32,000 nucleotides of DNA from Gemmata obscuriglobus. GTDB lineage: Bacteria > Planctomycetota > Planctomycetia > Gemmatales > Gemmataceae. Made by a program: the position numbers and the translations under genes. The DNA lies in assembly GCF_008065095.1 (NCBI RefSeq), contig NZ_CP042911.1:6990001-7022000 (forward strand), in the 5' to 3' direction. Positions 1 through 32,000 of the stretch are shown here, in pieces; within the stretch, counting starts at the first letter, position 1, and the number at the start of each line of letters is the position of its first letter. The notes beneath the pieces are model-generated. The model had not been told where the DNA came from and did not search any database. It worked only from the letters and a program-made list of their open reading frames with translations.

Positions 1-166
1 TCTCCCTTACGCGAGCGGGTAAAGGGGAACGCGCGGCCGAGCCCCGCCCGCGCCGCGGGGCCGAGCAGTAGCAGCGCCGCGGGCGGAACGCGCCCCGGCC
101 CGACCATCTCCTGGTGACACGAAGCCGCAGCGCCAGACGCACCGACCGCCACGGGGGCAACCGCCG

Positions 167-2644
167 ATGAACTTCCGCCTGACCGCCATCCTGTTCGGGA
201 TCGTTTTTGTAATCGGGGTGGTCCTGCTCATCCTGTCGTTCGACGCCCCCGACACCTCACCCACCGGGGTGCTGGTGGCGGAGCTGGACACGGCCGGCAA
301 AAAGTCCGACGACGTGGACGAGATCGAGTTCGAGCGCCCGGGCGCCGAGCCGCTGCTCATCAAGCGCACCGACAAGGACCGCAACACCTGGCAGATCCAG
401 AAGCCGATCGTCGCGCCGGCGGACGCGTCCCGCGTGCAGCCGGTGATCGTCGCGCTGCTGAAGGCCAAGCCCACCACCTACGCGGGCAACACCGGCAACC
501 CGGCCGCCCACGGGCTCGAGCCCGTGGGCCTGAAGGTGACCCTACGGGCCGGCGACAAGTCCTCGACCGTCAACCTCGGTGACGTCACTCTGGGCGACAA
601 AGGCGTGGTGTTCGTCACCACGTCCGCGCAGCCGAAGCGGTCGATGGCGGTGCGCCGGGACGACCTGATGGCGCTGTTCCGCGAGCCGAAGGACGGGTCG
701 GCTGCGGCGCTCGCGAAGTGGACCGCCGACTACCGCGCCACGGCCGTGTTCCCGGGTAGCACGGAGGACGTGGCGAGCGTGCGGCTCGAACTGCCGAACA
801 AGAAGCAGGCGCTGGCGCTGACCCACACGCCGAGCGGGACGTGGACGTTCGACGCCCCGGCCAACTGGGGCGACGCCGATGTCGAGGGCGATGCGGTCCC
901 GCTGCCGGGCACGTTCACCGGCGTGCGGCGGCTGCTGGGCGCGCTCACCAGCCTCAACGCGGCGACCACGGCCGACTTCATCGACCAGCCCAAGGACCTG
1001 AAGGAGTACGGGCTCAACGCCGACAACCCGGACCTCGTGAAGGTGGAACTGAAGACGCGAGACGGGCAGTCGGCGACGGTGTTCCTGGGCAAGCGTGAAA
1101 CGGCCCCCGCGGCCCCCGCGGTGCCGGGCGCCGCGCCGCAACCCAGCTCGAAGGTCTACGCGCGCGTCGAAGGGGTGTCGGGCGTGATCCGGGCCACCGC
1201 GGGCGACCTGACCGGGCTGACCGGGGTGATCGCCGACCCGGCGCCGCTCCGCGACCGCACCCTGGTGAACGTGGACCGGAACAAGGTGGACGGTATCGAC
1301 ATCGCGCTGCCGGGTCAGCCGGTCACGAAGCTGCGCCGGTCCGGCGGGCCGGTGTGGCGGCTGTACGGCTCCCCGAACGACCCGCAGCCGGCGTTCGGCG
1401 CGACGGTGGACAAGTTCCTCGACGTGGTGCTCGCCCGGCGCACGGTCAAGGACTTCCCGGCCGCGGCGACTTTCCCGGTCGCGGCGACGGTGTCGGTGTG
1501 GGCCGACGGGTTCATCCCGACCGCGGACCCGAAGGCCGAGCCGACCAAGAAGGGCGAGCCGATCAAGCTGGAGTTCGGCCCGCGGGAGGGCGATTCGGTG
1601 CGCGTCCGCCGTTCGGTTCCGGGCCAGCCGCCGGTGGAGTTCATCCTGCCGGCCCAGGTGCGGGTCGGGGCCGGGCTGGACGCCGCGGACGTCGAAGCGG
1701 CGGTGAAGAAGACGCGGCTGGATCTGCTGGACCCGTCGCTGCCCACCTTCGGCTCGGACGCGGTCACGACGCTGACCGTGAGCGGCGCGAACGGGTTCAC
1801 CGTAACGAAGGACGAGAAGCCGGACCCGGCCACGAAGGAGGTGCTGTGGCGGTACACGGCCCCGGAGGCGAAGAAGGGGCAGGTGGCCGACGCCAAAACG
1901 CTTGACGGGCTGCTGCAACTGCTGAGCACGACGCAGTCGGTCACGCGGTTCGTGGACGAGTCGCTCGACGCCGCCAAGCCGGACGAGGCCAAGAAGCTCG
2001 AGGAGTACGGGTTCCTGCCCGGCCCGCGGCTGAAGGTGGTGGTGGGCCTGAGCCCGTCGTCGCCGGACAAGGAGCGGGTGTACGAGTTCGGAAAGGACGC
2101 CGCGGACCCGAACTTCGTGTACGCGCGGGTGGGGGGCCGGGGTGCCGTGTTCACGCTCCCGCGGCTGGTGTTCGATCGGTTCATGACCCCGGACCTGCGG
2201 GACCGGTTGGTGCTGCGGGCGGTGCCGGCGGCGGCAGTGAACAAGGTGGAGCTGCGGGGCTGGGGCGACGCCGGGTTCGTGACCGAGCTGACCTTCGAGA
2301 AGAGCAAGGAGGGCGGCTGGGTCGCGACGAAGGCGCCGCCCGGGTACGCGGCGGACCCGGCCAAGGTGAGCGCGTTCGTGGACATCCTGACCCGCGAGCG
2401 GGCGAAGACGTTTGAGAAGGGCGTCCCGGAGGGCAAGCACGGGTTCGGCGACCCGAAGGCGTCGCTGCAGGTGATCCTGCACTGGCCGGCCGGCGTGGTG
2501 TCGCTGAACCTGGGCGCGTCGCCGGACAACGGCGCGTCGTATTATGTGTGGTCGGGCTGGCTGCCGAAGAGCGACCCGGTGTTCACGGTCGACGCCGCCC
2601 TGCTCAAGCCGTTCAAGGAGAAGCCGGGCGGGTTCGCGAAGTGA
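167..2644 (+). CDS. Membrane-anchored DUF4340-like protein (825 aa)
   Basis: ATG at 167. There is one N-terminal hydrophobic helix (LTAILFGIVFVIGVVLLIL). The rest is a long soluble region of repeated modules with a W-x-hydrophobic ... AD...V...L pattern, which I recall from DUF4340 proteins. GC3 bias is strong. All overlapping ORFs are Arg/Pro/Gly-rich shadow frames. The family call is from memory only. Confidence 0.65.
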   Translation: MNFRLTAILFGIVFVIGVVLLILSFDAPDTSPTGVLVAELDTAGKKSDDVDEIEFERPGAEPLLIKRTDKDRNTWQIQKPIVAPADASRVQPVIVALLKAKPTTYAGNTGNPAAHGLEPVGLKVTLRAGDKSSTVNLGDVTLGDKGVVFVTTSAQPKRSMAVRRDDLMALFREPKDGSAAALAKWTADYRATAVFPGSTEDVASVRLELPNKKQALALTHTPSGTWTFDAPANWGDADVEGDAVPLPGTFTGVRRLLGALTSLNAATTADFIDQPKDLKEYGLNADNPDLVKVELKTRDGQSATVFLGKRETAPAAPAVPGAAPQPSSKVYARVEGVSGVIRATAGDLTGLTGVIADPAPLRDRTLVNVDRNKVDGIDIALPGQPVTKLRRSGGPVWRLYGSPNDPQPAFGATVDKFLDVVLARRTVKDFPAAATFPVAATVSVWADGFIPTADPKAEPTKKGEPIKLEFGPREGDSVRVRRSVPGQPPVEFILPAQVRVGAGLDAADVEAAVKKTRLDLLDPSLPTFGSDAVTTLTVSGANGFTVTKDEKPDPATKEVLWRYTAPEAKKGQVADAKTLDGLLQLLSTTQSVTRFVDESLDAAKPDEAKKLEEYGFLPGPRLKVVVGLSPSSPDKERVYEFGKDAADPNFVYARVGGRGAVFTLPRLVFDRFMTPDLRDRLVLRAVPAAAVNKVELRGWGDAGFVTELTFEKSKEGGWVATKAPPGYAADPAKVSAFVDILTRERAKTFEKGVPEGKHGFGDPKASLQVILHWPAGVVSLNLGASPDNGASYYVWSGWLPKSDPVFTVDAALLKPFKEKPGGFAK

Positions 2645-2655
2645 CTCCCCAGCAG

Positions 2656-2726
2656 GCCGGCAGAAACGTCCCGGGGGCGGGCAAGGGATGTGATCCCTTG
2701 CCCGCCCCCGGGACGTTTCTGCCGGC
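2656..2726 (+). terminator. Perfect 33-bp stem / 5-nt loop hairpin 11 nt after the stop codon; putative terminator or REP-like element
   Basis: The left arm 2656-2688 (gccggcagaaacgtcccgggggcgggcaaggga) is the exact reverse complement of the right arm 2694-2726. The loop is tgtga. No T-tract follows. Confidence 0.55.
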
Positions 2727-3012
2727 AGTCGCCGCGCGGGTGGCGGTAAGTTACGAACGGATTCCGGGGCTCTCGTTCGCGCGGTCGTGCGGCGCCGAAG
2801 TCGGTCCGCGCGACCGTCTGGCTGGGAGCCCGACGTGCGGTGCCGCAAACGCGCCGCCCCCCGGACCATTGTGGCAATCGGCCGGGGGCGTTACAAGAAT
2901 GATACGCGCACTCACGGCACCCGAGCGCGCACGTTCCGTTCTCCCGCGGTCTGGTGCTGACAATCGAACACCGTAACACCTGAGCCGCCGCGAACCCGCG
3001 AAACGGACCCTC

Positions 3013-3699
3013 ATGAAATTGCTACTGACCAACGACGACGGCATCGAGGCCGCCGGGCTGCACGCCCTCTTGACCGCGGCGCGCGGGCTGGGCGAGCCGG
3101 TGGTGGTCGCCCCGGCCGGACCGCAATCGGGCGTCAGCCACGCCGTCACCACCGAGGGGCCGGTCCGCGTCGACGCGCGCGACAACCGGTTTGCGGTTCA
3201 CGGCACCCCGGCCGACTGCGCCCGGGTCGGGTTGCACCGGCTGTGCCCCGACGCCGGGTTGGTGCTGTCCGGCATCAACCACGGCGGCAACCTGGGGGCG
3301 GACGTGTACTACTCCGGCACCGTGGCGGCGGTCCGCGAGGCCGTTCTTCACGGGTGGACCGGCGTCGCACTGTCGCACTACCGCAAGCGGGGAATGGAGT
3401 TCGACTGGCCGCGGGCGGCGCGCTGGGCGGCCCGCTGTTTGACCGACTTGCTCGCCCGGCCGCGGGTGCCGGGAGCGTTCTACAACGTCAACCTGCCGCA
3501 CCTGCGGCCGGACGAACCCGACCCGGAAATGGTGTTCTGCCCCCTCGACCCGCACCCCCTGCCGCTCAGCTACCGACACGAGGGCGACGGCGGGATGCGC
3601 TACGACGGCGACTACCACACCCGCCAACGAACGGCCGGGGCCGATGTCGATGTGTGCTTCGGCGGGCGAATCGCCGTCACGGTTATCAAGCTGCTTTGA
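3013..3699 (+). CDS. surE: 5'/3'-nucleotidase SurE
   Basis: The N-terminus MKLLLTNDDGIEAAGL carries the SurE signature (LxTNDDG). GINHGGNLG and YSGTVAAVREA motifs are present. Length is 228 aa. Confidence 0.9.
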   Translation: MKLLLTNDDGIEAAGLHALLTAARGLGEPVVVAPAGPQSGVSHAVTTEGPVRVDARDNRFAVHGTPADCARVGLHRLCPDAGLVLSGINHGGNLGADVYYSGTVAAVREAVLHGWTGVALSHYRKRGMEFDWPRAARWAARCLTDLLARPRVPGAFYNVNLPHLRPDEPDPEMVFCPLDPHPLPLSYRHEGDGGMRYDGDYHTRQRTAGADVDVCFGGRIAVTVIKLL

Positions 3700-3835
3700 C
3701 GCTCGGCCTCGGGCCGCTACTTCCGGACAACGACCGGCACCGGGTCAGACGTGCGGGTGGTAGGATAAAACTACGGTCGAACCGCAACGAGCGTGCCGGA
3801 CACTGGTCCGAAGCGCGGCACGCCCGCGGCCGGGT

Positions 3836-5740
3836 TCAGGGCCGGTCCAGCACCTCGCGAACCTTGTCCTTGAGCGCGTCGAGCGAAAACGGCTTGTGCA
3901 GAAAGTCGCACGCGGCCGGCCCGACGCTCGGGTGGGTCGGCGTGTCTTCCGTGTACCCGGACGTGAACAGCACCCGCACCCCCTTCTTGAGCCGGGCGAC
4001 CCGCTCGGCCACCTGGCGCCCGGACAAGTGCGGCATCACGAGGCCGGTAATGAGCAGGTGAATCGGCCCCGCGTGCCGCTCCGCCGCCGCCACGCCCGCG
4101 GCCCCGTCGCCCGCCTCCAGGACGGTGTACCCGCTCCGCTCCAGCACCAACCGGGTCATGCGCCGCACCATCTCTTCGTCCTCCACGAGCAGGACGGTCT
4201 CGTGCCCCCGGGCGGCCAGCCGGAGTTCCCGGCTCGACGGCGGCTCGGTGTACTGCGGGAGGAACACGCGGAACGTCGTACCCGCCCCGACCGCGCTCGA
4301 AACCTCAATGTGCCCCCGGCTCTGCTTGACCACCCCGTACACCGTCGACAGCCCCAGGCCGGTGGCGTTGCCCAGCCCCTTGGTGGTGAAGAACGGCTCG
4401 AACACGCGGGCCAGCACCTCCGGGGGCATCCCGGTTCCGGTGTCGGACACCGCCAGCACGGCGTACCGGCCGGGCTTCACGTCCGGGTGCTCCCGCGTCG
4501 TGTCGTCCCCCAGCTCGGCGTTCGCGGTGCGGACCGTCAGCCGCCCGCCCCGCGGCATGGCATCGCGCGCGTTCGCCGCCAGGTTCAAAATGACCTGCCC
4601 GAGCTGGGTCGGGTCGGCCTTCACGTCCCACAGGCCCGCGGCCGGCTCCGTCACCAGTTCGATGCGGTCCCCGAGCACCCGCCGGACCATCGCCCCCATG
4701 TCCCGCACGACGGTGTTCAGGTTCAGCACCGCCGGCACCAGCATCTGCTTGCGGCTGAACGCCATGATCTGCTGGGTCAGGGCGGCCGCCCGCTTCCCGG
4801 CGTCGTAGATGTTCTGCGCCGCCTCCGCCCGCTCCGCGGGCGGCTGACCGTCCAGCAGCAGCAGCTGGCTGAAACCGGTTATTATCGTCATAATGTTATT
4901 AAAGTCGTGGGCGATCCCGCCGGCCAGCCGCCCGATGGCCTCCATCTTCTGGGCCTGCCGGAGGTGCTCCTCGAGCCGGCGGCGCTCGGAGGTGTCGCGG
5001 AACACCAGCACCGCGCCGGCCACCAGACCGCCCGCCCCGCGGATCGGGGCGGCGCTGTCGTCGACGGGCCGCTCGGTGCCGTCGCGGGCGACCAGGACCG
5101 TGTCCGGGGCCAGGGCGACCGGTTCCCCCCGCGCCAGGGCCGCGAGCGCCGGGTTCGGAACCGGCTCCCGCGTCTTCTCCCCCACGATGTGGAACACCTC
5201 GGTCACGTGCCGGCCGGCGGCGTCGGCCTGGGGCCAGCCGGTGAGCCGCTCGGCGAGCGCGTTCATGAACCGCACCCGGCCCGCCTCGTCGGTCGCGATC
5301 ACCCCGTCCCCGATGCTCCCCAGGGTGGCCGCCAGCCACTGCGCGTTCTCCCGCACCCGCCGGTCGCTCCGGTGCCGGTACAGCCCGATCTCGATGGCCG
5401 TCTTCAGGTCCGAGTCCTCGAACGGCTTGAGCACGTACCCGTGCGGCTCGGTGAGCTTCGCCCGCTGGAGGGTGGCGTCGTCCGAGTGGGCGGTCAGGAA
5501 CACTACCGGCACGTCCACTTCGCGGCGGATGCGGTCCGCCGCTTCCACCCCGTCGATCCCGGCCCCGAGGGTGATGTCCATCAGCACCAGGTCGGGCCGC
5601 AGCTCGCCCGCCCGCCGGACGCCCTCCTCGCCGGTGGCGGCCACACCGGCCACGGCGTACCCGAGGCCCCGGAGCCGCTTCTCGATGACCCGGGAGATGA
5701 TCCGTTCGTCCTCGACGACGAGGATGGCGGTGGTGCTCAT
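3836..5740 (-). CDS. Hybrid sensor histidine kinase / response regulator (REC-PAS-HisKA-HATPase-REC), 634 aa
   Basis: The real start is the ATG at 5738-5740 ([12 protein letters not shown]...), not 7660. The upstream 640 codons of the track ORF are an RPG-rich shadow frame over the neighbouring kinase gene. Motifs: REC ([16 protein letters not shown]), PAS, H-box [13 protein letters not shown]-box [11 protein letters not shown]-boxes DTGTGM and GLGLS, and a C-terminal REC-like domain. Confidence 0.85.
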
Positions 5741-5748
5741 GAGCGGCT

Positions 5749-7488
5749 CTACTTCTGGGCGGGGAACCGGATGGTGAACGTCGTCCCGCGGGCGGCGGAC
5801 AGCGCCGCCGCGCCGCCCAACTGGTCCACCAGGGTGCCGACCAACTGGAGCCCGAACGACGCGGTGTTGCGGAAGTCGGTGCCGGCGGGGAACCCGGTCC
5901 CGTCGTCGGCCACGGTGAGAACGTTGGCGCCGCCGTCCCGGTGCAGGGACACCCGGATGCGCCCCGCGGCGCCGTCCCGGAAGGCGTGCTTGAAGCAGTT
6001 CGACATCAGCTCGTTCAGCAGCAGCCCGCACGGGATGGCGATGTCGATGGGCAGCGGCGGGACGGTCACGGCCAGTTCCAGCCGGACGTCGTCGCCGGAC
6101 ACCTTGTAAGTGCGGTACAGGTCGTCGGCCAGTTGCCGCGCGTACTCGGAGAAGTCCACCCGGGCCAGATCGGCGGACCGATACAACCGCTCGTGGATCA
6201 GGGCCATCGACTTCACCCGCCCGCGGCTCTCCTGGAACAGGGCGAGCGCGTGGGGGTCGGCGGTGTGCTCCGACTGGAGGTCCAGCAGGGCGGACACGAT
6301 CTGGAGGTTGTTCTTGACCCGGTGGTGGATCTCCTTGAGCAGCACCTCCTTCTCCCGCAGCGACGCCAGCACCAGCTCCTCCGACCGCTTCCGGGCGGTG
6401 ACGTCCTGGGTGGTGACCGCCACCCCGTCGCCCAGGCGCACCACCTGGTGCCGGAGCCACCGCGCCGCCCCCCCGTCGTCCGGCCCGAGGGTGAGGTCCT
6501 CCGCCAGCGGCTCGCCCGTCTCGGCCACCCGCGCGTACCGGTCGAAGAGCCCGCCGGTGCGGCTCACGGGGAGCAGCTCGCACAGCCGCCGGCCGAGGAC
6601 CTGTTCGCGGGGCCGGCGCACCAGTTCGGCGCCCCGCCGGTTCAGCTCGGCGAACCGGAAATCGGTGATCGCCCCGCCCGGCCCGCGCTCGGCGGACAGG
6701 AAGTACACGGCGTCGAGGCTCGCCTCCATGGCGGCCCGGAACCGCTCCTCGCTGTCCCGCAGCGCGACCTCCGCCCGGGTCCGGTCGGTGACGTCCGTGA
6801 TCGCGGCCACGAGCCCGTCCACGAGCCCGCCCGCGCCGACCACCGGGCGGCAGGTGCAGCGCACCCGCCGCGGCCCGCCGCCCGGGCCGGCCATGTCCGT
6901 CTCGAACTCCACCGCCCGCCCGGCGAGTGCGGCGTCCAGGCGCTCCCGGATGCGGTCGTACCCGGCCGGCCCGAGCACCTCCGGGACGGTCTTCCCCAGC
7001 ACCTCTTGCGGGTCCAGCCCGAAGCGCTCGGCGTACGCCCGGTTGACGAACCGGTGCCGCCGCTCGCGGTCGCAGTGGAGGAGGAGCACCGGCGCGTGGT
7101 CGGTAGCGAGCCGGAGGAGCGCGTGGCAGGCGCCGAGCGCCGCCTCGGCCCGGCGCCGCCGCCGGTGGGCGCTCTCGCACGCGAGCGACACGAGCGCCCC
7201 GACCCCGACGAGCAGACCGACCCGGGCCGGATCGGCGGCGCCGCCGCGGTACACCGGGTCGTTGAACAGCGCGGCGACGGCCGCCGCGCCCAGCGCCGTC
7301 GCACAGGCCCCGGCCCCGCCCCCGCCGCACCAGGCGGCGAGGAGGACGGGGACGACGAACGGCATCAGGAAAAGGGAGGGGCCGAGCGCCGGGTCGAGCG
7401 CGCGGCACGCCGCCGCCGCCGCCGCCGTGGCGCAGGCCGCGACGACGTACCCGACCGGCCGCAGAGAGAACAAGGGGCGAGGGTTCAC
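5749..7488 (-). CDS. Membrane-associated PAS sensor histidine kinase, HisKA_2 type (579 aa)
   Basis: GTG start at 7488. The N-terminus is hydrophobic, followed by two PAS-like segments. The H-box [20 protein letters not shown] is typical of HisKA_2. The HATPase region contains [12 protein letters not shown] and DDGTGF. Its stop lies 8 nt upstream of the hybrid kinase start. Confidence 0.8.
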
Positions 7489-7706
7489 GCGACGTCTCGT
7501 TCCGCAATGGGTCGGCCGAATCGGTCACAGGCGCGCTCGAATGCCGGACCGGCCGACCGCGGCGCCCACACCAGAACGTAGACCGCGCCGCGGGGGGCCG
7601 CAACCAGCGGCGCGTCAGTTGCAAAACGCGCTCGATAAAATTACTGACAAACCATAGCACGCGGCCCGCGCCCGACCGAACGCCTCGCGGCGAACGGCAC
7701 GGCGGG

Positions 7707-8663
7707 TCACGCCCCCGCGCCGGGCTCTTCCCGCCGCTTCACCAGCATCACCTGGTTGCCGGCCGAGTTGAACATCACCTCGTCGGCGAACGTGCGCATG
7801 AACAGCAGCCCGCGCCCGGTGGCCCGCCCCAGGTACGACGCGTCGGTCGGCTCCGGGAGGGACGACACGTCGAACCCGGGCCCCTGGTCCGCGATCACGT
7901 AGGACGCCGACGCCGGGTTCAGGGTCGCCGTCAGCGCCACCTGCCGGTTCCGGTACGGCGACTGGTCCCGGCGCGCGGCCACGAGCCGCGCGAACGATCC
8001 GTCGCCGGGCGCCGCCGACGCCGAACCCACCTCCAGGTTGCCGTGGTACACGGCGTTCAGCAGGGCCTCCTTCAGGGCCGTCCCGACCCGGGTGGCGCCG
8101 GTCGCGTCGCACAGCCCGAACGCCACCAGCTCCTCGCGCAGCAACTGGACCAGCGGCGGGATCAGCGCGGGGTCGTTGTCCAGCACGTACCGGGACACCC
8201 GCTCGCGGAGCGCGCGGAGCGCGCCGACGCGCCCGTCGTCCAGCTTGGACGCGGTCAGCACCTGCCCGATCACGGTCACCAGGTCGAGCGGAATGTTCCG
8301 CTTGGGCACGTAACTGGCCGCCCCGAGCTGAAGGGCCGCCAGGGCGAGTTCCTCGCTCCCGCTGCCGGTCATCAGCACCACCGGAACGCGGGGGTGCTCC
8401 CGGCGGATGTGCCCCACCAGCGCCAGCCCGTCCATCCGGGGCATCTGCATGTCGGTGAGCACGGCGGCCGGGGTGAAGTGGTTGAGCGCCGCCATCGCCT
8501 CGACCCCGTCCGCGGCCTGGACCACGCGCCACCCGCCCCCGGCCTCGAGCAGGCGCCGGGCGAGGAGCCGGTCCACCGCCGAGTCGTCGACCACCAGCAC
8601 CGTCACCTCGTCTGTTCCCATCAGCGCGTCTCCGCAGTTCCGGCAGGAGCCGGCCCGAGCCAC
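7707..8663 (-). CDS. Response-regulator receiver fused to an RsbW/SpoIIAB-like ATPase (HATPase_c_2) domain
   Basis: REC motifs: VLVVDDS, VLTDMQMPRMDG, LMTGSG and YVPK. The C-terminal half carries EALLNAVYHGNLE (N-box) and IADQGPGFD (G1). An alternative start is the ATG at 8621 (MGTDEV...). Confidence 0.75.
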   Translation of the reverse strand: MARAGSCRNCGDALMGTDEVTVLVVDDSAVDRLLARRLLEAGGGWRVVQAADGVEAMAALNHFTPAAVLTDMQMPRMDGLALVGHIRREHPRVPVVLMTGSGSEELALAALQLGAASYVPKRNIPLDLVTVIGQVLTASKLDDGRVGALRALRERVSRYVLDNDPALIPPLVQLLREELVAFGLCDATGATRVGTALKEALLNAVYHGNLEVGSASAAPGDGSFARLVAARRDQSPYRNRQVALTATLNPASASYVIADQGPGFDVSSLPEPTDASYLGRATGRGLLFMRTFADEVMFNSAGNQVMLVKRREEPGAGA

Positions 8664-9505
8664 TCAGGCAGGGCCGCTGTCAGTTCCCCAGTCTCCGCCA
8701 CTAGATCCCGATACAACTCCTCGTCGCCCCCAGTCGGGCGGTCGCCGGGACGCCGTCCAGCGCCGGTTCTAAAGCCAGGGTGTTGCGGGCGAACAGCCGG
8801 CGCGGCGCGTGGCCCGGTCCCAGGCGGTGATGTCCTGGATCTGGGCAACGAAGCGGCGCGGCCAGTCGACCGCGTCCGGGACCGGCCAGACGACGAGCAA
8901 AATCCAGACCGCGCGCCCGTCTGTGTGGAAGTACTATTTCTCCGTCTGGTGCGCGCGGGCACCGACGGCCAGAAGACGGTGCGCGTGCCCCTCGTCGGCC
9001 GGAAGGTCGTCGGTTGCGTGATCGTCCGGAAATCGGTCGCGAGCGGTTCCGTTTCGGGGTAACTGACGCGCTCGTACCGGGTGCGGTTCGGCCGCAGGAA
9101 CCGCCTGTCCGGAGCGACCGGCGCCATCTACCGGTGGCCGCGTCGTCGAACACCCGGCGGAACGGCTCCTGGGTCTGCCACCGTTCGCGGTGCGCGGCCC
9201 TGGCGAGTTCACACCCCGTGTGCTCCAGTCACGGCCAGTCGGCCACGCCGTACAACGATCAGGGTCACGCGGACCGGCGAACGACGTGCCCCAGGTCGTC
9301 ACCGCGGACGCCACCAGCAGCACCCGCCCGGCGCGGTACCGGCTCTGACGAGAGCGTAGTTCATGCAGAGCAGGAATCTGCGAAAACAGACCTGGTTCGC
9401 GGCAACGTCGCGTTGCGCATGCCGCCAAATTGCGGTGCGACGGTGAAGATTCAAACAAATGAGCGAGTAGCACCAGTCGGGCGACTGCGTTTCGCGAGGA
9501 AGGCG

Positions 9506-10315
9506 TCACACCACCGCTGTGACTTGGTGCAGCCCCCAAACGGCGGGCAGATCGCCGAGCGGTAGCGCGCGGAGCGCCTTCTGTTGCTCAACGATCTCCC
9601 CGGCGGTAATGATGTTGAGGGCCGCGAGCGTGTCGCACACTTCGTCGTAAATCAGTGCTATGTTCTCCAACACGCTTTCGTCCGTGGCGAACGGGTGCCA
9701 CACGTGCTTCACCTCGCGGTAGCCGGATTCGTACATCGCGGGGGCCAGGGACGCCCCCACCGCCGGCGAGATGCGCCGCGCGGCGTACAGCTCGTTGATC
9801 GCACGCGCGAACGTCAAGAGCGGGGCCAGTTCCGGGCGCTGCTGTTCTGCGCGCGCGAGTTGCGCGAGCGGGCGGCGGAAGTCGGGCTCCAGGAACCCGA
9901 CCCGCGTGCCCGCGGGCAGCACGGCGCGCAGCCGCCCGACCAGGAACTCCGCCATCGGAACGTGGTGCAGCACGGCACGGCCCAGCACCACACCGGCGCC
10001 GTCGAGCCACGCGCCCGGCTTCGCCACGTCTGCCAGCGTCGGCCGGAAGCGGTCCGTCCCCAGCGCGGCGGTCGCGTGCTCGAGCAGGTGCGGGGACGAG
10101 TCCACGCCGACCACAGCCCCGTCCGGCCCGAGCCGGTGCAGGATGCGGCGGGTGAACGCCCCCGGCCCGCACCCCAGCTCGACCACGCGGTCGTCGGGGC
10201 ACACGTCGAGCGCGTCGAGCAGCGCCTCCGACGGCGCGGCGAAGTGCCGGTCTTGCAGCTCGAGTCGCCGGGCCGCCCGCTCCGACTGGCCCAGCACGTA
10301 ATCGGTGGTGCTCAT
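9506..10315 (-). CDS. Class I SAM-dependent methyltransferase (269 aa)
   Basis: Motif I is VVELGCGPGAFT, with post-I VGVDSS. Its ATG overlaps the stop of the upstream gene (ATGA at 10312-10315). Confidence 0.8.
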   Translation of the reverse strand: MSTTDYVLGQSERAARRLELQDRHFAAPSEALLDALDVCPDDRVVELGCGPGAFTRRILHRLGPDGAVVGVDSSPHLLEHATAALGTDRFRPTLADVAKPGAWLDGAGVVLGRAVLHHVPMAEFLVGRLRAVLPAGTRVGFLEPDFRRPLAQLARAEQQRPELAPLLTFARAINELYAARRISPAVGASLAPAMYESGYREVKHVWHPFATDESVLENIALIYDEVCDTLAALNIITAGEIVEQQKALRALPLGDLPAVWGLHQVTAVV

Positions 10316-11556
10316 AAGGTGCTCGCCCTCACCAGTTGCTGGAACGGTTCGCCCAGCACCTTTTCGATGTACGGCGTGACGCGCCAGAACCGCTTCAGTT
10401 CGATGTACTCGGCCACGTGCTCCGCTTCCCCCGCGTGCGCAGCGGACGCGCCGCGCACGGCCCGGATCATGAGGTTGCGGGCCGTGTGCTCGGTGCTCAC
10501 GAACTCCACCACGTCGGTGCGGTAGCCCGTGATGCGCAGCGCCAGCGCCCGGAACGCGTCGGTCACGAGGTCCGCGGCGCGCTGGGCCATGATGCCGTGT
10601 CGCAGCACCGGCCGGAGCACCTCAGCGGGGCCGGTCGCGCTGATGACCTTGTTCAGGTCGTGGTGGCAGCACGGCACCCCCAGGAACAGCCGGGCGCCGC
10701 TGCGGACCGCTTGCGCGATGGCGTCGTCGGTCGCGGTGTCGCAGGCGTGCAGCGCGATCACGATGTCGGCCGGCACGTCCGCCGTGCCGATGCGCCGGCA
10801 CTCGAACTCCAGGTTGCTCGCCCCGAGCCGCTCGGCGCGCTCCACGCTCTTGCGGATCACCTCCTCGTTCACGTCCACGCCGAGGATGCGCGCCGGCACC
10901 CCGAGTACGTCGTTCAGGTAGTGGTGCGCGGCGAGCGTCAGGTAGCTCGACCCGCACCCGCAGTCGAGGATGCGGAGTTCGCGGCCGAGGTCGGCCAGTT
11001 TGGCGTCCCCGAAGACGTGTCGGAGCTGTTTGAGGAACTCGTTGATCTGGGTGAACTTGGCCCGCATGGTGGGCTTCACGCGCCCGTCCGGGGTGGAAAC
11101 GCCCATCACCTCGAGCAGCGCGTCGGCGCGCCCTTCGGGCAGCGGAACGTCCTTCACGCGGTTGTGTGCTTCGGGCTCCGACAGTTCGGTTGGGGATTTC
11201 GGCTTGTGCCGCCCGACGTGGACCCGGCCCTTGCGGCTCGTGCGGACGTCCAGCTCTTCGCCGTTGGTGGTGATGTGAACGCCGGCGAACCCGTAGCCGA
11301 CGAGTTCGTCGAGCGGGGCGTCGAGTTCGTCGGGCGAGAAGTTCTTGGTGACGGCCTTTTTGGCGCCCTGGTACGCGAACTGGAAGTGCCGGTCCCCCCG
11401 CAGTTCTACGGGGCGAATGACAACGCGGACCCACTCGCACGAGTAACCGCGGGTGGCGCCCGCGAACGTGGCGCGCCGAAACCCGTCGCCCTTCACCGCG
11501 CCGCCGATCAGGGCCAGCATCTCTTCGCGATCGAGGTTCTTCTCCATACCGGCCAT
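10312..11556 (-). CDS. SAM-dependent methyltransferase with a ~190-aa N-terminal domain (Methyltransf_32-like by recollection)
   Basis: Motif I is ILDCGCGSSYLT. ALHACDTATD and VPCCHHDL motifs are present. The N-terminal domain is unassigned. An alternative start is at 11547. Confidence 0.72.
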   Translation of the reverse strand: MAGMEKNLDREEMLALIGGAVKGDGFRRATFAGATRGYSCEWVRVVIRPVELRGDRHFQFAYQGAKKAVTKNFSPDELDAPLDELVGYGFAGVHITTNGEELDVRTSRKGRVHVGRHKPKSPTELSEPEAHNRVKDVPLPEGRADALLEVMGVSTPDGRVKPTMRAKFTQINEFLKQLRHVFGDAKLADLGRELRILDCGCGSSYLTLAAHHYLNDVLGVPARILGVDVNEEVIRKSVERAERLGASNLEFECRRIGTADVPADIVIALHACDTATDDAIAQAVRSGARLFLGVPCCHHDLNKVISATGPAEVLRPVLRHGIMAQRAADLVTDAFRALALRITGYRTDVVEFVSTEHTARNLMIRAVRGASAAHAGEAEHVAEYIELKRFWRVTPYIEKVLGEPFQQLVRASTL

Positions 11557-11683
11557 TTTACACGCGAACGTTCACCGACGTCGCGGCCCCGAAACACAAC
11601 GGGCATTTGTACCGCGAGACGCCGTCTCAGTAAGCGAAAAAACGCGAGCATACCGTGGCGGCGCGCCGATGTTACCGGTTAAC

Positions 11684-11711
11684 TTGACGTTACGGCGGGG
11701 GGCGGTATTAC
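11684..11711 (+). promoter_or_regulatory. Candidate sigma70-like promoter for the ferredoxin gene
   Basis: TTGACG (11684-11689), a 16-nt spacer, then TATTAC (11706-11711). A GGAGG ribosome-binding site lies about 11 nt before the ATG at 11758. This is pattern match only. Confidence 0.3.
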
Positions 11712-11757
11712 TCTCCCCAACCAGCGCGCCCACACGAAGACGGAGGTTGAGCCCGAG

Positions 11758-12069
11758 ATGCCACACGTCGTTACCTCGAATTGCAACGACTGCAAGTACA
11801 CCGACTGCTGCGTCGTCTGCCCGGTAGAGTGCTTCTACCAGGACGAGACGATGCTCTACATCGACCCCGAGGACTGCATCGACTGCGAGGCGTGCGTGCC
11901 CGAGTGCCCGGTCGAGGCGATCTACTCGGAGCCGAACGTTCCGTCCCAGTGGTCGAGCTTCATTCAGCTCAACGCCGAGCGGGCGAGCGCCCTCAAGTCC
12001 GCCGGGGGCGACGCGCACATCACCGAGAAGGCCCCGGCCAAAGAAGGCCCGGACTGCAAGAAGAAGTGA
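11758..12069 (+). CDS. fdxA: 7Fe-type (Azotobacter-type) ferredoxin
   Basis: MPHVVTSNCNDCKYTDCCVVCPVECFY...CIDCEACVPECPVEAI matches the CxxCxxxxCxxxCP / CxxCxxCxxxCP cluster layout of FdxA. Confidence 0.88.
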   Translation: MPHVVTSNCNDCKYTDCCVVCPVECFYQDETMLYIDPEDCIDCEACVPECPVEAIYSEPNVPSQWSSFIQLNAERASALKSAGGDAHITEKAPAKEGPDCKKK

Positions 12070-12206
12070 CCGCGGTCCCTGGTCGTTGGTGCGGGTCCAT
12101 CGTCAGCACCTTCGCGTCGCCTTGCCGGAATCCGGTACGAACCGGTTGGCGAACCGCGAAGAATGCGGACAACTGACTACGGACTAATGACTAAGGACGC
12201 ACCCCG

Positions 12207-13175
12207 ATGACCGGTCTTCTGCTCATCCAACTCGGCACCCCGGACGCGCCAACTTACCGGGGGCTGTTCCCGTACCTGCGGCAGTTCCTTTCGGACCCGC
12301 GCGTCATTGAGGTGCCGCGGCCGATCTGGTTACCGCTCCTGTATTTGCGCATCCTGCCGTTCCGCTCCGGCGCCTCGGCCGCGAAGTACGCGCGCATCTG
12401 GGACCCCAAAACCGGCTCGCCGCTGCTGCACTACACCGTTGAGCAAACGAAACTGCTCCAGGAGCACTTTCCGAGCAACCCGGTGAAGTTCGGGATGATC
12501 GTCGGCAACCCGCCGCTCCGCGACACGATCCATGACATGATCGCCGGCGGTGTCGATAAGCTCATCGCGATGCCGATGTTCCCGCAGTACTCGGCCACGT
12601 CGTTCGCCAGCGCCACGGATTCCCTGTTCAAGGCCCTGACGAAAGTGCGCCGGGTGCCGGCGGTGCGCGTGGTGCCGCCGTACTACAACCACCCGGGCTA
12701 CCTCGACGCCATGGAGGCGACGATCCGCGACGACCTCGCCAAGTTGGCGTGGGAGCCCGAGCACATCGTCATCAGCTTCCACGGCATCCCGCAAAAGTAC
12801 GCGCAGCGCGGCGACCCCTACGCCACGCACGTGGTGCGCACCACGCAGGCGCTCGTGAAGCGGATGGGCTGGCCGCGGAGCTACTGGACGCAGACGTACC
12901 AGTCGCGGTTCGGGCGCAGCGAGTGGCTCAAGCCCTACACCGACGACGTGCTCGCGACCCTCGCGAAGAAGGGCACCAAGCGGGTGTACGTCGCACTGCC
13001 GGGGTTCACCGCGGACTGCCTGGAGACGATCGACGAGATCGGGACCGAGAGCCGTGAGGTGTTCGAGCACGCCGGCGGCGAGCACCTCAAGAACGGCACC
13101 TGCCTGAACGCCCACCCGAAGTGGATCGAGGGCATGGCGCGCATCCTGCGCGACGAGGGGCACGGCTGGCTCTGA
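12207..13175 (+). CDS. hemH: Ferrochelatase
   Basis: LLIQLGTPD, PMFPQYSATS, SFHGIP and ADCLETIDEI motifs are present. Length is 322 aa. Confidence 0.92.
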   Translation: MTGLLLIQLGTPDAPTYRGLFPYLRQFLSDPRVIEVPRPIWLPLLYLRILPFRSGASAAKYARIWDPKTGSPLLHYTVEQTKLLQEHFPSNPVKFGMIVGNPPLRDTIHDMIAGGVDKLIAMPMFPQYSATSFASATDSLFKALTKVRRVPAVRVVPPYYNHPGYLDAMEATIRDDLAKLAWEPEHIVISFHGIPQKYAQRGDPYATHVVRTTQALVKRMGWPRSYWTQTYQSRFGRSEWLKPYTDDVLATLAKKGTKRVYVALPGFTADCLETIDEIGTESREVFEHAGGEHLKNGTCLNAHPKWIEGMARILRDEGHGWL

Positions 13176-13182
13176 GCGGCGG

Positions 13183-14031
13183 TTACACCGGTTTGAAGGT
13201 CACGTTCGGCTGCGGCGCTCCCGTTTCACCCGTCACTTGTCGGAACACGATCGGGCGCGGGAGATCGGCATACATGGGGTATTCGCAATCCCAAGTCGCG
13301 TCGTTGCGGAACAAGAACTCGCGCTCCAACAGCGAGTAGACGATCGGTGACAAGTTGTCGAACCAGCCGCCGGGCACCGCGTCCGGTTCCGGTTCGTCGG
13401 GGTCGGCGGGATCGAACACCTGGTCTTCTTTCCCGACGACCGGCGCCTGAAGTGTCCCGCCCTTCCAGATCGGCACGGTACCCTCGTCTTGCATCGGCAC
13501 GTGCGCCCAACTTCCGAAGAACCCGCTCACCCGAACCGCCACCTGCGCACCGCCCCGGTGCCCCACGTCGATCGTCAGCCCTTGGTACTTGAACTGGATC
13601 TCGAGCAGGGCGTCATCGACCCAGAACCGCCGGTAGGACCGGTCGTCCGCTGTCACTTTCACACCACGCAGCAGCGGGCGGGCGGCGATGGCTTCCGAGC
13701 GCCCGGGGGCACGGTGCGCCCACCTCGGCGGTTCGGAACCGCCCAGATCGGTGAGCCGGTGAACGAACACCGTCGGGCGAAAGCACGTGCGCGCCTCCCA
13801 CACGCGCCCGGCGGCGTCGGCGATCCGGTGGGCGCAAGCGACGTTGCACCTGCCTTCCGCCACCCGTTTCGGATCACCGCCGTGGTCGAACTCGAACCGG
13901 TATCGCAGTTTCACCGCGCCGTCGCCGAACGTCAGCCCGCCGGCCGGTTCGGTCGGGTACGTCACGACCCCGTGGCTCCACAGTTCTGTTTCCACAAATT
14001 CGGGCGAAGCGAACGGCTCGCGTGTGCTCAT
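13183..14031 (-). CDS. Hypothetical protein (282 aa)
   Basis: I place the start at the ATG at 14029-14031 (MSTREPF...), which has AAGGAG 7 nt upstream. The longer track ORF (to 14250) would overlap the thiolase start. Composition is protein-like and I recognise no family. Confidence 0.6.
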   Translation of the reverse strand: MSTREPFASPEFVETELWSHGVVTYPTEPAGGLTFGDGAVKLRYRFEFDHGGDPKRVAEGRCNVACAHRIADAAGRVWEARTCFRPTVFVHRLTDLGGSEPPRWAHRAPGRSEAIAARPLLRGVKVTADDRSYRRFWVDDALLEIQFKYQGLTIDVGHRGGAQVAVRVSGFFGSWAHVPMQDEGTVPIWKGGTLQAPVVGKEDQVFDPADPDEPEPDAVPGGWFDNLSPIVYSLLEREFLFRNDATWDCEYPMYADLPRPIVFRQVTGETGAPQPNVTFKPV

Positions 14032-14095
14032 CGCGTCTCCTTTGAGGGCGGCGTATGATGGAATAAACGACCACTCTCCCGGGCGGGACCTTCCA

Positions 14096-15277
14096 ATGGA
14101 CGCATTCATCCTCTCTGCGGCCCGCACGCCGATCGGCAAGTTCCTCGGCGGACTCGCGGACCTTCCGGCCCCGAAACTCGGCGCGGTCGCCATCGCGGAA
14201 GCCGTGAAGCGAGCCGGGGTGAAGCCCGAGCAGGTCGAAGACGTAATCATGGGGAACGTCGTTCAGGCGGGCGTTGGTCAAGCACCGGCGCGGCAGGCGG
14301 CTCTCTTCGCTGGGCTTCCCGATACGGTCCCTGCGCACACGACCAACATGGTTTGCGGGTCGGGACTGAAGGCGGTCATGCTGGCGGCGCAGAGCATCCG
14401 CGCCGGCGACGCGAACGTGGTCGTGGCGGGCGGGATGGAGAGCATGAGCCGCGCGCCGTTCCTGCTTCAAGGGGTCCGCCAGGGCTACAAGTACGGGAAC
14501 CAAACCACCACGGACGCGCTCGTGAGCGACGGGCTGTGGTGTGCGTTCGAGAACTGGGCGATGGGCGAGGCGGCCGAGCACACTGCGACCACCTGCGCGG
14601 TGTCGCGTGCCGACCAGGACCGGTTCGCGGCGCAGAGCCACCAGCGCGCGGCGGCAGCGTGGGCGGCCGGCGCCTTCGCTGACGAGGTGGTCACGGTCGC
14701 GCCGCCGAGCGCGGGGCGCAAACCGGCCGACCCGATCGCGAAAGACGAGGGCATCCGCCCCGACACCACACCCGAAGGGCTAGGGAAACTGAAACCCGCG
14801 TTCCGGCCGTACGGCACCGTGACGGCCGGGAACGCGTCGCAGCTCTCCGACGGCGCGGCGGCGGTCGTGGTCGCGTCGGCGCGGTTCGTGGAGCAAACCG
14901 GCGCGAAGCCGCTCGCGCGGATCGTGAGTTACACGATGAGCGGGGTTCACCCGAAAGACATCTTCACCGCCCCGGTCACCGCAGTCCGGGCCGCATGCGA
15001 AAAGGCCAAACTCGCGGTGTCGGACATCGATCTGTTCGAGCTGAACGAGGCGTTCGCCGCGCAGATGTTAGCGTGCGGTAAGGGCCTCAACCTGGACGAA
15101 GCGAAGGTGAACGTTCACGGCGGCGCAGTGGCGCTGGGGCATCCCATCGGCGCGAGCGGCGCGCGAGTCCTGGTCACGTTGCTTCACGCCCTGAAGCGAC
15201 ACAACAAGCGGTACGGGCTCGCTTCGCTCTGTTTGGGTGGCGGAAATGCCGTCGCGATGGTCGTGGAACGGCTGTAA
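14096..15277 (+). CDS. Acetyl-CoA C-acetyltransferase (thiolase II)
   Basis: The start is the ATG at 14096 (MDAFILSAARTPIGKF). Motifs: VCGSGLKAV (active-site Cys), NEAFAAQ, NVHGGAVALGHPIGASG and CLGGGNAV. Confidence 0.92.
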   Translation: MDAFILSAARTPIGKFLGGLADLPAPKLGAVAIAEAVKRAGVKPEQVEDVIMGNVVQAGVGQAPARQAALFAGLPDTVPAHTTNMVCGSGLKAVMLAAQSIRAGDANVVVAGGMESMSRAPFLLQGVRQGYKYGNQTTTDALVSDGLWCAFENWAMGEAAEHTATTCAVSRADQDRFAAQSHQRAAAAWAAGAFADEVVTVAPPSAGRKPADPIAKDEGIRPDTTPEGLGKLKPAFRPYGTVTAGNASQLSDGAAAVVVASARFVEQTGAKPLARIVSYTMSGVHPKDIFTAPVTAVRAACEKAKLAVSDIDLFELNEAFAAQMLACGKGLNLDEAKVNVHGGAVALGHPIGASGARVLVTLLHALKRHNKRYGLASLCLGGGNAVAMVVERL

Positions 15278-15283
15278 ATCAAA

Positions 15284-15556
15284 GAAGATTGGCCACAAAA
15301 GAGCACAAAGGGCACGAAAGGAAACCGAAGACGGAGACAGAAGACAGATTGGCCGCAAAAAAGCACAAAAGGAAAGCGAAGACGAAGACCAGAGGCGTAT
15401 TTTTGAACACACTCTTTTATCTTTGCCTTTGGTTCTCTTGTGTGCCCTTCTCTCTTCTACCTTGGTTTCCTTTTGTGCTCTTTGTGCTTTTTTGCGGCCA
15501 AGCTGTCTTCTGTCTCCGTCTTCGGTTTCCTTTCGTGCTTTTTTGCGGCCAATCTT
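15284..15556. repeat. Low-GC nested inverted-repeat element built from four ~50-60-nt units (two direct, two inverted)
   Basis: Each unit starts with TTGGCCRCAAAARAGCAC. The forward core 15312-15347 (gcacgaaaggaaaccgaagacggagacagaagacag) is the exact reverse complement of 15503-15538. The inner pair is 15349-15369 versus 15481-15501. GC content is clearly below the flanks. Confidence 0.85.
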
Positions 15557-15575
15557 GTTTTTCCATTGGAGGCCC

Positions 15576-16358
15576 ATGGTGAGTGAAGAGCGAAAGGGCG
15601 TGTCGCGGCGGGCAGACATTCCGTCCGAGTTGCTGGCACAACTCAACGCCGGGACCGCGGCGTCCGCGACGCTCGCCGAAGGGCTCGCGATCGACTTCGC
15701 GGCGCTGCTGGTTTCGGCAGTCCCGGATATGCCCGCAGAGTCGGTAGAACTGGTCCGCGGCATGGCCGACCAGGGGATCACGCGGCGCATGGACGCGGTG
15801 GGCGAACTCCTCCTTCAGCACCTCACGCTCGACCGGTTACCGTTGCTGACGGCTCATGCGTCCGACACCGTTCGCGGGTGGGCGTGTTACGTCATCGGCC
15901 GCGCGCCCAAGCTCAAACTGAATGCGAAACTGGACCTGATCCGCCCGCTCGCCGACGACCGGCACTTTGGGGTGCGGGAGTGGGCGTGGATGGCGATCCG
16001 GCCGCACCTCGCCAAGAACGTCGGGCACGCAGTCAAGGCTCTCACGCCGTGGGCCGAACACCCGTCGCCCAACGTGCGGCGGTTCGCGAGCGAAGCGACC
16101 CGGCCGCGCGGCGTGTGGTGCGCCCACATCGACGCGCTCAAACAGAACCCGGAACTGGGGCTGCCGATTCTGGAACCGCTCAAGGCCGATCCGGCGAAGT
16201 ACGTTCAGGACTCGGTCGGCAACTGGCTCAACGACGCCGCCAAGAGCCAACCCGTCTGGGTGAAAGAGTTGTGCCTCCGCTGGCAGCAGGAATCAGCGGC
16301 CGATACGACCGCAGCCGTCTGCAAACGGGCGCTGCGAAACGTGCGCGTGGGGAAATGA
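15576..16358 (+). CDS. DNA alkylation repair-like HEAT-repeat protein (COG4335-like), 260 aa
   Basis: The start is the ATG at 15576 with GGAGG 5 nt upstream. The upstream part of the track ORF is translated repeat sequence. NVRRFASEATRPRGVW ... LKADPAKYVQDSVGNWLNDAAKSQP resembles the family motif VRRxASEGTRPR...YVRRSVANNLNDIxK as I recall it. Confidence 0.68.
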   Translation: MVSEERKGVSRRADIPSELLAQLNAGTAASATLAEGLAIDFAALLVSAVPDMPAESVELVRGMADQGITRRMDAVGELLLQHLTLDRLPLLTAHASDTVRGWACYVIGRAPKLKLNAKLDLIRPLADDRHFGVREWAWMAIRPHLAKNVGHAVKALTPWAEHPSPNVRRFASEATRPRGVWCAHIDALKQNPELGLPILEPLKADPAKYVQDSVGNWLNDAAKSQPVWVKELCLRWQQESAADTTAAVCKRALRNVRVGK

Positions 16359-16361
16359 CCA

Positions 16362-16814
16362 ATGCCCATCGCCCTCATGCTCGAAGACGAAGCCGAGCGG
16401 CTGGTCCGCTTCCGCGCGGTCGCGGCCCGGCTCGGTTGTGAACTCGTGTGCTGGCCGAACGCACACCGCATGATCGCCGAAATGGGCGAACGGCTCGCAG
16501 AGGCCGCGTTCATTTCACTCGACCACGATCTTGAACCGGAAGACGCAACCGACCCCGGCGACGGTCTCGATGTCGCCAAGCACCTCGCGGGACTGTCGCC
16601 AACGTGCCCGGTGATCGTTCACACCAGTAATGGCGCCCGCGGCGACAGCATGATGGGCGAGTTTGAACTCGCAGGCTGGAGACACCACCGCGTCCTGCCG
16701 ATCGGCGACGATTGGATTGAAGTTGATTGGGCGTGGCACGCGCGGAACCTACTTCGACGCGCGAATAGGGTGCGTCGAACCACTGACAAACCGTCAGCCC
16801 CGCCCGGCGATTGA
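16362..16814 (+). CDS. Receiver-like small protein resembling the cyclic-phosphate-processing receiver (cREC/CPR) domain
   Basis: It starts 3 nt after the previous stop. ISLDHDLEPE...GDGLDVAKHL...CPVIVHTSN..G matches my recollection of the cREC pattern (sxDHDLG...G.dvakwL...P..vHS.N). Confidence 0.5.
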   Translation: MPIALMLEDEAERLVRFRAVAARLGCELVCWPNAHRMIAEMGERLAEAAFISLDHDLEPEDATDPGDGLDVAKHLAGLSPTCPVIVHTSNGARGDSMMGEFELAGWRHHRVLPIGDDWIEVDWAWHARNLLRRANRVRRTTDKPSAPPGD

Positions 16815-16973
16815 GCCGCAATCCTGGCAGGATGAGCCACCCCGCCTCACACATCGTATTCCATAAGTCACTACCCAATAGCAACTTCAGGCGACCCAAT
16901 CGCGTGGGCACGCTTGTTGCATATTGGGCGCCATCATTCGGTCACCCCGTAAGTTTCAGTGTGAGGAATCGGA

Positions 16974-17267
16974 ATGGGCCTGCAACCGATCGGCGACCGC
17001 ATCGTCGTTCGCCGCGAAGCCGCCGAAGAGAAGACGGCCGGCGGCATCCTCCTGCCCGACAGCGCCAAGAACAAGCCCCAGCGCGGTGCGGTTGTCGCGG
17101 TCGGCCCGGGCAAGCTCAAGCCGGACGGCACCCGCGTCCCGATGCAGCTCAAGGTCGGCGACAAGGTGCTGTTCACCTCGTGGGCCGGGGACGAGTTCAA
17201 AGGCCCCAAGAACGACGGCGAAATCCTGCTCATGCACGAAGGCGACGTGATGTGCGTGATCGCGTGA
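16974..17267 (+). CDS. groES: Co-chaperonin GroES
   Basis: MGLQPIGDRIVVRREAAEEKTAGGILLPDSAK...GDKVLF. Length is 97 aa. A GAGGA ribosome-binding site is present. Confidence 0.95.
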   Translation: MGLQPIGDRIVVRREAAEEKTAGGILLPDSAKNKPQRGAVVAVGPGKLKPDGTRVPMQLKVGDKVLFTSWAGDEFKGPKNDGEILLMHEGDVMCVIA

Positions 17268-17314
17268 CCGCGGCACCGGCATAAGCACCGAACACCCAAC
17301 CGAGAGGTTTGACG

Positions 17315-18952
<1,638 letters not shown>

Positions 18953-18980
18953 GCCCAAAGGGCTGGTAACAAGCCGTGTT

Positions 18981-19028
18981 AACGTGCCGGGGCCGGTTAC
19001 TCGCAAGGGTAACCGGCCCCGGCACGTT
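18981..19028 (+). terminator. Perfect 20-bp stem / 8-nt loop hairpin 29 nt after the groEL stop
   Basis: aacgtgccggggccggttac (18981-19000) pairs perfectly with gtaaccggccccggcacgtt (19009-19028). Confidence 0.6.
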
Positions 19029-19100
19029 TCACAGCCTCGCAACGAATCCCGCCGTTTCGAGTGGATACACGATCCGGTTACTGGTGTCGGCTTTGCTTTT

Positions 19101-19164
19101 GTGGCCCAGACATTCCTGCCTGTGCGGCCTTCTCGCGCCGCCCAGACAGGAATGTCTGGGCCAC
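19101..19164. repeat. 18-bp inverted repeat with a ~28-nt spacer
   Basis: gtggcccagacattcctg (19101-19118) is the reverse complement of caggaatgtctgggccac (19147-19164). It lies between the convergent groEL and BON genes. Confidence 0.5.
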
Positions 19165-19374
19165 AAGAAACAGACACCACCACCCGGCAGTGAATGAGAG
19201 ATGCAAAACGTAATCGGGCCGCGGCCCTGGGACCGCGGACGTCCCGTCCGCACGTTGGCATATGGAACCGCAACACGGCACCCCGCCAAGCTGTCCTCAC
19301 CGCAGCAGCAAACGGAATGTCCACAACGCCGGGAGCCCCGCCATCTGACTCAATCCGACGCCCAGCAAAAATAG

Positions 19375-19770
19375 CTACTCGACGGGCGCGGCGAGTTCGT
19401 CCACCACCTCATCGACACCGACGGTGTTCCGCGCCACCCCAACGGCCAGGCGCTTCACGTTGGCGTTCGGCACCACGCCGCGGAGCGTCACCACGTTGCC
19501 CTCGGCGGTGACCGTGAACTCGACGCCCACGAACCGCTTGTCGGCCGCTAGCCGGGCGCGAACGGCCTCGTCGGCGCGAGTGGGTAGCTCTTTACGCAGT
19601 GCGTCCACCGGCGCGGACACGTTCACCCCATGCGGCAGTGCATTACGGAGTTTCGCCACCGTCAGCCGCGACACCGCCGCGAGCTTGTCACCGTCGGACG
19701 CCTTGAACTTGCTGCCGACCAGCAACAGGAACAGGGCCACCAGAATCATCACGGAGGCGAACTGGCGCAT
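19375..19770 (-). CDS. BON domain protein with an N-terminal membrane anchor/signal (131 aa)
   Basis: The N-terminus MRQFASVMILVALFLLLVG is hydrophobic. The C-terminal segment VTLRGVVPNANVKRLAVGVARNTVGVDEVVDEL is BON-like. Confidence 0.72.
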   Translation of the reverse strand: MRQFASVMILVALFLLLVGSKFKASDGDKLAAVSRLTVAKLRNALPHGVNVSAPVDALRKELPTRADEAVRARLAADKRFVGVEFTVTAEGNVVTLRGVVPNANVKRLAVGVARNTVGVDEVVDELAAPVE

Positions 19771-19860
19771 GACGACACCGGGCGGAACGCGAGGGGCGAG
19801 TTCCGTTCAGTATGTCCGTCCCGCGGCTCGGGCGCAAGAGCTTCGAGGAGAAGGGAAACG

Positions 19861-20205
19861 TCAGGCGGCGTCCGCCGGGGACGGTTGCAGCGGCCACAGC
19901 ACCCGGCGCAGGGTGTCGTCCGGGTCGTCTTCATCCGGCGATTCGAGTACGATCGTGACTCGGGGCAAGAGCCCGTGCCGCGCGAGAACGTCTTTCACGA
20001 CGATCAGTGCCGCGTCGGGGGCGGTGATGGATTCCAACGGAATGTTGATGAACCCCGCGTCGGTCGCCCCGCGTCCGCATTCTCCCGCGGCGCGCGCGAG
20101 AAGGGCCGCGTCGAGGTCGTGTTCGAGCCGAGTCCGCAGGTCGAAATCCTCGTCCGTTCCAAACGCCCCGTTCACCGGCAGCCGAACTACCATCCCGAAC
20201 GTCAT
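19861..20205 (-). CDS. Hypothetical acidic protein (114 aa)
   Basis: ATG at 20205 with GGAG 7 nt upstream. Composition is protein-like and I recognise no family. Confidence 0.5.
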   Translation of the reverse strand: MTFGMVVRLPVNGAFGTDEDFDLRTRLEHDLDAALLARAAGECGRGATDAGFINIPLESITAPDAALIVVKDVLARHGLLPRVTIVLESPDEDDPDDTLRRVLWPLQPSPADAA

Positions 20206-20282
20206 TGCGAGTCTCCATGACGACGTGATGTGCCATCCATGAAATTACCCGGTCGGGCGTGTGAAGAACAAGAACGTTGCGA

Positions 20283-20291
20283 CTCGATTTC
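20283..20291. repeat. Left copy of the 9-bp target-site duplication CTCGATTTC
   Basis: It is identical to 22024-22032 and lies immediately outside the left IS terminal inverted repeat. Confidence 0.75.
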
Positions 20292-22023
20292 GAGGTCACG
20301 CCACGGTTTGCAGTAGGCCTTGCGGTCCTCGGGGCACGGGATAGGAAAAGCGCGGGGCGATTTCGCCGCAACTCTCGTGCGGGGCGAGTCATGAGCACAC
20401 CGCGTTTCACGGCCGAGGAACTCGACCGCCTTCGAGCACTGGCGGCGGAGTGGGGCAAAATCGTTTCCAAGCGGGCGTTCGGGGACGACGGGCCGGGATT
20501 GGACGTGGACTTCCGGACGATGGAGCAGATCGCCACCGCGGCGGCACAAGGGCTCACCGAAGGTGCCCTCCAGCAGATGCTCCACCAGCAGGCCCGGAAG
20601 GTGCCCGAACAGGTTCCGTGTCCGGTGTGTGGCGAGCCGTGCCCGACCCGACCACACACCCGCACCCTGGCGGCCCAAGGGGCCACGGTTCAACAGGCCG
20701 AACGGATCGCCCATTGTCCCGCCTGCCGGCGGGACTTTTTCCCCCCTGCGGCTGGCCCTCGGGCTGGATGAGCACGGGTACAGTTCCTCGGTCGTTCAAC
20801 GCATCGTCACGGCCGCCGCCCGGTTCTCCTCGTTCCGGGATGCCGCCGAGGCGGTGCGGATGACCGGGGTCACGATCAGCGACAACCAGGTGCGCCGACT
20901 GGCTCACGAGGTCGGGCACGAGTTGATCGCGCGGCGCGATCGGAAGGCGGTCGAGCACCGGCGCCGCCAGTTAGAGCCGCGGACCGTGGTGGTGCCCGTG
21001 GCCGTGGTGGTCGAGGTCGATGGGGGGCGCATCCGCACCCGCGCCGCGGGCGCCGGCCCGGGTGTTCACGAGGCCCAGAACAAGGAGGACAAGGTGGCGT
21101 GCCTGGCCACCCTGAGTGGCCCCACGTTCGCCACGGACCCGTGCCCCGAGCCGCCCGAGTCGTTCCGCTGCCCGCGCCGGGTGCGGCGCCTGGTGCAGCA
21201 GATGAAGGGCCCGGCGGGCGAGGTCGCGCCCCCGGAAACCGTGGACGAATCGACGCCCCCGGTGCCGGCCGGGGAACCCGAAGGGGCCGAGCGGTGGTCC
21301 CCGACACGGTTGGTGCGGACGTGCGTGGCGAGCCTGGAGGGGAGTACCGCGTTCGGCCCGATGATGGCCGCCGAGGCCCAGGAGCGGCGCTTCTATGAGG
21401 CCCCGCGTCGGGCGTTCGTAGCCGACGGTCAGGCGTACAACTGGACCATCTGGCGCGGGTACTTTGGTGCGTTCGAGCCGATCGTGGATTTCCTGCACGC
21501 GGTGTGTTACGTGTTCTCGTCGGCCGCGGCCGTGAGCCCCGATGAGGCGTCGGGTTGGTCCCAATACGTGGCCTGGATGCGCGCGTGCTGGCAGGGTCGC
21601 GTTGGAGAAGTGCTCACCGAACTGGATCAGTGGCAGGCGCGGCTGGGTGAGCCCCCACCGGGTGAGGCGGCGACGGCCGAGGAGCGCCGGGACCCGCGCC
21701 GGGTGGTGGCGCACGCGCGGACCTACTTGGGGAACAATCGGGATCGCATGGCGTACCCGCGATACCGGCGCAACGGGCTACCGACGACGAGTAGCTGGTC
21801 GAGTCACTGGTGGGCGAGATCAACGCCCGGGTGAAGAGCACACAGAAGCATTGGACCCGGCCCGACGGTGCCGAATCGATCCTGCAACTGCGGGCCGCCG
21901 TGCTGAGCCAAGACGACCGGCTCCCACGGTTCTTCGCCGAACGGCCGGGCTCCTCGTTCCGCAAACGAGATACACTCTGCCACAAATCAGAGGGTGCCAC
22001 AGCACAAACCGTGGCGTGACCTC
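20292..22023 (+). mobile_element. 1732-bp insertion sequence, ISKra4-like
   Basis: The 19-bp terminal inverted repeats are perfect: GAGGTCACGCCACGGTTTG at 20292-20310, and its reverse complement at 22005-22023. The element is flanked by the 9-bp direct repeat CTCGATTTC. It encodes a single transposase whose stop lies inside the right repeat. Confidence 0.82.
20391..22019 (+). pseudogene. ISKra4-family-like transposase interrupted by two frameshifts
   Basis: Three consecutive frames read through a single protein.
- MSTPRFTAEEL...CPVCG...HCPACRRDFFP changes frame at the T5C6 run (20736-20746).
- It continues as LRLALGLDEHGYSS...YPRYRRNGLPTTSS, then changes frame near 21795.
- It ends as LVESLVGEINARVKSTQKHW...
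The zinc-ribbon plus FFP-L motif and the C-terminal motif match my recollection of ISKra4 transposases. Confidence 0.75.
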
Positions 22024-22032
22024 CTCGATTTC
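22024..22032. repeat. Right copy of the 9-bp target-site duplication CTCGATTTC
   Basis: It is identical to 20283-20291 and lies immediately outside the right IS terminal inverted repeat. Confidence 0.75.
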
Positions 22033-22082
22033 CGGGCGCTCTCGCCGCAACCGAATTGCAAGCACGAAACGGTCAACGGAAC

Positions 22083-23225
22083 TCATACGCTCGTGATCTG
22101 CTTCAGCGCGTCGGCCAGCACGTCGATATCGGCGGCGGTGCTGAACGGCCCCGGGCTGACCCGCACCAAGCCGTCAGGAGCGGTGCCAAGCGCCTTATGG
22201 ACGTACGGCGAACAGTGCAAGCCGGGGCGCACCGCGATGTTAAACGACTGGTCGAGCACACCCGCGAATTCCGGCGCCGGGAGGAGTTCACACCGAAAGC
22301 TCAGCGCACCGACGCGCTGTGCCTCGTTCGCGTGGCCGAACACCTCGAACCCGGGCAGTTCCGCAAGGGCGCCCCGCAGGCGCTCGCACAGCTCCGTTTC
22401 GTGCCGGCGGATGCTCTCGACGCCGCGCGCTTCGACGAAGTCCAGCCCGGCGACCAGCCCCACGACGCCGAGCACGTTGGGCGTACCACCTTCAAGGTAG
22501 TGCGGGAAGTCGGTTGGTTGCGTGGGGGTGAGCGAGTCGCCCCCGGTGCCGCCCTCGCGCCACGGCCGGAGCGTCACGCGCGGCCCGACGTACAGTGCGC
22601 CGGTCCCCGTGGGGCCGAGCAGCGACTTGTGCCCCGGGAACGCGAGCAGATCGATGTGCGCGGCCTGGACATCGACCGCGATCGCCCCCGCGGTCTGTGC
22701 GGCGTCGACCAGAAACAGCACGTCGCGCTCGCGGCAGATGCGCCCCACGTCGGTGATCGGCTGCACGGTGCCGAGCACGTTGCTGGCGTGGGTCATCGCG
22801 ACGAGCCGGGTCTTCGGCCCGATCGCGGCGCGCACCGCTTCGGGGTCGATCGTGCCGCCGCTGTCGGCCGGAACGCGTGTCAGGGTGATGCGCCCGGCTT
22901 CCGCGAGCGCCACCAGCGGGCGCGACACGCTGTTGTGTTCGAGGTCCGTGGTGATGACGTGGTCGCCGTCGTTCAGTACGCCCTTGAACGCCATGTTGAG
23001 GGCGTCGGTGCAGTTGAGCGTGAACGCCCAGCGTTCCGGGTTGCGGCCGTTGAAGAAGCGGTTGAGCCGGTGCCGCGCGTCGGAGAGGGCGTGCTCGGAC
23101 TCCAGCGCCATCCGGTGCCCCGAGCGCCCCGGGTTGGCGAGCGAGTGCCGCGCGAAGCGGTCCATCGCGACGTACACGCTCTCGGGCTTCGGGAAGCTGG
23201 TCGCGGCGTTATCGAGGTAGATCAT
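22083..23225 (-). CDS. Class V aminotransferase, cysteine desulfurase family (380 aa)
   Basis: MIYLDNAATSFPKP; the PLP-lysine motif FPGHKSLLGPTGTGALYV; and RPGLHCSPYVHK near the C-terminus. This resembles the stand-alone cysteine desulfurase / selenocysteine lyase-like subfamily. Confidence 0.85.
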   Translation of the reverse strand: MIYLDNAATSFPKPESVYVAMDRFARHSLANPGRSGHRMALESEHALSDARHRLNRFFNGRNPERWAFTLNCTDALNMAFKGVLNDGDHVITTDLEHNSVSRPLVALAEAGRITLTRVPADSGGTIDPEAVRAAIGPKTRLVAMTHASNVLGTVQPITDVGRICRERDVLFLVDAAQTAGAIAVDVQAAHIDLLAFPGHKSLLGPTGTGALYVGPRVTLRPWREGGTGGDSLTPTQPTDFPHYLEGGTPNVLGVVGLVAGLDFVEARGVESIRRHETELCERLRGALAELPGFEVFGHANEAQRVGALSFRCELLPAPEFAGVLDQSFNIAVRPGLHCSPYVHKALGTAPDGLVRVSPGPFSTAADIDVLADALKQITSV

Positions 23226-23539
23226 GATGAACCGTCGGCCGGCCCGAACCGGCTATGGAGGATCGCCCAGAGCGCAAAGCCGTGCCGCTCTTCTGGCAAC
23301 ACGCGGTCGAGAAACAGGTACAGCAGGTGTTGCTGTTCGCCCGACAAGTCCGCCAGGCGGAACCGCACGTCGCAAGCGTTGGAAACAGGCGGGTGGTAAC
23401 CGTGATCGACGAACCGCCACCATGTCAGCCGGTCCGCCCAGACCTCACGCGGGACGCCGACGGCGATGAGATCGGCCTCGTTAGCCGCCACCCACAGGCG
23501 CCACTCGCGTTCGCCCTGCTTGTCGCGGCGGAAGCTCAA
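23222..23539 (-). CDS. Hypothetical protein (105 aa), start uncertain
   Basis: The only start in the ORF is the TTG at 23539, which overlaps the Uma2 stop (TTGA). Its own stop overlaps the desulfurase ATG (ATGA). The sequence is Trp-rich and protein-like. I recognise no family. Confidence 0.45.
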   Translation of the reverse strand: MSFRRDKQGEREWRLWVAANEADLIAVGVPREVWADRLTWWRFVDHGYHPPVSNACDVRFRLADLSGEQQHLLYLFLDRVLPEERHGFALWAILHSRFGPADGSS

Positions 23540-24141
23540 GGCAGCAAATCGGTTACTGAGATTGTACCGACCTGCTCGCCGTCAACTACTACGGGCACCA
23601 CGTCGCCCGGGCCGTAGTCGGCGCGTGTCTTGTACGTCGGGTTCTTGCCGCCCTTCGGTTGCGTGTACACTTCCACGCACCGATCCACGAGATTTACGAT
23701 CCAGTACACGGGCAACTTGGCCTTCGCGTACTGCGGGATTTTCAACCGCCGGTCCTCGTCGAGCGAAGTGTCAGACACCTCAATGACGATCGTCACGTCC
23801 TTTTCCGTCGGGTGCCGCTTCGTGTACTGCTGTTTCGGCGCCTGGACGACGGCGACGTCCGGCTCAGGTGCGTTGTCGCCGGGGAGCCGCACCGGCAGTT
23901 GCGTGCGCGTCGTCCACTCGGCCGGGAGCAAATCGGCGATGGCGCTGTTGGTCACATCGACCGTACCGGCGTGCTGAGGGTTGTGGGCCATCTTGTCCAC
24001 CAGCCAGCCGTCGATCAGCTCGGAGCGGTCGCCGGGGGTGAAGAACCCGATCGCCGTCAGCCGCTCGTACTCCTCGATCGTGAACCGGTGAACGGAGCGC
24101 GGGGGGGCGTCGGCAGGCAGCGGCGCGACCTTCGTTCCCAT
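23536..24141 (-). CDS. Uma2-family (DUF820) putative endonuclease (201 aa)
   Basis: The start is the ATG at 24141 (MGTKVAPL...) with AGGAGG upstream. The sequence FTIEEYERL...ELIDG...PDVAVV...IVIEVSDTS...K...YA...YWIV shows the PD-(D/E)xK layout of Uma2 proteins. Confidence 0.8.
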   Translation of the reverse strand: MGTKVAPLPADAPPRSVHRFTIEEYERLTAIGFFTPGDRSELIDGWLVDKMAHNPQHAGTVDVTNSAIADLLPAEWTTRTQLPVRLPGDNAPEPDVAVVQAPKQQYTKRHPTEKDVTIVIEVSDTSLDEDRRLKIPQYAKAKLPVYWIVNLVDRCVEVYTQPKGGKNPTYKTRADYGPGDVVPVVVDGEQVGTISVTDLLP

Positions 24142-24322
24142 GCGGATACCTCCTACCGCAAGAATCTTACGCCCCACCCGGACGGCCGCGCACACCAGCG
24201 AGCCTCTGCCCCGCTGGTATGCGCCGGGCGTGCGTCCGGGGTTCACGCGGAACCGGCTCGCGTCGGTCATGCGTGCCAGAGACCCGCGCTCCGGCGCCGG
24301 CACCTTTCAACCGGATTCGGCA

Positions 24323-25378
24323 TCAGTGCCCGACGTACTTGGCGTACAGCGTGCGGGCCTTGTCCGGCTCGTCGGTGCCCTTGATGATCGCCCGGCCGTC
24401 CTCGAACACCGTGAACTCGTACGGGTCGCCGTTCTCGACCAGTTGGAACTTCAGCAGGAACTTGTTGTAGCTCACCTCGCCCGACTGCTTCAGCACGCCC
24501 GCGAGGTACGCGAAGTCGAGCTTGCCCTTCGTCCGGTGGCTCACTTGCACCGCGTTGCGGCCGCACAGCGACGTGGTCTGGGTGCCGTGCGCGCCGTCGA
24601 GCCACTCGAAGTTACGCTTCGCGCAGCACGGGCACTGCCCCTTGCGCCCCGCGAGCGGCGCCACCTTCACGCGCTTGTTGGTGTTCTCCCACACGTCGAG
24701 GATCAGCAGCTCGCGATTCACCGCGGCCTTGTTGCCGGACAGCAGCTTGATCGCCTCGGTGGCCTGGTAGCTTGCGACGATGGCGACCGCCGGCCCGAGC
24801 ACGCCGGCCGTCTCACACGTCCCGGTCTCGCCCGGGGCCGGTGCGGCCTCAAACACGCACCGCAGGCACGGCGTCTCGCCCGGGATGATGGTCATGCTCA
24901 TCCCCTGGCTGCCCACCGCCCCGCCGTAGACCCACGGCTTCCCGTGCTTGAACGCCACGTCGTTGATGAGGTAGCGGATCTCGAAGTTGTCGCTGCCGTC
25001 GAGGATCAGGTCGGCGCCGTCGCAGAAGTCCTCAATGTTGGTGCGGTTGATGTCCGCGACGATCGGCTCCACCGTGACCGACGAGTTGATCGCGCGCAGT
25101 TTGGTGGCGGCGGCCTCGGCCTTCGGCAGGTTGCTGGTCACGTCGGACTCGTCGAACAGCACCTGCCGCTGCAAGTTCGACGGCTCGACGAAGTCGCGGT
25201 CGATGACCCGCACGAACCCCACACCGGCGCGCACGAGGGTGTTGGCGAGCACGGTGCCGAGCGCGCCGCACCCGCAGAGCGTGACGCGGCTGGCGAGCAG
25301 TTTCTCCTGCCCACCTTTGCCCAGACCCGGGAACCGCATCTGGCGGGAGTAACGTTCGAGAGGGTTCGCGTCGTTCAT
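24323..25378 (-). CDS. ThiF/MoeB-family adenylyltransferase (E1-like), Bacillus MoeB/ThiF architecture, no rhodanese domain
   Basis: YSRQMRFPGLG, the nucleotide loop CGCGALGT, DRDFVEPSNLQRQ, the zinc motifs CLRC and CPCC, and a C-terminal LCGRNAVQV...FEDGRAIIKGT domain, as in B. subtilis MoeB. Confidence 0.9.
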   Translation of the reverse strand: MNDANPLERYSRQMRFPGLGKGGQEKLLASRVTLCGCGALGTVLANTLVRAGVGFVRVIDRDFVEPSNLQRQVLFDESDVTSNLPKAEAAATKLRAINSSVTVEPIVADINRTNIEDFCDGADLILDGSDNFEIRYLINDVAFKHGKPWVYGGAVGSQGMSMTIIPGETPCLRCVFEAAPAPGETGTCETAGVLGPAVAIVASYQATEAIKLLSGNKAAVNRELLILDVWENTNKRVKVAPLAGRKGQCPCCAKRNFEWLDGAHGTQTTSLCGRNAVQVSHRTKGKLDFAYLAGVLKQSGEVSYNKFLLKFQLVENGDPYEFTVFEDGRAIIKGTDEPDKARTLYAKYVGH

Positions 25379-25443
25379 GGTGCGTTAAGTGAGAAAGGGG
25401 AGCGGCTCGCGCTCCCCTTTGAGTGTGTGGAGGTGGCGCCGGC

Positions 25444-25797
25444 CTACAGGCCTATTTCATTCTCTTTGAGGAACTCTTGCAGGAATCGCACGTGCTGTTT
25501 GGGCCACTTCTCTTCCCGCGCGAACCCGACCAGCGCGGCCATGTCCTCACGTACCCGCCGCAGGTCCGGCCCGTCGAGCCGCTGCATGTACGAGACGAGG
25601 TAGTGCATCGCCTCCTCGGCCACCGCCGGGTTCAGCACCCCCGGCTCGGACCCTTCGAGGAAGACGTAGCTGTGGATCGCGGCGAGCAAGAGCGGGTGGA
25701 CGCCCAGCTCGGCCGGGATCAGCGGGAACACCGCGGCCCCGTCGGGCGCCTCTTCGGGCTTCTTCTCTTCGGCGGACATCCGGAGCCTCACGGTCAA
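25444..25797 (-). CDS. Hypothetical Cys-free helical protein (111-117 aa)
   Basis: The track start is a TTG at 25797, overlapping the upstream stop. A more likely start is the ATG at 25779 (MSAEEKKPEE...). GC3 bias is good and I recognise no family. Confidence 0.55.
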   Translation of the reverse strand: MTVRLRMSAEEKKPEEAPDGAAVFPLIPAELGVHPLLLAAIHSYVFLEGSEPGVLNPAVAEEAMHYLVSYMQRLDGPDLRRVREDMAALVGFAREEKWPKQHVRFLQEFLKENEIGL

Positions 25798-26072
25798 TCG
25801 CCGACGGCGTAAATCAGTACCAGCAGTTCGTCGTCGCCGTGAACCGCGTCAGGATCGTATCGCAACGACTCGCCGTCAGAATCGCGATACAGTTCGAACC
25901 ACCCGTGCGGGTTACCGTCCGCGTCGATCAGCCGCTCGCTCAGCGACGGGAACCGCGCCGCGAGTTCGTGGTAGATAGCGGCCCACGTCTTGGCCGCAAC
26001 TCGTACTTCAGCCGCCTTATGACCTTGCTGCTCGGGAGAAAAGTAGACGTTCGGCAGCAAAACGGTCGGCAT
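25794..26072 (-). CDS. Second beta-grasp (MoaD/ThiS-like) protein without a C-terminal Gly-Gly (92 aa)
   Basis: ATG 3 nt after the MoaD-like stop. Length and pattern follow MoaD: ...FPSLSERLIDADG...YDPDAVHGDDELLVLIYAVGD can be set against ...YPGVEPKLFADGK...MDTAVTDGVIVALIPAVAGG in the neighbour. It ends in GD rather than GG. Confidence 0.5.
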   Translation of the reverse strand: MPTVLLPNVYFSPEQQGHKAAEVRVAAKTWAAIYHELAARFPSLSERLIDADGNPHGWFELYRDSDGESLRYDPDAVHGDDELLVLIYAVGD

Positions 26073-26075
26073 ACG

Positions 26076-26348
26076 TCACCCGCCCGCGACGGCGGGAATG
26101 AGCGCCACGATCACGCCGTCGGTCACCGCGGTGTCCATCTCGTCGAGGTAGCGGATGTCCTCGTCGTTCAGGAACACGTTGATGTACGGGCGGAGCTTGC
26201 CGTCCGCGAACAGCTTGGGCTCGACCCCGGGGTACTGGCGCACGAGGTCCGCGAGCGCGGCCTTCACGGTCGCGCCGGTCACGTCCACTTCCGCCTTCCC
26301 GCCGGTCTGCTCGCGCATCGGGGTCGGGATCTGAACCTTGATCGCCAT
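26076..26348 (-). CDS. MoaD/ThiS-family sulfur-carrier protein ending in Gly-Gly (90 aa)
   Basis: MAIKVQIPTPMREQTGGKAEVDV...DGVIVALIPAVAGG-stop. Size, pattern and the terminal GG are typical of CysO/MoaD/ThiS-type carriers. Confidence 0.8.
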   Translation of the reverse strand: MAIKVQIPTPMREQTGGKAEVDVTGATVKAALADLVRQYPGVEPKLFADGKLRPYINVFLNDEDIRYLDEMDTAVTDGVIVALIPAVAGG

Positions 26349-26369
26349 ACGATCCTCATCTCGCTTCGG

Positions 26370-26738
26370 TCATCGTGGGATAATCAGCATTATCCACATT
26401 CCGATAGTTAACAGCACCGCTACGCCCAGCCACACACGCCACAGCAGCGGGAGTTGGCGGAACGCGATCAGAGCATTGTTCTCGGCGCTGGCGCGGGCCA
26501 CCATGCGGTTCGTCCACGGGAACAACAGCAAGCCGATGCCGGTCCAGGTTCCGCCGCCCGCGAACAGGCCTTGGAAAGCGATGACCGCACGAATCCGGAC
26601 CCGGCCGGCGCCCTCGACGAACACCATGACGGCCATGATCGCGCCGAGGAGCAGAAGTGCCGCGCCCAGCGGGCGCGACTTTTTGTGCGGTCGATCGGGG
26701 TCCGGGCCGGCGTCCGGCCGTTCGCCGGGCGGGCTCAC
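26370..26738 (-). CDS. Small predicted 3-TM membrane protein (~122 aa)
   Basis: The GTG at 26736-26738 overlaps the TGA of the ThrC-like gene (GTGA). Hydrophobic segments are LGAALLLLGAIMAVMVFV, VIAFQGLFAGGGTWTGIGLLLFPW and LLWRVWLGVAVLLTIGMWIMLII. This is the only sensible part of the 447-aa track ORF. The start could instead be an internal ATG. Confidence 0.5.
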   Translation of the reverse strand: MSPPGERPDAGPDPDRPHKKSRPLGAALLLLGAIMAVMVFVEGAGRVRIRAVIAFQGLFAGGGTWTGIGLLLFPWTNRMVARASAENNALIAFRQLPLLWRVWLGVAVLLTIGMWIMLIIPR

Positions 26739-28006
26739 ACCAGCACCGGTTCCGCAGCCCGCTCGCCCAGCCCGACCAGTTCCTTGAAGTCGGCCAGGGC
26801 CGGCTTGATGACCGCCGGCTCGTCGAGGGCGTCGAACACCGCGTCCTGGGTCTTGAGCCCGTTGCCGGTGATGCAGATCACGATCTCCTCGTGCCGCGGG
26901 ATGCGGCCCGACTCGATCAGCTTCTTGGCGACCGCCAGCGTCGTCCCGCCGGCCGTCTCCGCGAACACGCCCTCGGTCTTCGCGAGGAGCTGCATCCCCT
27001 CCACGATCTCCGCGTCGGTCACGTCCTCGGCCCAGCCGCCGGTCTCGCGGATCAGCTTCGCCGCGAAGTACCCGTCGGCCGGGTCGCCGATGGCGAGGCT
27101 CTTGCAGATCGTGTTGGGGGTCCGCACCGGCTTGTGCCGCTCGCGGTTGCTCTTCACGCAGTCCGCGATCGGGTTGCAGCCGGCGGCCTGCGCCCCGTAC
27201 ATCTTGGTCGTGACCGGTTGGTCCACGAGCCCGAGCTTGCTCAGCTCGGTGAACCCCTTGTGGATCTTGCCGATCAGCGCGCCGCCGGCCATCGGGCAGA
27301 CGACGTGCTGCGGGAACCGCCAGCCCAGGTCCTCGGCGATCTCGAACCCGACCGTCTTGGACCCTTCCGCGTAGAACGGGCGCAGGTTCACGTTCACGAA
27401 CCCCCACCCGTACTCCATCACGATCTGGGTGCAGAGCCGGTTCACCTGGTCGTAGGTGCCGGACACCTTCACGACCTTCGCGCCGTACACCGCGGTGCCC
27501 AGGATCTTGACCCGCTCGAGGTCGGCCGGGACCAGGATGGTGGCCTCGAGCCCGGCGGACGCGGACAGCGCCGCGACGCTGTTGGCGAGGTTCCCGGTGC
27601 TGGCGCACCCGACCATCCGCATCCCGAGTTCGCGGGCCTTCGAGAGCGCGACGGAGACGACGCGGTCCTTGAACGAGAGGGTCGGGAAGTTGACCGCGTC
27701 GTTCTTGATCCACAGCCGCTCGACGCCCAGCGCGTCCGCGAGCCGGTCGGCGCGGATCAGCGGGGTGCCGCCGACCTGCGGGCCGACGGTCGGTTCGCCG
27801 TCGAGCGGGAGCAGCTCACGGTACCGCCACATGTTTTTGGGGCGCGACTGGAACTTGGCCCGGCTGACGTGCGGCTTGATCTTTTCGTAATCGTAGGCGA
27901 CTTCGAGCGGCCCGGAATCGTCGGCGCAGAAGAAGTGCGCGCCCTTCGGGTACAGTTTGCCGCACACGCGACACTTCAGGCCCAGAACGAAGTCGTTACT
28001 CGCCAC
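26735..28006 (-). CDS. Threonine synthase-family PLP enzyme (ThrC homologue; MetM-like role proposed)
   Basis: The likely start is the GTG at 28006 with AGGGG 8 nt upstream; the track start is a TTG at 28036. The N-terminus is zinc-ribbon-like (CRVCG). The PLP-lysine motif is NFPTLSFKDR. GCASTGNLANS and the overall ThrC layout are present. Confidence 0.85.
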   Translation of the reverse strand: MASNDFVLGLKCRVCGKLYPKGAHFFCADDSGPLEVAYDYEKIKPHVSRAKFQSRPKNMWRYRELLPLDGEPTVGPQVGGTPLIRADRLADALGVERLWIKNDAVNFPTLSFKDRVVSVALSKARELGMRMVGCASTGNLANSVAALSASAGLEATILVPADLERVKILGTAVYGAKVVKVSGTYDQVNRLCTQIVMEYGWGFVNVNLRPFYAEGSKTVGFEIAEDLGWRFPQHVVCPMAGGALIGKIHKGFTELSKLGLVDQPVTTKMYGAQAAGCNPIADCVKSNRERHKPVRTPNTICKSLAIGDPADGYFAAKLIRETGGWAEDVTDAEIVEGMQLLAKTEGVFAETAGGTTLAVAKKLIESGRIPRHEEIVICITGNGLKTQDAVFDALDEPAVIKPALADFKELVGLGERAAEPVLV

Positions 28007-28176
28007 AGAAACACCCCTGGTGAGAGACAAACGCAACTCGCTTTTCGGAGCGAAGTTACGCGGTCGATTTCGTTACGGGGTGAGTGCTTAGCCAGATGCG
28101 CCGCAACGCGTCCCTGTGTGCGGCTGGGTGGTGAGATAAGAGTACGGCGGGGCCGTAAAGAACGGCCCTACACGAG

Positions 28177-28342
28177 ATCTTATCTTCCCCGGCCATACCA
28201 CGTCTCAGTTCGGGAGACGATGGCGTTTGCCGGGCAGGAGTTAGCACCTGCATCCGAGACCCGAGTTGTGTGCTCGAATCGAAACGGACCGGTTGCTGTG
28301 GCGTCGTCGGGCCTGGCCCCTCAGCCACTCTGGATAAGATAC
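28177..28342 (-). promoter_or_regulatory. SAM-I (S-box) riboswitch aptamer
   Basis: The minus strand reads AUCUUAUC-CAGAG-UGGCUGAGGGGCCAGGCCCGACGACGCCAC-AGCAACC...GGUGCUAACUCCUGCC...GAAGAUAAGAU. This matches the conserved SAM-I core (UUAUCaAGAG, GAGGGA, GGCCC, GA-k-turn, GCAACC, GGUGCcAAuUCC, AGAUAAG). P1 is an 8-bp helix, AUCUUAUC with GAUAAGAU. P3 and P4 appear extended. Confidence 0.8.
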
Positions 28343-28393
28343 TCACCAACTTTAATTTTCAAAACGGCCGCTCGAACGCGGTGCGTTGGAAGA

Positions 28394-28422
28394 AGGATAC
28401 GGTGATTCTGCCGCCCTGGCAA
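28394..28422 (-). promoter_or_regulatory. Candidate promoter for the riboswitch-led operon
   Basis: The minus strand reads TTGCCA (28417-28422), a 17-nt spacer, then TATCCT (28394-28399), about 55 nt upstream of P1. This is pattern match only. Confidence 0.25.
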
Positions 28423-28524
28423 CGCAAATTAGGGAAAATTGCGTCGTGGCTCACACGTTCGGCGCGTCGTTAGCGCGCCGAGAACCGCGTTGACACCGCA
28501 CCCGGTCGCGGGTACGGAGCGGGC

Positions 28525-29763
28525 ATGGTCACGTTGCGCGGTTGCGCCCGCTGGGCGGTCTTCGTGCTCCCCGTCATCGGTCTGGCGGCGCTCCTCGGGT
28601 GCGCGCCGGCGCCGCGCCCCGACGGCACGTCCCCCCGCCCCCACCGGGCGATGGCGTCCGCCGACGGCCCGGTGATCGTCCCGCCGGGGGCGGTGCTGGC
28701 GAACCCGTCGGACCTCGACGCGGGGCTGCGCAAGCCCCGGCACGTGCTCGCCCTGTCCAGCGGCGGGCTCTACGGCGCGTACTCCGCCGGCGTCCTCGAC
28801 GGGTGGAGCCGGACCGGGCTGCGGCCCGAGTTCGACGTGGTCACCGGGACCAGCACCGGGGCGCTGATCGCCCCGTTCGCGTTCCTGGGCAGCCACTACG
28901 ACGCGCAATCGATGAAGCTCTACACGGGGGTGCGCGCCGAGGACATTTTCCGCGCCCGGGCGTGGATCACGATCCCGTTCCGCGACGCCCTCGCCACCTC
29001 CGCCCCGCTCAAAAAGCTGATCGAATCGCAGGTCAACCAGGACCTCATGGCGGCGATCGCCGCGGAGCACCGCAAGGGCCGCCGGCTGTACGTCGGGACG
29101 ACGGACCTGCGCACCAAACGGACGGTGATCTGGGACATGGGCGCGATCGCGTGCCGGCCGCCCTCCGAGGGGAGCGCGCTGTTCCGCGACGTGCTGCTGG
29201 CGTCCGCCTCGATCCCGGGCGTGGCCCCGCCGGTGCCGTTCCGCATCGAGGTCGACGGGCAGCAGGTCACCGAGTACCACACCGACGGCGGCATCACCGC
29301 GCCGCTGTTCGTCCCGCCGAACGTGTTCATGAGCGCCGCGCCCGAGCCGGGCGAGCCGCCGGCGTTCGCGGGCGCGGGGTTCTACGCCATCGTGGCCGGG
29401 AAGCTGTACCCGGACGAAGGGCCGGTGCGGCGCCGCATCCTCCCGGTCCTGGGGGCCAGCACCGCGGCGCTGCTCGCGGCCCACTGCCGGGCGGAGCTGG
29501 CGAACATGTACTGGCAGGCGCGGTACGCCGGGATGCGGTACCACATGATCGCGCTGAGCCAGGACGCGCACATTCAGCCCGATTCGGCCGTCAGCTTCGA
29601 CCAGGACCTGATGAAGCGGCTGTACGAAGAGGGCCGGCGCGACGGCGAGGGCGGGCCGAACTGGCTGTACTCCCCGCCGGCGCTCAGCCCGTGCGACGGC
29701 GACTACGCCCGCGGCAGCTCCCGGCTCCGGACCATGCCCACGGTTCCGATTTCGGTGCCGTAA
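28525..29763 (+). CDS. Patatin-like phospholipase, predicted lipoprotein (412 aa)
   Basis: Signal peptide with lipobox AALLGC. The oxyanion region is LSSGGLYGAYSAG, the GxSxG motif is GTSTG, and the catalytic Asp is in TDGG. Confidence 0.85.
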   Translation: MVTLRGCARWAVFVLPVIGLAALLGCAPAPRPDGTSPRPHRAMASADGPVIVPPGAVLANPSDLDAGLRKPRHVLALSSGGLYGAYSAGVLDGWSRTGLRPEFDVVTGTSTGALIAPFAFLGSHYDAQSMKLYTGVRAEDIFRARAWITIPFRDALATSAPLKKLIESQVNQDLMAAIAAEHRKGRRLYVGTTDLRTKRTVIWDMGAIACRPPSEGSALFRDVLLASASIPGVAPPVPFRIEVDGQQVTEYHTDGGITAPLFVPPNVFMSAAPEPGEPPAFAGAGFYAIVAGKLYPDEGPVRRRILPVLGASTAALLAAHCRAELANMYWQARYAGMRYHMIALSQDAHIQPDSAVSFDQDLMKRLYEEGRRDGEGGPNWLYSPPALSPCDGDYARGSSRLRTMPTVPISVP

Positions 29764-29790
29764 CGGTGAGGCGATCTGCGCCCGTCGCGC

Positions 29791-32000
29791 TCACGCCTGC
29801 GGGGCGGCGGGCGTCTCGCCCAGCACTTCGCCGCCGTGCTTGGCGATTTGCGCCCGCACCAGGGCCGCCAGGGCGACGTGAATTCGGTCGTTGGCGCCCG
29901 CCACCGTACACGTTCGCTCTTCGCCACCGGACCTGAACACCAGTTGCGACACGCACGCCCCCGCCTCGTGTGCGATCAGCACCCCGGCCGCCACGTCGTA
30001 GTCGTTCGCGGTGATGATCGCCCCGGCCCCGCCGCTCCCGGCCATGTACGCCAGGATGAGCGCCACCGACCCGCTGTTGCGCACCGCCGCGTTCCGCACC
30101 ACCAGTTCGCGGAACACCTCCGTCTGGGCACCCAGGTCGAGCCCGCGGGCCGAGTAATCGATGATCTGGTTGCGGAGCGGTTCGGCGGCGTCCACCGGCG
30201 CCGCGAACGCCGCCCCCCGGTGCTCGAAGTCGTTGCGCTCGATCACGAACGCCCCCTGCCCGCGCTCGGCCCAAAAAATGCGCCCCGACGCCGGGTGGCT
30301 CACCACGGCGTCGGTGGTGGACCACCCGGCCCCGGTCCACTCCTGGCACGCGAGCGAAACGCCGAACTCCTGCCGCCGGCCCAGGAAGTTGCGCGTCCCG
30401 TCGAGCGGGTCCACCAGAAAGCGGCGCGCGCCGGCGACCGGCGCGGTGTCGTCGGCGTCCCCGTGCTCTTCGCCGCAAAACCGGTACGCGGGGTAGTGCG
30501 CGTGCAGCACCCGCCGAACCCGCTCCTCGATCTCGTCGTCCACGGCACTCGCGATGTTGTGTTCGTCCTTGAACGTCGCGACCAGTTCGCCGGCGCCGCC
30601 GCGCGGGCCGAGCGAATGCGCCTCGAAGTGCCGCATGGCGATGGCGTTGGCCTCGAACGCGGCCTCGATCATCGCCCCGACGTGCCCGTAGTGCATGCCC
30701 CCCGGGAGCTTCCGCTTCACCACGCCGTCCCAGATCGGCTTCAGCACCGTGATGCGCGGGCTCACCTCCCCGCGCAGCGCCCCGAAGTACCGCCACATCT
30801 CTTTCCGCAGCGAGCCGTATTCGCCGAGCCACGCCCGCGGACCGTCCGGGTGCGCCCGGGCCTTCGCCACCAGCAGCCGCACGTACCGGGTGCTCCGGTC
30901 GGCGTCGCTGAGCCGGTCGGTGCGGCCGTCGAGCACGTCGCTCAACACCCCTTCGTAGCGGTCCAGCACGCCCTTGCAGTCGTCGTAGCGCCGCTCGAAC
31001 ACGTCGATCGCGTGCGGGGTGCGGAACTCCTCGCACAGCAGGTACCCGGCGATCATCCCGACCGACAAGTTCCGCCCGTGCTTCGGGTCGTACAGCCAGT
31101 CGTAGAAGCTCAGGATCTCGGTCAGCGTGTCGCGGTACCGGACGAGGCAGCCGCGCAACTGCTCGACCGCGAGGGCCGGGATCGTGGGCACGGTCGCGTC
31201 GTCGTCCGGGAGCCGCGCGTCCTCGAACAGTACCGGGAGCGCCCGCCCGGCCCGGTCGACCAGCGCCGGCCCGTGAACGTAGACCGTGGAGCAGAAGTCG
31301 CCGTTGGCGAACCCGGTCTCGGCGTTCGTCTCCACGAAGTGCGCGTCTTCGAGCGGTTGCGCGTAGGCGTCGCCCGACGTGAACGTCTCGGACGCGCCGC
31401 GCTCGATCGTCGCCTCGCCGAGGTAGGTTTTGCGGAGCGCCCCGCCGGCGTCGCGCCGGTAGCCCGCGTACACGGGCGCGGTGCGGCGGGTGTTCGCCCG
31501 GAGCGGGTCCGCGGGCGCGAGGTCCACGGCCGCGAGCAGGTCGCCGGACGGCCGGAACCCCGTGACGCGCCAGACGTGGTTGGTCAGCTCGCCGGTCACG
31601 ACCGCCGACGCCATCTCGAACCGGTGCAGGTGGAGCCGCTCGAGCGACGCGAAGTTGGCCCCGCGCCAGTACACGTGGAGCCGCAGCTTGAAGCCCGCCG
31701 CGCGGTCGTCGGCGAGCACGAGCTTGTCGAACCCGATCGGGTGCGGGTACGAACGGGCCGCGATCGCCTTCAGCGCCTCTTCGTCCGCGAGTACGGAATC
31801 GACGACCGCGCGGACGACCCGTTTGTCGGCGAAGGTCCAGGTGAGGGCGCGCAGCGCCTCAACGTCGCCGGCGCGGTGGGCGCGGAAGTACGCCCGGAGC
31901 AGGTGCGACGCGCGACCAAGCGTGGGGTCTGCGAGGAACTCGTCCAGCAGGACGACGAGCCCGGGGAACCGCTCGGCCCGCCGGACGAAATAGTCGCGGG
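29791..32000 (-). CDS. Large multidomain protein, 5' end outside the window: N-terminal region with a cupin-like (cysteine-dioxygenase-like) segment, an unassigned helical middle, and a C-terminal inositol monophosphatase/CysQ-family domain
   Basis: By my manual translation, the reading frame stays open from 31719 to the window edge (...FVRRAERFPGLVVLLDEF...KLVLADDRAAGF...). The GTG at 31719 in the track is therefore probably internal. IMPase motifs: FCGEEHG, VDPLDGTRNF and YDVAAG. The segment FKLRLHVYWRG...LHLHRFEMASAVVTGELTNHVW resembles a cupin/CDO pattern, which is a weak call. Confidence 0.7.
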   Translation of the reverse strand, partial: RDYFVRRAERFPGLVVLLDEFLADPTLGRASHLLRAYFRAHRAGDVEALRALTWTFADKRVVRAVVDSVLADEEALKAIAARSYPHPIGFDKLVLADDRAAGFKLRLHVYWRGANFASLERLHLHRFEMASAVVTGELTNHVWRVTGFRPSGDLLAAVDLAPADPLRANTRRTAPVYAGYRRDAGGALRKTYLGEATIERGASETFTSGDAYAQPLEDAHFVETNAETGFANGDFCSTVYVHGPALVDRAGRALPVLFEDARLPDDDATVPTIPALAVEQLRGCLVRYRDTLTEILSFYDWLYDPKHGRNLSVGMIAGYLLCEEFRTPHAIDVFERRYDDCKGVLDRYEGVLSDVLDGRTDRLSDADRSTRYVRLLVAKARAHPDGPRAWLGEYGSLRKEMWRYFGALRGEVSPRITVLKPIWDGVVKRKLPGGMHYGHVGAMIEAAFEANAIAMRHFEAHSLGPRGGAGELVATFKDEHNIASAVDDEIEERVRRVLHAHYPAYRFCGEEHGDADDTAPVAGARRFLVDPLDGTRNFLGRRQEFGVSLACQEWTGAGWSTTDAVVSHPASGRIFWAERGQGAFVIERNDFEHRGAAFAAPVDAAEPLRNQIIDYSARGLDLGAQTEVFRELVVRNAAVRNSGSVALILAYMAGSGGAGAIITANDYDVAAGVLIAHEAGACVSQLVFRSGGEERTCTVAGANDRIHVALAALVRAQIAKHGGEVLGETPAAPQA

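Follow-up and report, generated by a model that had tools for sequence, protein, structure and literature searches.

Why should a gene annotated as a threonine synthase stand behind a SAM riboswitch, together with genes for a sulfur-carrier protein and an E1-type activating enzyme? This question is raised by a locus of Gemmata obscuriglobus (NZ_CP042911.1, assembly GCF_008065095.1), which we analyzed within a window of 32,000 nt, the whole stretch of DNA considered here. All positions are window coordinates.

Structure and conservation of the operon

All elements listed in the initial annotation of this DNA were recovered on the minus strand, in the order given there, by ORF analysis and Pfam, NCBIfam and Rfam identification (Table 1). 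They belong to a single-strand unit of about 6.3 kb (28340 to 22083), in which the genes overlap or are separated by short gaps. GC3 in the frames of Table 1 supports coding (0.89-0.96 for the core genes, 0.80 for the TM ORF and 0.71 for the second beta-grasp ORF), and the small ORFs are all annotated as proteins in the NCBI G. obscuriglobus genomes. The longest ORFs of the ThrC homologue (26735-28036, TTG start at 28036) and of the helical protein (25444-25797) extend beyond the NCBI forms.

Table 1 Features of the operon in window coordinates
Feature	Position (strand)	Remarks
SAM-I (S-box) aptamer	28177..28340 (-)	Rfam RF00162
TCTTATCTC segment	28133..28141 (-)	Anti-P1 element of expression platform
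MetM-like ThrC-fold PLP enzyme	26735..28006 (-)	423 aa, GTG start 28006 (NCBI form)
Hydrophobic (3-TM) ORF	26370..26738 (-)	122 aa, WP_010044948.1
MetO-like ThiS/MoaD sulfur-carrier protein	26076..26348 (-)	90 aa, C-terminus PAVAGG
Degenerate carrier paralogue (second beta-grasp)	25794..26072 (-)	92 aa, 3 nt after carrier
Four-helix Cys-free protein	25444..25779 (-)	111 aa, WP_010044952.1, ATG start 25779 (NCBI form)
GC-rich hairpin	25397..25417 (-)	Spacer between helical-protein and E1 genes, then UUUCUC
E1-type adenylyltransferase	24323..25378 (-)	ThiF domain and ~100-aa C-terminal domain
Uma2-family (putative restriction endonuclease-like) gene	23536..24303 (-)	PF05685, E 2.6e-28; inserted cassette
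105-aa ORF	23222..23539 (-)	Accompanies Uma2 gene
Cysteine desulfurase family protein	22083..23225 (-)	Class-V aminotransferase fold

Telmatocola, G. palustris, G. algarum, G. massiliana and eight MAGs all show the same arrangement, in which the riboswitch is followed by the genes for the enzyme, carrier, helical protein, E1 and desulfurase. As regards these elements, the gene order described initially is conserved across Gemmatales relatives, whereas the TM ORF and the second beta-grasp ORF are patchy or absent. Homologues with at least 53% identity were found in Planctomycetota, Verrucomicrobiota, Acidobacteriota, Cyanobacteria, Nitrospirota, Desulfobacterota and Actinomycetota. The neighbours at loci elsewhere are sulfur-assimilation and aspartate-pathway genes, namely those for a CysA-type ABC ATPase, sulfite reductase, PAPS reductase, aspartate kinase and JAB. 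The family scan of 19 ORFs of the window yielded no JAB/JAMM or rhodanese match, in agreement with the initial annotation, and two steps of the published scheme discussed below therefore have no assigned protein here.

SAM control and the ThrC-like enzyme

The leader matched RF00162 over the full model (1-108) with 73.8 bits (gathering score 44.4, E 1e-15), and the position of the aptamer is the same in all Gemmatales relatives. The TCTTATCTC segment is able to pair with the 3' strand of the aptamer helix P1. It is invariant among seven leaders, from Gemmata as far as Telmatocola, in contrast to the intervening hairpin, which varies. In the minimum-free-energy fold, GAAGAUAAGA is paired with TCTTATCTC. 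SAM-I riboswitches were found upstream of the ThrC-like gene at 36 of 85 loci from several phyla, and a SAM-II riboswitch at one further locus.

The ThrC homologue matched both PALP (E 1e-70) and the thrC model TIGR00260 (287 bits, cutoff 167). It is 100% identical to the NCBI entry 'threonine synthase [Gemmata obscuriglobus]', and all of the solved structures nearest to it are threonine synthases. The model score and the structures would suit a true threonine synthase, perhaps a bifunctional one; the carrier, E1 and desulfurase would then serve molybdopterin, thiamin, tRNA thiolation or another sulfur pathway. A Microcystis homologue, 51.6% identical to MetM of Streptomyces albulus, points in the same direction and counts against a role in homocysteine synthesis, since the single study in which it was assayed reports threonine synthase and threonine deaminase activity in vitro and no rise in methionine (PMC12172450). 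We nevertheless consider this explanation improbable in view of the SAM riboswitches preceding the gene in several phyla, the carrier gene attached to it at most loci (see below) and the fact that no thiamin, molybdopterin or tRNA-thiolation gene was found among the window ORFs scanned. The active-site loops also argue against it. The window enzyme contains SFKDRVVS and STGNLANS, and SFKDRV(V/T) with STGNLA is common to all 87 carrier-linked (MetO-linked) enzymes compared, whereas the canonical signature SFKDRGM with STGNTSA is that of Aquifex ThrC and of the second ThrC paralogues coexisting at loci L071 and L082. At L071, the two paralogues are adjacent and share 53% and 33% identity with the window enzyme. 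On the other side, the NCBIfam thrC model scores enzymes of the MetM-like clade above its cutoff. Judged by the loop signatures, the window enzyme is a member of a clade which is found in many phyla and is distinct from housekeeping ThrC. The window enzyme is 54% identical over its length, and 57% in the best segment, to a homologue from Microcystis novacekii (L068). We propose that the enzyme is a thiocarboxylate-dependent homocysteine synthase.

Carrier, E1 and cysteine desulfurase

The carrier (PF02597, E 1.4e-13) is encoded downstream of the ThrC-like gene at 73 of the 80 fetched loci, in many phyla, and its C-terminal PA(V/I)AGG is kept across phyla. Its nearest solved structures, the BexX-complex ThiS/MoaD carrier 4n6e_B and M. 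tuberculosis CysO 3dwg_C (E ~1e-18, 1.3e-18 for the latter), and its NCBI name 'CysO' would fit a product other than homocysteine, i.e. cysteine or another thiol metabolite made via a thiocarboxylate carrier, as in CysM/CysO-like or thiosugar and thio-acid natural-product pathways. Such a product is very unlikely: the PLP enzyme belongs to the ThrC and not to the CysK/CysM type (the cysteine synthase A model gave just 38.7 bits), control is exerted solely by SAM riboswitches, and a cysteine desulfurase as the sulfur source of the operon would make cysteine synthesis circular.

The E1 protein matched ThiF (E 4.5e-76) and, over its full length, the MoeB/ThiF subfamily NF009123. ThiF was the sole Pfam domain matched and no rhodanese domain was detected. 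Invariant cysteines are C171xxC174, C188, C249xxC252 and C272. All top Foldseek matches to the model of the C-terminal domain (pLDDT 80.5) were TBP half-domains, and this domain is thus predicted to be TBP-like, with an invariant cysteine.

The desulfurase (PF00266, E 9e-90; TIGR01977, 404 bits, cutoff 377) contains the motifs GHK and RPGLHC. Its gene lies 1.1 kb downstream of that for E1, with the Uma2 gene and the 105-aa ORF in between. The initial annotation placed it correctly at about 1 kb but underrated it: a desulfurase gene follows the E1 gene in all Gemmatales loci, as well as at L015, L051 and L054, and by this conservation it is a member of the operon. It is proposed to be the sulfur source for thiocarboxylation of the carrier. 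At eight related loci, a Uma2 gene likewise stands between the E1 and desulfurase genes, though with only 37-83% identity; none is present in G. palustris, G. massiliana, Telmatocola and L014. The 105-aa ORF gave no family match; at L008, a 59% identical homologue adjoins Uma2. Together with the TM ORF and the second beta-grasp ORF, the Uma2 and 105-aa pair are insertions riding in the operon.

The small ORFs

The initial annotation counted three small proteins as possible components of the route, and of these only the helical one is conserved. That all three are working parts of a larger new sulfur-relay machine could be argued from their close packing in one orientation, where they overlap or lie only a few bases apart, from their annotation as proteins and from the strong conservation of the helical protein. 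Considering the other two, we regard this as highly improbable. The 122-aa ORF starts in a GTGA overlap with the stop codon of the ThrC homologue. It had no tblastn match in 87 related loci and no match in the family scans, and WP_010044948.1 is a singleton cluster at 90% identity. In G. algarum the slot holds an unrelated 136-nt spacer with flanks 97-99% identical, and in other species it is empty or contains an unrelated PMT_2-like membrane protein. This ORF is probably a strain-specific insertion in a hypervariable spacer and not a pathway component. The 92-aa protein is related to the carrier (hhalign against the MetO profile: probability 94.8%, E 5.4e-8) and ends in VGD without GG. Among the relatives, only G. 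massiliana (33% identity) and L008 (39%) have a counterpart at this place, and L007 has part of one. The protein is absent from the G. algarum, G. palustris and Telmatocola loci; its divergence is far faster than that of the neighbouring genes. From this distribution, it is a patchy, fast-evolving accessory MetO paralogue confined to some Gemmata rather than a pathway component.

The helical protein is present between carrier and E1 in L001-L014, i.e. in every Gemmatales-type locus examined, with 40-95% identity and 43 invariant alignment columns, including the N-terminal motif GAAVFP.IP.E.G. The AlphaFold2 model shows four helices (pLDDT 86); no PDB fold match at E <= 0.001 and no Pfam match were obtained. 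In other phyla, a NIL domain takes its slot, and on the loci compared the protein is specific to the Gemmatales-type operon. It cannot relay persulfide because it has no cysteine, and is most likely an accessory partner, adaptor or regulator. The 65-nt gap between its gene and that for E1 contains a predicted hairpin with an 8-bp core stem (11 bp with flanking A-U pairs, approximately -23 kcal/mol), which is maintained in G. algarum, G. palustris and G. massiliana despite differences in sequence. It was not flagged by the terminator scan.

Proposed pathway and comparison with known systems

Our reading starts from what was observed, namely what the parts are, the conservation of their order, the riboswitch and the signature of the enzyme clade. 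The locus is probably (with a probability of about 0.8) an operon of the MetM/MetO type, repressed by SAM, for the synthesis of homocysteine with a protein thiocarboxylate as sulfur donor. The initial proposal that a GG-carrier and an E1 serve a ThrC-fold enzyme in SAM-controlled homocysteine formation finds good comparative support in the frequencies of carrier genes and SAM-I riboswitches given above. We infer every chemical step, as well as the sulfur route from desulfurase to carrier, as follows. At low SAM, the riboswitch would permit expression of the unit. E1 would adenylate the C-terminal Gly-Gly of the carrier, and the desulfurase would convert cysteine sulfur to a persulfide, which would be passed on, possibly via an E1 cysteine, to form the carrier thiocarboxylate. 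The MetM-like enzyme would act on O-phosphohomoserine by eliminating phosphate and attaching the sulfur of the thiocarboxylate to the gamma carbon, after which homocysteine would be released and methylated to methionine. Its release from the carrier is also something we infer, because the window contains no JAMM hydrolase.

The ThiS/ThiF and MoaD/MoeB sulfur-carrier systems are fed by cysteine desulfurases. The Gemmata operon resembles them in its ThiF-family E1, which has two CxxC motifs as well as a loop cysteine, and in the desulfurase as the putative sulfur source, but differs in the acceptor enzyme and product, the extra TBP-like E1 domain and the TIGR01977 subfamily of its desulfurase. 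In the M. tuberculosis CysO-CysM-MoeZ-Mec system, the thiocarboxylated carrier attacks a PLP-bound intermediate formed from an O-phospho amino acid. The thiocarboxylate logic would be the same in Gemmata and the carrier is closely related to CysO, whereas the PLP enzyme has the ThrC fold, the substrate would have four carbons, control is by SAM, and Mec and rhodanese are missing. Thiocarboxylate-dependent homocysteine synthesis is known from the HcyS-HcyF-HcyD-MetY system of Wolinella succinogenes (Krishnamoorthy and Begley 2011, as cited in PMC5764234). As far as that citation describes it, a GG-carrier, an E1 and the homocysteine product (proposed for Gemmata) are common to both; the O-acetylhomoserine sulfhydrylase MetY and the JAMM protease of Wolinella are not present at the Gemmata locus.

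The closest counterpart is the S. albulus pathway consisting of the carrier MetO, MoeZ, Mec and MetM (Hasebe et al. 2024, Appl Environ Microbiol 90:e01247-24, as cited in the GapMind preprint), which matches the Streptomyces pathway mentioned in the initial annotation. According to the same preprint, MetM is 'often misannotated' as threonine synthase, and a SAM riboswitch upstream of metM is mentioned in PMC12172450. As described in these citing papers, the two systems have in common a ThrC homologue adjoining a ThiS/MoaD-type carrier, the SAM riboswitch upstream, the threonine-synthase annotation and a carrier needing an E1 for thiocarboxylation. Because of this match to a pathway described in 2024, SAM riboswitch included, the pathway itself is not new. 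The S. albulus scheme, as cited, relies on MoeZ, in which an E1 is fused to rhodanese, and on Mec, a JAMM hydrolase. The Gemmata operon, by contrast, encodes an E1 of its own that lacks rhodanese and has a predicted TBP-like C-terminal domain, adds the desulfurase and the conserved four-helix protein, and has no JAMM gene nearby. The operon described here thus most likely combines a known pathway with an activating enzyme of its own, a cysteine desulfurase and a single conserved protein.

Results

Gene array and its annotation

The riboswitch and the genes collected in the table form a same-strand array without interruption, running from 28340 to 22083, in which neighbouring genes overlap or lie at most 65 nt apart. 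The elements listed in the initial annotation (a SAM-I aptamer and genes for a ThrC homologue, a small TM protein, a carrier, a second beta-grasp-like protein, a helical protein and an E1) were all found on the minus strand, where family models and the riboswitch model were applied. NCBI lists G. obscuriglobus proteins 100% identical to the enzyme and to the E1, and it annotates every small ORF of the array as a protein. The scanned window ORFs yielded no match to a JAB (JAMM/Mec) or a rhodanese family, which bears out for these ORFs the earlier statement that both are absent.

Features of the array and of insertions at the equivalent place in related loci
Feature	Position	Strand	Evidence or remark
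SAM-I riboswitch aptamer	28177-28340	-	RF00162, 73.8 bits, E 1e-15
ThrC-fold PLP enzyme	26735-28006/28036	-	PALP and thrC models
122-aa hydrophobic TM ORF	26370-26738	-	Begins in GTGA overlap with enzyme stop codon
ThiS/MoaD carrier, 90 aa, AGG end	26076-26348	-	PF02597
Second beta-grasp ORF, 92 aa	25794-26072	-	
Cys-free helical protein	25444-25779/25797	-	
ThiF-family E1, 351 aa	24323-25378	-	
E1 C-terminal domain (residues 255-351)	24326-24616	-	Model, no Pfam family
Uma2-family gene	23536-24303	-	
105-aa ORF	23222-23539	-	
Cysteine desulfurase family gene	22083-23225	-	TIGR01977
PMT_2-like insertions, enzyme-carrier gap	L003:9269-10645, L006:4033-5409, L007:4045-5409		PMT_2 match in L007

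Beyond the desulfurase gene, a gap of about 1.9 kb (20206-22082) extends to an ORF of 114 aa (19861-20205), the first conserved gene on that side; the two genes are only 135 nt apart in G. algarum. The extra DNA holds doubtful ORFs only; one of them weakly matches a LysR-type HTH, scoring 20.5 bits, less than the cutoff.

Enzyme

The window enzyme carries the motifs SFKDRVVS and STGNLANS. All 87 carrier-linked enzymes compared, this one included, have SFKDRV(V/T) following the PLP lysine and, in the loop after that, STGNLA. In a Nitrospirota locus (L071) and a Nostoc locus (L082), the second ThrC paralogue reads SFKDRGMT and STGNTSA(S/A), and Aquifex ThrC (2zsj) has the canonical SFKDRGM and STGNTSA motifs too. 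Across representatives at 50% identity, the change from one motif pair to the other tracks the falling identity to the query; of the two adjoining copies in L071, the carrier-linked one shares 53% identity with the Gemmata protein and the canonical one 33%. Over the length of the window enzyme, identity to the Microcystis novacekii homologue (L068) is 54%, rising to 57% within the best segment. On these sequence grounds we assign the enzyme to a carrier-linked clade distinct from housekeeping ThrC.

That the enzyme is a genuine threonine synthase with unrelated neighbours would fit its match to the thrC equivalog model TIGR00260 (287 bits vs a cutoff of 167), a model that does not discriminate between the two groups. 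It gave the Microcystis MetM-like protein (L068:4309-5562) 354 bits, more than the 320 bits of a canonical ThrC paralogue, and NCBIfam had to be discarded as a means of telling MetM from ThrC. The canonical ThrC loops SFKDRGM and STGNT(S/A)A are absent from the window enzyme, which makes a genuine ThrC the less likely explanation. A pathway to cysteine or another thiol is less likely as well, since the acceptor enzyme is not of the CysK/CysM type: the best cysteine synthase model reached 38.7 bits vs a cutoff of 387.

Most members of the clade have an N-terminal zinc-ribbon-like CxxC...CxxC motif (27925-27990, minus strand, in the window). Gemmata and Telmatocola have CxxC...CxDD, the fourth cysteine being lost. 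The L071 contig was also found to join genes for a MetM-like enzyme, MetO, NIL, canonical ThrC (SFKDRGMT, STGNTSAS) and aspartate kinase in one cluster (178-5723), with the two ThrC-fold paralogues side by side.

Riboswitch and other RNA elements

The aptamer upstream of the enzyme gene scored well over the gathering score of RF00162 (73.8 vs 44.4 bits), covers the full model (1-108) and shows the four-way junction structure. Eight SAM-I aptamers served to build a covariance model, with which 85 loci were scanned; in 36 of them, none cyanobacterial, it located a SAM-I riboswitch directly upstream of the gene for the enzyme. In an acidobacterial locus (L036), the MetM-like gene is preceded at a distance of about 1.2 kb by a SAM-II riboswitch (SAM_alpha, RF00521, 37.5 bits, 5734-5807) instead of SAM-I; different classes of SAM riboswitch may therefore control the same pathway. 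The leader contains an invariant segment, TCTTATCTC (28133-28141), able to pair with the 3' strand of P1 and so to provide an alternative fold. No clear terminator or RBS-sequestering helix was shared among the compared leaders.

The 65-nt spacer that precedes the E1 gene contains a GC-rich hairpin with UUUCUC after it (25397-25417, minus strand). Its core stem has 8 bp, or 11 bp and about -23 kcal/mol if the flanking A-U pairs are counted. Four Gemmata species retain the hairpin with sequence changes, and in the MAG L007 another strong hairpin takes its place. The element might serve as an internal attenuator or govern RNA stability, and so set the amount of enzyme and carrier relative to E1 and desulfurase.

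Carrier and clade-wide linkage

The window carrier ends in PAVAGG directly before the stop codon and thus has a free C-terminal Gly-Gly (PF02597). A survey with an enzyme profile made from 9 sequences, limited to one genome per species, yielded 80 loci whose enzymes are 53-89% identical to that of the window and which span Planctomycetota, Verrucomicrobiota, Acidobacteriota, Cyanobacteria (including Microcystis), Nitrospirota, Desulfobacterota, Methylomirabilota and Actinomycetota; Streptomyces loci were not among the 80. A carrier homologue lies downstream of the enzyme gene on the same strand in 73 of these loci, and most of these homologues have the PA(V/I)AGG end. Neighbours were counted by seeded tblastn. 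De novo clustering of longest ORFs, which was contaminated by antisense ORFs in high-GC loci, was used only to choose families for Pfam. Recurrent neighbours elsewhere include a CysA-type ABC ATPase, a sulfite reductase-like protein, PAPS reductase, aspartate kinase, an Rrf2 regulator and Prok-JAB, JAB genes accompanying the enzyme-carrier pair in 11 other loci. The frequencies of the SAM-I riboswitch and the carrier, the SAM-II riboswitch in one locus and these recurrent neighbours show that SAM control and linkage to a sulfur carrier are properties of the clade, beyond this genome.

An Actinomycetota MAG (L075:8253-9308) has carrier and E1 fused in one 352-aa ORF, with a ThiS domain, GG and a ThiF domain in this order.

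E1 and desulfurase in Gemmatales

The order riboswitch, enzyme, carrier, helical protein, E1 and desulfurase is kept in Telmatocola, G. palustris, G. algarum (strain JC717), G. massiliana and eight MAGs; the initial annotation had made its reading depend on a gene order conserved in relatives, and the core of that order is indeed conserved. The pairing of E1 and desulfurase with the enzyme recurs in L015, L051 and L054; the acidobacterial L051 has the order riboswitch, E1, desulfurase, enzyme. The desulfurase sequence shows GHK and RPGLHC, which we take to be the motifs expected of an active desulfurase (SufS/NifS).

Invariant cysteines of the E1 are C171xxC174, C188 (in the loop TCETAGV), C249xxC252 and C272. 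ThiF was the only domain matched in the window E1, so that a MoeZ-type adenylyltransferase-rhodanese fusion was not found, and the MoeZ model NF005902 scored 162 bits vs a cutoff of 647. The C-terminal 97 residues matched no Pfam family. Structure prediction, run on C-terminal segments of database proteins, gave a beta-alpha-beta4-alpha model (pLDDT 80.5). Nearly all of its top 40 Foldseek matches were half-domains of TATA-binding protein (TBP), with a probability of about 1, a query TM score of about 0.55 and E of about 0.02; a weak TBP profile match agrees with them. The domain, which has an invariant cysteine in LCGRN(A/S)VQ, is thus predicted from the model to be TBP-like and is not a rhodanese, despite the NCBI name MoeZ.

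Helical protein and the NIL slot

The helical protein (111 aa) was seen only in Gemmatales-type loci and always between carrier and E1. It has 43 invariant columns, including the motif GAAVFP.IP.E.G, and was modelled as four helices (pLDDT 86). Pfam scans of 28 members, and of two members at E up to 10, returned nothing; the UniProt label DUF1844 on the G. algarum orthologue was not reproduced by them. Foldseek gave no match of the model in the PDB at E <= 0.001. No fold was assigned from the top PDB matches (nuclear receptor domains and Erv1), whose TM scores were below 0.33.

A NIL domain (PF09383) occupies the same slot in 24 of the 80 loci, from several phyla, and never occurs together with the helical protein in the loci examined. 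It is either fused after the carrier GG (L017, L021, L023, L028, L032, L047, L056, L057) or a separate 84-aa protein, as in L054:8826-9077 and others; L054, a planctomycete locus, resembles the window in its type of E1 and desulfurase. Among the loci with fusions, several also encode a Prok-JAB protein, whose action would be required to free the GG. The parts of the pathway literature available to us do not mention an association of NIL with MetM/MetO. The helical protein could be an obligatory third component of the MetM/MetO system that displaces the non-homologous NIL protein and either couples the rhodanese-less, TBP-domain E1 and the desulfurase to the carrier or serves as a brake sensing methionine or homocysteine, a tentative idea that we consider rather doubtful.

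Inserted ORFs

Comparison of the window with G. algarum DNA revealed flanks 97-99% identical around two replaced segments: the 388 nt holding the TM ORF correspond to an unrelated 136 nt, and the 312 nt holding the second beta-grasp ORF to 24 nt. The TM ORF had no tblastn match in any of 87 loci and, in the protein collection, formed a cluster with no other member. Telmatocola has nothing in the TM ORF slot; in G. palustris, G. massiliana and L007 the slot is occupied by an unrelated PMT_2-like multi-pass membrane protein of 454-458 aa. The idea that the TM ORF is a remnant of such a gene was rejected on finding no similarity in protein or DNA. By hhalign (probability 94.8%, E 5e-8), the second beta-grasp ORF is truly homologous to the carrier. 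Its C-terminus is GD or GC, not GG; it is 33-39% identical between species (their carriers, 83-87%), and G. algarum, G. palustris and Telmatocola lack it. Third-position GC is 0.80 in the TM ORF, 0.71 in the second beta-grasp ORF and 0.89-0.96 in the core genes. Judged by sequence, both ORFs are best regarded as insertions. That all of the small proteins are functional parts of the pathway, as the initial annotation had suggested for the three extra ones, is accordingly the less likely view; the suggestion holds up for the conserved helical protein and fails for the two inserted ORFs.

The slot between E1 and desulfurase is a third insertion site and looks like a hotspot inside the operon. Uma2, with or without a partner of about 105 aa, is found there in eight related loci (L005, L007-L013), its identity being 37-83% vs 70-99% for the flanking genes, and the slot is empty in some other loci. 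In Telmatocola it holds two small ORFs (L001:11158-11726) with a toxin-antitoxin-like reading.

Discussion

We regard the array as a SAM-repressed operon of the MetM/MetO type, a reading to which we give a probability of about 0.8. The conserved linkage, the riboswitch and the clade-specific active-site signature of the enzyme vindicate the core of the initial interpretation, a sulfur-carrier route to homocysteine. In the proposed route, the carrier would be adenylated by the E1, and sulfur from cysteine would be supplied by the desulfurase, perhaps passing to the carrier via C188 or C272 of the E1. The thiocarboxylated carrier would then give its sulfur to O-phosphohomoserine on the ThrC-fold enzyme to form homocysteine, whose release would proceed without a nearby JAMM gene. 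All of this chemistry, including the reaction of O-phosphohomoserine with the carrier thiocarboxylate, we infer from the sequences.

Gemmata and its relatives thus probably make homocysteine by the MetM/MetO route and, by the same signature, so probably do many Verrucomicrobiota, Acidobacteriota, Nitrospirota and Cyanobacteria. The genomes of these groups label the enzyme 'threonine synthase' because TIGR00260 scores MetM-like proteins and ThrC alike, and automatic annotation will keep doing so. The combination of SFKDRV(V/T), STGNLA and an adjacent carrier gene offers a practical correction that fills gaps in methionine pathways. The Gemmatales operon brings riboswitch, enzyme, carrier, E1 and desulfurase together, a self-contained set that would lend itself to reconstitution.

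The pathway of Streptomyces albulus consists, as summarized in the GapMind 2026 preprint (citing Hasebe et al. 2024), of the carrier MetO, the hydrolase Mec, the ligase MoeZ and MetM. The same preprint describes MetM as a MetO-thiocarboxylate-dependent homocysteine synthase and a homologue of threonine synthase, 'often misannotated as such'. PMC12172450 reports a SAM riboswitch upstream of S. albulus metM and gives identities of 51.6% between the Microcystis aeruginosa enzyme and MetM and of 47% between the neighbour of that enzyme and MetO. The Microcystis protein is described there as having threonine synthase and deaminase activities with no increase in methionine, and this stands as a caveat to our reading of the operon. 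The Streptomyces pathway of this kind mentioned in the initial annotation does exist, as these citing papers attest, and the 54% identity of the window enzyme to its Microcystis homologue agrees with the connection; the window enzyme and carrier are putative orthologues of S. albulus MetM and MetO.

With the S. albulus system, as far as it is described in these sources, the window shares a carrier-linked ThrC-fold enzyme, an adjacent GG-carrier and an upstream SAM riboswitch. The S. albulus scheme includes MoeZ and Mec, whereas the window has an E1 without rhodanese and no JAB match among its scanned ORFs. The locus is a member of a pathway type known since 2024, to which the present analysis adds the operon architecture of Gemmatales, the helical protein in the NIL slot, the TBP-like domain predicted for the E1 and the signature separating MetM from ThrC.

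Follow-up and report, generated by a model that had tools for sequence, protein, structure and literature searches.

CysM, CysO and Mec form a route to cysteine in Mycobacterium tuberculosis. Sulfur carriers can also be encoded as capped pro-carriers that are trimmed by JAMM peptidases, as in the pairs HcyS-Ala/HcyD and QbsE-CysPhe/QbsD, and persulfide relay proteins such as SufE/CsdE and TusE/DsrC present a Cys on a flexible arm. Regarding homocysteine, a MetM/MetO thiocarboxylate route was reportedly found in Streptomyces albulus by Hasebe et al. in 2024, which is said to be the first description of such a conversion of O-phosphohomoserine. To our knowledge, the components of the thiocarboxylate route beyond Streptomyces are largely unannotated. 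The available excerpts of the literature on the MetM/MetO route place a SAM riboswitch 5' of S. albulus metM (bioRxiv 10.1101/2024.10.14.618325; PMC12172450), and the GapMind text, as excerpted, holds that Mec is required for MetO maturation (bioRxiv 10.1101/2024.10.14.618325).

Layout of the Gemmataceae operon

The window, i.e., the whole stretch of 32,000 nucleotides of Gemmata obscuriglobus DNA that was analysed, carries on its minus strand, in this order, a SAM-I riboswitch, a ThrC-like gene, a 90-aa carrier gene, a 92-aa ORF, a 111-117-aa ORF, an E1 gene and a desulfurase-like gene. The riboswitch aptamer occupies the operon leader (28177..28340, minus strand) and scores 73.8 bits against Rfam RF00162 (E = 1e-15), for which the gathering score is 44.4; it is found 5' of the ThrC-like gene in 14/14 related loci tested. 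Terminator-like hairpins lie near it (28157-28143 and 28054-28037, minus strand), together with a flanking promoter-like site (28422-28394, minus strand). An earlier note on this DNA did not mention the riboswitch.

The ThrC-like PLP enzyme (26735..28006, minus strand; 423 aa if the GTG start of its relatives is taken) matches Pfam PALP (E = 1e-70) and reaches 287 bits with TIGR00260 thrC, above the NCBIfam threonine-synthase cut-off, and its nearest PDB relatives are threonine synthases; sequence models cannot tell MetM from threonine synthase. It is a candidate MetM-type homocysteine synthase, given the operon context and what can be gathered from the accessible parts of the citing papers. 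Next to it lies the 90-aa Gly-Gly sulfur carrier of the CysO/MetO type (26076..26348, minus strand; Pfam ThiS, E = 1.4e-13; NCBIfam SAMP1, 62.8 bits), with BexX-partner CysO 4n6e_B (E = 1e-18) and M. tuberculosis CysO 3dwg_C as its best PDB sequences and a C-terminus that reads ...IPAVAGG in most related loci. The gap between these two genes shows no similarity to the PMT_2-like genes that other loci have, a remnant of which was considered there and discarded. The adjacency of a ThrC-homologous PLP enzyme and a CysO-like carrier is a synteny kept in 80 species loci as far as contigs reach.

The E1 is a ThiF/MoeB-type adenylyltransferase of 351 aa without a rhodanese domain (24323..25378, minus strand; Pfam ThiF, E = 4.5e-76; NCBIfam PRK12475 over the full length), the translation of which contains CxxC-type Cys pairs and a Cys in ...GTCETAGV.... 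The cysteine desulfurase-like enzyme (22083..23225, minus strand; 380 aa) has a class-V aminotransferase fold (Pfam Aminotran_5, E = 9e-90) and is encoded 3' of E1 in most related loci with a contig long enough. Between the two lies a variable insert (23222..24303, minus strand) with two ORFs, namely a Uma2 nuclease-like gene (23536-24303, minus strand; Pfam Uma2, E = 2.6e-28) and a 105-aa ORF (23222-23539, minus strand); the gene content of this slot varies from locus to locus. As the earlier note had stated, the operon has no peptidase gene: Pfam scans found no JAMM/MPN or other peptidase among the likely genes, selected by codon composition, of the 32-kb window, nor any peptidase among the called genes of related loci.

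Because a SAM riboswitch stands in front, the operon can be assigned to methionine/homocysteine biosynthesis, and it most likely makes homocysteine via a thiocarboxylate route of the MetM/MetO type. Sulfur would come from the desulfurase, the E1 would adenylate the Gly-Gly end of the carrier, which would then be converted to a thiocarboxylate, and O-phosphohomoserine would be the substrate of the ThrC-like enzyme together with the carrier thiocarboxylate. As in MetM/MetO from S. albulus and in CysM/CysO/Mec, to the extent that the accessible portions of the sources describe them, a ThrC-homologous PLP enzyme adjoins a CysO-like carrier, with a SAM riboswitch and an E1. Unlike these systems as so described, the Gemmataceae operon encodes the E1 and the desulfurase-like enzyme in cis, lacks a Mec/JAMM peptidase as well as a rhodanese domain on the E1, and adds a universal four-helix gene and sometimes a second ubiquitin-like protein without Gly-Gly. 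The locus would therefore be a self-contained, SAM-riboswitch-controlled version of the presumed thiocarboxylate route in Gemmataceae.

A second beta-grasp protein beside the carrier

The 92-aa ORF (25794..26072, minus strand) begins with an ATG 3 nt past the TGA of the carrier gene, and its product has no Cys and ends in ...IYAVGD; the start and the Gly-Asp end are both in the sequence, as had been noted earlier. The likeness to the carrier that was perceived at that stage is recovered by BLASTP (32% identity over 79 aa, E = 1e-6) and, at the level of families, by hhalign (probability 96.3%, E = 1.7e-9, 85 columns), and the HMM of the 92-aa family matches the adjoining carrier in most loci. 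Because of these three results, the resemblance is not due to chance. The carrier gene and the 92-aa ORF also share residual nucleotide similarity at their 3' ends, and the junction TGACCGTG that follows the stop of the 92-aa ORF is identical to the junction following the carrier stop in G. algarum.

A beta-grasp fold, raised as a question in the earlier note, is predicted by AF2 with pLDDT 87.3 and pTM 0.80, the elements being ordered beta-beta-alpha-alpha-beta-beta. Foldseek against the PDB retrieves SAMP1 (3po0), CysO (3dwg_C/3dwm) and Urm1 (4wwm) at E 1e-4 to 6e-4, the top matches having a probability of 1.00 and a TM of 0.6-0.7, followed by the MoaD-related 1v8c at 2e-3. Family models do not reach it: PF02597 has no match in 13 members of the 92-aa family with E up to 10, the value for NCBIfam SAMP1 is only 0.14, treated as noise like a PADLOC DpdB match at E = 0.04 in a search with both ORFs, and the family profile retrieves nothing meaningful among PDB sequences. 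The earlier statement that neither ORF belongs to a recognised family thus agrees with Pfam and NCBIfam.

Similar to ThiS, MoaD, CysO and SAMP1 (Pfam PF02597) in predicted fold and in size, the 92-aa protein is encoded in a carrier-E1-PLP enzyme operon, is homologous over its full length to a CysO-like neighbour, and keeps the acidic ...(D/E)xLRY... loop of the carrier and a last strand that runs into a flexible tail. The motifs conserved in its family are EL..RFP, L.R, LRY.P and a terminal Gly-Cys. In contrast to the known carriers, the family lacks the C-terminal Gly-Gly, has a tail one residue shorter than that of the adjoining carrier (hhalign), stays below the detection thresholds of Pfam and NCBIfam, appears dispensable and evolves about 10 times faster than the true carrier. 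Sequence comparison and modelling make the 92-aa protein a paralogue of the adjoining carrier over its full length, with a predicted beta-grasp fold.

The Gly-Asp end is a minority variant and not a hallmark of the family. About 21 of the 25 distinct members (~85%) end in Cys, either as Gly-Cys or as Ala-Cys, so that the conservation of the terminal Gly-Asp proposed for checking in the earlier note does not hold; all seven copies in species genomes (7/7) end in Gly-Cys. Gly-Asp is confined to the copy of the window and two other members, all from one sub-branch in which the ends vary (GD, AC, AS, GC) and which includes a single Ala-Ser member. Gly-Gly is found in no member of the family, the ends being Gly-Cys, Ala-Cys, Ala-Ser or Gly-Asp. 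The last residue is preceded by Val-Gly in the copy of the window and by Val-Ala (three members), Ile-Gly or Leu-Gly in relatives, and apart from the terminal Cys no Cys is conserved.

Of 78 Gemmataceae species operons, 7 contain the 92-aa gene, and its position in them is constant; a search of 1.84 billion cluster representatives gave ~11 for the family, and a set of 5.8 billion clusters gave 12; long multi-stretch matches in the representative search (P0133-P0141) were disregarded as low-complexity. For metagenome scans, an 18-sequence alignment of the family proved too variable for patterns, the window's sub-branch gave no relatives, and the Gly-Cys sub-branch gave four loci, three of which were already in the set and one of which is a doubtful fragment. 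In G. algarum, the flanking genes are 96-99% identical in nucleotides to those of the window, yet the 92-aa gene is absent and the carrier gene differs at the last three codons only. Two other loci (L006 and L007) retain a frameshifted relic. A comparison of the window with the Gemmata isolate SMAG_U3706 (L012) gives ~95% identity for the flanking proteins and only ~41% for the 92-aa protein, and over all pairs its identity tracks that of the flanks weakly (Spearman 0.29). Taken together, the 92-aa gene looks like a rare, optional and dispensable cassette. The two ORFs paired in the earlier note are both real genes, but they are not of equal standing, as the helical gene belongs to the core and the 92-aa gene is missing from most related operons, which in part is the absence of orthologues that the earlier note had named as counting against its proposal.

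It can be asked whether such an ORF is a functionless leftover, i.e., a duplicate in decay, kept by chance and translational coupling. Apart from the patchy presence, the relic and the deletion in a near-identical relative, this would fit the very high dN of the gene (0.18; the carrier has 0.015 and the helical gene 0.04), its GC3 of 0.71 against 0.95-0.96 in the neighbours (it is below that of the neighbours in 12/12 loci), and the relaxed C-terminal residue of the window's sub-branch. However, pN/pS is 0.15-0.53 and significantly below 1 in each of 7 pairwise comparisons (Fisher p 1e-3 to 1e-13), e.g., 0.25 between the ORFs of the window and of locus L001 (p = 2e-13), at least 12 lineages with a mutual identity of only 33-59% keep an intact frame of 92-95 aa, and motifs and a confident fold prediction are retained. 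A mere leftover is therefore improbable, and the substitution pattern indicates that the 92-aa ORF is a real, translated gene under purifying selection. The helical ORF, with 1291 homologue clusters, is a genuine gene as well.

Possible functions of the 92-aa protein

From the patchy presence, the fast evolution and the ends other than Gly-Gly, the 92-aa protein can therefore be regarded as a dispensable and presumably non-activatable carrier look-alike. An old tandem duplicate of the carrier would have kept the beta-grasp fold and lost its activatable end, and gains and losses of the cassette of ~330 nt would go back to recombination at the carrier gene's 3' end. As the sole model of the loss in G. 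algarum, a simple crossover of the paralogous 3' ends was rejected, as it predicts an end in ...AVGD where the real one is ...AVAGG; an independent recent duplication behind the window's sub-branch was also dismissed, the similarity to the carrier being comparable across sub-branches. The chances are about even that this duplicate, which the E1 would be unable to adenylate, docks as a modulator on a partner of the carrier, be it the E1, the ThrC-like enzyme or the desulfurase, with the helical neighbour acting as an adaptor. Where members end in Cys, the thiol at the tip may serve as a sulfur carrier as well, and the Asp-ended copy of the window would only bind. A decoy, regulator or adaptor role, as put forward in the earlier note, is conceivable; overall, the observations of that note were confirmed and its interpretation in part. 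Two points speak against docking: a competitive look-alike brings no obvious benefit to a biosynthetic operon, and the strongly conserved terminal Cys suggests chemistry rather than mere docking.

Regarding this Cys, it can be hypothesized that the flexible tail takes up a persulfide from the desulfurase and passes it on to the E1-bound, adenylated carrier, i.e., an optional SufE/CsdE- or DsrC-like relay on a beta-grasp scaffold, the Asp-ended copy of the window being a derived loss. Most members share with SufE/CsdE and TusE/DsrC the small size, the link to a desulfurase and a single conserved Cys at a flexible C-terminal tip, but the fold is unrelated, the copy of the window has no Cys, and persulfuration of the family is hypothetical. 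Consistent with such a shuttle, Cys-ended members prevail despite an overall identity of 30-45%, all species-genome copies end in Gly-Cys, the terminal Cys is the sole conserved one, the E1 lacks a rhodanese domain and a desulfurase-like gene is part of the operon. On the other hand, ~91% of the Gemmataceae operons do without the protein, the E1 has its own Cys in ...TCETAGV..., a literature search found no biochemical precedent, and the three Gly-Asp members and the Ala-Ser member have no terminal thiol, yet pN/pS is low between the copies of the window and L001. A sulfur shuttle is accordingly rated as unlikely. Because most members keep the terminal Cys and the Cys-free copy of the window is also under purifying selection, one mechanism may not fit all members.

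Alternatively, the last residue (Asp or Cys) could be a cap that is cut off by a JAMM/Mec-type peptidase encoded elsewhere, releasing a second sulfur carrier. Capped carriers such as HcyS-Ala and QbsE-CysPhe are known, and as in these the encoded end of the 92-aa protein is not Gly-Gly-COOH; moreover, a terminal Cys recalls the carrier-Cys adduct cut by Mec. HcyS and QbsE differ in that Gly-Gly directly precedes the cap and a peptidase is encoded close by, whereas the 92-aa family has one Gly (or Ala) before the last residue and no peptidase in 32 kb. The retained fold and tail-bearing last strand would suit a carrier, as would the need of Mec for MetO maturation given in the excerpted GapMind text (bioRxiv 10.1101/2024.10.14.618325). 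However, once a single residue is removed the end is ...Val-Gly (in three members ...Val-Ala) instead of Gly-Gly, on a tail one residue shorter than that of the cognate carrier; the carrier served by the E1 of the operon has a strictly conserved ...AVAGG, the window contains no peptidase, and such fast evolution would be unusual for a carrier that has to fit an E1 and a PLP enzyme. The carrier in need of trimming, as suggested in the earlier note, hence has little likelihood. The carrier paralogue of this minority of genomes, with Gly-Cys or Gly-Asp in place of Gly-Gly, amounts to a natural experiment on a presumably non-activatable ubiquitin-fold carrier.

The four-helix protein of the operon core

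The helical ORF (25444..25797, minus strand) can start with TTG at 25797 (117 aa), GTG at 25791 (115 aa) or ATG at 25779 (111 aa) and runs to 25444; the TTG overlaps the stop of the 92-aa ORF (TTGA). Its description in the earlier note as overlapping, Cys-free and helical is borne out by the sequence and by an AF2 model with four helices (pLDDT 89.8). The protein, which was the search query behind the 80 species loci, is encoded in every operon examined, these loci having been found with it as the query, with the rest of the operon alongside as far as contigs reach, and its gene sits between carrier and E1 wherever a contig holds both. It is restricted to Gemmatales among the species genomes scanned, its members are more than 70% identical among the matches listed, and its conservation equals or exceeds that of the carrier, e.g., 77% vs 63% in L028. 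These data point to a conserved core component of the Gemmataceae operon, which would be an obligate four-helix part of the Gemmataceae version of the pathway.

No Pfam, NCBIfam or PDB-sequence match was obtained for this protein, and the best E values in fold searches with its model are 1.3 (PDB, Foldseek) and 0.8 (BFVD); nuclear-receptor and Erv1 fragments were rejected as fold kin (TM < 0.35). By exclusion, as it lacks both Cys and a catalytic fold that can be recognised, the protein most probably serves sulfur loading, together with the E1 and/or the desulfurase, as an adaptor or non-catalytic subunit, an adaptor being preferred to a sulfur relay because of the missing Cys. Equally, the polar positions that are invariant (E, H, Y, R and D, on helices 1-4 with i/i+4 spacing) could belong to an active site. 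It might thus be an enzyme, such as a hydrolase that frees homocysteine from the carrier adduct in place of the missing Mec/JAMM peptidase, which would account for an operon without a JAMM gene and for the extreme conservation of the protein with its invariant His, Glu, Asp, Tyr and Arg. Yet neither the fold search nor the sequence searches revealed a known hydrolase fold or motif, and in the accessible part of the preprint the need for a release hydrolase in the MetM reaction is not established (bioRxiv 10.1101/2024.10.14.618325); such a hydrolase is very doubtful. Either as the adaptor that is preferred here or as an enzyme, the universal four-helix protein is a candidate for a missing pathway function, namely desulfurase-E1 coupling or product release.

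In a bolder combination, which is quite unlikely as a whole, the Cys-ended 92-93-aa proteins would represent a new class of ubiquitin-fold sulfur relay, with a C-terminal persulfide instead of a thiocarboxylate, that docks at the sites of the carrier on the E1 and the PLP enzyme, and the four-helix protein, as adaptor or hydrolase, would be a so far unrecognised subunit on which a planctomycete thiocarboxylate methionine pathway depends.

The source names of the helical relatives conflict, including DUF1844, DUF3349, 'iron-containing alcohol dehydrogenase' and 'hypothetical protein'. Of these, the UniRef names DUF1844 and DUF3349 were set aside, no Pfam match being found in 22 members with E up to 10. 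There is a direct gain for annotation, because the source names looked up for the relatives are either "hypothetical protein" or contradictory machine-made names. The 111-aa form of the helical protein corresponds to a record of a public collection (P0153).

Layout and identity of the operon

The operon is read from the minus strand and begins with a ThrC-like PLP enzyme of 423 aa (26735-28006, with the start as in its relatives), which is followed by the ThiS/MoaD-family carrier (26076-26348; 90 aa, ending ...IPAVAGG), the 92-aa ORF (25794-26072), the helical ORF (stop ending at 25444), a ThiF/MoeB-type E1 of 351 aa (24323-25378), a Uma2 nuclease-like gene with a 105-aa ORF (23222-24303) and a class-V aminotransferase-fold, desulfurase-like gene (22083-23225). 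Directly upstream of the ThrC-like gene lies a SAM-I riboswitch (28177-28340, minus strand; Rfam RF00162, 73.8 bits, E = 1e-15), with a promoter-like site upstream and terminator-like hairpins between the aptamer and the ThrC-like start codon. The ThrC-like gene is likewise preceded by a SAM-I riboswitch in all 14 related Gemmataceae loci tested. Because of this element the physiological role of the operon is fixed, namely that of a SAM-regulated methionine operon.

By sequence, the solved structures closest to the carrier are of CysO type (4n6e_B and 3dwg_C, E ~1e-18). Two papers (bioRxiv 10.1101/2024.10.14.618325; PMC12172450) describe a MetM/MetO route, found in Streptomyces albulus in 2024, in which the ThrC homologue MetM, often mis-annotated as threonine synthase, converts O-phosphohomoserine to homocysteine with thiocarboxylated MetO, and in which a SAM riboswitch stands in front of metM. 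The Gemmata locus has the same pattern of ThrC homologue, CysO-like carrier and SAM riboswitch, and in addition its E1 and its desulfurase-like enzyme are encoded in cis; we infer MetM/MetO-type thiocarboxylate chemistry for it. A different carrier type, 42% identical to that of the window and ending ...LLPPTSGG versus ...IPAVAGG, can be found in some Fimbriiglobus/Gemmatales operons (loci L032, 4580-4855; L037, 185-460; L057, 4511-4786).

A carrier paralogue lacking Gly-Gly

The earlier note had described the two ORFs downstream of the carrier accurately as to positions, 3-nt gap, Gly-Asp end, overlap and the Cys-free helical product. The ATG of the 92-aa ORF lies 3 nt after the carrier TGA, and its product ends ...IYAVGD and has no Cys. 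The view that it is a second ubiquitin-like protein without Gly-Gly is borne out: the 92-aa protein is a genuine paralogue of the carrier with a beta-grasp fold. Its AF2 model (18-sequence alignment; pLDDT 87.3, pTM 0.80) has the order beta-beta-alpha-alpha-beta-beta, and the best PDB matches by Foldseek are SAMP1, CysO, Urm1 and MoaD (E from 1e-4, probability 1.00, TM 0.6-0.7). BLASTP aligns it with the adjoining carrier (E = 1e-6), hhalign joins the two families over 85 columns with 96.3% probability and a tail one residue shorter in the 92-aa family, and the family HMM detects the neighbouring carrier in most loci. The most conserved loop of the carrier (NDEDIRY) is kept as D.DGE.LRY. As DNA, the two genes can still be aligned at their 3' ends, and G. 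algarum, from which the ORF is missing, has behind its carrier stop the junction that follows the 92-aa stop in the window, TGACCGTG (stop, CC and the GTG that starts the next gene); together these would be the expected trace of a tandem duplication.

The Gly-Asp terminus on which the earlier note had dwelt proved atypical. Among about 25 distinct family sequences, some 19 end in Gly-Cys, two in Ala-Cys, one in Ala-Ser and three in Gly-Asp (the window copy, P0002 and P0126), while none ends in Gly-Gly. The Gly-Asp, Ala-Cys and Ala-Ser endings are confined to the sub-branch of the window (N-terminal motif ...EQEGHKAAEVRV...). The hallmark of the family is thus a terminal Cys, with Gly-Asp as a minority state. 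This conserved Cys would suit a persulfide relay, such that most members also perform sulfur chemistry, but the copy in the window is incapable of it, and this reading seems rather improbable. It is still harder to credit that the protein is trimmed to a functional carrier, as the earlier note had entertained, since the product would have a shortened tail ending in Val-Gly or Val-Ala and, as that note had said of the operon, no peptidase was found, here among the likely genes of the 32 kb.

Between the window and the related locus L001, pN/pS of the 92-aa ORF is 0.25 (Fisher p = 2e-13), and it ranges from 0.15 to 0.53 in six other pairs, so that selection maintains the protein. These values conflict with the idea that the ORF is a neutral remnant, to which we give little credence.

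Rarity and probable exchange of the 92-aa ORF

Of 1.84 billion cluster representatives searched in full with HMMER, about 11, of 86-93 aa, belong to the family, and an indexed profile search yielded 12 clusters, versus 1291 for the helical neighbour. With one genome per species, 132 stretches were confirmed to carry the helical gene, and the best 80 of these served as loci; an intact 92-aa homologue is found in only 7 of the 78 loci that contain a carrier. Its slot is constant, in most cases with the start 3 nt past the carrier stop, and a frameshifted relic occurs in L006/L007. In one MAG (L026, 1126-1310) a GC-rich spacer of 182 nt with palindromic runs separates carrier and homologue, versus 1-3 nt in other loci.

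G. algarum (L004, L005 and L013) is 96-99% identical to the window in nucleotides across the ThrC, carrier, E1 and desulfurase genes, and the 92-aa ORF is absent. Only 3 of 273 nt differ in the carrier gene, each of them within its final three sense codons (window 26079-26087, L004 5987-5995) and directly adjoining the site of presence or absence; the other edge of the indel falls inside the helical gene, within its first ~35 nt. The differences beside the indel suggest a recombination breakpoint, and gain and loss of the ORF look like the exchange of a cassette through recombination. The Gemmata isolate SMAG_U3706 fits such exchange, since it shares ~95% identity with the window in the flanking proteins versus only ~41% in the 92-aa protein, and over all pairs the identities of this protein and its flanks correlate weakly (Spearman 0.29). 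Against L001, the 92-aa gene has a dN of 0.18, versus 0.015 and 0.04 for carrier and helical gene, respectively, and synonymous divergence is also higher in the 92-aa gene. Its GC3 is below that of its neighbours in 12 of 12 loci (0.71 versus 0.95-0.96 in the window). By these comparisons the ORF is a rare, fast-evolving, optional cassette.

The protein has retained the fold and the conserved loop and has no Gly-Gly for E1 to adenylate; it is dispensable and still under selection. Our preferred reading, held with about even confidence, is that of a non-activatable carrier look-alike which docks on a partner of the carrier and modulates the pathway.

The helical protein and other variable genes

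The unequal status of the two ORFs had escaped the earlier note, as had the riboswitch and the identity of the operon as a SAM-regulated methionine operon; its account of a helical, family-less protein after the 92-aa ORF stands. Possible starts are TTG 25797 (117 aa, overlapping the 92-aa stop as TTGA), GTG 25791 and ATG 25779 (111 aa, the form in the public collection record). In the AF2 model (pLDDT 89.8) an ordered N-terminal segment with the motif PDGAAVFPLIPxELG leads into four helices, and no match was found in Pfam, NCBIfam, PDB sequences, PDB folds or BFVD folds; source-given names of relatives are mutually contradictory. Identity to the window copy is 73% or more in the best 120 of the 1291 homologue clusters, and an alignment of 63 sequences has 38 invariant columns, among them several Glu, His, Tyr, Arg and Asp residues that recur with helical periodicity. 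The gene always lies between carrier and E1 and is at least as conserved as the carrier, and the order ThrC, carrier, helical, E1, desulfurase is kept wherever the contig reaches (80 loci). Its plausibly labelled records in the one-genome-per-species data are all from Gemmatales, a few MAG labels looking like mis-binning. By exclusion, we regard the protein as an obligate subunit, specific to this lineage, that acts in the sulfur-loading part of the pathway, most likely an adaptor and possibly a hydrolase.

Many small insertions are tolerated by the operon. The 386-nt gap between the ThrC-like and carrier genes holds an 88-aa hydrophobic ORF (26370-26636, minus strand) that lacks a Pfam match and has some three stretches resembling membrane spans; in G. 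algarum this gap is only 134 nt, with a long inverted repeat, and in other Gemmataceae it is occupied by PMT_2-like genes (454-461 aa) or by genes of 323-330 aa. The stretch from the helical gene to E1 varies as well: in L001/L002 it encodes a protein of 165 aa that weakly matches SMI1_KNR4 (L001, 939-1436), and in L009 it has a 139-aa ORF (5339-5758). The E1-desulfurase slot of other loci contains Uma2 alone, Uma2 with ORFs of 105-107 and 83-84 aa, such small ORFs only, or nothing. An ORF of 423 aa (20563-21834, plus strand), between the desulfurase-like and 114-aa/BON genes, matches HTH_1 only weakly and is probably an inserted element, since G. algarum has nothing there. The 114-aa ORF and BON-domain gene come after the operon in many loci; in the window GroES/GroEL genes lie alongside them (the group spans 19375-20205, minus strand, and 16974-18952, plus strand), and G. 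algarum and one further locus have a GroEL-type gene next.

Follow-up and report, generated by a model that had tools for sequence, protein, structure and literature searches.

A SAM-I riboswitch in front of a probable metM-metO-type operon in Gemmata obscuriglobus and its predicted action on the ribosome-binding site

Introduction

In the 32,000-nt stretch of Gemmata obscuriglobus DNA analyzed here (from here: the window), a gene deposited under the name 'threonine synthase' is preceded on the minus strand by a long leader resembling a S-adenosylmethionine (SAM) riboswitch. The locus raises the questions why such a gene should respond to SAM and how the state of the aptamer could be relayed to a start codon 171 nt away. 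The original prediction, made from the letters of the sequence, placed a SAM-I riboswitch in this leader, saw in a duplicated 5′ P1 sequence further down the leader a competitor for the 3′ P1 strand, and suggested that CACCC elements cover the Shine-Dalgarno (SD) region in an OFF switch working without a terminator. The regulated gene was considered not to be a classical met gene, so that the riboswitch served as a functional label for the operon.

Experimental precedent for a SAM-I riboswitch acting on translation exists in the met operon of Xanthomonas campestris, where SAM-I Xcc exerts mainly translational control by anti-SD and anti-AUG pairing within a long platform (PMC7270179). In Xanthomonas, the anti-SD hairpin forms in the absence of SAM as well, and uncharged initiator tRNA opens it (PMC7270179). 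With regard to the regulated genes, MetM and MetO of Streptomyces albulus constitute a thiocarboxylate route to homocysteine, and the metM gene has already been described as preceded by a SAM riboswitch (Hasebe 2024, as related in PMC12172450 and the GapMind 2026 preprint). Our literature search on SAM riboswitches in Gemmata or Planctomycetes returned nothing specific.

Materials and methods

The window was scanned with the Rfam covariance models, in which pseudoknots such as that between the P2 loop and J3/4 carry no score; the gathering score of RF00162 is 44.4 bits. Folds were computed without constraints and with P1 enforced; all energies describe secondary structure only and ignore the tertiary contacts of the aptamer, and the unconstrained minimum-energy fold never has P1. 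The MAFFT alignment of the leaders put E2 and the SD out of register, and an anchored pseudo-alignment of five platform segments was built. Because P1, the 5′ flank, E1 and CUGG are almost invariant across the leaders, covariation is nearly absent, and duplex-energy tests were used in place of column-based covariation. Permutation and Wilcoxon tests were not corrected for shared ancestry. Accessibility was calculated for an 18-nt span from the SD to the start codon, after which the measure was narrowed to the SD core and its specific partners.

Results

The leader carries a complete and conserved SAM-I aptamer

The sole Rfam match in the window was RF00162 (SAM-I) at 28340..28177 on the minus strand, with 73.8 bits (E 1e-15) and covering model positions 1–108 of 108. 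In the cmscan alignment, the four-helix junction is present with P1 (8 bp), P2, P3 and P4, and the junction nucleotides AGAG, GAGGG, GCAACC and AGGUGCUAA..CCUGC are kept. P1 is formed by AUCUUAUC (28340..28333) and GAUAAGAU (28184..28177). Only the P3 and P4 loops carry insertions, which are 28 and 33 nt long, respectively.

A same-strand RF00162 aptamer lies upstream of the orthologous gene in all 32 Gemmatales loci scanned with Rfam, at scores of 48.7–90.7 bits. The P1-motif search found the aptamer in 69 of 80 loci, and Rfam recovered every locus that the motif had missed. By the covariance model, the leader element is a genuine SAM-I riboswitch, with SAM binding as its predicted property. 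The original prediction was correct in this respect, including the nearly full set of core elements and the 8-bp P1, and all the sequence features it had listed were present at the positions given. The Gemmata aptamer is well conserved but an ordinary case of a known switch type, and its pairing with metM is known from Streptomyces.

From the promoter-like site to the start codon, the leader comprises the following features (window positions, all on the minus strand):

28394..28422, minus strand: promoter-like site TTGCCA, 17 nt, TATCCT, from a consensus scan
28342..28347, minus strand: 5′ flank GGUGAG, directly upstream of P1, from folds and conservation
28177..28340, minus strand: SAM-I (S-box) aptamer with P1–P4 and long P3 and P4 loop insertions, from the full RF00162 model
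28145..28174, minus strand: H1, a predicted hairpin rich in G+C, located after the 3′ P1 strand and before E1
28126..28142, minus strand: E1, CUCUUAUCUCACCACCC, a copy of the 5′ P1 strand (anti-P1) followed by CUCACC and CACCC, from sequence and fold
28100..28124, minus strand: H2, a predicted hairpin that separates E1 from E2 and varies in sequence
28077..28096, minus strand: E2, UCUGGCUAAGCACUCACCCC, whose 3′ CACCCC (28082..28077) is a candidate anti-SD, from duplex energy and folds
28031..28061, minus strand: H3, a predicted 12-bp hairpin ahead of the ribosome-binding region, without a free U tract after it
28012..28017, minus strand: SD-like GGGGUG with a 5-nt spacer to the start codon GTG (28006), from the sequence

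The promoter-like arrangement TTGCC(G/A)-N17-TA.TCCT is kept in an alignment of 21 related upstream regions and suggests a transcription start near 28387. The conserved UUGACAACUU just 5′ of the flank was considered as a −35 box and rejected, since its spacing puts the transcription start inside P1.

In the predicted folds, P1 competes with two conserved pairings

The duplicated 5′ P1 strand, CUUAUCUC, is located at 28140..28133 and adjoined by CACCC at 28130..28126. In the unconstrained fold, the 3′ P1 strand AGAUAAGA (28185..28178) pairs over 8 bp with UCUUAUCU (28141..28134), and CUCUUAUCUC within E1 is kept in about 55 related leaders. The competitor proposed in the original prediction is thus supported; a second switching helix had been missed. 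This helix involves E2 (28096..28077), which is complementary to a segment termed S1 (28347..28329) consisting of the 5′ flank GGUGAG, the 5′ P1 strand and CCAG. The S1:E2 duplex has an energy of −20.8 kcal/mol in the window (z = −3.5), and over 66 leaders its mean z against shuffled sequences is −2.6.

The unconstrained fold contains S1:E2 (7 + 9 bp) beside the 8 bp between the 3′ P1 strand and E1. Enforcing P1 frees E2. The probability of S1:E2 drops from 0.51 to 0.01 on enforcing P1, together with the rise in SD:E2 pairing described below. The flank GGUGAG changes its partner accordingly in the computed folds, from the CUCACC of E2 in the ligand-free fold to the CUCACC of E1 once P1 is enforced. 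Holding P1 in place costs 0.7 kcal/mol before E1 is transcribed, 5.4 kcal/mol with E1 present in the transcript and 10.6 kcal/mol after E2 has been added.

About 55 leaders share E1 and E2. In 54 leaders the flank hardly varies and its six pairs with E2 are 87–94% canonical; one two-sided, compensatory change was found in this helix, GGCGAG with UUCGCC in leader L021. Together, the folds and their conservation support mutually exclusive structures in which P1 would exclude both the pairing of its 3′ strand with E1 and the S1:E2 helix.

Hairpins of variable sequence occur at the H1 position in related leaders, and H1 itself forms in the free and the P1-enforced fold alike. In the P1-enforced fold of the window, H2 is predicted to give way to pairing of its 5′ arm with 28014..27998 in the start region. 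On reading the related leaders this pairing showed no apparent conservation, and we regard it as a window-specific prediction.

The window's leader has no recognizable intrinsic terminator

The original prediction had noted that no hairpin with a U tract is visible in this leader, and neither the pattern scan nor folding found one. In the leader of the window, no hairpin is followed by four or more consecutive U, and the custom fold search found no hairpin combined with a run of at least five U there. The pattern scan returned three terminator-like matches against 1.2 ± 1.2 in shuffled sequences; two of these were on the leader strand, and both were weak.

The two sites flagged belong to H1 and H3 and could be read as an intrinsic terminator of non-canonical type, in which a poor U tract follows a G+C-rich hairpin, formed either by H1 with CCGUACUCUUAUCUC or by H3 with UUGUCUCUC. 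Terminators do occur in relatives: two distant Gemmatales have a clear hairpin followed by a U tract, of −15.4 kcal/mol with U7 in L067 and of −12.4 kcal/mol with U5 in L072. These terminators lie about 42–44 nt after the aptamer and use an E1-like element as their 5′ arm. The pattern scan missed the one in L067, with a loop of more than 8 nt, and the custom fold recovered that hairpin. For the window, however, the number of matches is within the shuffle expectation, and no run of at least four U follows H1 or H3. Moreover, H1 is present in both folds and would hence not be SAM-dependent, and the 'tail' of the H3 match falls within an extended stem. A terminator of this type is therefore most improbable in our view. 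A specific variant, with H1 and the U-rich tract of E1 as a SAM-dependent terminator, was rejected for the presence of H1 in both states and also because a tract that is still in the RNA-DNA hybrid cannot be pre-sequestered.

By comparison of leaders, E2 is the better candidate for an anti-SD

The elements named for SD sequestration in the original prediction are all present, namely CACCC at 28130..28126, the second CACCCC at 28082..28077 and GGGGUG at 28017..28012. The SD-like element appears as (A)GGGGUG or GGGUG at the SD position in most related leaders; GGGGUG is an imperfect SD.

In the window, the probability that the SD core is unpaired falls from 0.54 to 0.07 when P1 is enforced. Over 56 leaders, the accessibility of the SD core decreases from 0.26 to 0.17, and the probability of SD:E2 pairing increases from 0.26 to 0.55. 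Over the 18-nt span from the SD to the start codon, mean accessibility barely shifts (0.39 to 0.36), and the prediction has the SD mostly base-paired already in the SAM-free state. In the P1-enforced fold of the window itself, the probability of SD:E2 is only 0.06; the start region pairs mainly with 28124..28108 and with neither CACCC.

In the own-versus-cross duplex test, E2 matched the SD of its own leader with p = 0.0115 and the CACCC adjacent to E1 did so with p = 0.09, both values being uncorrected for the shared ancestry of the leaders. The sequence of E2 tracks the type of SD: CACCCC occurs with GGGGUG, GCUCC with GGAGC (L020) and CCUC with GGAGG (L069, L071). As an anti-SD, the CACCCC of E2 thus appears better supported by the comparison than the CACCC adjacent to E1. 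The stronger proposal that E2 is the unique best duplex partner of the SD was rejected: E2 ranked first in just 14 of the 56 leaders, since the arms of G+C-rich hairpins reach equal scores.

Taken together, the predicted folds and the comparison give moderate support to SD sequestration as the output step. Of the original proposal, the SD-sequestering OFF switch without a U-tract terminator is the probable mechanism, with E2 tracking the SD; its pairing scheme deviates from the fold of the window, in which the start region contacts neither CACCC.

A third copy of CUCACC lies at 28024..28019, directly 5′ of the SD-like GGGGUG, and its CACC could form a constitutive local hairpin, a point against regulated occlusion. 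The repeated CUCACC motifs resemble part of the 3′ tail of 16S rRNA.

The modest predicted shift in SD accessibility also fits another output, in which the same aptamer and the same competition among P1, E1 and E2 regulate premature Rho-dependent termination. SAM would then free E1 and E2 (CUCUUAUCUCACCACCC and CUAAGCACUCACCCC) as long single strands, rich in C and poor in G, for the loading of Rho, and lost translation would reinforce termination through polarity. Rho-dependent riboswitch control is established for the mgtA leader of Salmonella and the ribB leader of E. coli. The platforms contain on average 38% C and 25% G over 56 leaders (34% and 25% in the window), and the long leader, with its 171 nt between aptamer and start, has no intrinsic terminator. 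Yet anti-SD mimics would result in the same C-richness, and the complementarity of E2 to the SD follows the SD type across lineages, a match that a pure Rho model does not need. In addition, the Nonomuraea version described below stops 13 nt before the AUG and can act only on translation. We consider Rho as the main output unlikely and retain occlusion of the ribosome-binding site as the preferred reading.

The operon resembles a metM-metO cluster

The genes downstream of the leader are, in window positions on the minus strand:

26735..28006, minus strand: MetM-like ThrC-fold PLP enzyme, 423 aa, a probable sulfur-carrier-dependent homocysteine synthase (PF00291, TIGR00260)
26370..26738, minus strand: ORF for a predicted membrane protein, 122 aa, whose GTG overlaps the metM TGA (GTGA)
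26076..26348, minus strand: MetO-like sulfur carrier, 90 aa, ThiS/MoaD fold, ending ...AVAGG (PF02597)
25444..26072, minus strand: two small ORFs, orf92 (26072..25794) and orf117 (25797..25444)
24323..25378, minus strand: ThiF/MoeB-type E1 adenylyltransferase, 351 aa, presumed to activate the carrier (PF00899, PRK12475)
22083..23225, minus strand: class-V aminotransferase-fold cysteine desulfurase, 380 aa, presumed to supply the sulfur (PF00266, TIGR01977)

The 423-aa product starting at GTG 28006 shows 100% identity to the 'threonine synthase' deposited for Gemmata obscuriglobus. It matches PF00291 at 9.6e-71 and shares at most 39% identity with haloarchaeal genes annotated as thrC. The carrier has its best solved relatives in 4n6e_B and in M. 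tuberculosis CysO (3dwg_C, E 1.3e-18), and its gene follows that of the MetM-like enzyme in 68 of 80 loci. The ThiF-type E1 enzyme, in which no rhodanese domain was detected, is kept in 64 of 80 loci. The cysteine desulfurase was seen in 42 of 80 loci, a count based on flanks of at most 4 kb downstream and on many contigs that end before the desulfurase gene.

Among the smaller ORFs, orf117 is kept in 62 of the 80 loci and orf92 in only six; neither had a Pfam or NCBIfam match. The 122-aa membrane-protein ORF, which has no Pfam family, is kept in L016, L002 and L014 and absent in L001. The apparent 386-nt gap between metM and metO is accounted for by this small ORF and not by an RNA element.

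No JAMM/Mec-like protein was found among the downstream genes of the cluster. As the carrier already ends in Gly-Gly, maturation by Mec may be dispensable in the Gemmata cluster.

Judged from this gene set, the operon most likely converts O-phosphohomoserine to homocysteine via a thiocarboxylated MetO-like carrier. The assignment of a MetM function to the ThrC homologue derives from its context and from 50% identity to an uncharacterised Nonomuraea gene, which makes the function a probable one. The riboswitch labels the function of the operon as had been proposed, the genes being methionine-related by their MetM/MetO-type composition. The description as not a classical met gene no longer marks a novelty, since the MetM/MetO pathway with its ThrC homologue and sulfur carrier was published in 2024 and the SAM riboswitch of metM has been reported.

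Alternatively, the enzyme could be a real threonine synthase or a bifunctional ThrC, with SAM balancing the threonine and methionine branches at O-phosphohomoserine. Its score against TIGR00260 (thrC) is 287 bits at a cut-off of 167, the best PDB matches are ThrC structures, and all database names read 'threonine synthase'. Furthermore, a cyanobacterial MetM homologue acted as ThrC and deaminase in vitro. Against this reading, a Gly-Gly carrier, an E1 enzyme and a cysteine desulfurase are linked to the gene in more than 60 loci behind one SAM-controlled leader, and the same layout of riboswitch and carrier is present in an actinomycete, the phylum in which homocysteine synthesis by MetM/MetO was shown. 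With a SAM OFF switch on threonine synthase, abundant methionine would bring threonine down, whereas the allosteric control of plant threonine synthase by SAM works in the reverse sense. Finally, MetM is 'often misannotated' as threonine synthase (GapMind 2026 preprint). A threonine synthase under SAM control is thus very unlikely here, and we continue with homocysteine synthesis as the preferred function.

Discussion

We regard it as probable that the leader of this metM-metO-type operon is a SAM-I OFF switch that occludes the ribosome-binding site, and that the operon most likely makes homocysteine from O-phosphohomoserine. Without SAM, the 3′ P1 strand (28185..28178) would pair with E1 (28141..28134), and the flank GGUGAG, the 5′ P1 strand and CCAG (28347..28329) would pair with E2 (28096..28079), so that the C-rich end of E2 is tied up. 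With SAM, P1 would be locked, leaving the flank free to pair with the CUCACC of E1, and E2 would be released. A C-rich anti-SD could then cover GGGGUG (28017..28012) and the GTG start at 28006 and thereby lower the translation of the first gene. For this anti-SD, the CACCCC of E2 at 28082..28077 is the main candidate; other segments may contribute, such as 28124..28108 in the fold of the window. No intrinsic terminator would be involved in the Gemmata obscuriglobus lineage. The clustered E1 enzyme and cysteine desulfurase would charge the thiocarboxylated MetO-like carrier.

A more far-reaching reading, which we put forward tentatively and hold to be possible but doubtful, is that the platform constitutes a distinct two-decoy relay, with E1 as the decoy for the 3′ P1 strand and E2 as the decoy for the 5′ P1 strand and the SD-like flank, carrying the signal over about 170 nt. 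The operon would then be a self-contained planctomycete variant of the thiocarboxylate route with its own E1 enzyme and desulfurase, without Mec and with orf117 and the 122-aa membrane protein.

The B. subtilis yitJ and metI S-box leaders belong to the same aptamer family and likewise precede methionine-pathway operons. The proposed logic is also shared: SAM turns expression off, and P1 is challenged by a repeat of its 5′ strand further downstream, which vies for the 3′ strand. In contrast to these leaders, that of Gemmata is without a terminator hairpin and U tract, has in E2 a second conserved competitor for the flank and the 5′ P1 strand, and carries the 28- and 33-nt insertions in the P3 and P4 loops in a planctomycete host of about 68% G+C. 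SAM-I Xcc is similar in combining a SAM-I aptamer on a met-type operon with translational control, proposed for Gemmata, in a long platform. It differs in its genes and from the layout with the two decoys E1 and E2, and nothing in Gemmata suggests binding of tRNA.

A parallel outside the Planctomycetota was found in Nonomuraea gerenzanensis (L081; NZ_LT559118.1, 11810232-11811461), with an RF00162 match at 68.7 bits. The riboswitch, a ThrC-like gene (50% identity) and a 91-aa carrier ending in AVAGG (43%) have the same order and strand as in Gemmata. Here, the aptamer ends 13 nt before the AUG with its 3′ P1 strand abutting the SD-like GAGGGAAGG, and there is no E1/E2 relay. In the list of ORFs, no E1-enzyme or desulfurase ORF was apparent in about 3 kb downstream.

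Similar to metM-metO of S. albulus, as that system is summarized in the sources cited above, Gemmata has a ThrC-homologous enzyme and a small carrier behind a SAM riboswitch, and the step proposed for both leads from O-phosphohomoserine to homocysteine. S. albulus reportedly needs Mec for maturation of the carrier as well as MoeZ, whereas the Gemmata carrier already ends in Gly-Gly. Going by the same summaries, the ThiF-type E1 enzyme and cysteine desulfurase within the cluster and the extra conserved small ORFs distinguish Gemmata from S. albulus.

The gene set further resembles the CysO-CysM system of M. tuberculosis, in which a Gly-Gly carrier of the ThiS/MoaD fold and a ThiF-type E1 enzyme provide sulfide to a PLP enzyme. 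Protein-thiocarboxylate sulfur transfer also operates in Wolinella, with HcyS and a MetY-type enzyme. Unlike CysM or the MetY-type partners, the PLP enzyme of Gemmata has the threonine-synthase fold.

Conclusions

The understanding of how SAM-I riboswitches work is unchanged by the Gemmata case. With leaders from about 80 orthologous loci, it offers a natural experiment in the evolution of expression platforms. Aptamer and gene stay the same, and the platform takes three forms: a long terminator-free relay in the lineages of Gemmata and Fimbriiglobus, a classical terminator in some of the distant Gemmatales and a compact arrangement of 13 nt in Nonomuraea. The association of a SAM riboswitch with metM and metO is extended from Actinomycetota to Planctomycetota, here with an own E1 enzyme and cysteine desulfurase. 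For the organism itself, a database name is corrected, as the 'threonine synthase' behind the riboswitch is most likely a homocysteine synthase of the MetM/MetO route, an identity that fills in the methionine synthesis of Gemmata and related planctomycetes.

The SAM-I aptamer and its conservation

An Rfam scan of the whole window placed the SAM-I (S-box) family RF00162 on the minus strand (28340..28177), scoring 73.8 bits (E 1e-15) against a gathering score of 44.4 bits; model positions 1-108 of 108 were covered, and no other Rfam family was matched. The SAM-I riboswitch originally predicted in the minus-strand leader was thus confirmed. The aptamer is a plain RF00162 member, its extra length consisting of insertions of 28 nt in the P3 loop and 33 nt in the P4 loop. 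When the minus strand was read between 27700 and 28600, the short elements CUUAUCUC, CACCC, CACCCC, GGGGUG and GTG were also found where they had been predicted.

Features of the leader
28422..28394, minus strand: promoter-like TTGCCA-17-TATCCT (consensus scan)
28340..28333 with 28184..28177, minus strand: P1, 8 bp, AUCUUAUC with GAUAAGAU
28140..28133, minus strand: duplicated 5' P1 strand, CUUAUCUC
28130..28126, minus strand: CACCC near the duplicated P1 strand
28082..28077, minus strand: CACCCC, second copy
28017..28012, minus strand: Shine-Dalgarno (SD)-like GGGGUG
28006, minus strand: GTG start

The 423-aa product read from the GTG at 28006 is 100% identical to a deposited Gemmata obscuriglobus 'threonine synthase', which supports this start codon. 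Further upstream, the promoter-like site is kept as TTGCC(G/A)-N17-TA.TCCT in 21 related upstream regions. We infer a transcription start near 28387, so that the flank GGUGAG just 5' of P1 would be part of the RNA. Between the promoter-like site and the flank come a hairpin of variable sequence and then, just ahead of the flank, a conserved UUGACAACUUAAG. Motifs resembling UUGACAACUUAAG stand just 5' of GGUGAG in most Gemmataceae leaders (window copy UUGAAAAUUAAAG, 28351..28363, minus strand), and a similar CAACAACUUCAUA precedes the aptamer at the Nonomuraea gerenzanensis locus L081 (2826..2841); neither a pairing partner nor a role was found for the motif. Divergent from the riboswitch promoter region lies a patatin-like phospholipase gene (28525..29763, plus strand), which resembles CBASS and anti-phage phospholipase models only weakly, scoring far under their cut-offs.

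For comparison, 80 loci with relatives of the ThrC-like protein were taken from species-representative genomes, all of them Gemmataceae or Gemmatales (protein identity 69-96%). In each of 16 diverse loci, Rfam detected RF00162 on the same strand ahead of the gene, and likewise in 16 of 16 further loci picked as divergent or as failures of a simple motif search, which itself found the aptamer at 69 of the 80 loci. Aptamer length ranges from ~100 to ~227 nt because of insertions in the P3 and P4 loops. A second aptamer subtype occurs in L032, L033, L037, L038, L047, L049, L052, L054, L055 and L065, with a P1 of ..ACGAUC and GAUCAGAC in place of UCUUAUC and GAUAAGA; its platform, as read in L032, L049 and L052, has a GGGUG..CACCC hairpin, then UCUCUAUCU and a GAGG-type SD. 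At L078, a tRNA gene (3452..3526) lies ~170 nt upstream of the aptamer.

Switching helices of the expression platform

Leader comparison showed a common layout in ~55 loci of Gemmata, Fimbriiglobus and Frigoriglobus type: the flank GGUGAG(U/C)A, the aptamer, a variable hairpin H1, element E1 (CUCUUAUCUCACC), a variable hairpin H2, element E2 (CUGG..(U)AAG..CUCACCC), a variable region, (A)GGGGUG or GGGUG, and GUG. The duplicated P1 strand, predicted to act as an anti-P1, corresponds to the conserved E1 and does pair with the 3' P1 strand in the unconstrained fold, AGAUAAGA (28185..28178) with UCUUAUCU (28141..28134). This part of the predicted architecture stood, but it was incomplete, as E2 had been overlooked. 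The sequence of E2 is reverse-complementary to the flank, the 5' P1 strand and CCAG, and in the same fold GGUGAGU (28347..28341) pairs with ACUCACC (28085..28079) and CUUAUCCAGA (28338..28329) with UCUGGCUAAG (28096..28087). When P1 is enforced, the flank moves to CUCACCA of E1 (28135..28129) and E2 becomes unpaired.

In nearly all leaders the best duplex is that of the flank-plus-P1 segment with E2 (mean z = -2.6 versus dinucleotide shuffles). At the six flank:E2 positions, 87-94% of the pairs are canonical; both sides are almost invariant, and only one change affects the two together (L021, GGCGAG with UUCGCC). Along the growing window transcript, the cost of enforcing P1 is 0.7 kcal/mol once H1 is complete, 5.4 once E1 has been added and 10.6 once E2 has been added, and it is 6.9 for the whole transcript. 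Costs of this size could be offset by nM to µM SAM binding.

Proposed occlusion of the SD, and terminators

The output step, SD occlusion, is plausible but unproven and the weakest link of the proposed switch. Across 56 leaders, enforcing P1 raised the pairing probability of the SD core with E2 from 0.26 to 0.55 and lowered SD-core accessibility from 0.26 to 0.17 (Wilcoxon p = 3e-8 and 5e-6, ignoring relatedness of the leaders). Against occlusion, accessibility was nearly flat over a wider 18-nt window (0.39 vs 0.36), and E2 ranked first among SD partners in just 14 of the 56 leaders. In favour of it, the 3' part of E2 matches the local SD type: CACCCC with GGGGUG, GCUCC with GGAGC (L020), CCUC with GGAGG (L069, L071), and in L003 GCAC-U-CCCC with GGGG-UU-GUGC. 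Own E2:SD duplexes averaged -12.56 kcal/mol versus -11.80 across loci (permutation p = 0.0115); the same test for the CACCC beside E1 gave p = 0.09. The window's own fold speaks against it: with P1 enforced the start region (28014..27998) pairs over 16 bp with the 5' arm of H2 (28124..28108), and P(SD:E2) is only 0.06; even so, the SD core becomes less accessible there (0.54 to 0.07). The base composition of the platforms, rich in C and poor in G (38% C vs 25% G), fits anti-SD mimicry but would suit Rho loading sites as well.

In the window (28019..28024, minus strand) and in many related leaders, the SD-like GGGGUG is preceded at a distance of 2-8 nt by a third CUCACC/CACC copy. This copy, a further point against occlusion, might fold with the SD into a small local hairpin or else pair with the 5' flank. 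The Fimbriiglobus-type loci L056, L057, L058, L061 and L063 carry CCCACC, the SD AGGGUG and UUUUU directly before GUG, and therefore a sequestering hairpin could double there as a terminator-like structure. The L063 flank, GGUGGG, is the perfect complement of the CCCACC before its SD.

As predicted, neither the terminator pattern scan nor the folds revealed a hairpin followed by a U run in the window leader, and the Gemmata-type platform does not belong to the terminator class. A clear hairpin with U5-7 is present ~42-44 nt after the aptamer in the distant relatives L067 and L072, where an E1-like element supplies its 5' arm; this long-loop terminator was missed by the pattern scan and recovered by folding. 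The same aptamer and gene are therefore combined with different expression platforms between lineages.

The regulated gene cluster

Genes of the cluster
28006..26735, minus strand: ThrC-fold PLP enzyme
26738..26370, minus strand: ORF of 122 aa with stretches predicted to span the membrane; start GTG overlaps the TGA of the enzyme gene (GTGA)
26348..26076, minus strand: ThiS/MoaD-fold carrier, 90 aa, Gly-Gly C-terminus
25794..26072, minus strand: orf92, directly 3' of the carrier gene
25444..25797, minus strand: orf117, between carrier and E1 enzyme genes
25378..24323, minus strand: ThiF/MoeB-type E1 enzyme (distinct from RNA element E1)
23536..24303, minus strand: Uma2-family gene (nuclease; putative restriction endonuclease), between E1 enzyme and cysteine desulfurase genes
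23225..22083, minus strand: cysteine desulfurase

The nearest solved relatives of the first enzyme are threonine synthases, which lack its Cys-rich N-terminal 55 residues; those of the carrier are 4n6e_B and Mycobacterium tuberculosis CysO. On contigs of sufficient length, the 80 loci keep the order enzyme, carrier, orf117, E1 enzyme, (Uma2), desulfurase (carrier in 68, E1 enzyme in 64, orf117 in 62, desulfurase in 42). The 122-aa ORF accounts for the apparent 386-nt gap before the carrier gene; it matched no Pfam family, shows codon-level conservation in L016, L002 and L014, and is absent in L001. No Pfam or NCBIfam family matched orf117 (51-97% identity), which could be a part of the sulfur-relay cluster that has so far gone unrecognised. 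Relatives of orf92, itself without any family match, occur in only 6/80 loci (35-41% identity). A Uma2 gene occupies that place in 35/80 loci, at only 35-67% identity and far more divergent than its neighbours.

Relation to metM-metO systems

Translational control of a SAM-I riboswitch by anti-SD and anti-AUG pairing was shown experimentally for the Xanthomonas met operon (PMC7270179). The regulated gene had been singled out as not a classical met gene, a novelty that is outdated: Streptomyces albulus MetM is a threonine-synthase homologue 'often misannotated as such', which converts O-phosphohomoserine to homocysteine using the MetO carrier thiocarboxylate and is helped by Mec and MoeZ (Hasebe et al. 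2024, as summarised in the GapMind 2026 preprint), and a 2025 mSystems paper states that a SAM riboswitch lies upstream of S. albulus metM. Full-text literature searches returned no paper on a SAM riboswitch in Gemmata or Planctomycetes. The Gemmata case is set apart by its planctomycete host, by a long relay platform in which each P1 strand has a dedicated competitor, and by a cluster with its own E1 enzyme and desulfurase, a carrier already ending in Gly-Gly, and no Mec-like protease.

A protein search of a plasmid collection gave a homologue 50% identical to the ThrC-like enzyme in Nonomuraea gerenzanensis (L081, NZ_LT559118.1), and haloarchaeal genes annotated thrC at no more than 39% identity. 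NZ_LT559118.1 is filed there as 'plasmid I'; at 11.85 Mb with only 10 annotated features, the record looks like the chromosome, and its metM-like gene is unannotated. As in Gemmata and S. albulus, a SAM riboswitch stands upstream of the Nonomuraea gene (RF00162, 68.7 bits; 13 nt separate its end from the AUG), and a 91-aa carrier ending in AVAGG, 43% identical to that of Gemmata, begins 24 nt after the enzyme stop. The SAM-I, metM, metO cassette is therefore common to Actinomycetota and Gemmata. Although published work had already deciphered this label, the riboswitch does serve as a functional label for the operon, as originally suggested.
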